Source: Nemertoderma westbladi (Eukaryota; Animalia; Xenacoelomorpha). Taken from it: a DNA stretch of 64,000 bases. Below the pieces are notes generated by a model that did no database searches, was not told the DNA's origin, and saw only the letters and a program-made list of their open reading frames with translations. The DNA lies in NCBI GenBank assembly GCA_032718475.1, contig JAUCBJ010006713.1, positions 36,899 to 100,898 of the forward strand. Direction: 5' to 3'. The translations under genes and the position numbers were made by a program. Of the stretch, positions 1 through 64,000 are shown piece by piece (position 1 is the first letter of the stretch; each line of letters begins with the position of its first letter).

Positions 1-1143
1 CTGTATAGCTAATCGAGCGTTTATTTGCCGCGCCTCCAACTTGGCCCGAGCGTCGGATGCTGCCTTTTTCCGTGCTAACTCGTCAGCTGCCGCCTGTCGT
101 GCTAACTCGTCGGCTGCCGCTTCTCGCGCTAAGTCCTCCTCCAGTCTCCGCATCTCTGATGCTTCGAACTCAGCCTGCGCTTGAAGTTTCGCAAGTTTCG
201 CTACGTCTTCTCTACGCTGTCTTTCTCCTTCCATCGCAATCTGCGCCAATTGTCGTTGAGTTTCTTCCTCGGCGACTTGTTGTCGGCGTGCAACCTCCTG
301 TTGTTGTTGAGTAATTCCAGACGCTGTTCTACTAACGTCGCCAACGTTGCCAACGTCGCTCCGTACGCTAACGAACGATCTATCCAGTGGTGGATGTTGG
401 TAGGCTCGCGAGCCTTCCGTAGTGAGAACTTCCGTCGTCCCTCGCGGTTCGACTTCCGGTTCGTCGATCGGTACGCCGCATCTACGAAGAAAATTGGTCA
501 GCGTTTCCAACCTTCCGTCCAGGCAGTAGAGTTCTTCTTCCTCTTCGGGTTGTAACAACGCGTCCGAAACTGACTCACCTAGCAGTTGGTCGAACTGCTC
601 CTGTTGAGCCAATCTTATCACCGACTTAAACTGGATAAGGCTTTCTCTCGCACTTACCAATTTATCTACTATCTTTACCTGAGTAAAGTTGTCACCACGC
701 AACTCTGCAAGTTCGTACAAACCTTTTAGTTTATCTACGGAGGCATGTACCCTACTTTCTATTCTTACCTGTAAGGTGTAGAACTCGTATCTCGACATCG
801 GGGCGGTTAACTCGCGTAAAACGCGAAAACCTTCTCCGAGGTTCCGAGTAATCTGGGCCATGTGTCCTCCTATACTTCTAATAACGTTCTGCTGGCTTCC
901 AGTCGAACTTACCATGTCCGGTTCCCGTGATCTAGTCTGCGGGACGGTAAGGAAATCTTCGATTCTGCCGTCGCCACGCGTTGCGGCTTCCGGTATTTCC
1001 GTTCGGGGTACCGGCGACGCAAGCGGTGTGACATCGGTGGAATCTCGGGTTCTCCTTCTCGGTTCGTCTACTGTCGATCTGTCCGGGTCGCACGAGTCAT
1101 AGTCGGTAGGTGGGTATCTCGTCGAATGGGGTGTGTCACTCAT
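1..1143 (-). CDS. Gag(-Pol) N-terminus of the LTR retrotransposon, 381 codons, 3'-incomplete (MSDTPHSTRYPP...AAADELARQAAADELARKK...)
   Basis: Manual translation from the ATG at 1143 found no stop before position 1; it is absent from the ORF track because no stop lies in the window. Coiled-coil-like E/A/R-rich repeats. Confidence 0.7.
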   Translation of the reverse strand, partial: MSDTPHSTRYPPTDYDSCDPDRSTVDEPRRRTRDSTDVTPLASPVPRTEIPEAATRGDGRIEDFLTVPQTRSREPDMVSSTGSQQNVIRSIGGHMAQITRNLGEGFRVLRELTAPMSRYEFYTLQVRIESRVHASVDKLKGLYELAELRGDNFTQVKIVDKLVSARESLIQFKSVIRLAQQEQFDQLLGESVSDALLQPEEEEELYCLDGRLETLTNFLRRCGVPIDEPEVEPRGTTEVLTTEGSRAYQHPPLDRSFVSVRSDVGNVGDVSRTASGITQQQQEVARRQQVAEEETQRQLAQIAMEGERQRREDVAKLAKLQAQAEFEASEMRRLEEDLAREAAADELARQAAADELARKKAASDARAKLEARQINARLAIQ

Positions 1144-3714
1144 GTCTTATTATATACGTCAAGTACGGGTAATAAAATGTCAAGTGTCTGAATGTTGAGG
1201 TGTCAAACTTACCTTGGTATATATAGCTATATACCCTAACCGGTACAAATAAATCAACAAGTCAGAATGTCGAAATGTCAAAATGTCGAAATGTACAAAT
1301 GTCAAACTTACCTTGATATATATATATATCATATATATACCCTAACCGGTACAAATAAACTAACAAAGTATATAATAAAATAAGTAGTAATCTAGCCTAC
1401 CGGCTAAATTTGTACGAATAAGTGAGATAACGGTATACATTAACAAAATGTAGATCAACAAGTATAAACAATAGGCCAAACAGCAACGTCTAACGGGAAA
1501 ATATGTACCAACAACACTACTAATAGACAGTGAAACCCACAAATTTTGAGTACTACTGTGCTTTCTTAAGTTTGAACGACGCGAGTCGTAAAACTTACGT
1601 TCCTTTGATCTTCCAGTCGTACAAATTCCCAAATACAAACCGGACGTGGGTCTTTCCGTTTTTCGGCGGCGCGGACGAATTTATTGTCTCCCAAACTTTG
1701 CGAAAAGCGGTCTAATCCTCGAAGCGGTCCAGAAATGAGTCCTTGAGTCCTGAAAAGGTCGAAGGTGAGAGTTTTACTTCTACGCTTACGAAAAATCTTC
1801 CTAGGTACCGTTACAAATTGGTCTTTAAACCCTATGTACCTTTTCAAGTACCGAAAAGTAACACCGCACACACACGGCGTAAAACAAAGTGCTACAAACT
1901 AACTGTTAGCTAGTCAAATATTAAATACGAAAGTACTAGCTACCCTAAAAGCCTACTGAAGCAGGGGACGTTCTAAATTACTAAATTTACTAACCTTAAA
2001 TTTTAAATATCTCCTACTTTCAATAGCTAGCAATTCTAAACTATACTATACGCTACGGCGGAAATACTATATACTAATTTATATAAAATACTTCCTACTG
2101 TAAGGGTCCAGTAGTATACCGCTTACCAGATCCTAGTAACGATGTATCTTACTATGAGACTCTAGTAATGTATACGGGCTTGTACAGTATCTGACAACAA
2201 ATCCCAGTCCAGGATATCCAAACAAACAGATATAGTACACAAACGACTACTGGCGAGGAACAGAGCCTTGTATCTATTCTATGTACGTGAGCGGGTCTAA
2301 TGCCTACGTACTAGACAGAAGGATACCTGTCCTCTAACCGGTGAGGCAGATGTACAGTTACAGTAACAGACCAAACTCACGGGAAAACAATCCCCGCGCA
2401 GCGAATCCTAACTATCACTGACAGTCCTAAATACAGTAACTTGCCGCGGTGTGATTTATATGGGTTATATACGAACTAGGTGGTTAACAGACCTAGTGTA
2501 ACAATGCTGATCATCCCTGTCGAAATCAGCCTAAAGGTCGTGCCTAAATGTAACAATAACTGATCCCCCTGTACGAAATCAGTCTAAAAGGTCAGGCCTA
2601 AATGTAACAATACCGTTGTCCAGACAAACAACAGTTTAATAACGAAAGTGAAATACTCCTTATCTTGCCGCAACTAAATCAGATCCTAATTTTACAAATA
2701 CAGACAATTTCCACCTAAAGTAATGTATAGTACGCTATAGCTAGTAGAACTTTAAGGGCAATATGTTTTAGGGCGTGTGTGTGTGGGTGTGTTACAAATA
2801 AAACAATTTTGTGTAATTCCTTTTACTAGGTTTTAGTGATTTTCTGACTAAATGATACCGTGCGCTAGCTACTAAAATAAACTAGTCGCGTTTGTAGAAC
2901 TTTATACTCACGAATGACGTCAAAGCTCTCTCCTTCCTATCCACAACCCAATGGGCAACCACAGTGTTAGTAACTACACCCGTGATCGGCACTAATACCA
3001 GATTCTGGTTGTAAGATAAGAATAGGGGTTAATCGCTACCGTACGTTAGCTGATCTGGTATACTAATTTAATTCTAGAACTTTGTTGCTGCGGTAGTTAG
3101 CAGCAATACCTATCAGTACGTGGCAAGGCGCGGTAGGATATTAGTAAACCTCCCTAGGCCAAGCAGTGTGCCGGTAGCAGAAATGCTCCTTGCCTGATCA
3201 AATAGCTAACTCCAGACAGGGGGGGGGGGGGGGGGTACTAATGTACGTTCTACAAAGCGAACCGGTACCAAACAGTCAGTGCTATGAATCACTAAATTAT
3301 GGAACGTATGCTGTCCGTACCTAATATGTACTCGCGTACTGACGAATGGCAATAGTTCGCACCTGTAGGAAGTACAGGTTAACCCAGGGATTCGTAGGAC
3401 TTGACAAAGGGGGGGGGGGGTGTCTGGATATAATTATTTGATCCTAAATTTGCGGCGTCCAGTGCGGTGTCACGCTTACCCTGATCTATAGGTCTTACGG
3501 CGGGCAAGGGCGTCGAACAAAGTCGTACCTTCTCACAAAGCGGGCGCTGCATAGCAAGTGGAGTATTTCGAAGGGGCAAAGGGGGTGCGCGGTCGATCCA
3601 ATGTGGGCGCTAGCGTGTTCTGGACATCCCTTCCCTGCGTTGCTTACGGCCTAACGATCTAGGCTGCCATCTCCCTGATGTTCGGCTGTCCCGAAGTTGG
3701 ACCAAAAGAAAACA

Positions 3715-4502
3715 TGTCAGGAATTTGCAGTATATTTACAGTTTTACAAAAGGGTTTATCAAATAAAGTTTCAACAAGAAACCGAAATAAACTAATAACA
3801 ATTTAGGGCGATAACGAATAGTGTGCGTGATAACCGAAGGCAAACCGGCCTTTTATACTAGAAATTGCACATGGAAACTAAACAGAATTTTCCACAGCTT
3901 CACAATTGAGCAATGAAGTGCTTCGTGCCCTATGATTGGCCCAGCTCATCGTTCAACGCAGTCCGGCCCTTACACTAATCTGGGACATGGAATCCTAACA
4001 GAATTTTCCACTGCCTCACATTTGAGCAATAAGATAATTTATGCCCTATGATTGGCCTGGCTCATCATTCGCTACGCTGTACGCTTCTCATTGGCCTACC
4101 AATTAGCACCACACGAAAATAAATGGCCCCAAAATACAAATTTCCCGACTGGGATTCGAACTCGTAACCTATGTAATGTAACCAACGCCTTAACCATCTG
4201 ACCACTACGCCACGAGAGTACCTAAAGGTTTTATGTGTACAAATATGAATAGGCATATTACATTACTGTAACTCAATCAAAATACGTCGGATTTACGAAA
4301 GTTTTTACGTTAAAGTTAAACTACAAATGCTACCTTATAGTGAAATAATTCATCACTACTACTTAGTGCTATGTACTATCTACTACTATTACTTTCTACT
4401 ATCTTACTACTTATTTATTATTTGCTTGTTATTTATTTATATTTTTTATTTTATGTGTGGGAAGGGCGTCTCGCCCTCATTCCCACCCCCCCCAGTCCAA
4501 CA
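3715..4502 (-). repeat. Putative 5' LTR (788 bp) with a ~120-bp internal tandem duplication carrying CCAAT boxes
   Basis: Minus strand begins TGTTGGAC and ends CCTGACA; TATAAAAG at 3851-3858; duplicated blocks ~3845-3950 and ~3965-4068. The partner LTR is outside the window. Confidence 0.6.
4143..4217 (-). other. Degenerate tRNA-like sequence (Pol III A and B boxes) inside the putative LTR
   Basis: Minus strand TCTCG-TGGCGTAGTGG...GAGTTCGAATCCC-AGTCGGGA; 5' UCUCG can pair with 3' CGGGA; no proper anticodon arm. Confidence 0.5.
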
Positions 4503-7118
4503 TATTACATATTGGATGACTCAATAACCTAAGGGTGATTCTTCCAGCAGGCAATTATCCCACTGCCCCACTATAGGTCCTCCTAATCTTCGCCCCACTC
4601 TTCTTCTCAATTCCAACTCTTTTGGAATTGACCTTCCCTTCTCCTTCACCCTTAAGTCGGGTCTTTCAGTCATGTTACTAATCTCCTCGTTGTCGTCCCC
4701 TGGCGGAAAAATGCCACCCTTCATCTTGTCGTCATTTGGCGGTAGAATGCCGCCCCTCATGTCATCCTTGCTGGTACATGCCACCTCTGCTGGCCTCCCT
4801 TAATATGTGCGCGCTGGCATTAAAGCCCCCGATGACCCCCGGTCATCCTTCGGTACACGTAATGGGCAATGGCTTATCATTTAATGCCCCTTCGCACTCT
4901 GCCACCCCCTTATGCGTGTACAACATGCCCTCTCCCACTTTCCTGCCTCCTTTGTCACGTTTCATCATGGGCTTCTCTGCCCCTGGTCTAATCTTCCCAC
5001 ATCCTCTCCCTTTCCACCTTGTCTTCTTACTCGACCTCCTCCTCATCGGTATGCCTCTCAACTGGACCGGTGCTTGTTCCGGACATCTCTCTGGACACCT
5101 CGCCGTCCACTCTTCGCCATCCCCATACCGATACTCCCCATTCTCCTCTGCCCTCGGCATCGTCTCCCCAAACACTACCCTTGGTGCCGTTCCTGGCTGC
5201 TCGCCCAGCCTGATCGTGCCTCCCGCGAAATCCATCGCCGGCTCCTCGTGCACCCAGGCCCGCTTGCCGGGTTTATCCCAGAATGCGCTCGCCCCGCTGG
5301 CCGTCACCACTCTCCCGCCCACCCAGTCCGTATCTGAGTGGCCGATCCTCTCAATGGGTGGCATCTCCCCGAACTCATCGTCATCCTCCTCCCTCGCTAG
5401 GAGTGGATCCTGACCCGGTAGCCCGGTAGATCCACTGTGCCCCTCTCCGCCTCGGTTTCCACCCGTAACCTTCCACCCCTCCTGCTCCCTTGGTGTCTTC
5501 CTTGCAAAGTCGCCCTCAGAGCCACCTGGTATGGGCATCATTTGCAATCCCGATGTCGACTGTTTCGGTGATCCCTCCGTCCATCCCAGTTCCTCCCCCA
5601 GAAACTCGCCCGAGCTCCCTGATCCCCACCTTAGCTCATCCAAGTCCTGGGCTTCGAACCCATACTCCTTGTTTTCTTCCTCGGCCTGCTTCTCGTATGG
5701 GTCCTCCCCATCGCCTGTTTCTGGTTTCTCCTCTGCTCCCTCGTCCTCCACTTCTCTCATTGTACCTGCGAACATGCACCCTGAGGATTCCGACACGTTG
5801 AACGGAATTCTAGACTTGATTGGGCCGCTGAGTGTCTATCCAAATGGCGTGGAAATCGCCATTGGGCCTCTCTCTCCATCTTCGTCGAATAGGCATGAAA
5901 ACCTCCTGTGGGCTGTCGGGCAGTCCATTCCGACTATGAGAGATACTTTCGGGACGTCCAGTTTGGGCACGGAGAAATTGATATTGTCCAGGTAGTGGTA
6001 TTGTTCGACCTTGCTCTTCGTGGGTCGCCTGGCATTAATATTAATCGATTCTATTATTTGAATGGGATCGATGGTCGCCCCATAATCCCTGTCTGACGCT
6101 ACCGCTGATATTTTACAACGCCCCGTTCTCATCCTAAAGACTTCGTCTTTATTCGAGATAGTGGTTACCGCCATCTTACTTGGCCTCTTTTGTAACCCTA
6201 TCTTTTCGGCCACCCAATCCTCCATTAGCGTGAACGCTGACTCCACTATCGATCAACATTAATGTTGTAACTGATTAGCCCGTCCTCTCCTGTTATTCTC
6301 ACTGGTACTAATTCGAGTAGTACCATTCTCTTTCTCTTTGCTCCCATCGTGCTCATAGCCATGGTTTGGCCTCCAGTCTCATCGTATCCTATCGGTGTTT
6401 CTCTACACTCTCCGAATCTGTGTCCTTCCACCACGCAGCGATAACATCCATTTGTATCCGCGTAGGCTACCCGATCTTGTTTAGGCAACGCTTGCCAATG
6501 CTTACAACTCATGGTCTTATGGGTTCCATCTCTATGCAATTGACATTCGTATCCTGGATTGTAGCATTCCCTGTATAGCCCTTCACGTATAGCGCGTAGA
6601 TTCATATCTACCGGTTTAGTGTTTTGGTTATTTGGACTTGGCCTACTGGGTATGTTGGTATTATATTTGTTTGTGTTGTTATTTTGTTTCTGTCCCTGCC
6701 ACGGTGTGGCCCTACTCCCAACTAGGGTTCAACAGAAGGCACTTTATGGGGCCGAACCGAACCGAACCGAAGCAGGGCCAACTTCGGGCCGAACCGAACC
6801 GAATCCGAACCGAAGTTCAGAAAGTTAGCAAGTTATGGTCATAAATTCGTATTTACGTCACTATACTGGCTGACTGGCAGTGGCAGACTGGTACCTATTT
6901 GGTCTGCTGACTTAGCGAGAAAGCTATGATTAATTAAAAAAATAAATACTACAAAATAAAATGGCAATATTTACATTACTATACATTACTAACCTAAACT
7001 ACTGTATACTTACTGTATGCATGCACTTACTGTATGCACCACATTTTCACCCGTAGTAAGCCGTACAGTAGTGACATCAAATTTAGAAAACCTCACTAAA
7101 AGTACAGGTACAGTCGGA

Positions 7119-7245
7119 CAGTGGTGCAGACAATGGTGCAGACACTGGTGCAGACACTGGTGCAGACAGTGGTGCAGACAGTGGTGCAGACCGTGGTGCA
7201 GACAGTGGTGCAGACAGTAGTGCAGACACTGGTGCAGACACCTGG
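7119..7245 (+). repeat. 12-bp minisatellite (CAGTGGTGCAGA)n
   Basis: Direct tandem array, mirrored by the inverted array at 7874-8166. Confidence 0.9.
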
Positions 7246-7873
7246 TGAAAATACTGAAATACTAGAGTACCACAAAACACAATACCACCAGGCACTATTA
7301 TATTATATTTTATCATAGACTTTATTATCTACAAATATGCGAGTAACTACTGAAAGGTTCTACATGAAGTAGGGAGGACGTATGTAGTACAAGTCGGGGT
7401 GCGTGCTGGTGAATGTGCCCTGATTACAAATAATTAAAAGAGGTGTGTACGAAAGTAATTAATCGGTATTCCCGTTTTCATATAAACAATAATGTCTATA
7501 AATTGTAAGCAGCAATGTCTCCAAGGAATGAGTTTTAAGCGACAGTGTGTGATTGTTTTTACATGACCTACTTTATACAGAGTATGTTTAATTTGTTTAC
7601 CTTTACTGGAGCCACTGCTTATTACTGTATAATAAAACGAGCTCATTAAGTTATTGTCTCGTGCTGGGCAGCTGGGGATATACATTCACTAACTCCAGTA
7701 AGGTCTCAGGAATTCTTAGCCTGCGAGTATTCTTAGCCTGCGAGTATTCTTGGGTATTCTTAGCCCGCAAAACAATAACGTTTATTGTTTTGGTTCCCCC
7801 AATACTCCTCTGAAACTGTGAAACCTGCTCCTTTACTAACCTGCTCGCCCCTTTACTGTCTGTACCAGTCTGC

Positions 7874-8166
7874 CAGTGTCTGCACCACTGTCTGCAGCAG
7901 TCAGCAGTGTCTGCACCAGGTGTCTGCACCGCTGTCTGCTCCACTGTCTGCACCAGTGTCTGCACCACTGTCTGCACCTGGTGTCTGCACCACTGTCTGC
8001 ACCACTGTCTGCACCAGTGTCTGCACCATACTGTCTGCACCAGTGTCTGCACCACTGTCTGCACCACTGTCTGCACCAGTGTGTGCACCACTGTCTGCAC
8101 CATAGGTGTCTGCATCACTGTCTGCACCATTGTCTGCACCACTGTCTGCTCTGCACCAGTGTCTGC
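7874..8166 (-). repeat. 12-bp minisatellite (TCTGCACCACTG)n, inverse of 7119-7245
   Basis: Tandem array; source of spurious ORFs in the track. Confidence 0.9.
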
Positions 8167-10162
8167 TTAACGTTTACACTCCAAAATTAATTAGTACAAC
8201 GATGGACAGATTGATTAGTCTTACTGTCTTCTGGCAGTCTGGTCTTAGCTCAATCAGTCAATGTAATACTTGGAATATTTAGCAAAGTTTGCTCCGGGCT
8301 TCTGCAGTATCAATTGCAGAAGCCGAACCGAACCGAAATTGCCAAACTTCGGCCCGAACCGAACCGAAGCCGAAGCTTCTGTTGAGCCCTACTCCCAACT
8401 AACTGTGGACTAGCAGTCCCCTGTGTGGCCGTATGTGGTAGCGACTGTCTCACTCTCGGGAATGCACCTGCCGGATTATGTTCGGGTTTAGGCCTGTTGT
8501 ATTCAGCTTTCGGCGCCTTCCCCAAACTATCCTCGCTGTAGACTGGGTCTGTAATCAACTCCGCCTCATAGTTAAGGAACTTTGACATCTCTTCTAGGCC
8601 TGGCTCCGCACCCTTCTTCTCCCGGGTGGAGAAGGCGATCTTTCTCCATTTGTTTCTTAGCCAGATGGGTAGTGCCTGCGCTATTGTGGTGTATGTTATG
8701 TGTATGTTATTCGATGCGTTGAGTTTGTAGGGCGCATCCAGGGTCTTCAGCACAATCAGCGCCTTTTCGACTTTATTCGCAAAAGTCTTGATGCTGACAG
8801 GGTTATCCTGTAGTCCACCTGATGGTATTCCCCTCAAGGTTTGCCGTATGATCTTGGCAGGGTGTCCGAATTCCCTGTCTAGGGCCCACCATGCAGTCGT
8901 GAATCCACCCTCGATACCTTGATACTCCCTTACGATGTCGCACGCTGGGCCCCCTGTGTAAACTTGTAAATATTTTAGGCACTCCGCCTGTGTCAGGTTC
9001 TTTGTCAATATTTCGTTACTGTACATGCGTCGGAATTGCAGATATTCTTCCGGTCTGCTTCCATCGAATTTGAACGGCTCCACTGGTGGCAGCTCGAACC
9101 TGGTCTTAAGCGCATCGATGAGTGTTGCCATTCCCATCGCCTGTACTTCTAGTGGGCTTGATGGATGCTGTACAGACTCCCCTGCTGCTGTGTGCAGTTC
9201 GCCCGTCGGGCCTGTCGACCTCCTCTGCGTCGGATATATCATTGGGGGTAACGGTCCCCTCCATATCTCTGTATCACACGATCTATTCTGGTCCGAGGGG
9301 TTTGGGGTTTTTGCTCCTGGTTGAGTATATTGCTGATATTGTAATGGGAGAAAGTCCCCCCACCGGTGTTATATTTGGTATTGGGGTTGATGTTACCATG
9401 TTAGGGCCCATACACCTATCGGCAATAACTCCCCCCCTCTCCTGGGTATATGTTATGTCCTTGCATGTTATAGTCATACTGGTGTGCAGGTACCGGTACA
9501 GGCCTATCCACCTCTTGCCTACCTACCAGTATGTATGCCGCGACTTCCGGATCTAATCCCGTTGTCCGCGCTATCCTATCGCATACACTATCTCTTCCAG
9601 CATGGCCTATAGTCTGATAGTATGTGCAGTAAGGCCTACAGTATGTCCTGCAGTCTGCCTGTGTCCTTCCGGACCGAAGTTTAATCTTCTCGAATATTCC
9701 AAGAAGTCCTTCCCGCGACTACCGTACTCTCGATCGGCAGCTATGTCCCGTCGGGAAGTTTCTCTTCGATCCCCTCTCCTGTTCTCGTCCTCGCGCCGGT
9801 ACATCCTGTACCCTTCTCCTGGTGTGTGGTATATCTCACCAGGCTGCGTCTCTCCGGGGCGACGGCAACTCGTCTCCCTCTCTCCTCCGTAGTTGACGGC
9901 CGCCCTCCGCTTGGTCTACCGTATCGTCCCTCGTCATCGAATCCGGTGTGGCAGGCCAATACCGTCGTGTCACGGCCTCACGGATCGTTTGGTTGGTGTC
10001 GTCCGGGGTCCGCGGCGGCGTTCTCTCTCCCTCTGATAATCGGGGCTCCCTTTCGCTCATCTTCCTGTCTTTGCAGTCACAGTTTGTTGGCAGTTGGTCA
10101 GTTTATGACTGTGACGGGATCCTAAGATCCCGACCGGGTTAGATTCGTACGCGTCACCATTC

Positions 10163-10780
10163 TGCTGGCAGTTATGCTAAGTCGTTTTGGCCGAAGGCCG
10201 TTGGGGAAAACAATAGAGTTTCTGTTTCTCAATATTGATAGTCCAAACGATAATAGCACAATCGGTAAATCAGTAATGACACAGATATAATAGCAGAAAA
10301 TACACAGATTGATTGCTGTTGTTAGTGGCGGTGACGGTCATAAACTATGACCGGTCTGCAACTGAGTAACTAATGAACTGACCGGTAAATCAGTAGTGCA
10401 GAATAATATATGATTAACACACACGGATTTTGATTTCACCTCTTACTGTACTTGGCCCTCTGTACCCAATGGATGCTTTCCTATCTCTAATCATGTGCTT
10501 CCCTCCCCGCTATTGGCTAATATACTAATTGTCACTTTGGCACTCCCTGTGAGTGTTTCCCCCTGCTGCTAGCCTCTACTAGCTGTATTCCTTCCGAGGT
10601 GGTTTGACCTCTCACCTCTCTCTGTGGCTTCAGGGCTTGTGCCCCCCCCCCCCCCCCCCCCCCCCAATGTTGGTTATGAGGCGAGATTAATATTGGTAAT
10701 CTCGTATCCCCAACTTATTGGTGAAATGCCACTGGTCCCATTTTCTGGTGGGTAATGAAGTGGAATTGAATCCGCTTACA
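10163..10780 (-). repeat. Putative 5' LTR of the decayed Bel/Pao element
   Basis: TG...CA termini (minus strand TGTAAGCG...GCCAGCA), adjacent to a PBS-like TGGTGACGCG. The right boundary is inferred. Confidence 0.5.
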
Positions 10781-10914
10781 TATTGATCAAAGCTTGATTG
10801 GCAGATTGCATTTCTCAATATTATATTTTATACAGCATTGATAGATCAGTAGATACCAGTCTGCTGGTAAGCCTAAAACAGTACAATATATTAAAATAAT
10901 CGATTTGATTTTTG

Positions 10915-11980
10915 GGGTAAATCTTTTCGACCTATGCGTAGCTACGCGTAGTTTGTAACTTCCATTCCTGTCATTTACCGGTAGGGCCAGACTTACTGCC
11001 TTTTTAACAACTACGCGTAGGTGTTTTAAAACTACGCGTAGTTATTTTGGAACTACGCGTAGGTATTTTGAAACTACGAGTAGGTGCTACGCGTAGCAGT
11101 CCTGATAACAATGATTTTTCATTTCAGGTCCGGTAGGGTTGAGTTGTTAGGCAAGTATCGGTATATGTCAGGTATCTGATTATCAGACAAATGTAATAAC
11201 AGAATCGGAAACTCATATCTCTACATACAGCACTGGTAATAAATAATATTCGGCTCTTTCACATACAAACACAGGATGAATAAAAAGTAGACTTAAAATT
11301 CACGTCTCATGATTCAAAGTAAGTTGTTACCATTGGATTATTTAAATATTCTACAGTAGTAAGCTACCAATCTACCGGTGAAGTGGTTAAACAAAAGCTG
11401 ATAAATACTGCATATAATTCAATTGTTTGGTCAAATAACAAGTGCAACCAATCATGGTAGACAATTTAGTCTCCCCCTTCCCTTGTCAAGGGGTTAACAT
11501 ATTAAATATATCCTTGCCCTATCGTGAACAAAGGCAATAAAAAGCATAGAGAATCGATAAGAACCATCGGCCTATTTCCTTTGTAAACTATTTTTGAACT
11601 CTAAACATTATTACCGGTAACACATTTTAGCACCCACAACGCATGAAGTGAAGAATATGTAGTCTTAGCGTATTCCTCTATATAGAGTATACAGGTATAG
11701 GATGCATTACTGTTGAAAGCATTTGATGGTTGTGGGTTGTTTATTGAACATACCGTATTGTCTTATTTTAGTACTGACTCTCTTGGAATACGTAGGCCTA
11801 CTAATGATAAACGACGTATAGGCATAGTTATGGGTAGCACCTATGCGTAGTTAGACGTAGCACATATGCGTAGGTCGCGTAGGACCTACGCGTAGTTAAT
11901 GTTAAAACTCTGAAACTGGTGATATATGACCCAATGTTGCGAACTACGCGTAGCTACGCGTAGGTTGAAAAGATTTACCC
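10915..11980. mobile_element. MITE-like element with long TIRs and CTACGCGTAG palindromic subterminal repeats
   Basis: GGGTAAATCTTTTCGACCTATGCGTAGCTACGCGTAGTT is inverted at 11942-11980. Flanks TGATTTTTG/GCGTTTTTG may be a decayed 9-bp TSD. Confidence 0.75.
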
Positions 11981-12278
11981 GCGTTTTTGTTATAAATATT
12001 AGTCAGTCCAGCAGGCAGCAGGCAGGCAGCAGGAGTCCAGCTGCCAGCAGTGAAGTTTTATTGTTGGCTTACTGGCTTAAAGTTAAGTACAGAAACTCTA
12101 AAGTCTTTAGTCAGTGGGTTTCATGCATAGAACCAAAATATTTTTGTCATCAGAAATTTAAAAAAAACAAGCAATTTGGCTCTTTTTTGTGATCAAAAAC
12201 CTAAAAACCTAGTTTTAGACTTTTTTCTAATTTTAGGTTTTTGACAAAAATCGACAAAAACCTAGGTTTACAAAAACC

Positions 12279-12884
12279 GGGTACTACGAATTACCCAAAA
12301 AAAACACAAAAATACACAAAAAAACACAAAAAATTACACAAAAAAAACACAAAAATACGCAAAAAAACACAATATTACCCAAAAAAACTACCCAAAAAGA
12401 CAAAAAAAAAATGTTTTTCATAAACAATGCATCTACATTCTACAATAAGATTTAGGTTAATTGTAAGAAGAGTTTCACTTTTCAGTTTTCAATTTTCACT
12501 TTATTCAAAATATTACATTTTGTTCATTTGAAGATTCCTTTAATGACCTACTGCCACCGGTTTACCGGTAAGCCTACCCACCCAGACTGCCAGACAGCAT
12601 ACAAAATCAGATTTCTTAATTAATGGAAAGGAGCAGGTTACAGTAGCAGGCTTTTCTAACCAAAACAATAAACGATAACCAAAGAACACAGGTTACAGTC
12701 TTATTTTTCCAACCCTATCACCTATAGGATATAAATTATTCTTGTCTTTTTGGGTAAGTTTTTTGGGTAATATTGTGTTTTTTTGTGTTTTTTGGGTAAA
12801 TTTTTGTGTTTTTTTGTATTTTTTTGTGTTTTTTTGTGTATTTTTGGGTAATTTTGTGTTTTTTTTGGGTAATTCCTAGGACCG
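12279..12884. mobile_element. MITE with A-rich/T-rich inverted arms and an 8-bp TSD
   Basis: GGGTACTACGAATTACCCAAAA / TTTTGGGTAATTCCTAGGACCG; TSD CAAAAACC on both sides. Confidence 0.75.
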
Positions 12885-13020
12885 CAAAAACCTACTTTGC
12901 CAGCCCTGGAACCTATACTGTATACCTACTGAGGACTAGTGGCGAAACTATACCTCTAGGCCTACTGTAAATACAGTTAGTTTTCACATCAAGGCACTCT
13001 CATCTTACGTAAGCCTGGAT

Positions 13021-13878
13021 GGGGGTCCGACGAATTTGTACAAAAAAATACAACATAGTACAATATAGTACAAAAGAATACAAAAGAGTTCAATAAAGTG
13101 CAAAAATAGTACAAAAGAGTGCAAAAATAGTACAAAAGAGTACAAACGAGTGAGAAACGCTTGCAAAACGTGTATCCAAGTGTACCGGTAGTTAAAATCG
13201 TTTAGAGGGGCGCACATGATGTGCAAAATAAAACAAAGCATTGTCTGATTGTGGGGCGAGCCATGCATTGAGCGGGGGCTGATCTAGCTGTCTAGCAGTT
13301 GGAAAGTATTACAATACAATCTTATGAGTTTTAATGCAGCTTTTTGTGTTCAAAAAACGGTCCCAAGTACGCAAAATTGCAGAGGGAGAACTCAATAAAG
13401 TTGCAGATAGAGGCGTACATACAGACATACAAAGCCTATTACGTAGCATACAGTCTCTGAGTCTACTGGCAGACTGGTCTATCAGTCTATCCTTCAGTAT
13501 ATGGACTACTTTAAGACTATGACCTAAATTTTGAGTCTCGTTTATAGGAGTTTTATCTACGGGACATTTTCATTACATTATCTACGGAAATTTTGGACGA
13601 AATTTTAACCACTTATCAATTCTAGTGAAAAAACGATGTGGTGAAAATTTCAGCCCATTTGGTTTAGCCGTTCTCGAAATATTGATGTTTTACATTTGGC
13701 GAAATTCCAAAAACCAGTGAAATACATTATTTGAAGTGGTGTCTGCAGTTGATCTGATTATCAGTTTAATGTTAATTGTATGTGATTCTAACAGCACTTT
13801 ATTGTACGGTACTCTTTTGTACTATATTGTACTATTTTGTATTTTTTTGTACTTTTTTTGTACAGATTTGTCGGACCG
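13021..13878. mobile_element. MITE with an 8-bp TSD
   Basis: GGTCCGACGAATTTGTACAAAAAAA / TTTTTTTGTACAGATTTGTCGGACCG; TSD GCCTGGAT at 13013-13020 and 13879-13886. Confidence 0.8.
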
Positions 13879-14728
13879 GCCTGGATTTATTATAGTAAGT
13901 TTAGTTTTGGACGTTTAAGAATAGGCCTACTACATGCGCAATACGGCCGCTATCGATTACGTTACTTATTACTGTATTATAGTTTTAGTTTGAATTAATC
14001 GAAAACTTCAACCGGCTGACCAGTAGCTGGTAGGCCAACAGTACATCAGTACATGCCTGCTGACGACAGCTTAATTGATACCGCACCGGTCAGCCGGTTT
14101 TCCTACTTAATTACTTACAGTATAATTATACTGTAGCAATGTTAGAATACGGTATTGTTTGTGTTTCCATCTCTGTGCTGCTATGTGTCACAATGAAAAC
14201 ATTTAAGCCAATACAGCAATAAGAGGATTCAGGAAAGTTCCCTTTGGACCTATGTCTTTATGTAAATGATTGAGCCAATCAGGTTACAATTTTCTGGCTT
14301 CAGTCCGCCGTTTGTCCAGACAACAAAGAGTGGATTCTTACATTATAATGCTATAATTCAAATTGACCGCTATTTTGTGCTTTTAATTGACAATCCGCAG
14401 TCCGTAGTCCGCTATTTACATGCGCCCTATCTGTAGTACTGTAGTCCGGTATTCAGGTATTGCATCGTACCTGCGTACCGGTAACTAGGCTTCCTTCTGT
14501 CCTTGTATTGTACTGTCTGACTGTAGCCATTAGGCAGGTACCAGTAGGCTATTGCAGTATTGCTGTTATTGATATTGTTTAATTTGTGATTTGATTGTGG
14601 AACTATCATCAATTACCTACCGTACCTGATTACCACATCGTTTGACACATCGTAATCATACTGTCATACATATGCGAGTACCGGTATACAAAGAGTCAAC
14701 GACAGTAACGAAACGACACGAATTATAA

Positions 14729-19809
<5,081 letters not shown>

Positions 19810-19852
19810 TCCATGAAACGGTGTAGTACGGGGGGGGGGGGTAGGATGGGTT

Positions 19853-20056
19853 GACGGACGGATGGACAGACAGACGGACAGGCGGACGGTCAGACGGATA
19901 GACCGACGGACGAACAGGACAGACCGACGGGACAGACCGAAGGATAGACCGGCGGACAGGCGGACGGTCAGACGGATAGACCGGCGGACGGACAGGACAG
20001 ACCGACGGACAGACCGACGGGACAGACCGAAGGACAGACCGACGGACAGACCGACG
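19853..20056 (+). repeat. Purine-rich GACGGACAGACC-type repeat just after the Rab14 stop
   Basis: Tandem degenerate 4-mer/12-mer units. Confidence 0.85.
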
Positions 20057-20709
20057 TAGAAACGTTCCACCGACCCGAAACCCAATCCTATAGTCGAATG
20101 TATTACAATTTATTTTAAGGAGGATTGATACTATCCTTTGCGAGTCATTCCATTCAATTCACCAGCTTTGTTTGGCCGTAGAACTTCTGGATAAACCCAA
20201 GGCTTCCTGTGAAACAGAAGGAACACTTCCATGTTCTAGTGATACATCACAACTCGTATTAGTTATATAACTTATATTATCTCAATTATTATAATTAGTT
20301 ATATAAGTTCTAGGAATTGATCTCAATGTTGATCCCAAAGGTAACAATAAAATCGAATGCGAACAATATACAACTTTATAATTCCGATAATTTCTTTGCC
20401 AAAAATTATTAAATTTGTATTTATTGAATTAAAAGCAAAAATTAATATTTTAATGATTAATTTTGTATTATCGCTCAGAACATCCGTAAATTATTTACTA
20501 TATAAATCAAAATCAAAAATATATTAAATGTTGTTAAAAATTAAAATGAATCAAACTTATGTTTAGAATGGGGTGTTGGAAACTCCACTGAAGCTCCAGG
20601 AAGCCTTGGCTGTTCGTTTCCTTACAAAATATTATCGGATGGTTCGGGTCAATGTTTGTTGGTTTTTTTCTTCATAAAACATAACAGTTGACGAACCGCT
20701 ATAAAGTTT

Positions 20710-21459
20710 AACCGCTGTCTGTATGCTACCAACCGCTGTCTGTATGCTACCAACCGCTGTCTGTCTGTATGCTACCAACCGCTGTCTGTATGTATGCTAC
20801 TAACCGCTGTCTGTATGTATGCTACCAACCGCTGTCTGTATGTATGCTACCAACCGCTGTCTGTATGTATGCTACCAACCGCTGTCTGTATGTATGCTAC
20901 CAACCGCTGTCTGTATGTATGCTACCAACCGCTGTCTGTATGTATGCTACCAACCGCTGTCTGTATGTATGCTACGAACCGCTGTCTGTCTGTATGCTAC
21001 TAACCGCTGTCTGTATGCTACTAACCGCTGTCTGTATGCTACCAACCGCTGTCTGTCTGTATGCTACCAACCACTGTCTGTATGCTACTAACCGCTGTCT
21101 GTATGCTACCAACCGCTGTCTGTCTGTATGCTACCAACCGCTGTCTGTCTGTATGCTACTAACCGCTGTCTGTATGCTACCAACCGCTGTCTGTATGCTA
21201 CTAACCGCTGTCTGTATGCTACCAACCGCTGTCTGTATGCTACTAACCGCTGTCTGTATGCTACCAACCGCTGTCTGTATGCTACCAACCGCTGTCTGTA
21301 TGCTACCAACCGCTGTCTGTATGCTACTAACCGCTGTCTGTATGCTACCAACCGCTGTCTGTATGCTACTAACCGCTGTCTGTATGCTACCAACCGCTGT
21401 CTGTATGCTACCAACCGCTGTCTGTATGCTACCAACCGCTGTCTGTCTGTATGCTACCA
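20710..21459 (+). repeat. Minisatellite of 21/25-bp units (AACCGCTGTCTGTATGCTACC)
   Basis: More than 30 tandem units. Confidence 0.95.
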
Positions 21460-22757
21460 AAAGAATCGCTAATATTAGTTTCTCATTCAATTATGTAAAG
21501 CTGGTGAGGTTTATTTCTATTTATTTATAGAACAATATAAAACTTGTAAACCTTCCTCTGAGTTAGAACCCTGACGGTGTATTATTTATTTATTATGTTA
21601 ATGTTTTTAAACAAAAACATAACCGTAATGTTATTTTATTACGGTAATTGTTAACCACTGTTCATTTTTATTCCAACAGCTTTGATTAATTATCATACCT
21701 TTTGCAGCTACTAAATATGTTTAATTTATAATTAAATTAACTAATTAATACTCCCATATAGTAATATTAATAAATTAAATAATATATATTTTGATGTAAT
21801 ACCGTTTTTGTTCGTGTAGACTGTTGTAGGTCTGGTATTTTATGTCAGCCCTCACGTATCCTCGACAGATATGTATTCATTGTAGTATTTACTCGTTTAA
21901 TATTGCAGCTTTAATAACTTTATTATTTAAGGCTTTTATTTTTATTAACACTATGACGGTTTATACAGCGAGTTGCAGACTGGCCTACATTGCTGGTGGA
22001 AACTAATTTGGTGGGAAATTACATGAAAGTTTATTGAATGATTTTGTCCTTCCCTATTAATAACTTCCTAATAAATTAATGTTAACCCCAATAATACAAT
22101 ATATTAGTGGGGGGGAACATCAACATAAATATTGTATTTTTGAGGGGGAACTAGGTAAACTGGAGATTATTTTATGTCTTATGACATTCCAATTAAATAA
22201 TAATTGAATTTAGTTTAAAAACGGATGGGACTCACTTTCACCGCCCTTTTAGATTAATTTATCCCCAAATACAAATAAGATATATAAGATATATAAGTAG
22301 TACACTAACGCTGTGAGTTATTGGTTCGCATGGTTAAATTTTACAAAGAGGTCAAGGGAGCTGTCCATATTTTAACTTTTTCAGAACAAATTCTGACGGG
22401 GTTGGATCAAAAAATGTCCAAACACATCACATATGGTTAGCTATAACTCCTATTTCAGTAGAATTTTGATATCCAATATAAGTAATGCACACCAGTTTTA
22501 TCATATTAATACAATGTAAAACATCCACTGCACGTTCGCGTATATTTCGACGTACACAGCAATTCAATTACAGAAGTTTCATTACTTGCTTAGGTATAAT
22601 GGTGTAGCAGATAACACAATGAGCAAACAAACCATCCAGAAACGCGGTTTTATACGACTCTTTCTCGTCGTGTCTTTCGTTGTACCCAATCTGAAACCGT
22701 TGAGATCTAAATCTCGAAGAAAACAACGACCAAAAACTCAAATGTCGCCGTTCCTAG

Positions 22758-23105
22758 GGGGCCGGCCAAGTATGACGTCTGCACTTTTCCCCAAAATGTT
22801 GACCCCCTCCCTCCCCTAAATCAGATGTCATCAGATAGGCGTTGAACCCCCCCCTAAATCAGATTAAAAAACTTTTCGCGTCCTAATCACTGAAACATGG
22901 TGAACTGAAACAGAAGTGCTACGGGCCTTCGGGGGCTTCGAACAATTAAAATAGGCAAGCTATTTACTCTTCTGCTATATCTCTTCTAGCACCTATAAAT
23001 GAACATGCTGACGTCAGATTTTGGCTGACCCCCTCCCCTCATCAGCACGTTATCAGATTTTCCCAACCCCCTCTAAAAGTGCTGACGTCATACTTGGACG
23101 TCCCC
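22758..23105. mobile_element. PIF/Harbinger-like MITE
   Basis: TIRs GGGGCCGGCCAAGTATGACGTC / GACGTCATACTTGGACGTCCCC; 3-bp TSD TAG. Confidence 0.75.
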
Positions 23106-23992
23106 TAGGTATAAATTTAAAAATAAATTTACATTTATAAAACACCAGTATCTATTTTATATGGTAGCTTAATTTTTATAGACTGGGCGCTTAAGGTTAT
23201 GTGATTAAAAATATCAATATTTTACTATCAAAAATGTCTACATATTTACGCTCATGATTAGCTGACTCATAACAGAAAAACCACCTCAGTCTTAGTCCAT
23301 TACTCGAAACGTGATTGTTTGCTATAGGAATTTCTGCCATTATTACAGCAGTTTGTATAACTTTGGTATCATTTCTAACCATAATTCCTAACCTACCGTA
23401 GATTACATTCTATACTAACTAAATAATCTATACTCCATAAATTTTTGTCGTATACCATTTGTTTATTGTTTTTGTGCTGCCTGATTTTGTAACAGTCTAA
23501 TTTCTAAATATTTCTCTAATTATTATTAATTTAAAAAGTTTATACTTTTCTGAAACGCACGTTCGTGTAATGTAGTTTTAGTAAAAATAATGTCTGATCG
23601 TAATTAGTTTTTTGTTAGTTAGTGCGTAAATAAATGTTATGTTTCTCATCGGGGGTATACCAGTGTGCAGGAATAATATTTATTTACTAAAGTGAGCAAT
23701 GGATCCGATGACTTGCTCACTTGGTTAATAAATCCCATTATTTTTGGTGGATTATAGTTATGTGATGTACCGGTAATGTAGTTTCAGCTTTTAGCTGTAT
23801 TCCTATCATCCGTTTATATGTCATTCAAGTATATAAATTTATTGATCATTTTAGTAAATTATATCGCAATTTGACTATTTCTGCATCTAATTCTGTAATA
23901 AATTATTGATCCTAGAAATATCTTATGTTAATTTTGAAATCTTATTTTCATCTAAAAGCTGAGCTCTCTCAGATTTAATTAATTGTGAGAAC

Positions 23993-25015
23993 CGCCGCCA
24001 ATCAGGGCCGTTTGAAACGGGATCAGGTCAGCCGCCAGTCAGGGCCGTTTGAAACGGGATCAGGTCAGCCGCCAGTCAGGGCCGTTTGAAACGGGATCAG
24101 GTCAGCCGCCAGTCAGGGCCGTTTGAAACGGGGCCATTATTGGAGAACCATGGTCAGCCGCCAGTCAGGGCCGTTTGAAACGGGATCAGGTCAGCCGCCA
24201 GACAGGGCCGTTTGAAACGGGGCCATTATTGGAGAACCATGGTCAGCCGCCAATCAGGGCCGTTTGAAACGGGATCAGGTCAGCCGCCAGTCAGGGCCGT
24301 TTGAAACGGGGCCATTATTGGAGAACCATGGTCAGCCGCCAGTCAGGGCCGTTTGAAACCGGATCAGGTCAGCCGCCAGACAGGGCCGTTTGAAACGGGG
24401 CCATTATTGGAGAACCATGGTCAGCCGCCAGTCAGGGCCGTTTGAAATGGGACCATTATTGGAGAACCATGGTCAGCCGCCAGTCAGGGCCGTTTGAAAC
24501 GGGATCAGGTCAGCCGCCAGACAGGGCCGTTTGAAACGGGGCCATTATTGGAGAACCATGGTCAGCCGCCAGTCAGGGCCGTTTGAAACGGGATCAGGTC
24601 AGCCGCCAGACAGGGCCGTTTGAAACGGGGCCATTATTGGAGAACCATGGTCAGCCGCCAGTCAGGGCCGTTTGAAACGGGATCAGGTCAGCCGGCAGTC
24701 AGGGCCGTTTGAAATGGGACCATTATTTGAGAACCATGGTAAGCCGCCAGTCAGGGCCGTTTGAAACGGGATCAGGTAAGCCGCCAGTCAGGGCCGTTTG
24801 AAACGGGATCAGGTAAGCCGCCAGTCAGGGCCGTTTGAAACGGGATCAGGTAAGCCGCCAGTCAGGGCCGTTTGAAACGGGATCAGGTCAGCCGCCAGTC
24901 AGGGTCGTTTGAAACGGGGCCATTATTGGAGAACCATGGTAAGCCGCCAGTCAGGGCCGTTTGAAACGGGATCAGGTCAGCCGCCAGTCAGGGCCGTTCG
25001 TAATGGGACCATTAT
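23993..25015 (+). repeat. Minisatellite with mixed 34-bp and ~49-bp units (AGCCGCCAGTCAGGGCCGTTTGAAACGGG...)
   Basis: Tandem array of two interspersed unit variants. Confidence 0.95.
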
Positions 25016-25188
25016 TGTCAACAATGTCACAATGAGTCTAGTGAAATCATGTAATGGTTATATGAAAATGTGAAATATTCGTTTGGATTACACTTGGGGT
25101 ATTTTTCAAATTAGTTGCAGGCGTCTCTGCCACATTATAAGCTATTTACTAATATTGTTATAATTCAATTTTAAATATAATCAGATTT

Positions 25189-26181
25189 GAGGCCATCCAT
25201 AAATGACGTCACGCTGGACAGGGGGGGGGGGGTTGGTATTTCGTGACGATTTGTGACGAGGGGGAGGGGGGTGTCCGCAATATCGTGACGTCACATTATA
25301 AGTTTCCGATAAAATTACTGTATATTAAATACATAACGTGTATACTTGTATACTATTAAACGTGTATACTATTAACGTGTTTACTATTAAACTATTACCT
25401 CTTCCAATGATAACCATAAAATCTTACCTTACGACCTTTACTGCCCCTCCATATTTGGTAAAATTAGAGAGTGTGTTTGTAAAGAATGTCATCTTTTTGA
25501 ATCGAAATTTTTACTAAAAATCTTACATCCCTTCATGGTAGCGGTAGTTCCAAAACCCGTTTTGAATATCAATCACCTGCGACTACTACTAGGATCGCAT
25601 GCTGCATTGCAGCTGCATTTTTAAGAATGCTGTGCCGGCTTGTCGACAAAATTGCGCCGCCACAACTCCCTATCACCCATGACATTTGCTAGATCATCCG
25701 CATCTTTAAGTCCAGTGCCCTTTATAATGCGTCTCAAGAATATCATGGGCTGACCACCATGCTTATTCACTTCATGAGGCTGCCAAAGTAAAAGATTATG
25801 CACTGGCTGGTCCTCACGGCGAAAGCAATGTCCTGCAAAGCGGAGGCCGATCCCCTGCGAACACATACCCAGTAGCTGATGTCCCACCAATGGCCATTAT
25901 AAGCACGACAGACCACCTGCAGTGCCCATGGGAGCATGTCTGAAAAACTCGTATTACTGTAATTCAGTAATTTGTAATATTAGTTTATATCTATAGTTTA
26001 TAGTTGACAAATTTATTCCAGATTTATTGTTCTAATAATATAAGAGTAATAATTTAATTTTATTTAGTGTGACGTGACATAGGGGAGGGGGGGGGGTAGC
26101 CATTTCGTGACGATTTGTAACGAAAGGGGGGGGGGGTCAAAAATGTCTTTAAAAAACGTGACGTCATTTATGGATGGCCCC
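25189..26181. mobile_element. PIF/Harbinger-like MITE carrying a nested LINE 3' fragment
   Basis: TIRs GAGGCCATCCATAAATGACGTCACG / CGTGACGTCATTTATGGATGGCCCC; 3-bp TSD TTT. Confidence 0.8.
25582..25845 (-). mobile_element. 5'-truncated RTE-like LINE 3' end with (TAG)n tail
   Basis: LRFAGHCFRRED...LLLWQP motif; near-identical to ~62587-62850. Confidence 0.85.
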
Positions 26182-27875
26182 TTTGTTATTGTATTAATAA
26201 AACCATTAACAAGCAGAATTGTTTTTATTTATAACGAACCTGCAGGCCAGGGTAGTTCTTGGCAAGATTTGAGCCGTTCAAAACACGATGTGGTTATGTA
26301 TATATAGGATAACCATCCAATATCTCAAAAACTCAAGCGGGTACGCAAAGATTTTAAGAGCAAACGAATTTGAACGAAGAGCAAACAAATGAATTTTGGT
26401 TGCGCAGAAGACTGTATACATAGAGAAGGATATACACCCGGCGGTACGACGAGAGAGAGCAAGGTTGCATGAAGTAGAAAACAAAGAGAAAGAGAAACCT
26501 GAAAACCAAGGATGTCGCATTGTTTACGACTACAGAGCCGGCATCGTGTATCGGGATGGTACGATTATTGACCGTTATCAGCCAAAGTTCTTTCAATAGC
26601 ACAGGCCCGACAACAGTCAATACAGTTCTACTAGTATTTATGGTGATGGGAATGATGATAATAGTAAGCCTAATAACTTGTTGAAAATACTTTCTTGGAA
26701 TATAGGAGGTGTAAGGGAAAAATTACTAAACTCCAACTGTCTTAATTATTTACAGAAATTCTTTTTAATTTGGCTTTACGAAATAAAGCCTGGGTATAAC
26801 TGTATCTTGTTCGGGATATCAGAACTCAGCTAAAGATGATCACAGGGGGGGGGGGGGGGGGCTTTTAATAAAAAACTATTTAGTGGGCGACATCGAATTA
26901 GTTGATACTAGTTTCATTGGATTTATATTAGCAAGATTTCATTCACTCGGACAGTACGAGTTTAGCGGCGGTTACATCGAACCAAAAGATTCGCTATTTT
27001 ATGACGATAAATTATGGGGGGTTCTTCAGGGACTTTGCTTAGGAGATAGAGAGAAACGGCTTGTGTTTGGTGACCTTAACGCAAGAGTTTATCATCCGAA
27101 AAATTCGCATGGCCAAGAAGTGGACCGGGTCTGTGACGACGCCTCCTGCTACAAGTGACCTTACTTTCCGAAGAAAAGAAAGGTGGATTAGTCAGATAGA
27201 CCTGTGTTTAGCAAGTAAGTCGGTAAACGAAGATATTGAATTAAAGGTAAATCAAGATTTAACAAAACCTTCGGATCATGCGCCTTTGGAGATATTACTG
27301 ACAACTTCGGGGAATAGAAACTGGAACGGACTTCTACAGCGTTCCCTGCGAATGGGTTCCTCATTCTATGATAAGTACAATCGCAATACCACGGAAACCA
27401 ATTATGTTCAAAGACTGTGAGTGTACCTCGACAAGGGATAGACAGGTCGAAATTTATAGAAGCTTTGGAGCATGACCAAAGAGCAAACGGTTGTCTTCAT
27501 GGAAACATAGGAGACGTCAACGAGGCAGTCAATACTTTAGGAAAACATTTTCAAGACGCAGTTAACTCTTCTAAGATGAAGGCTGGTGTTACCGTAACCA
27601 ATCATTGTAGTGAAAATAACCGATGGGAAAACTTGTTGCTAACGAATGATTCGAAATCTGTTTGGCGCGCCATAAATTGGAATTATACATTTATTATAGG
27701 AAGGGATCTAGGGGTCTTAACCTCGAATGATAAGTTTATTTTACCGAAAATAACTTATCTTTTATTGGCGCAATTGTAGGACTAATCCCATCACATGCGT
27801 ACTTTTAAACCGGGTAGTGTACAAATTTAGGAATCGCGTAATTTTTATTGAAATTAATATCTCATATCTCTCCAA

Positions 27876-27916
27876 ACCACGTACGCGTTTCGACCTTTGG
27901 GTCTCATCAGCGTGGT
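27876..27916 (-). ncRNA. Minimal type I hammerhead ribozyme
   Basis: Minus strand ACCACG-CUGAUGA-GACC(CAAA)GGUC-GAA-ACGCGU-A/CGUGGU: complete catalytic core, 6-bp stem I, 4-bp stem II and palindromic vestigial stem III. Predicted cleavage is after GUA, between 27882 and 27881. Confidence 0.9.
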
Positions 27917-27919
27917 GTC

Positions 27920-27972
27920 GGATTCGAACCTGGGACCTCGAGGTGGAAGCCGAGACTACAACCACTAGGCCA
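27920..27972 (-). promoter_or_regulatory. tRNA-type (type 2) RNA Pol III internal promoter: A box and B box
   Basis: A box TGGCCTAGTGG (27972-27962) and B box GGTTCGAATCC (27930-27920), 31 nt apart. Confidence 0.8.
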
Positions 27973-30095
27973 CAGGTTCTTGATATATGGAGTATTAATT
28001 TCAAAGCCAGCTGCCATTTTATTAGCCCCTGATTTTTTATTATTGATAGTAACAATGTGTTGGCAAGCTGTATTTTTCGAGGTGTTTGTTATTATACATT
28101 TATTATAGGAAGGGATCTTGGGGTCTTAGCCTCGAATGATAAGTTTATTTTACCGAAAATAAATTATCTTTTATTGGCGCAATTGTAGGACTAATCCCAT
28201 CACATGCGTACTTTTAAACCGGGTAGTGTACAAATTTAGGAATCGATTAATGAGTAATGAATTTAAGGAGTAAATCTTAAATCTTGGAGAGATATGAGAT
28301 ATTAATTTCAAGAAGAATTACGCGATTCCTAAATTTGTACACTACCCGGTTAAAAAGTACGCATGTGATGGGATTAGTCCTACAATTGCGCCAATAAAAG
28401 ATAAGTTATTTTCAGTAAAATAAACTTATCATTCGAGGTTAAGACCCCTAGATCCCTTCCTATAATAAATGTATAATAACAAACACCTCGAAAAATACAG
28501 CTTGCCAACACATTCTTACTATCAATAATAAATTGGAATGGCAAACTTGGAGATAACGCTGATGATATCGACAAACCCACCGACGATGAATTTAAGGACC
28601 ATTTTGAGAGTCTTCTGTATAATCAAGGGGATAGCGTAGACGATATTGACACCTCACAGGCTCCAGTTATACCACTCCTGGATGACCCGATACAACCACA
28701 GGAAGTGGACGAGGCGATAAACTCAATAAAAGCGAACAAGGCAGCGCTAGGAATTTCATCACCTCTTTGGAAGGATCTACCAGTGAATATTGTGGTATTT
28801 ATTACATTTATCATACCATATCATATCATTACATATATATATTACATATCATATTGAATGCGATATTCATATTCGGATGCTTAGCGGCAGTTTGGGCATA
28901 TAGCTTATTTAGTATTTTGTATAAAAGAGGTGATCGTTTTAACTGTAACAATTACCGTGGAATCACGATTATGGACTCTCTAGCAAAGATTTATGACTAC
29001 GTTTTAGCGAACAGACTAGTGAGATGGTACAAACAGCCAAGAGCTCAAGCGGGCGGTCAAAAGGAGAGATCATGTTATGAACAGATACTCGCTCTACGCT
29101 TGGTTGTCGATTATGCTTACACCAAGAACAAAAAACTATTCATCATCTTCATCGACTTCAGTAAAGCCTATGATAGAGTCTCTAGGTCCTCTCTTATATC
29201 CAAGTTACTTTTTCTCGGTTGTGGATTTAATATGATTAACGCAATAAAGGCAATATATAGGACGACGTTTTTAATCCTTAGATCAATTGATATTGGTGCC
29301 GACAGCAGTTTGCGTCAAGGAGCGCCATCGAGTTTATTTCTATTCACTCTTTACATTGATGTCCTAGTCGCCATGTTTGATTCACTAACGTCTACTAACA
29401 CATACAGTACCTAGGAGCCTTGCATCTTCTCCTGTTCATGGACGATACTGCTATTTTAGCTGTATCTAGATCTAAAGTTATTTAGTTTCACTAAGTTTAT
29501 ATTTCATAATATGTAATTTCAAACATTTAATGATAATAATGTCTTTTATCGGATATTAGTCAATAAACATATATATATATATATAATTTTTGTGGCGTTT
29601 CAACCACGTGTTCACTGAAAAATAGCGGTTTTGAAACATAAAGTCCAATTTCACCGATTTCAACTCGTCGAGTATGTACCATGTTTTTTATTTGAGATAT
29701 GCAGTCATCTGGGCAAAATATATTTAGCTTCAGAATCTTTTCTAATATCGCCAAATAACGTCGTCAATAACAGAACGTCGCCAAATTTTGTTAGTCCGAC
29801 AAAAAAACGCCCAAATTTGTCTAAAAGAGTAAATTATTGGTTGCAGAATAATATGATTCAACTAGAAAAGCCAGCAAGCTGGCTATAAGGAGACCGTCCA
29901 TAGACAAACGTTGTGTTAGTTGGGTCCCCCTTCATTCATTATCATCAACCTATAACTCAATTGAACGGTCCAGTGCTTACAATTCAATCAGCTGGCCTCC
30001 CACCTAACATAGCAGTGAGTAACCTTATAGATATTCCCATAGGATTCACTGGGAAGAGCTATTCAGCTGGCGAGGTAATACAAACTAACAGTTGA

Positions 30096-31261
30096 TGTTC
30101 GCGCTTTCAGACCTTTGGCAGTTTAACCCGCCAAATTATGATGTCTTCTAGATAATAAATCACTTTTAGTCTATGACAAGTATTTAATTCACTACACTAG
30201 TCGAAACCAATCTGTGCGCGATCATTCACCCGCTGGATATACCCGGGAGATTGGGTTCGACGGCTTAATTTTATTGCTATGTAAGCCTAATGTATTATTC
30301 GACTGACAGTATTATATAATCTCTGACAATATTATTCACCTTCGGGAAATATTAACAGTTCCTTTAGGACGTGGCGCTCTATCTATACAAACAGAGTTAT
30401 GACTTAAACTACTCACAACGATATGGCTTAGTTATAATTCACATATATGGCGCATTCTTTAGGAAATGCTTCGTTATCAGTCTCACTCATACACAATGCT
30501 GCACAATACTGCACACTGATCTGCCGATCTTCACTGAATTTAGTTATATATAAAATGAACACGGACAGACTCATGTAGGTTCTATCAAATAACATTAGAT
30601 TCACTTCAAACCACTTTAACATAAGTCACAATCGTTATATGTAACCTTTCTCTCTTACCTTCGGTATATCAAGAATATTGGGTTTCGGGGTTATTTATCG
30701 TTATTCCAAATATAATAATTCATCAACCATATTATGAAGAACTGACAGTAAATAGCAGTATAACAATATAAAAGTATGCACAGTGATTCAGTGTGCGTTA
30801 AGTTCATTAGTTTGTGTTGGTTTGTTTTGTTATGATAACGGATATATGCCCTTTATAATTAAGCCTACTAGTGTTAGACTAAAACAGAAAAGCACAAAAT
30901 ATTTACAAGCCGTTCTCTCCTGGCTCAGGAAAGAAAGACCAACAACACTGAAAACTGATAAGAATAACCTTATTTACAAAGGCTTCCACCCAACACAGAG
31001 AAAGAGCATACAGATAGGAAAATTCAGTTCAGTAGATCTGTGATAGGTCGAAATCAAAATCAACTCAAATTCTATTGGCAGATACTTTCCCAAGCTGGTT
31101 GGACAATCAAACGTAGCCCAGATCCCTTCGCACAGCGAATCAGCCAATCAGCCGGTAGCTTGCGCTATTCGAGTTATAGATCCCTTTTTAGAGTATTCTA
31201 GCGACTGGGGGGAACTGGTTAGCAAGGCAAACGAATCAGTTATCCCACAAAAGCTTTTACA
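30096..31261 (-). repeat. 3' LTR (1166 bp)
   Basis: Near-identical to 46508-47674; minus-strand AATAAA at 30270-30275. Confidence 0.97.
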
Positions 31262-31339
31262 CCGCTCCCAGAAAATGGGATTTAAGTCTATAAAATATAC
31301 AAAATCACAATTTCTAATATACATAAATACTCTAAACAG

Positions 31340-33115
31340 TTAGTCTTTCTTGCGCGGACGGCGTTTACGCAGTTTTTTAAAGCTAGCAAGAGTCCTTTTC
31401 TCTTTGGGGCGAGCCACTTTACGAGGAGGGCTGTAGCTCCTAGGCGAAGGGTGCAATATAATTGCATCAGAAGGCGCAGGGTTACGATCGGTATACCCGC
31501 CGGTCGAAGTACCTGGTTGATTAATATCAACCTCAGTGGAGCGAGGTCTAACGGCCTTTAGAGCGCGTCTCAGGACAGCAGCTCCTACGGGTACTTGACG
31601 GGTCGTCTGGACACTAGCGGTGGGTGGACCGTGAGTGGTGAGGAACTTTCTCGGTTTAATGGTTCTCTCCAGCTCGCGTTCTCGGGTTCGATATTCATAT
31701 GGTCGCCGAGATATTTCCTGTAGTTCAGGATGCGAGTTCACAAAGATGTCGCCATACTCAGGGTCCTGATGGATAAAATTGATCAGGTGATATGTGGTTA
31801 TATCATTAGGGTTAACGTTTCTAAGGTATTTCCTGACAAACTTGGTGGAAATACACTCACCAACACGCTTCATTAACTCGTAACTTGGTACGCGTGTTTT
31901 CTGTTCAATCGACGCGAATAGATAAGGATGGAATGCGTAAACTCCCTCGTAAGCTCGTCCAGGGTAATAGCGATGTCGGGATTCGCAATGTAAATCCGCG
32001 TTCGCTTCCCAAGCTCGGATGTATCGCAGGGTGATCATCTCGTCTACGCTCTCTAAATCGCGATTAAAGGGACAATTGTAACTTTCATGTCCTTTAAGTT
32101 GACAGTAGTGACATTGAGTCATAAATTGTGGGCAGACGACAAATATATGAGAGTTATTAAGCCGGCAATAAGCACAATATATTTCCATCATCGGTTGTTC
32201 GAGGAAATAGGAACAAGGCACGCTCGAGTCTAGAGGGGTGAAGTGGTCTCTCGATGCGCATAATCGACAACGTTTTCGAGAAACGTAGTTGGCGTGTCGA
32301 TAATCGTACGCTGTGAGACGCTGTGGGCCTTGATACCACTCTATGACATAATCATTGTCACTGCTCCGGGAAGTTGTAGGCTGAATCGCTTCTGATTCCA
32401 AGCACACTGGTTCATCCTCCAGTTGTATAGACGAAGTGGGTGCGTCTGTCTCAGTAAGTGGATCCACTGTCTGTATTTCCACGACAGAATAACCTGTAGG
32501 TATTCGGGGTCTTTGTATAACAGATGAATGTGAGTTCTGTATACAAACGTCTTGAAACACGGCAAATCCAGCGCTACTCAGTTTCTCCGCAGCTGAGTCT
32601 CTAAGACTGAGTTTGGTCAGCGCGCGGTCTTTGAACTGACTATCGACGTTACGGAACGGAGTCAGAAAGCGCCGGAAACATTCGAAACGTATGAACTTAT
32701 TATGTTCGTCTAACTTGGCGAGTTTAGTTCCAAGTATTAACGGGTGAGCGCGTATGGTACGACTGCACACATCGGCTAGCCAACCGGCAAGTGCTGCGTT
32801 TTCAAAGATCGTGTATATAGCTAAGGAAGGGCGAAGTGGAACACTCATAAAGCTATATACGGCACCAGGCGCAGTTAATGGTCCATCAAAATATAAACGA
32901 GAGTAATGATCTCCATATACTTGCTGGTAATTGGTAGGATTTCCAACTTTGAAATTCCATCCATATTCTTGAAAGGCAAGATGTCCGATGGATGTCCGTT
33001 GTACCTTAGTAATGTCGCTGGGTGTATTGGCATACATAGTGCGAAAGAAACCTCGGCCTTCGGCCCAAGGAGCAATCAGCTGAGTATCAACGAAAGGGTA
33101 TGGAATGTTCTCCAT
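31340..33115 (-). CDS. Accessory 591-aa ORF of the Bel/Pao element: three CCHC zinc-knuckle-like motifs and a basic NLS-like C-terminus; function unknown
   Basis: CRLC-x4-H-x9-C, CAYC-x5-H-x4-C, CHYC-x4-H-x4-C; ends KKLRKRRPRKKD; no evident signal peptide or TM segment; lies between pol and the 3' LTR in sense orientation. Confidence 0.8.
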   Translation of the reverse strand: MENIPYPFVDTQLIAPWAEGRGFFRTMYANTPSDITKVQRTSIGHLAFQEYGWNFKVGNPTNYQQVYGDHYSRLYFDGPLTAPGAVYSFMSVPLRPSLAIYTIFENAALAGWLADVCSRTIRAHPLILGTKLAKLDEHNKFIRFECFRRFLTPFRNVDSQFKDRALTKLSLRDSAAEKLSSAGFAVFQDVCIQNSHSSVIQRPRIPTGYSVVEIQTVDPLTETDAPTSSIQLEDEPVCLESEAIQPTTSRSSDNDYVIEWYQGPQRLTAYDYRHANYVSRKRCRLCASRDHFTPLDSSVPCSYFLEQPMMEIYCAYCRLNNSHIFVVCPQFMTQCHYCQLKGHESYNCPFNRDLESVDEMITLRYIRAWEANADLHCESRHRYYPGRAYEGVYAFHPYLFASIEQKTRVPSYELMKRVGECISTKFVRKYLRNVNPNDITTYHLINFIHQDPEYGDIFVNSHPELQEISRRPYEYRTRERELERTIKPRKFLTTHGPPTASVQTTRQVPVGAAVLRRALKAVRPRSTEVDINQPGTSTGGYTDRNPAPSDAIILHPSPRSYSPPRKVARPKEKRTLASFKKLRKRRPRKKD

Positions 33116-34034
33116 ATTCCTGTTGTATGCCTAATATGTTCTCCGACAGCGATGGTAGAGCAGAGGAAAAAACTATTTCGCATTCTAAATATTCAGAAAT
33201 ACGATCTCAGTAGGAGCATTGTTACATTCGAGGACTATCTCCAACTGAAGTTATCCCCAGTGCGGTGAGGGAACAACCAGTTCAATGCCTCAGTTGTTCT
33301 ACAGATTATAAGATTTATATCTCCAATCATTGAGGGAGGTGAACAACCAGATTTATGACACACAATGGTACCAGTTGTTCACCTACTAACTGCGTGTCCT
33401 TTCAGTCCTTGTATCACGGTTGTGGATTTAAGGAAATCCCAGGTGGTTGATTATCTAATCAACAACGAGAGGGTGGAAGTTGATATCATAAATATCAACA
33501 GAATGACACATGGACAGGAGGTGCGGACACCAATATTAGCATACAAATAAACGGTAAGGGGGTGGAGGTTGATATCATAAATATCAACAGAATAAGACAT
33601 GGACAGGAGGTGCGGACACCAATATTAGCATCCAGATTAACAGTAAGGGATGGGATGTTTAGTGCTCGTTTCCCGAAGCTCCGAGCACGTTGGGAAGAGA
33701 AGGTGGGATGAAATATGTCGTATCTTTAGTAACAACATATAAGAGGGTAAGAGGAGTAGAGAGGAGGGAGGATATACGATAGTATCCATAAGATACCACA
33801 ATGGATGTGTTTTCCGTCACATCATCATTCATTCCTGCCTTTTAATTGTGACACTGATCACAATAATTACAGGAAAACGATGAAGGAAGGGAAAGTTACA
33901 GCCTCCCGAAGGAGACTGCCCGAGAGCACCCGTGCCCCGGGGAAAACTATTCACATTATGGACCCTGGACATTAACCCATGTCTCTTTTCCAGTGGTTCT
34001 CCTTTATTTGTTCGCATCAACCTTCTTCCACGTT

Positions 34035-34412
34035 CTATCCTTCGAGTTGATTTCGAATAGAGTTCTCGTGTTCTATTCTCGATTTGTCGTTTCGACTCCG
34101 CTGGGTATGATATTTAAATAAAACCATTTCCCTTTCGGTGTCGACATCGTCGGTGTCGTGTAAATCAATAGGATGACCAGTAGTCAAGAAGTCCATATAC
34201 GTACCATTACGATGCGTATAGCGAGCAGTGAATTTTCTATAGTCCAATTCACGCGTAAGTTGCTCCTGGGACATTGGCGGTTCGATATAACGACCATCGT
34301 CCTCCGTAGTAGTTGGATCAGCGTCGCCGCGTATCAAGCTATCGACAAACGCTTGTAAAGGTAGAATATATCTCTCCCTGATACCAAGATCATCTTCTAT
34401 TAATTCAGTCAT
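34035..34412 (-). CDS. Small acidic accessory ORF (125 aa) in the 3' region of the element
   Basis: Sense-oriented ATG ORF with protein-like composition, preceded by TAGCAG (possible splice acceptor). No recognisable domain. Confidence 0.4.
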   Translation of the reverse strand: MTELIEDDLGIRERYILPLQAFVDSLIRGDADPTTTEDDGRYIEPPMSQEQLTRELDYRKFTARYTHRNGTYMDFLTTGHPIDLHDTDDVDTEREMVLFKYHTQRSRNDKSRIEHENSIRNQLEG

Positions 34413-36062
34413 ATCTGCTATACGAGTTCACCAATATTATAATGAGTTTATATATTTATTAGGCGAGCGGGCGTCGCTGCCTACTTCTCCCTTGCCCCCG
34501 GACAGTATGAGATTCTCAGCGCCGATGTACCGCTGTCGCTATACTTTCGCCAACGACGTAGCCGTACAACGACAACGATAACCGGCACAAGTCACTCAAC
34601 TGTCCGTCCCAAAGGCTTAGATGTACTTCAGGTTTTCCTTGGAGAGTTAGGTTACTTTTACGATTGCGACTAGCTACTGTAAACACACTTTAGCAGTAAC
34701 ATTCACCTATAAACTCACAAATACCACACAACTGGTCACAACTACACACATTCGGGCCATTTGTCCGTTAGTCAATGCCTTCCAGAATGTCACTGTATTA
34801 TTATGTATCCTTGGATACTAGCAGTGCGCTATTTATTCCCTATGCTATTCAATGGGACAAGCTTTCTATTGTTCTTTTAACTCAATTCTAATTCTAGCGT
34901 GGTTGTTGCTATGGTGACATTATGCAAAGCTAGCGGTAGAATTAGGGTAATTCCAATGCATACAGATCTGGGATGTTATTTAATAGTATTCTTTAATAGT
35001 CAATGTTCTGTTTTATACATGACTTTATGAATTTTATCGGCTATTGACTATGTTTGGGAGACTTTCGCACACTCATATGCATAATAAGATAAATCTCCGC
35101 TCCCTTGATCTATTAATTAATGGAATTTTGGGAATGTTATAAATTGCGTAAAAATGGCAATTTATTAAATTCATTAAAAGGCATGAATTTAAATTTATTC
35201 CCTGAAATTTTATTATTTGATAATTAAATGGACATATTTTGATTCTAGAACATGTCTGGGGACACAAGATCCTTAATTCTATGACAATTGTCTTTTTAAG
35301 AATATCGGTAAATGCTACGATATCTTAATTGACTAGAATTGTTGAAGGATCTGAATTTTACAGATTTTGATTTATTAGATTTGCAAATATTAAATAATTA
35401 ATATTTGAGATGGGCACCGATTTATTCCAGAACTTGTCTGGGGACGTTAACCACTGATTCTAGAATTTGTCTTTCAAGTATATCGGTGGGTGCCGCGATA
35501 TCTTAATCGACTAGAATTACAGATGGTCAAAGGGTTTAACAGATTTATTTTGCGTTATACGCTACTGTTAAAGGGACATCACGCTACTATATGTATTATT
35601 TAATATACGGTATGAGAGCAATATCGCACGAAGCAATGTCAGTGTGAAGAGGCAAGTCGTTTCCAAGGTCTACCCAGAGCTTGGTTTAGCCGAGACACGA
35701 GGATCTGAACTTTGCATTCCTAATACTCTGCCTACCAATAATACTTAAATATAGTAGTGGCTTTATTGTACTTTAATAAGTACGGACATTTCATCTTACT
35801 GTAGTTACGTATTTATAATATAATACGGACAGTAAGGAAAGAGAAAAAGAATTATTTCTCGCCGTCGCACTAAATATAATATAAGTAATTACGTACGCAA
35901 TGAACACGAACATATTGCACTATTCTACTAAATAATCGCTAAATAATATTCTACTAAATTAAATAAAACGATTATAATAAAATTACATAGTAATACATAC
36001 ATAAATATAAAAATAATAAAATAATATAAAATAATAGAGTCACACGCCCACTCCGAACGATA

Positions 36063-38975
36063 TTAAGTTGGGGAGCCCCTAGATGTCGGTTGGATTAGGG
36101 AAGTGGTCGTGGGAAGAGTTTCTTGCCTTCCATAGTTTCCGGAGAGCTCTCTGTCTCTTTCCAGTAAACATAAACGACCCACTGGGCGATTGAGCTGTTG
36201 AGTCTCAAAGACTATCCCTGGTTTCTTAAAGTTACGCCGCATTACGACGAGCTCTACTGATCGCACCAAACCATCGCTCGAGATATGAGTCTCGATGATA
36301 CGTCCTGTTTGCCATCGCTTACGTGGGAGATCGGGGTCCACAATAAGCACCATGTCTCCAGCGCTGACGTTTTCTTGCTGCGCAAACCACTTAGTTCGAA
36401 GTTGTAGAGTGGGCAGGTAATGTTTCTCGAAATGGTCAGCGAAACGACGGGATAGCAACTGCATAAGTTGCCAGGTTCGACGGCAGTACTCGTCTCCGTC
36501 TGTGATCTCCGATCGTGGGAGCATGGCTACGGGCTTCTTCAGTAGAAAGTGCGCGGGTGTTAGCGCTTCCAGGGAATCAGGATTTGAAGAGACTGGCATA
36601 AGCGGTCTTTCGTTGAGATAGGCGGCGATTTCCTCCATTAACGTCCGCAATAGTTCGTCGGTGAGATAAGCGCGACAAGGCACAATAAAGTGGAACGCAG
36701 TCTTCACGCTCCTAATCAATCTCTCCCAACTTCCTCCCCACCAAGGGGCGTCGGCGGCGTTGAAGGTCCAGCTAGACGCTGTTATCCTTAGCTGATCGTC
36801 CACCTGTCTTTTGTTCCAGTCCTTTACGTAAGCTTGAATTTCGTTGTTGGCGCCAATGAAGTTCGTTCCCTTATCCGATCTCATCGTGTTACTGGTTCCG
36901 AAGCGAGCGATCTGTCGTCGTAAACTCAACACGAAGCTGTTGGTGGATAGATCGTTTACCATATCGAGATGGATAGCTCTACAAGTCATACAAACGAAGA
37001 TGACACACCATCTCTTGACTATAGTCCGGGCACGATATACTTCAATAGGGCCAAATAAATCCACACCGGTATTAGTAAAGGGTGGTTCATAGAAGCTTAC
37101 TCTTTCCCTAGGTAATTCTGCCTCTCGCTGTGTCAAAGGCCTACTGAATGCTTTCCTACAGGGTATGCAGTTCCTAAGAACTTGGTTCAGAGCCCTACGG
37201 GGTTTATAAAAATAGTAGCGAGTTCGAATTTCGCTCAGAACTCGTTCTCTACCAGCATGGTACAGTTTGCTATGAACATCTACAATCATCTTGATTTGTA
37301 TGTCAAGATTTCTAATGAGTATGGGAAATTTAGTGTCAAAGGATAATGGGGCGTTGGTCAGCCTACCTCCAACACGTATTAACCCATCTATCATGGTACT
37401 AGAGAAGCGATCCCTTAAGCGCATCTGTGGATTTCTTAACAACAGGAAATACTTATCGGAATCCTCATAACATTGTAGGAGTCTCAGCATCTGTTTGTTG
37501 GTTTCATCATGCTCCTGGTAACTGATCTTCTCCTTTAGAAACCTGTCGGATATCTTGTATTGGGGAAGGTCTTTAACAACATGGACTCGTGCAGATGTTG
37601 ATGGAGCATCATCACTATTGGTCTTTGTCCCGGAGTAACGATGATGAAAACATCGTTTTAAATAGGTGACGGCTTTACAGAGCCGATTCCAGGAGCTGTA
37701 GTGACGTATCGCTCTCTGCAAGAGGGGTGAGAGTCCTTGCGCGATATCTGGTATTCCAGATTTCCAATCCTTGTCACGGATTTCCAAGACTTCTTTAGTC
37801 GTGGCGGTGGGTTTCTGATCCAAAGCATCCTCTCCGGAAGTAAATAATACAGATAGATCAACCGCAGGTTTAAACAACTTCGATTTACTCGCTCGAGTTT
37901 TGGGTTTAACTTTCTCCGCTCCCTTGGCCTGTCTGATTTCTGCTGTTGTGAGATGGGGAGGCCATTCTTCTTCTTCTCTGTAGAGAAAGTCAGGTCCTCC
38001 TAACCATTCGGGAGTATTTACCAATTCCTTTGGAGTCGCTCCCCTGGAAGCGATGTCTGCTGGATTAATCGTTCCGGGGCAATGTCTCCATTGATCCATC
38101 GTCGTGCGACTAAGTATGATGGCTACTCTGTTGGTAACGAAGACGCTGAACTGACAGACTTCATTGGTTATATACTCTAACACGAGTAAAGCGTCGGTCC
38201 AATAGACAGTTTTCTCTAATGGATAGTCAATCTGTTCTGTTACATTCCGGCCGATGGCTGTAGCGTATAGAGCCGCTTTTAACTCCGCTCGAGGAACTTT
38301 CAACTTGTTGTTGATTAATGCCTTAGAAGTAACCAAGGCGACTTTGATTCCATCCGGAGTTTCCACTCTTAGGTAGGCTACTATACCTATTCCCATATCG
38401 CTGGCGTCTCCAAACACATGGAGTTGATAGGAATACGTAGGGAGAACATGACCAAAATATGAACGGGAAATTATAAAATCCTCGATAGCCGGCAGAGAAT
38501 CTTCCCATTCCATCCACTTCTTCAATAATTCTCCCTTAAGTGGATCGTCCCATGAGTGGTTTTCAAGCCACATTTGTTGTACCAAACTACGAGCAATCAA
38601 TATAACTGGGCTAATAAATCCCAATGGATCGAAATAAGTGCTCAGTATACTTAAGCAAATCCGTTTGGTTCGAACTGGATTATCTCGCTGTTTTAGCTGG
38701 AAAAACAGGATATCTCGCTCTGTGTCCCATTTCAAGCCGAGTGTCTTGGTTTCTGGCAGATCATCTTTGATCAAATCGAGATCTTTCGCTCCTCGATCTT
38801 CCGCAGGGATCGACTCCAGAAACTCACGGGAGTTGCTGGTGAATTTCGTTAATCGAAACCCACCTCTTTTTAAGCACTCTACCGTTCCTTTAGCGACCTC
38901 AATGGCTTCCTCAACTGATGGGAGGGACTTCAGATTGTCGTCCATATATATGTCTCTCTTGATGTTGTCGATCAC
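36063..38975 (-). CDS. Pol C-terminal part: RT (YMDD), Pao RNase H/peptidase A17 region, integrase (HHCC and DDE), DUF5641-like tail
   Basis: IYMDD, KTLGLKWD, FDPLGFISP, LHVFGDAS, KVPRAEL, YWTDA, NPADIASRG, H-x4-H...C-x2-C, TGVDLFGP, RSDKGTNF, WERLIRSVK. Confidence 0.95.
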   Translation of the reverse strand: MIDNIKRDIYMDDNLKSLPSVEEAIEVAKGTVECLKRGGFRLTKFTSNSREFLESIPAEDRGAKDLDLIKDDLPETKTLGLKWDTERDILFFQLKQRDNPVRTKRICLSILSTYFDPLGFISPVILIARSLVQQMWLENHSWDDPLKGELLKKWMEWEDSLPAIEDFIISRSYFGHVLPTYSYQLHVFGDASDMGIGIVAYLRVETPDGIKVALVTSKALINNKLKVPRAELKAALYATAIGRNVTEQIDYPLEKTVYWTDALLVLEYITNEVCQFSVFVTNRVAIILSRTTMDQWRHCPGTINPADIASRGATPKELVNTPEWLGGPDFLYREEEEWPPHLTTAEIRQAKGAEKVKPKTRASKSKLFKPAVDLSVLFTSGEDALDQKPTATTKEVLEIRDKDWKSGIPDIAQGLSPLLQRAIRHYSSWNRLCKAVTYLKRCFHHRYSGTKTNSDDAPSTSARVHVVKDLPQYKISDRFLKEKISYQEHDETNKQMLRLLQCYEDSDKYFLLLRNPQMRLRDRFSSTMIDGLIRVGGRLTNAPLSFDTKFPILIRNLDIQIKMIVDVHSKLYHAGRERVLSEIRTRYYFYKPRRALNQVLRNCIPCRKAFSRPLTQREAELPRERVSFYEPPFTNTGVDLFGPIEVYRARTIVKRWCVIFVCMTCRAIHLDMVNDLSTNSFVLSLRRQIARFGTSNTMRSDKGTNFIGANNEIQAYVKDWNKRQVDDQLRITASSWTFNAADAPWWGGSWERLIRSVKTAFHFIVPCRAYLTDELLRTLMEEIAAYLNERPLMPVSSNPDSLEALTPAHFLLKKPVAMLPRSEITDGDEYCRRTWQLMQLLSRRFADHFEKHYLPTLQLRTKWFAQQENVSAGDMVLIVDPDLPRKRWQTGRIIETHISSDGLVRSVELVVMRRNFKKPGIVFETQQLNRPVGRLCLLERDRELSGNYGRQETLPTTTSLIQPTSRGSPT

Positions 38976-38979
38976 TTCC

Positions 38980-41900
38980 TTAGAGAATGGCCTCTCGGTT
39001 GTCCTCTGCAGTGGTACGCACTACCGAACAGGCGTTGGAAGGGCTTGAGATTATCCCAAAGGCCTGGATGGTCATCCAGTACTCCACCGGTTTCTGGTTG
39101 AGGTCTCCTTCGGGCCACCACAGAAATCGTAGACTATCTCGATCCCTATCTAACACCTTGACTTGTAAGAACATGCCTTCTATATCGGAGGCGAAAGCAA
39201 TCGAATATTGTCTCAATCTTAAAAGAATTCCCAACAAAGATTGAAGCAAGTTGGGTCCGGGTAACAATTCAGAGTTAAGGGATTGACCCATGTAAAGAGC
39301 GGAGCCATCAAACACTACTCTCACTTCGTGTGGCTTACCGGGTTTAGGAACGTAATGGTGAGTTAAGTAATACGTTCTTTCAGTCACAGGTGTTTCTTCC
39401 GGTACTCTCTCCGCGTATCCCTTACTAATAAATTTCTCCAGCTGTGTTTGATACATTGCTTTAGCTGAAGAATTAGCCGTAAGGCGTCGATGGAGTTGCG
39501 CGATTCTTTTTTCCGCCAAGGGTCTGTTATTGATGAACTTCGGTTCTTTCTTGCGGAAAGGTAGACCGACTTCATACCTACCTTGATCTTTGAGGAAACG
39601 TGTAGTTGTCTCTTGGATCTGCTTGGCCCTTTCCTCTTCCACCGACAAGGCTTTATCGTAGGAATTGGGCTCTACCGCCTCTTGCGTAAAGAATCGTACG
39701 GCATGTTCATCTCGAGTCTTGGCATTATGACGCTCAATGACGTCATTTAACTCGTCGTTATAAGCTTCTCGTTCAGATGGATAAAGAAGTTGACATAAGT
39801 TCACTTGGTTTTGCCAAGCCTCGTTTTCCTTAAGGAGATCGATGGTATTCTCCTCATCAAAAAGCTGGTGAATGTCGTCGTTATCTGAGGAGTATGGAAT
39901 TCCCTCAGTTGAATCGTCTCCCTCACTAGTATCATCTTCCCATTCACTCACCTGGCAGACGTTCTCTTGAGGTAGTCTTTCTCTGAGTGTTCTACGGGAA
40001 GGGCCAGTAAAGTACCAACCTACTCTAGTTCTTACCGCATAGGTCTGTAGGGGCTGCGGTTGAGCAGGCCGTTTCTCTAATGTCTCCAGCGCCTCATGCG
40101 CGTTTTGGCCGATGAGTATTTGCACTCCAGGATAATCAGTCTGGAATCGAGGTATCTTAAGATGTTGGATACTCTCATCCTCGTCCCAATTATAAAGGTC
40201 TGCTTGAGTAGTAGCGAAGTTCTTTATAGCCACCATTTTCACTGACCTTATGCTATGTTCTCCTAGTTCGTCCTGGGGGGTGGACAACGCGCCTACATAA
40301 TAATCAGCTGTTACTGTAGATTTCCAAACTTGCATAATGCCGGACATGTTGAGCTTAGTTCGGAACTTGGGTTGTCCACTGAATATGTCTTCGGCTAGTT
40401 CTTTATCAATGAATGTTCCTGTACTACCGGAGTCAAGGAGGGCGTTCACTACATAACTCCTCTTAGGTCCGTGAACCCTTACTTGCACCACAGGAAACTC
40501 TCGGATCCCTACATTGGAAGATGGCTCTTTCCAAGATGGTTGTCGTTCAGAAGTGGTTAGAGTGAAGTCGCTGTCTGTATCCTTTTCATATGTGAGTGCT
40601 CGATACACTGCGGTATTTATCATGTAACAGGATTCGTTTTCGTCGGAGAACTCGTCTGTATAGAATCCTTCCATCTCAGATTGATCAGTGTCGTTCACAT
40701 CACTGAATTGGACATGTAGCTCGGAATCACTTACCTGATTCGGACTATTTCGCTCGAATTCAGCGTGCAACAAGATATGATGTTTCGCACCACACTTTGC
40801 ACACCTTATGTCAGAGAAACAGGTTCGCCGTTGGTGTCCTTGTCTGAGGCAATTATAACATAACCGCTTATCCCACATGACTTCTCGTCTCTCCGATAAT
40901 GATTTCTTCAGGAATTCATCACACATATTCAAACGGTGGGTCCCGTCACACAACGCACATTTCGGTTTGATGTTACTTACCTTATTTTGAGTCACATTGT
41001 GTACACTTGCCTTTTCTTCGGGCTTTCTCACCGGAATTCTCTTGGGAGACGTGGGAGGAGTTTTTCTTATCGGTTCTCTCCTGTCATTTGCTCGAGACTT
41101 GAATTTACTTACCTGATCTTTAGGCATTTTATTGACATAATAAGATCTCTCAGTGTCTTTCCCGCTATCTTCTCCTTGAGAAGTCTGGCTTTCGCCGTCG
41201 TCTGTATAACACACTGGTGTTACCTTTCTCCTAGAGACGGGTTTTTCACTTACCTTGTTTTCCGGTGTCTTCTCTCTGGACAGTTTCAGGAGCTGTAATT
41301 TCACTTCTCCATCGAGGAATGACATGAGATCAGCCATGGTAGGGTCTCGTCGTTGCTGTTCCATCATATATAACACTTTCTTATCCCAGCGTGTACCTAC
41401 TCCACCCTTCGGTAAAGTAGAAGCCACTGCTCTAATAACCATAGTGTTCTGATACTCATGAGACTTACCTAGCCAATCTAATTGTCTGCAGATCTCCTGG
41501 ATCTCATCGGAAAACTCGATAATTCCGCTACTAATAAACTTTCGGGGCGCTACTAACTTTGCATACAAGTACCCAGCGATATTATTCCTATTACCATACC
41601 TGATGTTTAGTGTATCCCAAACTTGTCTTAATCCATCTGGATGTCCAATAAACTTTAACGCCATTAACTTGGGAGATCCTTCCAAGCACTCGATGAGGTA
41701 TCTAAGTTTTTCTCCATTAGATAGTACAGAGTTCTGTATGTTATCTTTGTAATATTCATTAAAAGGTAACCATTTCATCTCATCTCCATTGAACTTGACG
41801 ATCTCTCCCACCTTTACCGCTTGCCGGGCTTCGGTTCTAGCCATTTGACGCGTAAAACTTTCTTGGGCCATCGTGTTATTTAATATCGAGTTATCGGTAT

Positions 41901-44256
41901 ATAAATTTCTCGGATTATGATCAGTTCTATGTGGAATATCATTATCAACAGGTCTATAATTACCCTTAATAGGGTTCACTATAGGAGTTTCTACTTCGCT
42001 AGCAGTATATATGCGTGTAGGCTCCACACCTTGCGCATGCGATACTTCAGACCTAACAGGTTGACACATTGTTACAGAGGGTGGTGGTATACCCTTTTGA
42101 GTATTTACTAATTTATCGCGTTCTAGCGCGATACTTTGCTGCACTTCTTGCAACTCTAGCCTACTTTCCCTTACTGTGCCCTTGAATTGCTGGACAGTCT
42201 CCTGCATCTGCCCGAGCAGGATATCCATCCCCCGCCGTCTCTCGTCCACCCATTCGACCGCCGAAGCGGGAGTCGCCAACGTTGTAGCGGGCGGACGAGG
42301 GACAATGGGCGACAAATTATGAATATTTCGCTCGGGGTCCAGGACCTGAACTGTCTCCGGGGCAGTTCTACGGGGCACAGGTAGCTTAGTGCTATGCAGA
42401 GGGAATTTAGAGGTAACTTCAGGGAGTACAGGTGTGTCTATCACCGAAGGGGTGATTTCGAGAACAGGCCTAATTATTTCAGGCTCATCTACTATAGTAG
42501 GGAGTCTTTCTATTTTAATTATTTGGTCTGTGGGTTCTGTACTACCTAAGTTGGTGTTATTTAGTTGCCTTCTAACAGCTGGAGGCAAGTCAGGCAATTT
42601 CTGACGGTGGAATGTTCTTTTACGTCTACTTAGACGAGATCTATTTCCCTTGCCTTCAGTATCGGTGGTATCGCCTTCCTCAGATGATGTATATCCCTGT
42701 CTTTTGGGAGTAGATCGATTCATCATCTGCATATTACTAGCTGTTAACTGTTTATTTATGCAGTCTTGATTCTCCTGAATGTTTTCCAATTCTAATTGGG
42801 TGGTTTCTTCAGTCGCTCTCCGTTCGGCTTCTGCCACTGCCTCTGCGGCCTTTCTCTCAGCCTCGGCCGCCTTTGCTTCTGCCGCTGCCGCTGCCGCTGC
42901 CGCTGCCGCTGCTGCTGCCGCTGCCGCTGCCGCTGCCGCTGCCGCTGCCGCTTTTGCCTCTGCCGCTGCCGCTGCCGCTGCCGCTTTTGCCTCTGCCGCT
43001 GCCGCTGCCGCTTTTGCCTCTGCTGCTGCCTCTGCCGCTGCCGCTTTTCTTTCTACTTCTGCAGCTACCACTGCTGCTTTCTTTCTGTCTTCTATACGTT
43101 TTTTCTTTACTTGTTCTTCTTGGGCTCGTGTGATGCGGAGTTGTTCATCAAATTCAGCCTGGTTCGCAGCCCTCATTTCCACATCGATGGCATCCAACAC
43201 AAGCTTGGTTCCTTCACTATTAGGGCTAAGTCCCTCTAACCTTCTCCTCAACTCGTCATCACCTAAAAAACGTTGATAGTCTGACAGATAGATGTCAATG
43301 GCATCCCTCTTATGCGGCTTCTCTGCCATCGCTTCACTTTCCACTTGGGAAAAAGTAGCGTCTGTTGATTCTCCATGGGTTGAGCGCTCCTCTAGCTGAG
43401 CTTTCCACTGAGCTGTTCCTTGAACCTGGAGACTCACCCTTTGAAACCAAGTCTTTACGGCAACTTGCAACGACGTGTCTTGCCTTCGTTTAGAAGCCTC
43501 CTCAAAGGCCGATAATATTAGCCTGATTCGTAGAATTCTTTCTCTCACTTGATAAAGCAGTTGTCCCTGCTCTTGAGGTCCTTGTGGTTGTTGAAACAGT
43601 TGTCCTTTTACTCGCTCCATAGAGCTGAAGAATCCCTGTGCGTATCCGGCTGCGGACCTCTTCCACACAGCGGGATCTATGGTTTCTTTGGCTACTCCCA
43701 TCTGGTGTATGTCTTCCCAGGCAGCTTCTGATAAATCAAACGGGAGTCCGGGTCCGGGGAAGTTCCATTGCGACTCGACCATGGACTTCAGTTCTTCCCT
43801 TGTGTATCCAGCATAACTATCTCTAGTTGAACGCTGGCTTCTCGCCCAATCGATCTGGTGTTCTTCCACAGCGATCAATAACCTGGTGAGTACGGCTGCA
43901 GGAAGGATGAGAAGGGGATCCGTATAAACCGCATCCGTCATCTTTGCTCCGCGCTCGGGTGTCAGCTCTACAGTATCTTCACTACTGGAGCTGTTGGGCC
44001 GTTGAGAAGTAAGTTCTTGGCTCGCGGGTTGTTGCTGTTCTGCTGCTTCTTGGTCCCGCTTGACCTGAGCTCGAGTGCCTATGATAGACCTACGATGTTG
44101 GACCAGCCTAGGTTCGGTTATTACTACAGGAGGGATGACCTTCCTCACAGTGGGAGGTGAACTGAACTTACGACTAGACGGTTCTACGCCTCTATCTGAG
44201 TCGCAGATAGTTACATCTAATAAACTGTCTGACAGGTTCTGCTTAGTATCAGACAT
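38980..44256 (-). CDS. Gag-protease-RT N-terminal part of the polyprotein (1758 aa), separated from the rest by a 1-nt frameshift
   Basis: DUF1759-like FNGDEMKW...EKLRYL, three Cys/His knuckles (CALCDGTH, CYNCLRQGH, CAKCGAKHH), LLDSGS protease, RVVFDGS, GPNLL, SDIEGMFLQV. Confidence 0.95.
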   Translation of the reverse strand: MSDTKQNLSDSLLDVTICDSDRGVEPSSRKFSSPPTVRKVIPPVVITEPRLVQHRRSIIGTRAQVKRDQEAAEQQQPASQELTSQRPNSSSSEDTVELTPERGAKMTDAVYTDPLLILPAAVLTRLLIAVEEHQIDWARSQRSTRDSYAGYTREELKSMVESQWNFPGPGLPFDLSEAAWEDIHQMGVAKETIDPAVWKRSAAGYAQGFFSSMERVKGQLFQQPQGPQEQGQLLYQVRERILRIRLILSAFEEASKRRQDTSLQVAVKTWFQRVSLQVQGTAQWKAQLEERSTHGESTDATFSQVESEAMAEKPHKRDAIDIYLSDYQRFLGDDELRRRLEGLSPNSEGTKLVLDAIDVEMRAANQAEFDEQLRITRAQEEQVKKKRIEDRKKAAVVAAEVERKAAAAEAAAEAKAAAAAAEAKAAAAAAAAEAKAAAAAAAAAAAAAAAAAAAAAAAAEAKAAEAERKAAEAVAEAERRATEETTQLELENIQENQDCINKQLTASNMQMMNRSTPKRQGYTSSEEGDTTDTEGKGNRSRLSRRKRTFHRQKLPDLPPAVRRQLNNTNLGSTEPTDQIIKIERLPTIVDEPEIIRPVLEITPSVIDTPVLPEVTSKFPLHSTKLPVPRRTAPETVQVLDPERNIHNLSPIVPRPPATTLATPASAVEWVDERRRGMDILLGQMQETVQQFKGTVRESRLELQEVQQSIALERDKLVNTQKGIPPPSVTMCQPVRSEVSHAQGVEPTRIYTASEVETPIVNPIKGNYRPVDNDIPHRTDHNPRNLYTDNSILNNTMAQESFTRQMARTEARQAVKVGEIVKFNGDEMKWLPFNEYYKDNIQNSVLSNGEKLRYLIECLEGSPKLMALKFIGHPDGLRQVWDTLNIRYGNRNNIAGYLYAKLVAPRKFISSGIIEFSDEIQEICRQLDWLGKSHEYQNTMVIRAVASTLPKGGVGTRWDKKVLYMMEQQRRDPTMADLMSFLDGEVKLQLLKLSREKTPENKVSEKPVSRRKVTPVCYTDDGESQTSQGEDSGKDTERSYYVNKMPKDQVSKFKSRANDRREPIRKTPPTSPKRIPVRKPEEKASVHNVTQNKVSNIKPKCALCDGTHRLNMCDEFLKKSLSERREVMWDKRLCYNCLRQGHQRRTCFSDIRCAKCGAKHHILLHAEFERNSPNQVSDSELHVQFSDVNDTDQSEMEGFYTDEFSDENESCYMINTAVYRALTYEKDTDSDFTLTTSERQPSWKEPSSNVGIREFPVVQVRVHGPKRSYVVNALLDSGSTGTFIDKELAEDIFSGQPKFRTKLNMSGIMQVWKSTVTADYYVGALSTPQDELGEHSIRSVKMVAIKNFATTQADLYNWDEDESIQHLKIPRFQTDYPGVQILIGQNAHEALETLEKRPAQPQPLQTYAVRTRVGWYFTGPSRRTLRERLPQENVCQVSEWEDDTSEGDDSTEGIPYSSDNDDIHQLFDEENTIDLLKENEAWQNQVNLCQLLYPSEREAYNDELNDVIERHNAKTRDEHAVRFFTQEAVEPNSYDKALSVEEERAKQIQETTTRFLKDQGRYEVGLPFRKKEPKFINNRPLAEKRIAQLHRRLTANSSAKAMYQTQLEKFISKGYAERVPEETPVTERTYYLTHHYVPKPGKPHEVRVVFDGSALYMGQSLNSELLPGPNLLQSLLGILLRLRQYSIAFASDIEGMFLQVKVLDRDRDSLRFLWWPEGDLNQKPVEYWMTIQAFGIISSPSNACSVVRTTAEDNREAIL
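42836..43075 (-). repeat. In-frame (GCGGCA)n expansion encoding a poly-alanine/AEAK tract in Gag
   Basis: Plus-strand GCTGCC hexamer array; the frame is preserved. Confidence 0.9.
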
Positions 44257-45569
44257 GTTTATGTATACAGTTGAATGTCTACTGCTGTATTACAGTCTGA
44301 GCAAGTCTAGTAATTCAGTATTAACTGCTAGCCTAGTAATTAATTACCGGTACTGCTACTCAGTGCAGCGTGATATATATAATATATTAGAATACCGGTA
44401 TGCTTATAGTATATATAACTATTATTACAGACTAGGTTTATCAACGAATACCGGTATAATTTTAGCACAAATATATATAAATATATAATAGGCCTATCGG
44501 GAATACCGGTATACAGCTGACAGTTTGTAGTGTATATATAAGTATAATTATTAACTGAATTAATTACAGAATACCGGTATGATTTCAGCACAAATATAAA
44601 TATTATAATAGGCCTATCGTAAATACCGGTATATCAATTATTTTAGAATAATTGAATTTCTGAACTTTAGGGTTACTTGGTTACTTTAACTTACTTTATT
44701 ACCGTTATTTAAGCAGTAGTCCAACTGATATTGAGACCTAATTGTTATATGGTAGGCCTACTATTTATAAATCGTTAGATTTGATTTATAATATATATAT
44801 ACCCGTTTTAATGGGTTTAGTCAATGTTTGAAATAAATGTTATTATTTCTGGGGTTAATCACTACACAAAGCGGTACGCTTTCAGTGAAGTGTTACGTAC
44901 AGGACACTAAAACAAATGATTCTAATTTACCTAAGTTACTTAATACTACAAATTACGTACAATTCGGGTGAGATTACAATCTCTAAATAAACACAAAAAT
45001 TTACAAAACACAAAATACGAATTTTCAGGGTAATTTTACAAGAAGTCTACAAACCAGTCTAACAAAGGGTTAGTATCTGGTTATTACAACGGACAGGGTA
45101 CTGCGGTATTTGAAAATAATACGTAGTAGTAAATACACTGCGTTGTCCAGATAGGAAAATACCACCGCCTGACGACCTATAGCCGTATCGCTACAGGTAC
45201 TACGTTATGTATCACGGAGTGTTCCTACCTAGAAGTTAATAGAGCTAATCGAACGTGCCTATCAACCACTTTACAACACAAATATAATGCCTACTAATTA
45301 CTTTCGGAAAGCACTGTACACTAAACCCTAAATTAGGTACGAGTACTTGTATAACATATAATCTGTAGTTAAATATACTTGAACAGCTAAAAGAACCACG
45401 GCATCTGCTGGAGTGACCGATGCACAAAATCACCAGTCTTTACCTACGCCAAGCAGCCCGTGTAGTACCGGGGTTAATTTAACTATAGCGGTATGTATAA
45501 CAAACACAATTACTGTAGGAACAAACTTGGGGAATGAATGTTGCGAATAATCGCATAAACTCTGAATAA

Positions 45570-46140
45570 TAAATATTACGCTACGCGTACAAACCACTCA
45601 AACAAAATGCCGACCAAACGCTGACAGACTACTATCAAGCCTAAATAAACTACAGGACATGCAGACTCCAAAATGATTAGGTAGTATGCGTTCTAACCCA
45701 GTAGTACGACTTATTCTTTAGTTGGGGGTTTACCTTACAGCATTCGCTGCCCCTACTTCCTAACCATTCTTTATCGGACAAGTGATCTACACACGCTGCA
45801 ATCCGTTCAGACCTAATAACAGCCAGACAACTATCCAGCCTACAAATTATCTAAATAAATATTATACGCTACCCGTACAGACTTACACAAACAAAGTACA
45901 GACTCAACGATGGCAGACTACTCTCAAGCCTAAATAAACTACAGGACATGCAGACTCCGAAATGATTAGGTAGTATGCGTTCTAACCCAGTAGTACGACT
46001 TATTCTTTAGTTGGGGGTTTACCTTACAGCATTCGCTGCCCCTACTTCCTAACCGTTCTTTATCGGACAGGTGATCTACACACACTGCAATCCGTTCGGA
46101 CTTAACAGCAATCAGACAACAGCTCAGCCTACAAATTGTC
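45570..46140. repeat. 289-bp tandem duplication in the retrotransposon 5' leader
   Basis: CAGACTACT(A/C)TCAAGCCTAAATAAACTACAGG at 45625 and 45914. Confidence 0.85.
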
Positions 46141-46507
46141 TGTACAATCTGATCAGGCTTACACGCCTTCTGTTCAATACTGGCCTACAAATAAATAAAA
46201 CTTGACAGAAATAAGTAAACCATATAAAGGAATAAGGGGTGATCAATCCCTAATCCCTTAAACAGCCTACCGGCATGCAACAATCAAATCGAATAATACT
46301 AGTGTACTTATACGGAAGTACCGGTTAGGACAGTTAGGCCTACGGACCTACAGAAGTACCGGTTCTGGCAGTTGGGCCTACTGACCTACGGCAGTACCGG
46401 TTCTGGCGGTTGGGCCTACTGACCTACTGAAGTACCGTTCAGGTTTACCGGTTGACCGGTACTTTCAACTTTATTGCTTACTGCAATAAAGAAGCGATAT
46501 CCGTTAT

Positions 46508-47674
46508 TGTTCGCGCTTTCAGACCTTTGGCAGTTTAACCCGCCAAATTATGATGTCTTCTAGATAATAAATCACTTTTAGTCTATGACAAGTATTTAAT
46601 TCACTACACTAGTCGAAACCAATCTGTGCGCGATCATTCACCCGCTGGATATACCCGGGAGATTGGGTTCGACGGCTTAATTTTATTGCTATGTAAGCCT
46701 AATGTATTATTCGACTGACAGTATTATATAATCTCTGACAATATTATTCACCTTCGGGAAATATTAACAGTTCCTTTAGGACGTGGTGCTCTATCTATAC
46801 AAACAGAGTTATGACTTAAACTACTCACAACGATATGGCTTAGTTATAATTCACATATATGGCGCATTCTTTAGGAAATGCTTCGTTATCAGTCTCACTC
46901 ATACACAATGCTGCACATTACTGCACACTGATCTGCCGATCTTCACTGATTTTAGTTATATATAAAATGAACACGGACAGACTCATGTAGGTTCTATCAA
47001 ATAACATTAGATTCACTTCAAACCACTTTAACATAAGTCACAATCGTTATATGTAACCTTTCTCTCTTACCTTCGGTATATCAAGAATATTGGGTTTCGG
47101 GGTTATTTATCGTTATTCCAAATATAATAATTCATCAACCATATTATGAAGAACTGACAGTAAATAGCAGTATAACAATATAAAAGTATGCACAGTGATT
47201 CAGTGTGCGTTAAGTTCATTAGTTTGTGTTGGTTTGTTTTGTTATGATAACGGATATATGCCCTTTATAATTAAGCCTACTAGTGTTAGACTAAGAACAG
47301 AAAAGCACAAAATATTTACAAGCCGTTCTCTCCTGGCTCAGGAAAGAAAGACCAACAACACTGAAAACTGATAAGAATAACCTTATTTACAAAGGCTTCC
47401 ACCCAACACAGAGAAAGAGCATACAGATAGGAAAATTCAGTTCAGTAGATCTGTGATAGGTCGAAATCAAAATCAACTCAAATTCTATTGGCAGATACTT
47501 TCCCAAGCTGGTTGGACAATCAAACGTAGCCCAGATCCCTTCGCACAGCGAATCAGCCAATCAGCCGGTAGCTTGCGCTATTCGAGTTATAGATCCCTTT
47601 TTAGAGTATTCTAGCCACTGGGGGGAACTGGTTATCAAGGCAAACGAATCAGTTATCCCACAAAAGCTTTTACA
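46508..47674 (-). repeat. 5' LTR (1167 bp)
   Basis: Near-identical to the 3' LTR; minus-strand TATAAA at 47264-47269. Confidence 0.97.
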
Positions 47675-47689
47675 GTTGATGTTTGAGAA

Positions 47690-48415
47690 TATGGAACGAA
47701 ATGACTTTATATTAACAGTTCTCTATAGCCAATGGAACGAATATAGCCAATGGAACGAAATGACTTTATATGAACAGCTCTTTCTAGCCAATGGAACGAA
47801 AGGGCGTTATATGAACAGTTATATCCAATGGAACGAAAGTACTTTATTGTTCTCTATAGCCAATGGAACGAAAGGACTTTATATGAACAGTTCTCTATAG
47901 CCAATGGAACGAAAGGACTTTATATATTAAGAGTTCTCTATATAGCCAATGGAACGAAAGGACTTTATTGTTCTATATAGCCAATGGAACGAAAGGACCT
48001 CATATGAACAGTTATCTATAGCCAATGGAACGAAAGGACTTTACATGAACAGTTCTCTATAGCCAATGGAACGAAAGGACTTTATATATTAACAGTTCTC
48101 TATATAGCCAATGGAACGAAAGTACTTTATTGTTCTCTATAGCCAATGGAACGAAAGGACCTCATATGAACAGTTCTATATAGCCAATGGAACGGAAGGA
48201 CGTTATATGAACAGTTCTCTATAGCCAATGGAACGAAAGAACTTTATTGTTCTCTATAGCCAATGGAACGAAAGGACCTCATATGAACAGTTATCTATAG
48301 CCAATGGAACGGAAGGACTTTATATGAACAGTTCTCTATAGCCAATGGAACGAAAGGACTTTATATATTAACAGTTCTCTATATAGCCAATGGAACGAAA
48401 GGACTTTATATGAAT
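47690..48415 (+). repeat. ~34-45-bp minisatellite (TAGCCAATGGAACGAAAGGACTTTATATGAACAGTTCTCTA)
   Basis: Tandem array of variable units. Confidence 0.93.
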
Positions 48416-50329
48416 TTTCAAAATTTTTAAAATTTTCAAAATTTTGTGCTCCTTACCAATAAGTTTTAAAAGTATCATTGTATCCTGGTGATGGGTATCT
48501 GTGCAATTGTCCGTTTGTTAATATTGTTTGTATTTGTTTATTTGTGATAGTAATGCTTTATATGAACAGTTCCTTCTAGCCAATGTAACGAAAGCATGCG
48601 CCAGAGGGGCCTCGCAAGTGTGCTGGGCGGAGTGAGTGACGCCTTCAATTCGCCCTCCTCCGGTCCGGGCTCGAGCCCCAGTATGATTGGTTGTTATTTT
48701 TCGCTATGGAATGTGTTATCATAATATTATATATTTAAAACGTGGAAAGATGATACTTGGAAGATATTTTCAGAGATAGTTTTTGCTATATTTTTTATTA
48801 TCTATAACATGTTCGTTCCCCATTATTGTAAAAATGACTTCTATAGTAAACATTTTTATTCTTAAATTGTTACTTTTTCTCTCGAATATACCACAAAATC
48901 GGGAGGAAAAGTTTCATTTTTTTTCCCTAGGGAAAAAAAGTAATCAATAGGAATGCATTGATTTTACTTTTTTCCCGGCAAAAAAGTAAAGTAAAATATT
49001 TTTGGTGGAATTTCTTAAATTTTATTACATATATTGAAAGAGCATCGACGTAGAAATGGTTTGCAAGTTATTTGAGCAAAATCCATTCACATACTCAAAA
49101 GTTATTGCAACTTTAATGTCTGCAAGGCGTACTCCAAAACGGAACTGAGTATCCAATATTGGTTTATGTAGTTAAGCGACTCTCTAGTTACGTAATAAAT
49201 ATTCGAGGACACTAAATTATTGTAACATTGAGTAAGGCAACATCGAGAGTTGAAGAGTGCAATAATTGGAATAGCAGTAACTATGGAAGCAATATAGTAA
49301 AATACTGCAGTTCAATTTAATAAAAATTTGTAACACTACTGTACTGTAGTATATCGCTGTCTTATTAAAGAATTTAGCAACAAAAAAAAGTACGATTTAA
49401 GAATAAAATTACGTATTACATGTGAAAAAAACGTAGAACATTTTTCTTCAAAATTCTCTTCGACCATTTATTAACTTCGCTGACGCTCGGTAAATATAAT
49501 GCCTCGAGAATAAGGAAAAAAAAATTCTACTTTTTTTCCCATGTAATAAATAATTATTTTATTCTTTTTTGTATATTTTTCTATATATTTTAATTTGGTC
49601 TACAACAAAACCATTTGTTCTAGAACCTTTTTTATCATATCACCGTATAGATGATAGACATACGTATATCATACTACAAAACCTTTATTAACAATCAGAA
49701 CAGAAAAGTAATTCGCTCAAACTTGTGTTTCTGCTTTTCTGCGCTGGTTGAGATTCATTTCTCCGCATTAATTTATAGCAGTCAGCTTTTCTTCCACCTT
49801 TAAAACACCTCTTTGTCCACCTCCCCTCTAGCGTGACTCTCTGGTGGAACCAGACAATAAGTTGTAACTACTGACAGACACCCCTAGTGGTGAATGGGGG
49901 ATTCGTTAATGTCTCAATGCATGTTCACCACCATGTATGATCTTCCTCAGTATAAACCCTTCCACCTTCATCAACCTATAACGTCCTAATAATAAGCAAC
50001 TGTTGTGACGTCACTACATGGAATACAGTAATCCAAAGTCTATAGAGAAGGAATTAGCCCAAGTTGTTCCTGTTTTTGTGTGGAAATTACTGAGTCGGGC
50101 CTTACACCTAGAAGAGAAGATAAAAACGATCGATAATTACAACAAATGGTGCCCAGCTTAGGAATCATTTAAATCGATCATTTCATTGTTCTTTTAATGA
50201 GGTCGGGAGAATTATTCCATTTATTACTCTCGTGCATTTGTTAAATATCATTAGTTTCTACGGAATACAATTTAATTGTTGTTGCAATTGTGATATATTA
50301 TGTTTGATGATTCGGCAGTCGCTTGTTCT

Positions 50330-52632
50330 AGTTGGTCATCATTTGGTCATCAATGTAAGATCCACCTTGGGGTAGTAGTTAAATCCATGAGAGGTAGAAA
50401 ATTTCTACCACAATCTACAAGCAGCTACTGATGGAGTGGATCAGCATGCATTCTTATCTTTCCTGGGTGACTTTAATGCCAGACTCCATTGCTACTCAAC
50501 ATCACAATCGGATCTACAGTAGAAAGTGAGTGTCAACCGAAATTCAGTCCATCTTCATCTCTGGAATGGATTGTTCTGAGATGGGACCGATGGGACAGAT
50601 GGGACACAGTTTAAGATATTTTGTTCTGTAAGAAATACAGGAGCTCATTACATGACTGTAGAGGATTTACCCTTCGCCCTTCACCAGTGATCACCGCCTT
50701 TATTTTTGTCTAAGGAAATTTTCCTTGCCACGGCATGACTGGTCCTCTCTATTGCAACAGCCCAGTGTGAGATCCAGACAGTAGAGCTGAGCAACATGTA
50801 TGGTGCCTTGCCTCTGAGGCACCAGATCATTATGGTGAGGGCTATACTGCCTTCAAAGAGACAGTTAAGGCAGCAGCTGCAGAAACAGTTCCTGTATACC
50901 CTCGAAGCAGGAAAAGGGCACCCTGGATGGAACACAGAATTCGGAAGTGCCGAGAGGATCTCATTAAGGCACAGAGTCCCGACTCAAACAGACTACAGCG
51001 GCCAAGAATGCAGTTAAAGCTGCATTTAGGTCCCTGAACAGGCAGTACTCTGTTAATTTACAGGAGCTAATAAACCAACAGGTTGATGCCATCAATGATG
51101 CCGATAGCAGCAGGCAATCATCCCAGGCATGGAAATCGATCAACTTGCTTCAAAAAAAAAGCATGGTTAAGGAAGTATAGCCAGCTGATCGCCTCAATTG
51201 TTGAAATCCCAACTTTGAAAAGCTCCAACCCAAGAAGGGATCTTTTCAGGGATTCTCGAATGATGCAAAGCTATGCAATAGATCTCTATTAAATCGCATC
51301 ATGGATCCCATTGAGAGACTGCCCCGGGAAATCAGAATGGGTTCCGTAAAGGTCGTGAGACCATGGAGCCCATTGAGGCACTATCTGAGGCACTATCTGG
51401 CTCTATTATCTTTGTTGACTTCTTCAAGGCCTCCGATTCAGTCTCTCGCTCATGTATGTTCAGCATACTTTCATTATATGGGGTTCCTGATGAAATTATT
51501 GCAGCAATCAGATCAGTAAACGATGGTTCGACGACATTTGTGACTACTGTTGATGGTGATACAGATCCATTCTAAGTGTTATGGGGAGTCCTCCAGGGTG
51601 ATACACTTGCACCATTCTTGTTCATAATTGTGGTTGACTATGTTCTACGCATGTCCTTAGATCATCATAAGGATGATGAGGTGATGGTAACTCCACCTAT
51701 TGGCTCCCGAAGAGTCGAGAAATTCCTGCCACGTACTTAACTGATCTAGACTTTGCTGATGACTCAGAAGTACTCTCAGAATCACTAGAGGGAGCCCAAC
51801 GGCTCCTCAGCTCATTAGAACATGCCGCTTCTAGTGTTGGTCTTTTTATTAACTCCAAAAAGACCAACATTTTGACAGTTAACTTTGAATGTCCTCAACA
51901 AGTCTCTGAGCGGATTAATAAAATTATGGTATGCTTGAGAATGTGGACGACTTCTATTATGTTAGCTGGGATCATGGATCCGGAAGGATGGACCTTTGAA
52001 TACGTAAGGGAAAGGCATGGGCAGCCTTGAATAGGCTTTCCAGGATTTGGAAGTCACAGAGAATTAGTCGGAAACTTAAGGTCCGATTATTTAGAGCAGC
52101 AGTAGTTCCAGTACTCCTCTATGGGAGTCCATGCTGGGCTCTAACTGTTGAGGACACCAAATCTCTTGATCACACATTAACATGAATGCTACGTCGGGTT
52201 CACTGTGTCAAGTCCAATGCACACATCTCAAACCAGACACTATATAACATTGGAGGTGTCTCATTGGTTCCCCCAAGCTTGACACTAGAACAAAGCCGCT
52301 TCCGGTTTGCAGGACATTGCTTACGGTTGCGCACAATCTTGTGCTTTGGCAGCCCGTTGGAGAAGATAATCATGGTGGACAGCCATGACTTCCTTGAGAC
52401 GCCTCCTAAAGGACACTGGTATTGAAGATGTGGATAATCTCGCGATAGTCATGGGGGATAGGAAGTTGAAGCGGTGCAATTTTATCGATAAGCCGGCAAC
52501 GTTGCAGAGGAGCATGTCAAATGTGGATTGCATGATGGTGGCAAAAATATATTTGTTACGCCAGCATAGCATCTCAATGTGCCGCTTCAATGCAGCATGT
52601 CGATTATTATAGTAGTAGTAGTAGTAGTAGTA
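50330..52632 (+). mobile_element. Decayed RTE-like LINE with (TAG)n tail
   Basis: LGDFNAR, FVDFFKA, GVLQGDTLAPFLF, DLDFADD, RFAGHC remnants; TAG repeats at 52610-52632; same family as 62584-63958. Confidence 0.88.
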
Positions 52633-54641
52633 TGCTAATTGTAAGATTATTTACCGTGCAGTTGATGCCTAACTGCACTAACTGCCTAACTAACTGCAAT
52701 TAATTGTATGAAAGATAATTTTAAATGTTCCCAAACACTTACAATATTAAATCTTTAGTTATTGTTTATGGTACCGTCGGATTAGCTGCCATAGACATAA
52801 TAAACAGGCTATTGTTTACAATAATACGAATATACTATGCAATTACATTCCTGGCATTCCAATACCAGCCGACTAAGGAATGCATTAACATATTGCATTG
52901 CAACCAATGCGATCTGTAAGTAGAATGAATATACATACACATTACTATCTGTACTTATAGATCTCCTTGATTGCAGCCTAACTTATAATATTAAAATTGC
53001 AGTAGCAATAATTTTTCTTTTGTAAATAGCTATTACTTCGTACTGATATTGTTTAATTTTTGTATCAATTCTGGAATAATATTTCAAAAGCCATATAAAT
53101 AAAGTAAAGTTATCGTTGACAGTGAATCACCAAACCGCGAACCAAGATAATAGTAAACAAAGTTCCTATTAGAGATGAGGTGCCTATGCTAAACGACATG
53201 ATCAGATTTGTTGTAGTCGAACCAGCGACCTTACGGAAAGGCAGTAACATCAGTAACATCAGTAACATCAGTATTGTTTCATCGTCATTCATTTAGTCGT
53301 TCTGTCCGTAGGTCTATGGAAATTGGATAGTATTATTTGGACTTAAAACAAAGGGCACATACATGATAACATTAATTTCTTAAATAAATAAAAATGATTT
53401 GATATTCTTTATTAATTTGATAGGAACAAATTGTATTAAAAAGATACCGAGAATATTCGTTTAATAACATTTCCTCTTATTATATAAAACTTACAGTCCA
53501 GTCATAATATGTCTCAACCTCGGACAAATTCCAATAAAATTTTAATTAATATTTTGTAGAATAATTAATATTTTATTATTTTCTAAAATCTGATGTTTTC
53601 CCGAACGACGTACCCCACCAAAATAATAATAATATAATCAATTTATTTGATTTCCATATTAACTCCAACCGGCGAGATGATGCGACACGGTTAGAATTCA
53701 GTAGGAATATAGGAAATGGGTTATTAATATATCGGTATCACTTCCAGTTACCATGATGAAAACTGGTTTTTTAATAAAGTTCCAACAGTCCGATTTTCGA
53801 TATGTTGAAAGGCATACAATTTTGGCCTAGATAATATTAATTTAAATTCTGTTGGAATTTGTCTGAAGTTGAGCCCTTTTTTGGCCTATTTGCTATTTTG
53901 ACTATTATGTTAAAAGTTAAGTTACAGCCGGTATTTATTATATAGTTGAACAATATGCCTGTTTTTGAGATATTATTGTCTATATAAAGTAAAATTGTAT
54001 TTCTTACTTTACCATATAAAGTGCTTTTTAGGTTTACTTCCACTTTATATAGTTGAAAATTTAAATTTCCTGATCCCATGCTGTCTCATTTACGACTATA
54101 AATTATCGGTGTTGTTAATATTATGAACATCATAATTACCTGTAAATCAGAATCATTCATAATATTATATTATAAATATGGCAGCTGTGAATAACACGTG
54201 GATCTGGAAGTAATCACATACAAGGAAGGTAATAAATTGTTTGGCAAAATGTTTAGCTCCCTACTACGCCATACACACTAAACAACGAACCTAACACGGC
54301 ATCATAACTCCCTAACTACACAACATTATACATAATATAGCCTACTTAGGTAACTACTACTAGTATAAGGTAATACTCATTAAATTTATAATTGTAATTT
54401 ATTTTTTGGCACAGGGGATTAATACCATTAATATAATAATGAGACATCAAGTAAATAATATTGTGATGCTCCCTGAACATTGTCATTATTTATAGCTACT
54501 TCATAAATATATTTTAATTTTAAGCGTTTCATTGTTTCGATAATAACTTAACAAATTAGTTGTGATGAAACGGTGACGATATATATGTAATATATTCGTT
54601 GTAAATGGTCCCTGAAATGATATTATGTTTCTGTTGCTGAA

Positions 54642-56726
54642 ATGAAAGAAAAGGTTCTAGAAAACTGTTCGGATAGCGGTGAAGATATGGAAGAAGCCGA
54701 CAACAATGCACCACACAGAAAGATTTACCTCAAAGGGGAACAGCTGAGAACCAATTCTTACTCGCTAGCCCAAGATATATTTAATAGGTAAGTGGGTAAA
54801 GTCTTTATGTCCCTAAACCAAATTCACAAAAGATGACAAAAAATAGCTACGGTTTCCATAATTCCTTACAGATGCGATCAAAGGAATAAGGGTTTCATTA
54901 CTTTGGATGAGATGAACACTGGATTTGGCGAAGGTACTGCGGATTTAAACAGCTTCCAGGTCGCCTTCTCAATGTTAGACAAACAGGGGCAGGGTCGGGT
55001 TTACAAGGAAGAATTCGTAGATGCGTTCAATGAATACCTGGAGACTGCACTTGGAAGTCAAGCAGCTGACAACCAAGAGGCTACATTCGAATACAAACCG
55101 GAACCTAATAAGTCCATTACCGGGATGCAGTGGGATGATTTTGTTAATATGTTGGCGACTAGAGCAGGTGCGTGTATCAGTAACGGTACATGAAGTACAT
55201 TAATAAAATAAGCAAATAAGTAACTCCAAACCTTATGTTTCCAGATTTTGAAAAACTGCTAAATATTATGATGACATAATTTTAAGCAAATGTTATATTT
55301 TTCAAGGAGTCCCTTTTTGTGAATAAATATCACACTCAGACGGTAGGGCCTAACTGTAGTACTAGTAAGTACTCTATTTTCCTAGGCCATATAATTACAC
55401 TAAACTGTGGTAAAATGTTAAAAAATAAATATTAATAGAAATATTTATGTTGCAGGGCAGGAGGCAGCAACTCTATTAGAGAGAGAAGAAGACATCAAAA
55501 AGATATATGAAAACTTAAAAGAAACGCAACCTCAGCTTCTCGGTAACCTTGAGGATTTCATAAGCAGAATCATCACTGATACCAAACAGATACAAATTGA
55601 GTACGAGAGAATGTCTAAGAGAAAAGCAGAACTATACGAGAAAGAAGTGAGTAGATTGTATGGAGAGATGGACGCAGCAATTAATAGGGAGCATGAGAGA
55701 ACTGAGAGAACATGCACGGAACAATTGAAACAAGAATTTAAATTACGTCTCGATATGAAAGAATCCGAACTCGATGAAATATTAGAACATAATAGAGAGT
55801 TGGAGAAGTTATTGGTTAGTAAGGAGTATTGCGAACCTGAAGGCGGTCAACCTGTAGATGAATTCCTTAACATTGTTGAAGATGGAGAAAGCAGTGATAA
55901 ACTCGCAGAAGATGATGTAGTTCTCAACAAGGTCATCGTTGAAACACGATCACTAAAGCAAGAATTGGCTCGTCACAAAAAGCAACTGAAGCGAAGTTAC
56001 ATGATAAACAAAAAATCTCACTTAAACAGCGATATTGAAGAAGAAATATTAACTAAACTCGAGCAGCTGAAATCCTTGTATGAAACTCTCGAATCTCCCT
56101 CAGTCCCTCCGGTGTCCCCAACGTGGACTCAGGAGGACTCCCCCACGCAGGTCTTCAAAGTAATCACATGTGGAGACTCCGGTGTCGGCAAAACGTGCAT
56201 TATAGACAGATACACTAGAGGATACTTTAGTAAACCAACTGTTACAGTGGCCATGCATTTCAGCAGTAAACAGTTGTTTCTCGAGAATCAAAGAATCTAC
56301 CTCCAAATATTCGATACTGCGGGTCAAGAACGATTCAGAAGTTTACCCCAAAGTTACTACAGAAAGACACACGGTGTTGTACTTGTGTACGATATCACCA
56401 GCGAGAAGTCTTTCGTAAGCGTTCGTAGTTGGCTCGGCGACATCCGAAATCAGAACAACGAGGTTCCGATTATGTTAATTGGGAATAAATGCGATATGGA
56501 TAGTCAACGCAGTGTTCCGGAGCAGACGGGAATGGAACTCGCAAGACGATATAAACTACTGTTTGTAGAGACCAGCGCCCTACACAATATTAATGTTGAT
56601 TACCTGTTTAAGGAACTGGCTAAGCGGATGACGCAGTTGGAGGTGAATCACCTGCACAGTCAGAAGCTTCCTAGTAACGACTTACTATTTATTCCACATA
56701 GGAATCCGTGTTGCAGTATATTGTAA
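54642..56726 (+). CDS. EF-hand, coiled-coil and Rab-domain large GTPase (RASEF/Rab45 - CRACR2A/Rab46 family); exons 54642-54787, 54872-55167, 55456-56726 (570 aa)
   Basis: EF loops DQRNKGFITLDE and DKQGQGRVYKEE; coiled coil; [25 protein letters not shown]; C-terminal CCSIL. The GT-AG introns are phase-consistent. Confidence 0.88.
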
Positions 56727-57789
56727 ATTATGTTAAATAAAGGTTTCACAGATTTTGTATGATCTACAGTATATACGATTATTGATATCTAACTTAACAT
56801 TCCTCCTTTGAGTTGAGTGCTGTGAAGCACTTTCGCCTCGCTTGTTACCTTTATGTTATATTTTCTTTCCCTAAACACCTTTACTTTCCCTTCATATTCT
56901 TCACGACTTAACCTATCGACTTAAAATCTTTCGGGTGTAATAATATTTAGACATCCAAATCGCTCATACTTTAATTTTCTGAAATTAGCGAAAGATAGTA
57001 AATTTCCGCTGCATCCATTTGGCCTAAGGCTAAAGACATATTGTTTATGATCTAGCCACAGATCATGATCTAGCCACATGATCGGCTGCTATTCTCAAAA
57101 TATGGGCGAATATGAATGAGTATCTCAATACCAAAACAATGCCTATCTAAACAAACATGACGTAGGAAATAAAAACGGATTTCATTAAGTAGTTTTCAAT
57201 TTCTGGTGAAACATTTGGTTAAAGGTCTAATTTTTGGGATGGGAAATCCAACGATTTGCGCCGATAACATCCAATATTCCTCAATCAATAATTGTGGCCC
57301 ATATTGGGTGACCGCCGAAAATACTCATCTATATAATTTATTACGAGATTCAGATAATATCACAGCTTACATCGGTATACAACAAATCACAATATTGAAG
57401 AATATCGACTGGTGCAATATCCATGGTTGGTGGAGGATAGACTTTATTCGAAAACTTTTAAAAATAACTTTCAAAGCTAAAATACAAATTGTAGCTCTCT
57501 ATGCACAATATATTTATTTTTAATTTAATTTATTTTATTTTAATTTTTATTTACTTTTCAAACGCTTTTAAATTAAAAAAATTCAATTTTAATCCAATAA
57601 ATTTAAATCCAATTTTAATATTATATATTTTCAAACATTTAAGTACAGTAGTGCCATCCATTCCCATCCATTATTCCCATCCCATCCCACCATTACTAAT
57701 AATATATATATATATATAATAATATATAACTATAATATGTCACATAAAACTAATGTTGTACGCAGTCGTATTAATTTATTGTTCTCAAG

Positions 57790-60117
57790 TTAATTCCTCT
57801 TCAGCAGTCCGTCTAACTGCATTACCTTAGTAGGTGGGACCTCCAACTCTTGGTTGACCCGACTATTCATATACTGACTAAGCAACAGTCTCAGTTCCCC
57901 GTTTTGCTGGGTCAGTTTATCTACATCGCTTAGCAAACCGCTTCTTTTACTGAGAATATGATAGTATTTTGTGGCTCCATCCAACAACGAAGACCAAACT
58001 TTCTCTTGTTTCCCGTCGATTGTTGAAGCTAATTTCAACCAGTAAATGGTATCCGAATCATTATCGCGATGTTTAGATTCTTCCAACTGAAACGTAGATG
58101 ATTTCATTTCCTTAACAAGTTTCTTATGATCCTCTACGAACTTTCTCAATGCCACTACAACATCATTAGCATGAACAAGTTCAACCTCTTCCGATGGAGT
58201 GGCTAGTTCAACCTCTTCTTCGTCGGCTAAGGAATCATCACGACTTCTCCCCTCCTCATCCCGACTTCTCCCCTCCTCATCCCGACTCCTCCCCTCCTCA
58301 TCCCGACTTCTCCCCTCCCCATCCCGACTTCTCCCCTCCCCATCCCGACTTCTCCCCTCCCCATCCCGACTTCTCCCCTCCCCATCCCGACTTCTCCCCT
58401 CCCCATCCCGACTCTCCGATTTACCTCCAACACTCGCTAATTCGCTCGCAACACTTCCTTCTTTGCTGTCACCGTCCTCTAGCTGTTTATCTAAGGGCTC
58501 AAATTCTTGTTTCGTTAAAACGAAATATTGTGTGAGTTTCTTTACATCGTCTTCATTTTCGATTCCCAGAGCCGCAAAGATTGTGTCGAGTTTCATAAGA
58601 TTCCGTTCGTCCGTGTCCAAAGGCTGCAGTAAACGCAGTAGTTTCTCTTCGACTAGAAACCCCGATTCGTTACTCAACAATTCCAAAATATTCTTTATTG
58701 TTGGAACCGAGAACTGAACCCCATCCAGCTCCACGTTACTTCCCTCTTCCGACGCGAAGACTCGCTTCGCGATCTCGGATGCGGTTACTTGCGTCTCGAG
58801 TTTCGTGGCCGGCGGCCCAACATTGTCCAGATAGTCGAGGTCGGGTTGTACCCAATCCAACCCGAGTTGCTGCTCATGGATCAACCGGTCCGCCTCCAGT
58901 AAATCCTTGGCGACCTTCTTAGCTTCCTCTTCCTGCATAATCCAAATGTCGTAGAACTTCTGGGCGTCGCTGGCCACGAAATGCTGTGACTTTTTCTGAA
59001 GATTATAGAAATGTTGAGTAATCCTGTTGTAATCGTCCCGCAGTTGGCCGTTTTCGTCCCGATAAAACTTATCGGATTTACTCATTTTATTTTTGAGTTG
59101 ATTCAAAACATCCTGTAACTTAGTAATCCGTCTCTTTTGTTGGCTCTTAGTGATGGTATTCTCTTCGTCTCGTTTCTTCAAAACCTGGAAGTTATACTCC
59201 AATTTCTCCTGATTCAACTGATACGTTGCCTTCATCTGCTGCAGTTGCTGCTCCAATATGGCGACATCCGTCTCCATTTTAATCTTTACGGCGTTATATT
59301 CCTCAGCGTCTTGCGTTCTAAAATTCTTCAACTGAGTCTCATAGTTATCCACACGGCGTTGCCGCTCCTCCATAAATACGACTTCTTTGTGACGTTTATC
59401 ATCCATTAATTCTTCCCATTTAGATTTATTGTGGCCCAAAATAGATTTCCTTTCGTCAAGAAACGCTTTCTCTATGACCGTCAACTCTTCTCGATACGCC
59501 CTCGTTAATTGTTGTATTTGTTCTTCGCATCTCTCAACTAGAAGATCGATATCCTCCGCTTGTTTCTTAAGGTCTTTCACGTAATAATCATCTTTAATTT
59601 TAAGTTCCTTCTGAAACTCATCAATCAGTTTGTTTTTCTCGTCGACCATCGCATCGCACGCCGCTTTCTGTTGAAGTAAAAGTTCCTGCAACTCCTGTGG
59701 AATTTTTTTATTATCCGCTGTAACCCACCGTTTAGTTATTCCATCGAATCTTTCCATTCCCGCTTTCGCTTCCGCTTCCAACTTATCAACTCTGTTCTTC
59801 TTTATTTCGCTGTCTTCCCGTCGCCGATGTGCCTCTCTCGAATCGCTGGCTATCTTAATGTTACTAACCAGTTCAGTACCATCTGTTGTTAATTTGCCAA
59901 GCCTTTTTCGCGAGTCGTCTATTTGTTGTCGGCTGACAGTAAACTCTTCCTTCTGGTCTTTGACGGCGTCAATGGTTTCACCTAGAGCTTCCTGTTGTTG
60001 TTGTTCGATTCGTCGTTGTATCCGAAGTCTTCGAGCTGCGATTCTCTCATCCGGGTCCCTCGAGTCGACACTCGGACCGGTATTCTCATCGTCATAATCG
60101 CGAGCGTTTCGATTCAT
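57790..60117 (-). CDS. DRC1: Dynein regulatory complex protein 1 (CCDC164), intronless CDS, 775 aa
   Basis: GPSVDSRDPDERIAARRLRI, LEQQLQQMKATYQLNQEKLEYNFQVLKKRDEEN, LLSNESGFLVE, YMNSRVNQELEVPPT. Confidence 0.95.
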   Translation of the reverse strand: MNRNARDYDDENTGPSVDSRDPDERIAARRLRIQRRIEQQQQEALGETIDAVKDQKEEFTVSRQQIDDSRKRLGKLTTDGTELVSNIKIASDSREAHRRREDSEIKKNRVDKLEAEAKAGMERFDGITKRWVTADNKKIPQELQELLLQQKAACDAMVDEKNKLIDEFQKELKIKDDYYVKDLKKQAEDIDLLVERCEEQIQQLTRAYREELTVIEKAFLDERKSILGHNKSKWEELMDDKRHKEVVFMEERQRRVDNYETQLKNFRTQDAEEYNAVKIKMETDVAILEQQLQQMKATYQLNQEKLEYNFQVLKKRDEENTITKSQQKRRITKLQDVLNQLKNKMSKSDKFYRDENGQLRDDYNRITQHFYNLQKKSQHFVASDAQKFYDIWIMQEEEAKKVAKDLLEADRLIHEQQLGLDWVQPDLDYLDNVGPPATKLETQVTASEIAKRVFASEEGSNVELDGVQFSVPTIKNILELLSNESGFLVEEKLLRLLQPLDTDERNLMKLDTIFAALGIENEDDVKKLTQYFVLTKQEFEPLDKQLEDGDSKEGSVASELASVGGKSESRDGEGRSRDGEGRSRDGEGRSRDGEGRSRDGEGRSRDEEGRSRDEEGRSRDEEGRSRDDSLADEEEVELATPSEEVELVHANDVVVALRKFVEDHKKLVKEMKSSTFQLEESKHRDNDSDTIYWLKLASTIDGKQEKVWSSLLDGATKYYHILSKRSGLLSDVDKLTQQNGELRLLLSQYMNSRVNQELEVPPTKVMQLDGLLKRN
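58239..58412 (-). repeat. Coding 21-bp minisatellite in DRC1 encoding (SRDGEGR/SRDEEGR) repeats
   Basis: About 8 tandem CCCCATCCCGACTTCTCCCCT units, in frame. Confidence 0.93.
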
Positions 60118-60282
60118 TTTGCAATCAAGAAACGATATTAATACAAACTGATACTCATAAAATTATTTTTGTTGAGATAAAGTGAGCAAGAATACCTGTA
60201 ACGTGGCAGCCAGTTAGTTAGGTAAAAGTTTTGTAGACAATAAATTACCGATACTAGATAATAAATATTTTGTTGCTTGTGT

Positions 60283-60295
60283 GTAACCTAGCAAC
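60283..60295. promoter_or_regulatory. RFX X-box in the DRC1/RCCD1 divergent intergenic region
   Basis: GTAACC-T-AGCAAC fits GTNRCC-N0-3-RGYAAC; ~165 bp upstream of the DRC1 ATG. Confidence 0.65.
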
Positions 60296-60693
60296 ACGAT
60301 TATAATGTATTTTTAATTTAACAAAAAATAATAGGACATTCAATATAATGTAATATAGATAAACATAATTCAGCTGTAACGCATAAATAATTTAGACATG
60401 CAATTGTTGAATAATCTTACAATAAAGTAAAGAAAAACAACCACATAAAATGTCATACTTATTTTATAAATTAGAAATATAACCTATGTTGTGCATAATT
60501 AATACTTCAGCATTTGGAAGTAATGGCGGGAAGTTTGAGTGGTTGTATTAACAACTATACACACACATTACTGGAGAAACCATAGTATTATTTTAGTTAT
60601 AGGCCTATTCACACTGCCTTAATATAAAGTCAATGATCTGGAAGGCTGCAACAATCACAATCACGGAATTGAAATCAAACAATGTGAGTCGAG

Positions 60694-61992
60694 ATGAATG
60701 AACGACAATTGGTTTTGTATTGCGGGAGTAATCTGTTCCAACAGCTCCCCGGACTCGATTGCCCAAGGGAATCAGTATTTACGCCGACTAGGTGTACCGG
60801 TACCACGGAAGAAGAAGACAACAGATTGGAATTTATCTGCGGGACCTGGAGTTCGACCTTGTGGAAGAATTACCAGGATACTTCTAGCGGATTATCTACG
60901 TATTGTATGTTTGGTAACAGCAGAGAGATACCTCATTCGTTAGGAACTGCGACAAAAATTATTCTAGATGAACTGAATATCTACGGTATCATAGATGGTA
61001 AACTCCATGTATTTCGGAATTCAGAGAACATAGCAGTTATATCAGCAAAGGATTGTATTATTGATGTAAGTACTGGTAAACATGTCATTGTTTGCGTAAC
61101 TTCGCAAGGGCAATCATATTGGTGCCGCACTAGCCTTATAAAATCCGAAACCAGTTTTCAAGAAATTCCTTTAGAATTGTCATCTTTTCTCGATTCTCCC
61201 AATATTACCAAAGTGTCTTGCGGCAAGGAACACGTTGTATTACTTTCGGAACGCGGTGTTGTTTTTACTCTCGGATCTAACGGTCGAGGCCAGTTGGGAT
61301 CGGGTAAGGTAGACCCTACTCGAGTGAGCGAGACCGGATCTCGGGTGGGGGGTCTAGCGGGTCTGGCCGTTACGGATGTAGCGGCAGGCGGATGGCATAC
61401 GTTGGCGGGGACGCTGGAAGGGGTGGTGTTCGGGTGGGGTTGGAACGAGATGAGGCAACTAGGTTTGCCGAATACAGACAGTCGTACTAAGTGTAAAATA
61501 AACTCTGATCCAGACAGACTACCTCGGGCAAATAACAGTAATACAGACACTAGTGTAAGGTCCATTGGGTCGGATTGCGCCATCCGAGTGGAATGTAAAG
61601 ATGCAACTGACATTACTGGGTTTCAACTAAATAACCAATCGATTACTGACTTGGAGAGCGATGTTAAACACCCAACAGAATCGATCATAGAAGATGACCC
61701 AGTTGCTGTGATATGTCTCGCCGAACCTGAGCCTGTGTTTGTCCCGGGTTGCGGCGCCGACGTGGACAGACGCAACAAATCGGTTACAGTTAGCTGCGGT
61801 TCCCGACACAGTGCGGTTGTTTGTTTCTGCGGTAAAGTTTATACTTTTGGTTGTAACCACAGCGGTCAGCTTGGTCGTCTAGACGTATCCTACCAACCTG
61901 TCGCGATTACAAACATTCCTCTTGTGCGCGATGTTAAATGTGTACAATGGTCCACTTTTATTTTCTGCCATGATTCTGATAGTAGTTTTTAA
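60694..61992 (+). CDS. RCCD1: RCC1 domain-containing protein 1, intronless CDS, 432 aa
   Basis: RCC1 repeats VSCGKEHVVLL...GRGQLG, VAAGGWHT...GWGWNE.RQLG, VSCGSRHSAV...SGQLG, with an insert between repeats as in RCCD1. Confidence 0.8.
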   Translation: MNERQLVLYCGSNLFQQLPGLDCPRESVFTPTRCTGTTEEEDNRLEFICGTWSSTLWKNYQDTSSGLSTYCMFGNSREIPHSLGTATKIILDELNIYGIIDGKLHVFRNSENIAVISAKDCIIDVSTGKHVIVCVTSQGQSYWCRTSLIKSETSFQEIPLELSSFLDSPNITKVSCGKEHVVLLSERGVVFTLGSNGRGQLGSGKVDPTRVSETGSRVGGLAGLAVTDVAAGGWHTLAGTLEGVVFGWGWNEMRQLGLPNTDSRTKCKINSDPDRLPRANNSNTDTSVRSIGSDCAIRVECKDATDITGFQLNNQSITDLESDVKHPTESIIEDDPVAVICLAEPEPVFVPGCGADVDRRNKSVTVSCGSRHSAVVCFCGKVYTFGCNHSGQLGRLDVSYQPVAITNIPLVRDVKCVQWSTFIFCHDSDSSF

Positions 61993-62583
61993 TTATAAAC
62001 AAATACTTTAGTCCGTCACACCCGTTCGTTTTAAACTGTAGATTTAAATTAAAAGGTACTCCGAAATTTAAGTGGCTGTTCGAAATAAAAAACAGATGAG
62101 ATGTTTGAACTCAGCGCATTCATATTGACCAAACTAAACGTGTCAAAATGTTGAACATGTTATTGACAAAATAGATTTGCCTGCGAACCAATTTTTTAAA
62201 ATTTAAGTCGGAAATCACCTGACTTTTGATGAAATATTGATTTTTTTAATGTTTTTTCCAACGGAAATTGTGTTTTCTATAAAAATATAACAATCACAAA
62301 CAATTTAGAAAGATTTCATTCAATAGAATTCAAGCGGAGCGAAATTGATCCCGATTGTTGTTATTGAATGCAGCTTGACCACCATTTTCCAAACCGTTTA
62401 AACGCCTAAAATGCGACGAGGGGGGGGGGGGGGGGGGGACTTTTCGCAAATCCCATCTTGGTGAATTTAATAACTTGTCTCAGCGGATTAATAATTCGTC
62501 TCAACGTGTTTAATATCAATTAAGGGGAATGAGTAGGTTACAGTGACATTTCCAAAACAATAGTGTAATGTTATTCTAACCAA

Positions 62584-63958
62584 ACTACTACTACTAGGAT
62601 CGGCATGCTGCATTGCAGCTGCATTTTTAAGAATGCTGTGCCGGCTTGTCGACAAAATTGCGCCGCCACAACTCCCATCACCCATGACATTTGCTAGATC
62701 ATCCGCATCTTCAAGGTCAGTGTCCTTTAAGATGCGTCTCAGGAAAGTCATGGGCTGTCCACCATGCTTATTCACTCCATGAGGCCTCCAAAGTACAAGA
62801 TTATGCACTGGCTGGTCCTCACGGCGAAAGCAATGTCCTGGAAAGCGGAGGCGACTTTGTTCTAGTGTCAAGCTTGGGGAACCAATGAGACACTTCCAAT
62901 GTCATATATTGTCTGGTTGGAGATGTGTGCATTGTACTTGACACAATGAACCCACCGTAGCATTCTTGGTGATGTACCATCCAGAGATTTGGTGTCCTCA
63001 GTAGTTAGAGCCCAGCATTGACTCCCATAGAGGAGTACTGGAACTACTGCTGCTCGAAATAATCGGACCTTAAGTTTCCGATTAATTCTCGGTGACTTCC
63101 AAATCCTGGAAAGCCTATTCAAGGCTGCCCATGCCTTTCCGTTACGCATTCGAAGGTGATCCAGGTCCAGGTATCCATGATCCAGGTAACAGAAGTCGTC
63201 CACATGCTCAAGCATACCATCCTTTGAGCTTATGCTCATCCGGTCAGAGTCTTGCTGAGGACTTTCAAATTTAACTGTCAAAATTTTGGTCTTTTTGGAG
63301 TTGATAAAAAAGAGACCAACACTAGAAGCAGCCTGTTCTAATGAGCTGAGGAGCCGTTGGGCTTCCTCTAGTCTAGATCAGTTAGGTACTTGGCAGGATT
63401 TCCTCGACTTCTGGAGCCAGTAGGTGGAGTTACCATCACCCCATCATCATTATGATGATCTAAGGACATGCGTAGAACATAGTCAACCTCAATTATGAAC
63501 AAGAACGGCGCAAGTGTGTCTCCTTGGAGGACTCCCCTATACATCAAATGGTTTTGTGTCACCATCAACAGTAGACACAAATTTGTCGAACATCGTATAC
63601 TGATCTGATTGCTGCAATGAATCCCATATAATGAAAGTATGCTGAACATACGTGAGCGAGAGACTGAATCAAAGACCTTGAAGAAGTCAACAAAGATAAC
63701 AGCCAGATGCCTGTCTTTCATTTTTGATAACTCTTCAATTATCCTTCTAAGTGCCAAAATGGGCTCCATGGTCCCACGACCTTTACGGAACCCATTCTGA
63801 TTTCCACGGAGCAGTCTCTCAAATGGGATCCCTGATGCGATTTAATAGAATTCTATTGTATAGCTTTGCAGCAATCGAGATCAATGAGATTCCCCGAAAA
63901 GAACCATTGAGTGTTAGGTTGCCCTTCTTGGGAACTGGCACCAACTTATTTGTTTTCA
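62584..63958 (-). mobile_element. 5'-truncated, frameshifted RTE-like LINE (RT and 3' end with (TAG)n tail)
   Basis: FVDFFKVFDSV, GVLQGDTLAPFLF, PVLLYGSQCW, RFPGHC; plus-strand CTA repeats at 62585-62596. Confidence 0.9.
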
Positions 63959-64000
63959 TTTATATATATGTATTTCATTATATATTTTCATTATGTATTA

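Follow-up and report, generated by a model that had tools for sequence, protein, structure and literature searches.

A tRNA-like head joined to a type I hammerhead motif in a high-copy repeat of Nemertoderma westbladi, a candidate parasite of Penelope-like elements

The insertion and its surroundings

The window, i.e. the whole 64,000-nt stretch of DNA that was analyzed, carries a LINE-like element whose frame is interrupted by 856 bp of inserted DNA flanked by a 12-bp target duplication, and the hammerhead motif described below is located inside this insertion (Table 1). An empty-site joint, 27671->28528 with 12 letters fitting either side, was found in contigs of the sequencing runs X1 and X2. 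It represents either another allele or another LINE copy; since its left flank differs from the window at 14 of 257 bases, the latter origin may apply. In the window comparison, the LINE shows no similarity to the element outside the element itself. Neither a reverse transcriptase nor a GIY-YIG frame is present inside the insertion in the ORF list.

Table 1. Coordinates of the element, its predicted parts and its host sequence in the window
Feature	Position	Strand	Basis or remark
A box	27972-27962	minus	motif scan; without listed variant at at least 1% in the family
B box	27930-27920	minus	motif scan; without listed variant at at least 1% in the family
Spacer, 3 bases between B box and stem I	27919-27917	minus	
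Type I hammerhead motif, whole	27916-27876	minus	motif scan and Rfam
Hammerhead stem I, 5' strand	27916-27911	minus	
Hammerhead CUGANGA box	27910-27904	minus	
Hammerhead stem II	27903-27892	minus	
Hammerhead GAAA and ACGCGU palindrome	27891-27883	minus	
Predicted hammerhead cut	between 27882 and 27881	minus	
Hammerhead stem I, 3' strand	27881-27876	minus	
Predicted extended stem I, 27922-27918 (last three B-box bases and two more) with 27875-27871	27871-27922	minus	fold prediction
tRNA-like head	27920-27979	minus	collinear with tRNA positions ~1-60; ends at T loop, without 3' acceptor strand
T4 run, possible Pol III terminator	27750-27747	minus	sole run of at least 4 T on the unit sense strand
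Enclosing helix, 5' arm	27982-28005	minus	inverted repeat; upstream of predicted Pol III start
Enclosing helix, 3' arm	27847-27870	minus	inverted repeat
Listed 5' boundaries	27843, 27848, 27863, 27875 and 27876 (possibly one locus), 27881, 27896, 27956, ~27978, 27982	minus	
Target-site duplication (12 bp), left copy	27672-27683		direct repeat; 83% AT
Target-site duplication (12 bp), right copy	28528-28539		direct repeat
Direct arm, ~1.4 head-to-tail units, ending at 3' end site A without tail	27684-28245	minus	repeat spacing 409
Filler at arm junction, ~38 nt	28246-28283		arm comparison
Inverted 5'-truncated arm, running through the tail to site B	28284-28532	plus	inverted repeats
A/C-rich tail, 57 nt, between 3' end sites A (~28092 = 27683) and B (~28036)	28036-28092	minus	loose ends with diverse flanks
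Host LINE-like reading frame left of insertion (not element)	27375-27671	plus	in register with the right part after subtracting 856 bp
Host LINE-like element right of insertion, decayed reverse-transcriptase domain	28528-29414	plus	RVT_1 E 1.3e-13

The inverted arm begins 6 nt past the predicted hammerhead cut. On either side, the insertion terminates in a 3' end of the unit, but not at the same site: the tail is present in the inverted arm and missing in the direct arm. A or C occupies 40 of the 57 tail positions, and no stable stem-loop is predicted for the tail (-1.5 kcal/mol). The three partial copies within the insertion differ at 4/192, 3/153 and 5/153 bases, implying a young, though not entirely fresh, insertion.

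According to the accessible text of two reports, insertions of Penelope-like elements (PLEs) consist of a partial tandem and an inverted truncated copy with a tail at one end (Craig et al., PMC8557442), and, in vitro, a PLE protein makes nicks in both strands of AT-rich DNA and extends them (Frangieh et al., PMC11167929). In the latter, the cDNA starts at two internal sites, the interval between them being the AC-rich tail. The present insertion has the whole footprint, i.e. a partial tandem, an inverted 5'-truncated copy, a one-sided tail and two 3' end sites. The tail length counts against the fit, with 57 nt compared to the 30-40 bp published for PLEs. Mobilization of the repeat by a PLE is, in our judgment, highly probable.

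The tRNA-like head, the duplication of 12 bp and the presence of a LINE at the insertion point would also be expected of an ordinary LINE-mobilized tRNA SINE, or perhaps of a locally amplified satellite, carrying the hammerhead by chance, and the SM-alpha repeats of schistosomes have been classed as a SINE. We find this very improbable, because the head is internal rather than 5'-terminal, the insertion ends at unit 3' ends on both sides with no A-rich, simple-repeat or LINE-derived 3' tail, and the LINE, given its lack of similarity to the element, is the target and not the source of a shared tail. A satellite is further opposed by the dispersed insertions with diverse flanks.

The coding capacity of the unit is small. 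The longest ATG frame on the unit circle has 36 codons, and the ATG in the hammerhead opens just 15. Rolling-circle translation, considered since 411, the common unit length, is divisible by 3, was rejected on the former value. The 36-codon frame (28016-27906, minus strand) has its ATG just past tail site B and runs through the head to stop codons in the hammerhead; it is possibly a relic of the start of a helper ORF, or a product of chance. Rfam matches to microRNAs and snoRNAs at 28129-28359, all far under the gathering scores, were discarded as effects of the inversion hairpin or of chance.

Several other features are found in the window. A second, unrelated head with A and B boxes at 4219-4150 (minus strand), followed by a motif repeated near 4090 and 3950, is probably a tRNA-derived SINE or pseudogene. 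A BEL/Pao-type LTR retrotransposon at 36063-44289 (minus strand; gag-pol frames of 985 and 1769 codons; Pfam Peptidase_A17) includes a run of alanine codons formed by a microsatellite. Another gag-like relic lies at 8310-9368, and a 596-codon frame at 31340-33130 (minus strand) contains Cys/His knuckle-like motifs. Three host genes, each seen as a single long frame, at 55422-61992, namely a Ras-family frame of 434 and a sperm-tail NYD-SP28 frame of 790 codons by Pfam and a 434-codon RCC1-like frame by eye, suggest an intron-poor animal genome. The two Pfam-identified proteins and the Pao-type element are in keeping with an animal host. Young satellite arrays are located at 23994-25017, 20710-21446 and 47742-48414, with units of 37/52/89 bp, 21 bp and ~41 bp, respectively.

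The tRNA-like head and the hammerhead motif

On the minus strand, the A box and the B box are followed after 3 nt by a hammerhead core, so that the fusion of promoter boxes and ribozyme reported in the initial annotation is found at its positions. Both boxes match the consensus perfectly and are spaced as in tRNAs. The window has a single strict A+B box pair, and none arises in 200 shuffles of the window or 20,000 of the unit; a relaxed pattern occurs 0.34 times per shuffled window.

The core, stems I and II and an open end in stem I identify the motif as a type I hammerhead. No other hammerhead core in the window has its stem II paired; the relaxed cores of the window number six. The initial annotation had proposed a comparison with the Rfam hammerhead models. 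Hammerhead_1 aligns to the motif over the full model (positions 1-45) with 28.9 bits and an E value of 8e-5, which supports the assignment, but the score is under the gathering score of 34. Nothing anywhere in the window reaches an Rfam gathering score. Stem III is reduced to the palindrome ACGCGU next to GAAA, as had been described. The label 'minimal' is not appropriate, since helix I of 6 bp, helix II of 4 bp and a short palindromic helix III correspond to the 'canonical' metazoan type I and not to the 'min-HHR', as the types are defined in the available part of PMC4209133.

Stems I and II are predicted with pair probabilities of 0.9-1.0 in short and circular constructs; for stem I the values go down to 0.4-0.85 when the linear construct is longer. 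The extended stem I is predicted with a probability of 0.96 in the short construct and 0.41-0.84 in the longer linear constructs. Stem III has a predicted probability of 0.00 in the monomer, and in the two-copy cofold a strand-swapped double hammerhead is the energy minimum (-42.7 vs -33.6 kcal/mol). At the level of predicted folds, these values are consistent with the dimer-type hammerhead suggested previously, and they favor cleavage as a dimer and a cut-to-cut RNA.

A long helix could enclose both the head and the hammerhead, with 21 bp in the window copy and 23 bp with the majority alleles, both of which add pairs missing from the window copy. Its score is matched in 14 of 1000 shuffled units and thus is modestly unusual; the fold of the circular unit has a z of -2.7 against 100 shuffles. 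Because part of its sequence lies upstream of the predicted Pol III start, this helix would be possible only in a read-through, cut-to-cut or circular RNA.

The head was not called as a tRNA by Rfam tRNA or ARAGORN. Comparison with 161 distinct tRNA calls from 149 loci yields near ties of Cys, Arg, Glu and Asp as the parent, and the segment between the boxes has no advantage over shuffled sequence in its match to known tRNAs (42 of 200 shuffles were equally good). In blastn against phages, only 40-nt matches at E 0.4 were obtained, and all 15 matches listed (of 18) lie on tRNA-Gly. The loop could be read as carrying a Gly TCC anticodon. The head is predicted to fold as a rod, with a probability of ~1.0, and not as a cloverleaf. 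Such a rod would free the end of the B box, so that stem I becomes extendable by 5 bp.

The possible terminator that had been placed ~130 nt downstream was located 132 nt past the predicted cut. It sits 230 nt after the predicted Pol III start and ahead of both 3' end sites; therefore, a productive Pol III transcript has to read through it. The number of T runs in the unit, one against 1.5 expected, does not significantly indicate avoidance.

The B-box-plus-hammerhead pattern matched two viral and nine metagenome sequences, and no homologue of the element was found among them. All 11 matches were rejected, as they adjoin intact tRNA or tRNA-like genes in apparently prokaryotic or phage contigs; the pattern itself forces the matches to be adjacent to tRNAs. 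The exact hammerhead core pattern has no match in the viral sequences. The nine metagenome matches (L003-L011, noted together with L002) all lie in tRNA clusters, where the core is a few bases past the T arm of a tRNA or tRNA-like gene. Several of these motifs fold with closing stems I and III, and none of the pattern-matched motifs in L002-L011 reaches the Rfam gathering score. L005 has a second hammerhead above that score, and a GOLLD RNA. The motifs may process the transcripts of their clusters; no paper on hammerheads beside tRNAs in such clusters was found in the literature searched.

Abundance, uniformity and common form of the family

The window stretch is present in six of the nine sequencing runs listed, from four studies and none recorded as RNA, and X1, X2, X4 and X5 were compared. 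In X1, most of the unit has a summed contig depth of 2.7e5-8.2e5, and across X1 and X2 the unit has 1e5-8e5, i.e. ~1000-fold higher than the ~60-330 of the flanks in these two runs. Summed depth is not copy number, but it implies thousands of unit copies. The reading of the initial annotation, a non-coding mobile family, is supported, and the family is young, abundant and built of head-to-tail units.

Only 13 substitutions and 4 indels over the 409 nt occur at a frequency of at least 1% in any compared run. Since the family is nearly uniform, conservation of the boxes is uninformative on selection, and covariation is likewise absent. Contigs across 27900 have a summed depth of 52,696 in X1 and 44,953 in X2, of which 52,415 and 44,494 (~99%) carry two extra loop II bases at this position. 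The proposed unit of ~409 nt with a 4-nt loop II thus holds for the window copy, but ~99% of the depth has a 6-nt loop II and a 411-nt unit. The loss of 2 nt from loop II in the window copy probably weakens loop-loop contacts.

The head-to-tail junction is seen in the 1.4 units of the window and in a closed contig of X4. This one contig of 441 nt (411+30 nt) is self-closing at a depth of 13.8, in a run whose RNA type is guessed and which bears another organism label; circular RNA or tandem DNA both fit, and it could be trace DNA. The window copy holds one complete hammerhead, and short-read contigs are blind to array length. In X1 and X2, the loose ends of contigs, whose flanks are diverse, gather at 27681-27690 and 28038-28040, corresponding to both ends in the window, and those at site B show an agreement of 0.43-0.45, i.e. 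differing flanks.

Sense 5' boundaries with at least 50 unmatched bases beyond were found at 9-10 distinct loci among the matches listed, a biased subset of 43 out of several thousand that was chosen by length in X1 and X2 and read post hoc. Among these matches, two or three loci have their boundary no more than 6 nt past the cut, and for two it is at most 3 nt from the predicted start at 27979.

In contigs of the sequencing runs, head and hammerhead have about the same depth as the remainder of the unit, so the head is integral to it. Some contigs in X1 and X2 share the hammerhead core without the head (loose ends at 27897), which fits a head that was captured later. A diverged locus in X1 and X2, matching 27821-27982, shares the head, the hammerhead and 60 nt, and then continues into 869 nt of other sequence. 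It is a candidate for a sister family or a helper.

The latter locus is also what one would expect if the unit served as pLTR, the terminal repeat, in a PLE that is autonomous, codes for protein and has a tRNA-type promoter, and if the copies seen were truncated products inserted in cis. The layout of the insertion equals that of truncated PLE insertions, and the further contigs that share the core alone point in the same direction. Nevertheless, we regard this explanation as decidedly improbable: both the window and X4 show a closed unit of 409-411 nt, the depth does not drop between tail and head, the poor agreement of the loose ends at site B reflects varied flanks and not one common ORF start, and the ATG of the hammerhead leads into the short frame of 15 codons only.

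Proposed propagation and comparison with known systems

We conclude, with somewhat better than even confidence, that the repeat is a non-autonomous parasite of PLEs, i.e. a non-LTR retrozyme, which is likely to be copied by the PLE enzyme and likely to be transcribed by Pol III from a captured tRNA-like head. That the head contains a working Pol III promoter appears fairly likely.

The tRNA-like piece could instead be a passenger or a structural insert in a PLE-mobilized retrozyme whose RNA arises by read-through from another polymerase. Animal retrozymes seem to be promoterless and to rely on read-through, at least in the available text of PMC7761336, and the T4 run precedes both 3' end sites. 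In addition, the enclosing helix would require sequence upstream of the predicted Pol III start, and the predicted rod of the head may lend bases to stem I. This reading is unlikely in view of the two perfect consensus boxes at tRNA spacing and the high amplification of a family that carries them. The two loci among the matches listed that begin near the predicted start weakly argue in the same sense, and SM-alpha, by analogy, may serve as a precedent for Pol III use.

If the favored explanation, a PLE parasite with its own Pol III promoter, is correct, a tandem or partial-tandem copy would be transcribed by Pol III from about 27979-27982, with partial read-through of the T4 run, where termination by Pol III is presumably leaky. 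Next, two hammerheads joined by their palindromes would cut, and the resulting cut-to-cut unit would have the promoter at the 3' end. The RNA ends might be kept together by the long helix, and a host ligase may close the circle. Subsequently, the PLE protein would nick both strands of AT-rich DNA, with cDNA made from site A on one strand and from site B on the other. Two-site priming at a 12-bp staggered cut would result in a long direct arm and an inverted arm with filler between them, and copies retaining more than one unit would retain a promoter upstream of a full template. The earlier term 'self-transcribing' needs a qualifier, because the cut monomer loses its 5' promoter; a full unit would be obtained only from tandem or partial-tandem copies reading past T4. 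As far as the accessible texts go, hammerhead cleavage is dispensable for PLE insertion in vitro (PMC11167929), and eight of nine predicted Xenopus retrozyme dimers did not cleave (bioRxiv 10.64898/2026.07.22.740005).

The present family is a candidate answer to two questions on animal retrozymes, namely what transcribes them and what mobilizes them. A short, young and uniform element offers a test case for the capture of Pol III promoters by PLE parasites; it also bears on whether hammerhead-cut RNA is the template in vivo and on whether SM-alpha-type 'SINEs' depend on PLEs. We can imagine, though we would not yet expect, a class of 'Penelope SINEs', Pol III-driven PLE parasites in which the B box acts both as promoter DNA and as stem I RNA, with SM-alpha as a misfiled member. 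Such a class, if real, would be the PLE counterpart of SINEs with their LINE helpers and of TRIMp3 with their LTR helpers.

The comparison with SM-alpha made in the initial annotation is apt, since in both cases Pol III boxes precede a type I hammerhead in a tandem-prone unit. In the sources on SM-alpha, as far as they are available, tandem units in which a hammerhead follows a Pol III promoter (PMC6765202), the boxes A and B (PMC2576457) and a link to tRNA-Gln (PMC2770079) are described, and the repeat is also treated in PMC8490949, PMC6155905 and PMC8293314. SM-alpha and Sj-alpha thus resemble the present element in a unit of a few hundred bases with boxes A and B ahead of the hammerhead; SM-alpha also has its promoter at the 3' end after cleavage, so that its propagation needs tandem copies. 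By description rather than by sequence, the units differ in length (~335 bp vs 411 here), and SM-alpha is classed as SINE-like without a named helper in these sources, whereas the present element has the marks of PLE insertion.

Animal non-LTR retrozymes share non-coding, AT-rich, head-to-tail units of ~150-450 bp, type I hammerheads and long target duplications with the element, in the available text of PMC7229834 and bioRxiv 10.64898/2026.07.22.740005. They are expressed as circles in coral, mussel and axolotl according to the former, and the latter proposes that they derive from PLEs as non-autonomous elements. Unlike these apparently promoterless retrozymes (PMC7761336, in its accessible part), the present unit includes A and B boxes joined to its stem I. 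The same preprint takes two hammerheads as the mark of an 'active' retrozyme; the window copy has one and does not qualify.

Endonuclease-bearing PLEs, such as Poseidon_Ac, exhibit the same partial tandem with an inverted truncated copy and a one-sided tail, a hammerhead upstream of two A/C-rich 3' end sites and an AT-rich target in the portions available of PMC11167929, PMC8557442 and PMC4209133. They differ from the present element in that the latter has no ORF and a tail longer than theirs. For Penelope, the accessible descriptions give an internal pLTR promoter, in contrast to the tRNA-type boxes found here. The TRIMp3 elements Helenus, Ajax and Cassandra have a captured tRNA- or 5S-derived Pol III promoter inside the repeat, which likewise does not take the fold of the parent RNA, but they are LTR elements with a primer-binding site and a polypurine tract and, in the available text of PMC10886601, without a hammerhead.

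Taken together, the element shows the testable features of retrozymes and of PLE insertions, and it lacks those of LINE-mobilized SINEs and of autonomous PLEs. No description of a tRNA-headed, PLE-mobilized hammerhead element was found in the literature searched, which lacks most subscription papers and Repbase. Every component has already been described, and therefore the element is not a new kind of system. The layout of a promoter followed by a hammerhead is known from SM-alpha; what is new is the presence of a head with Pol III boxes and of evidence for PLE insertion together in one element.
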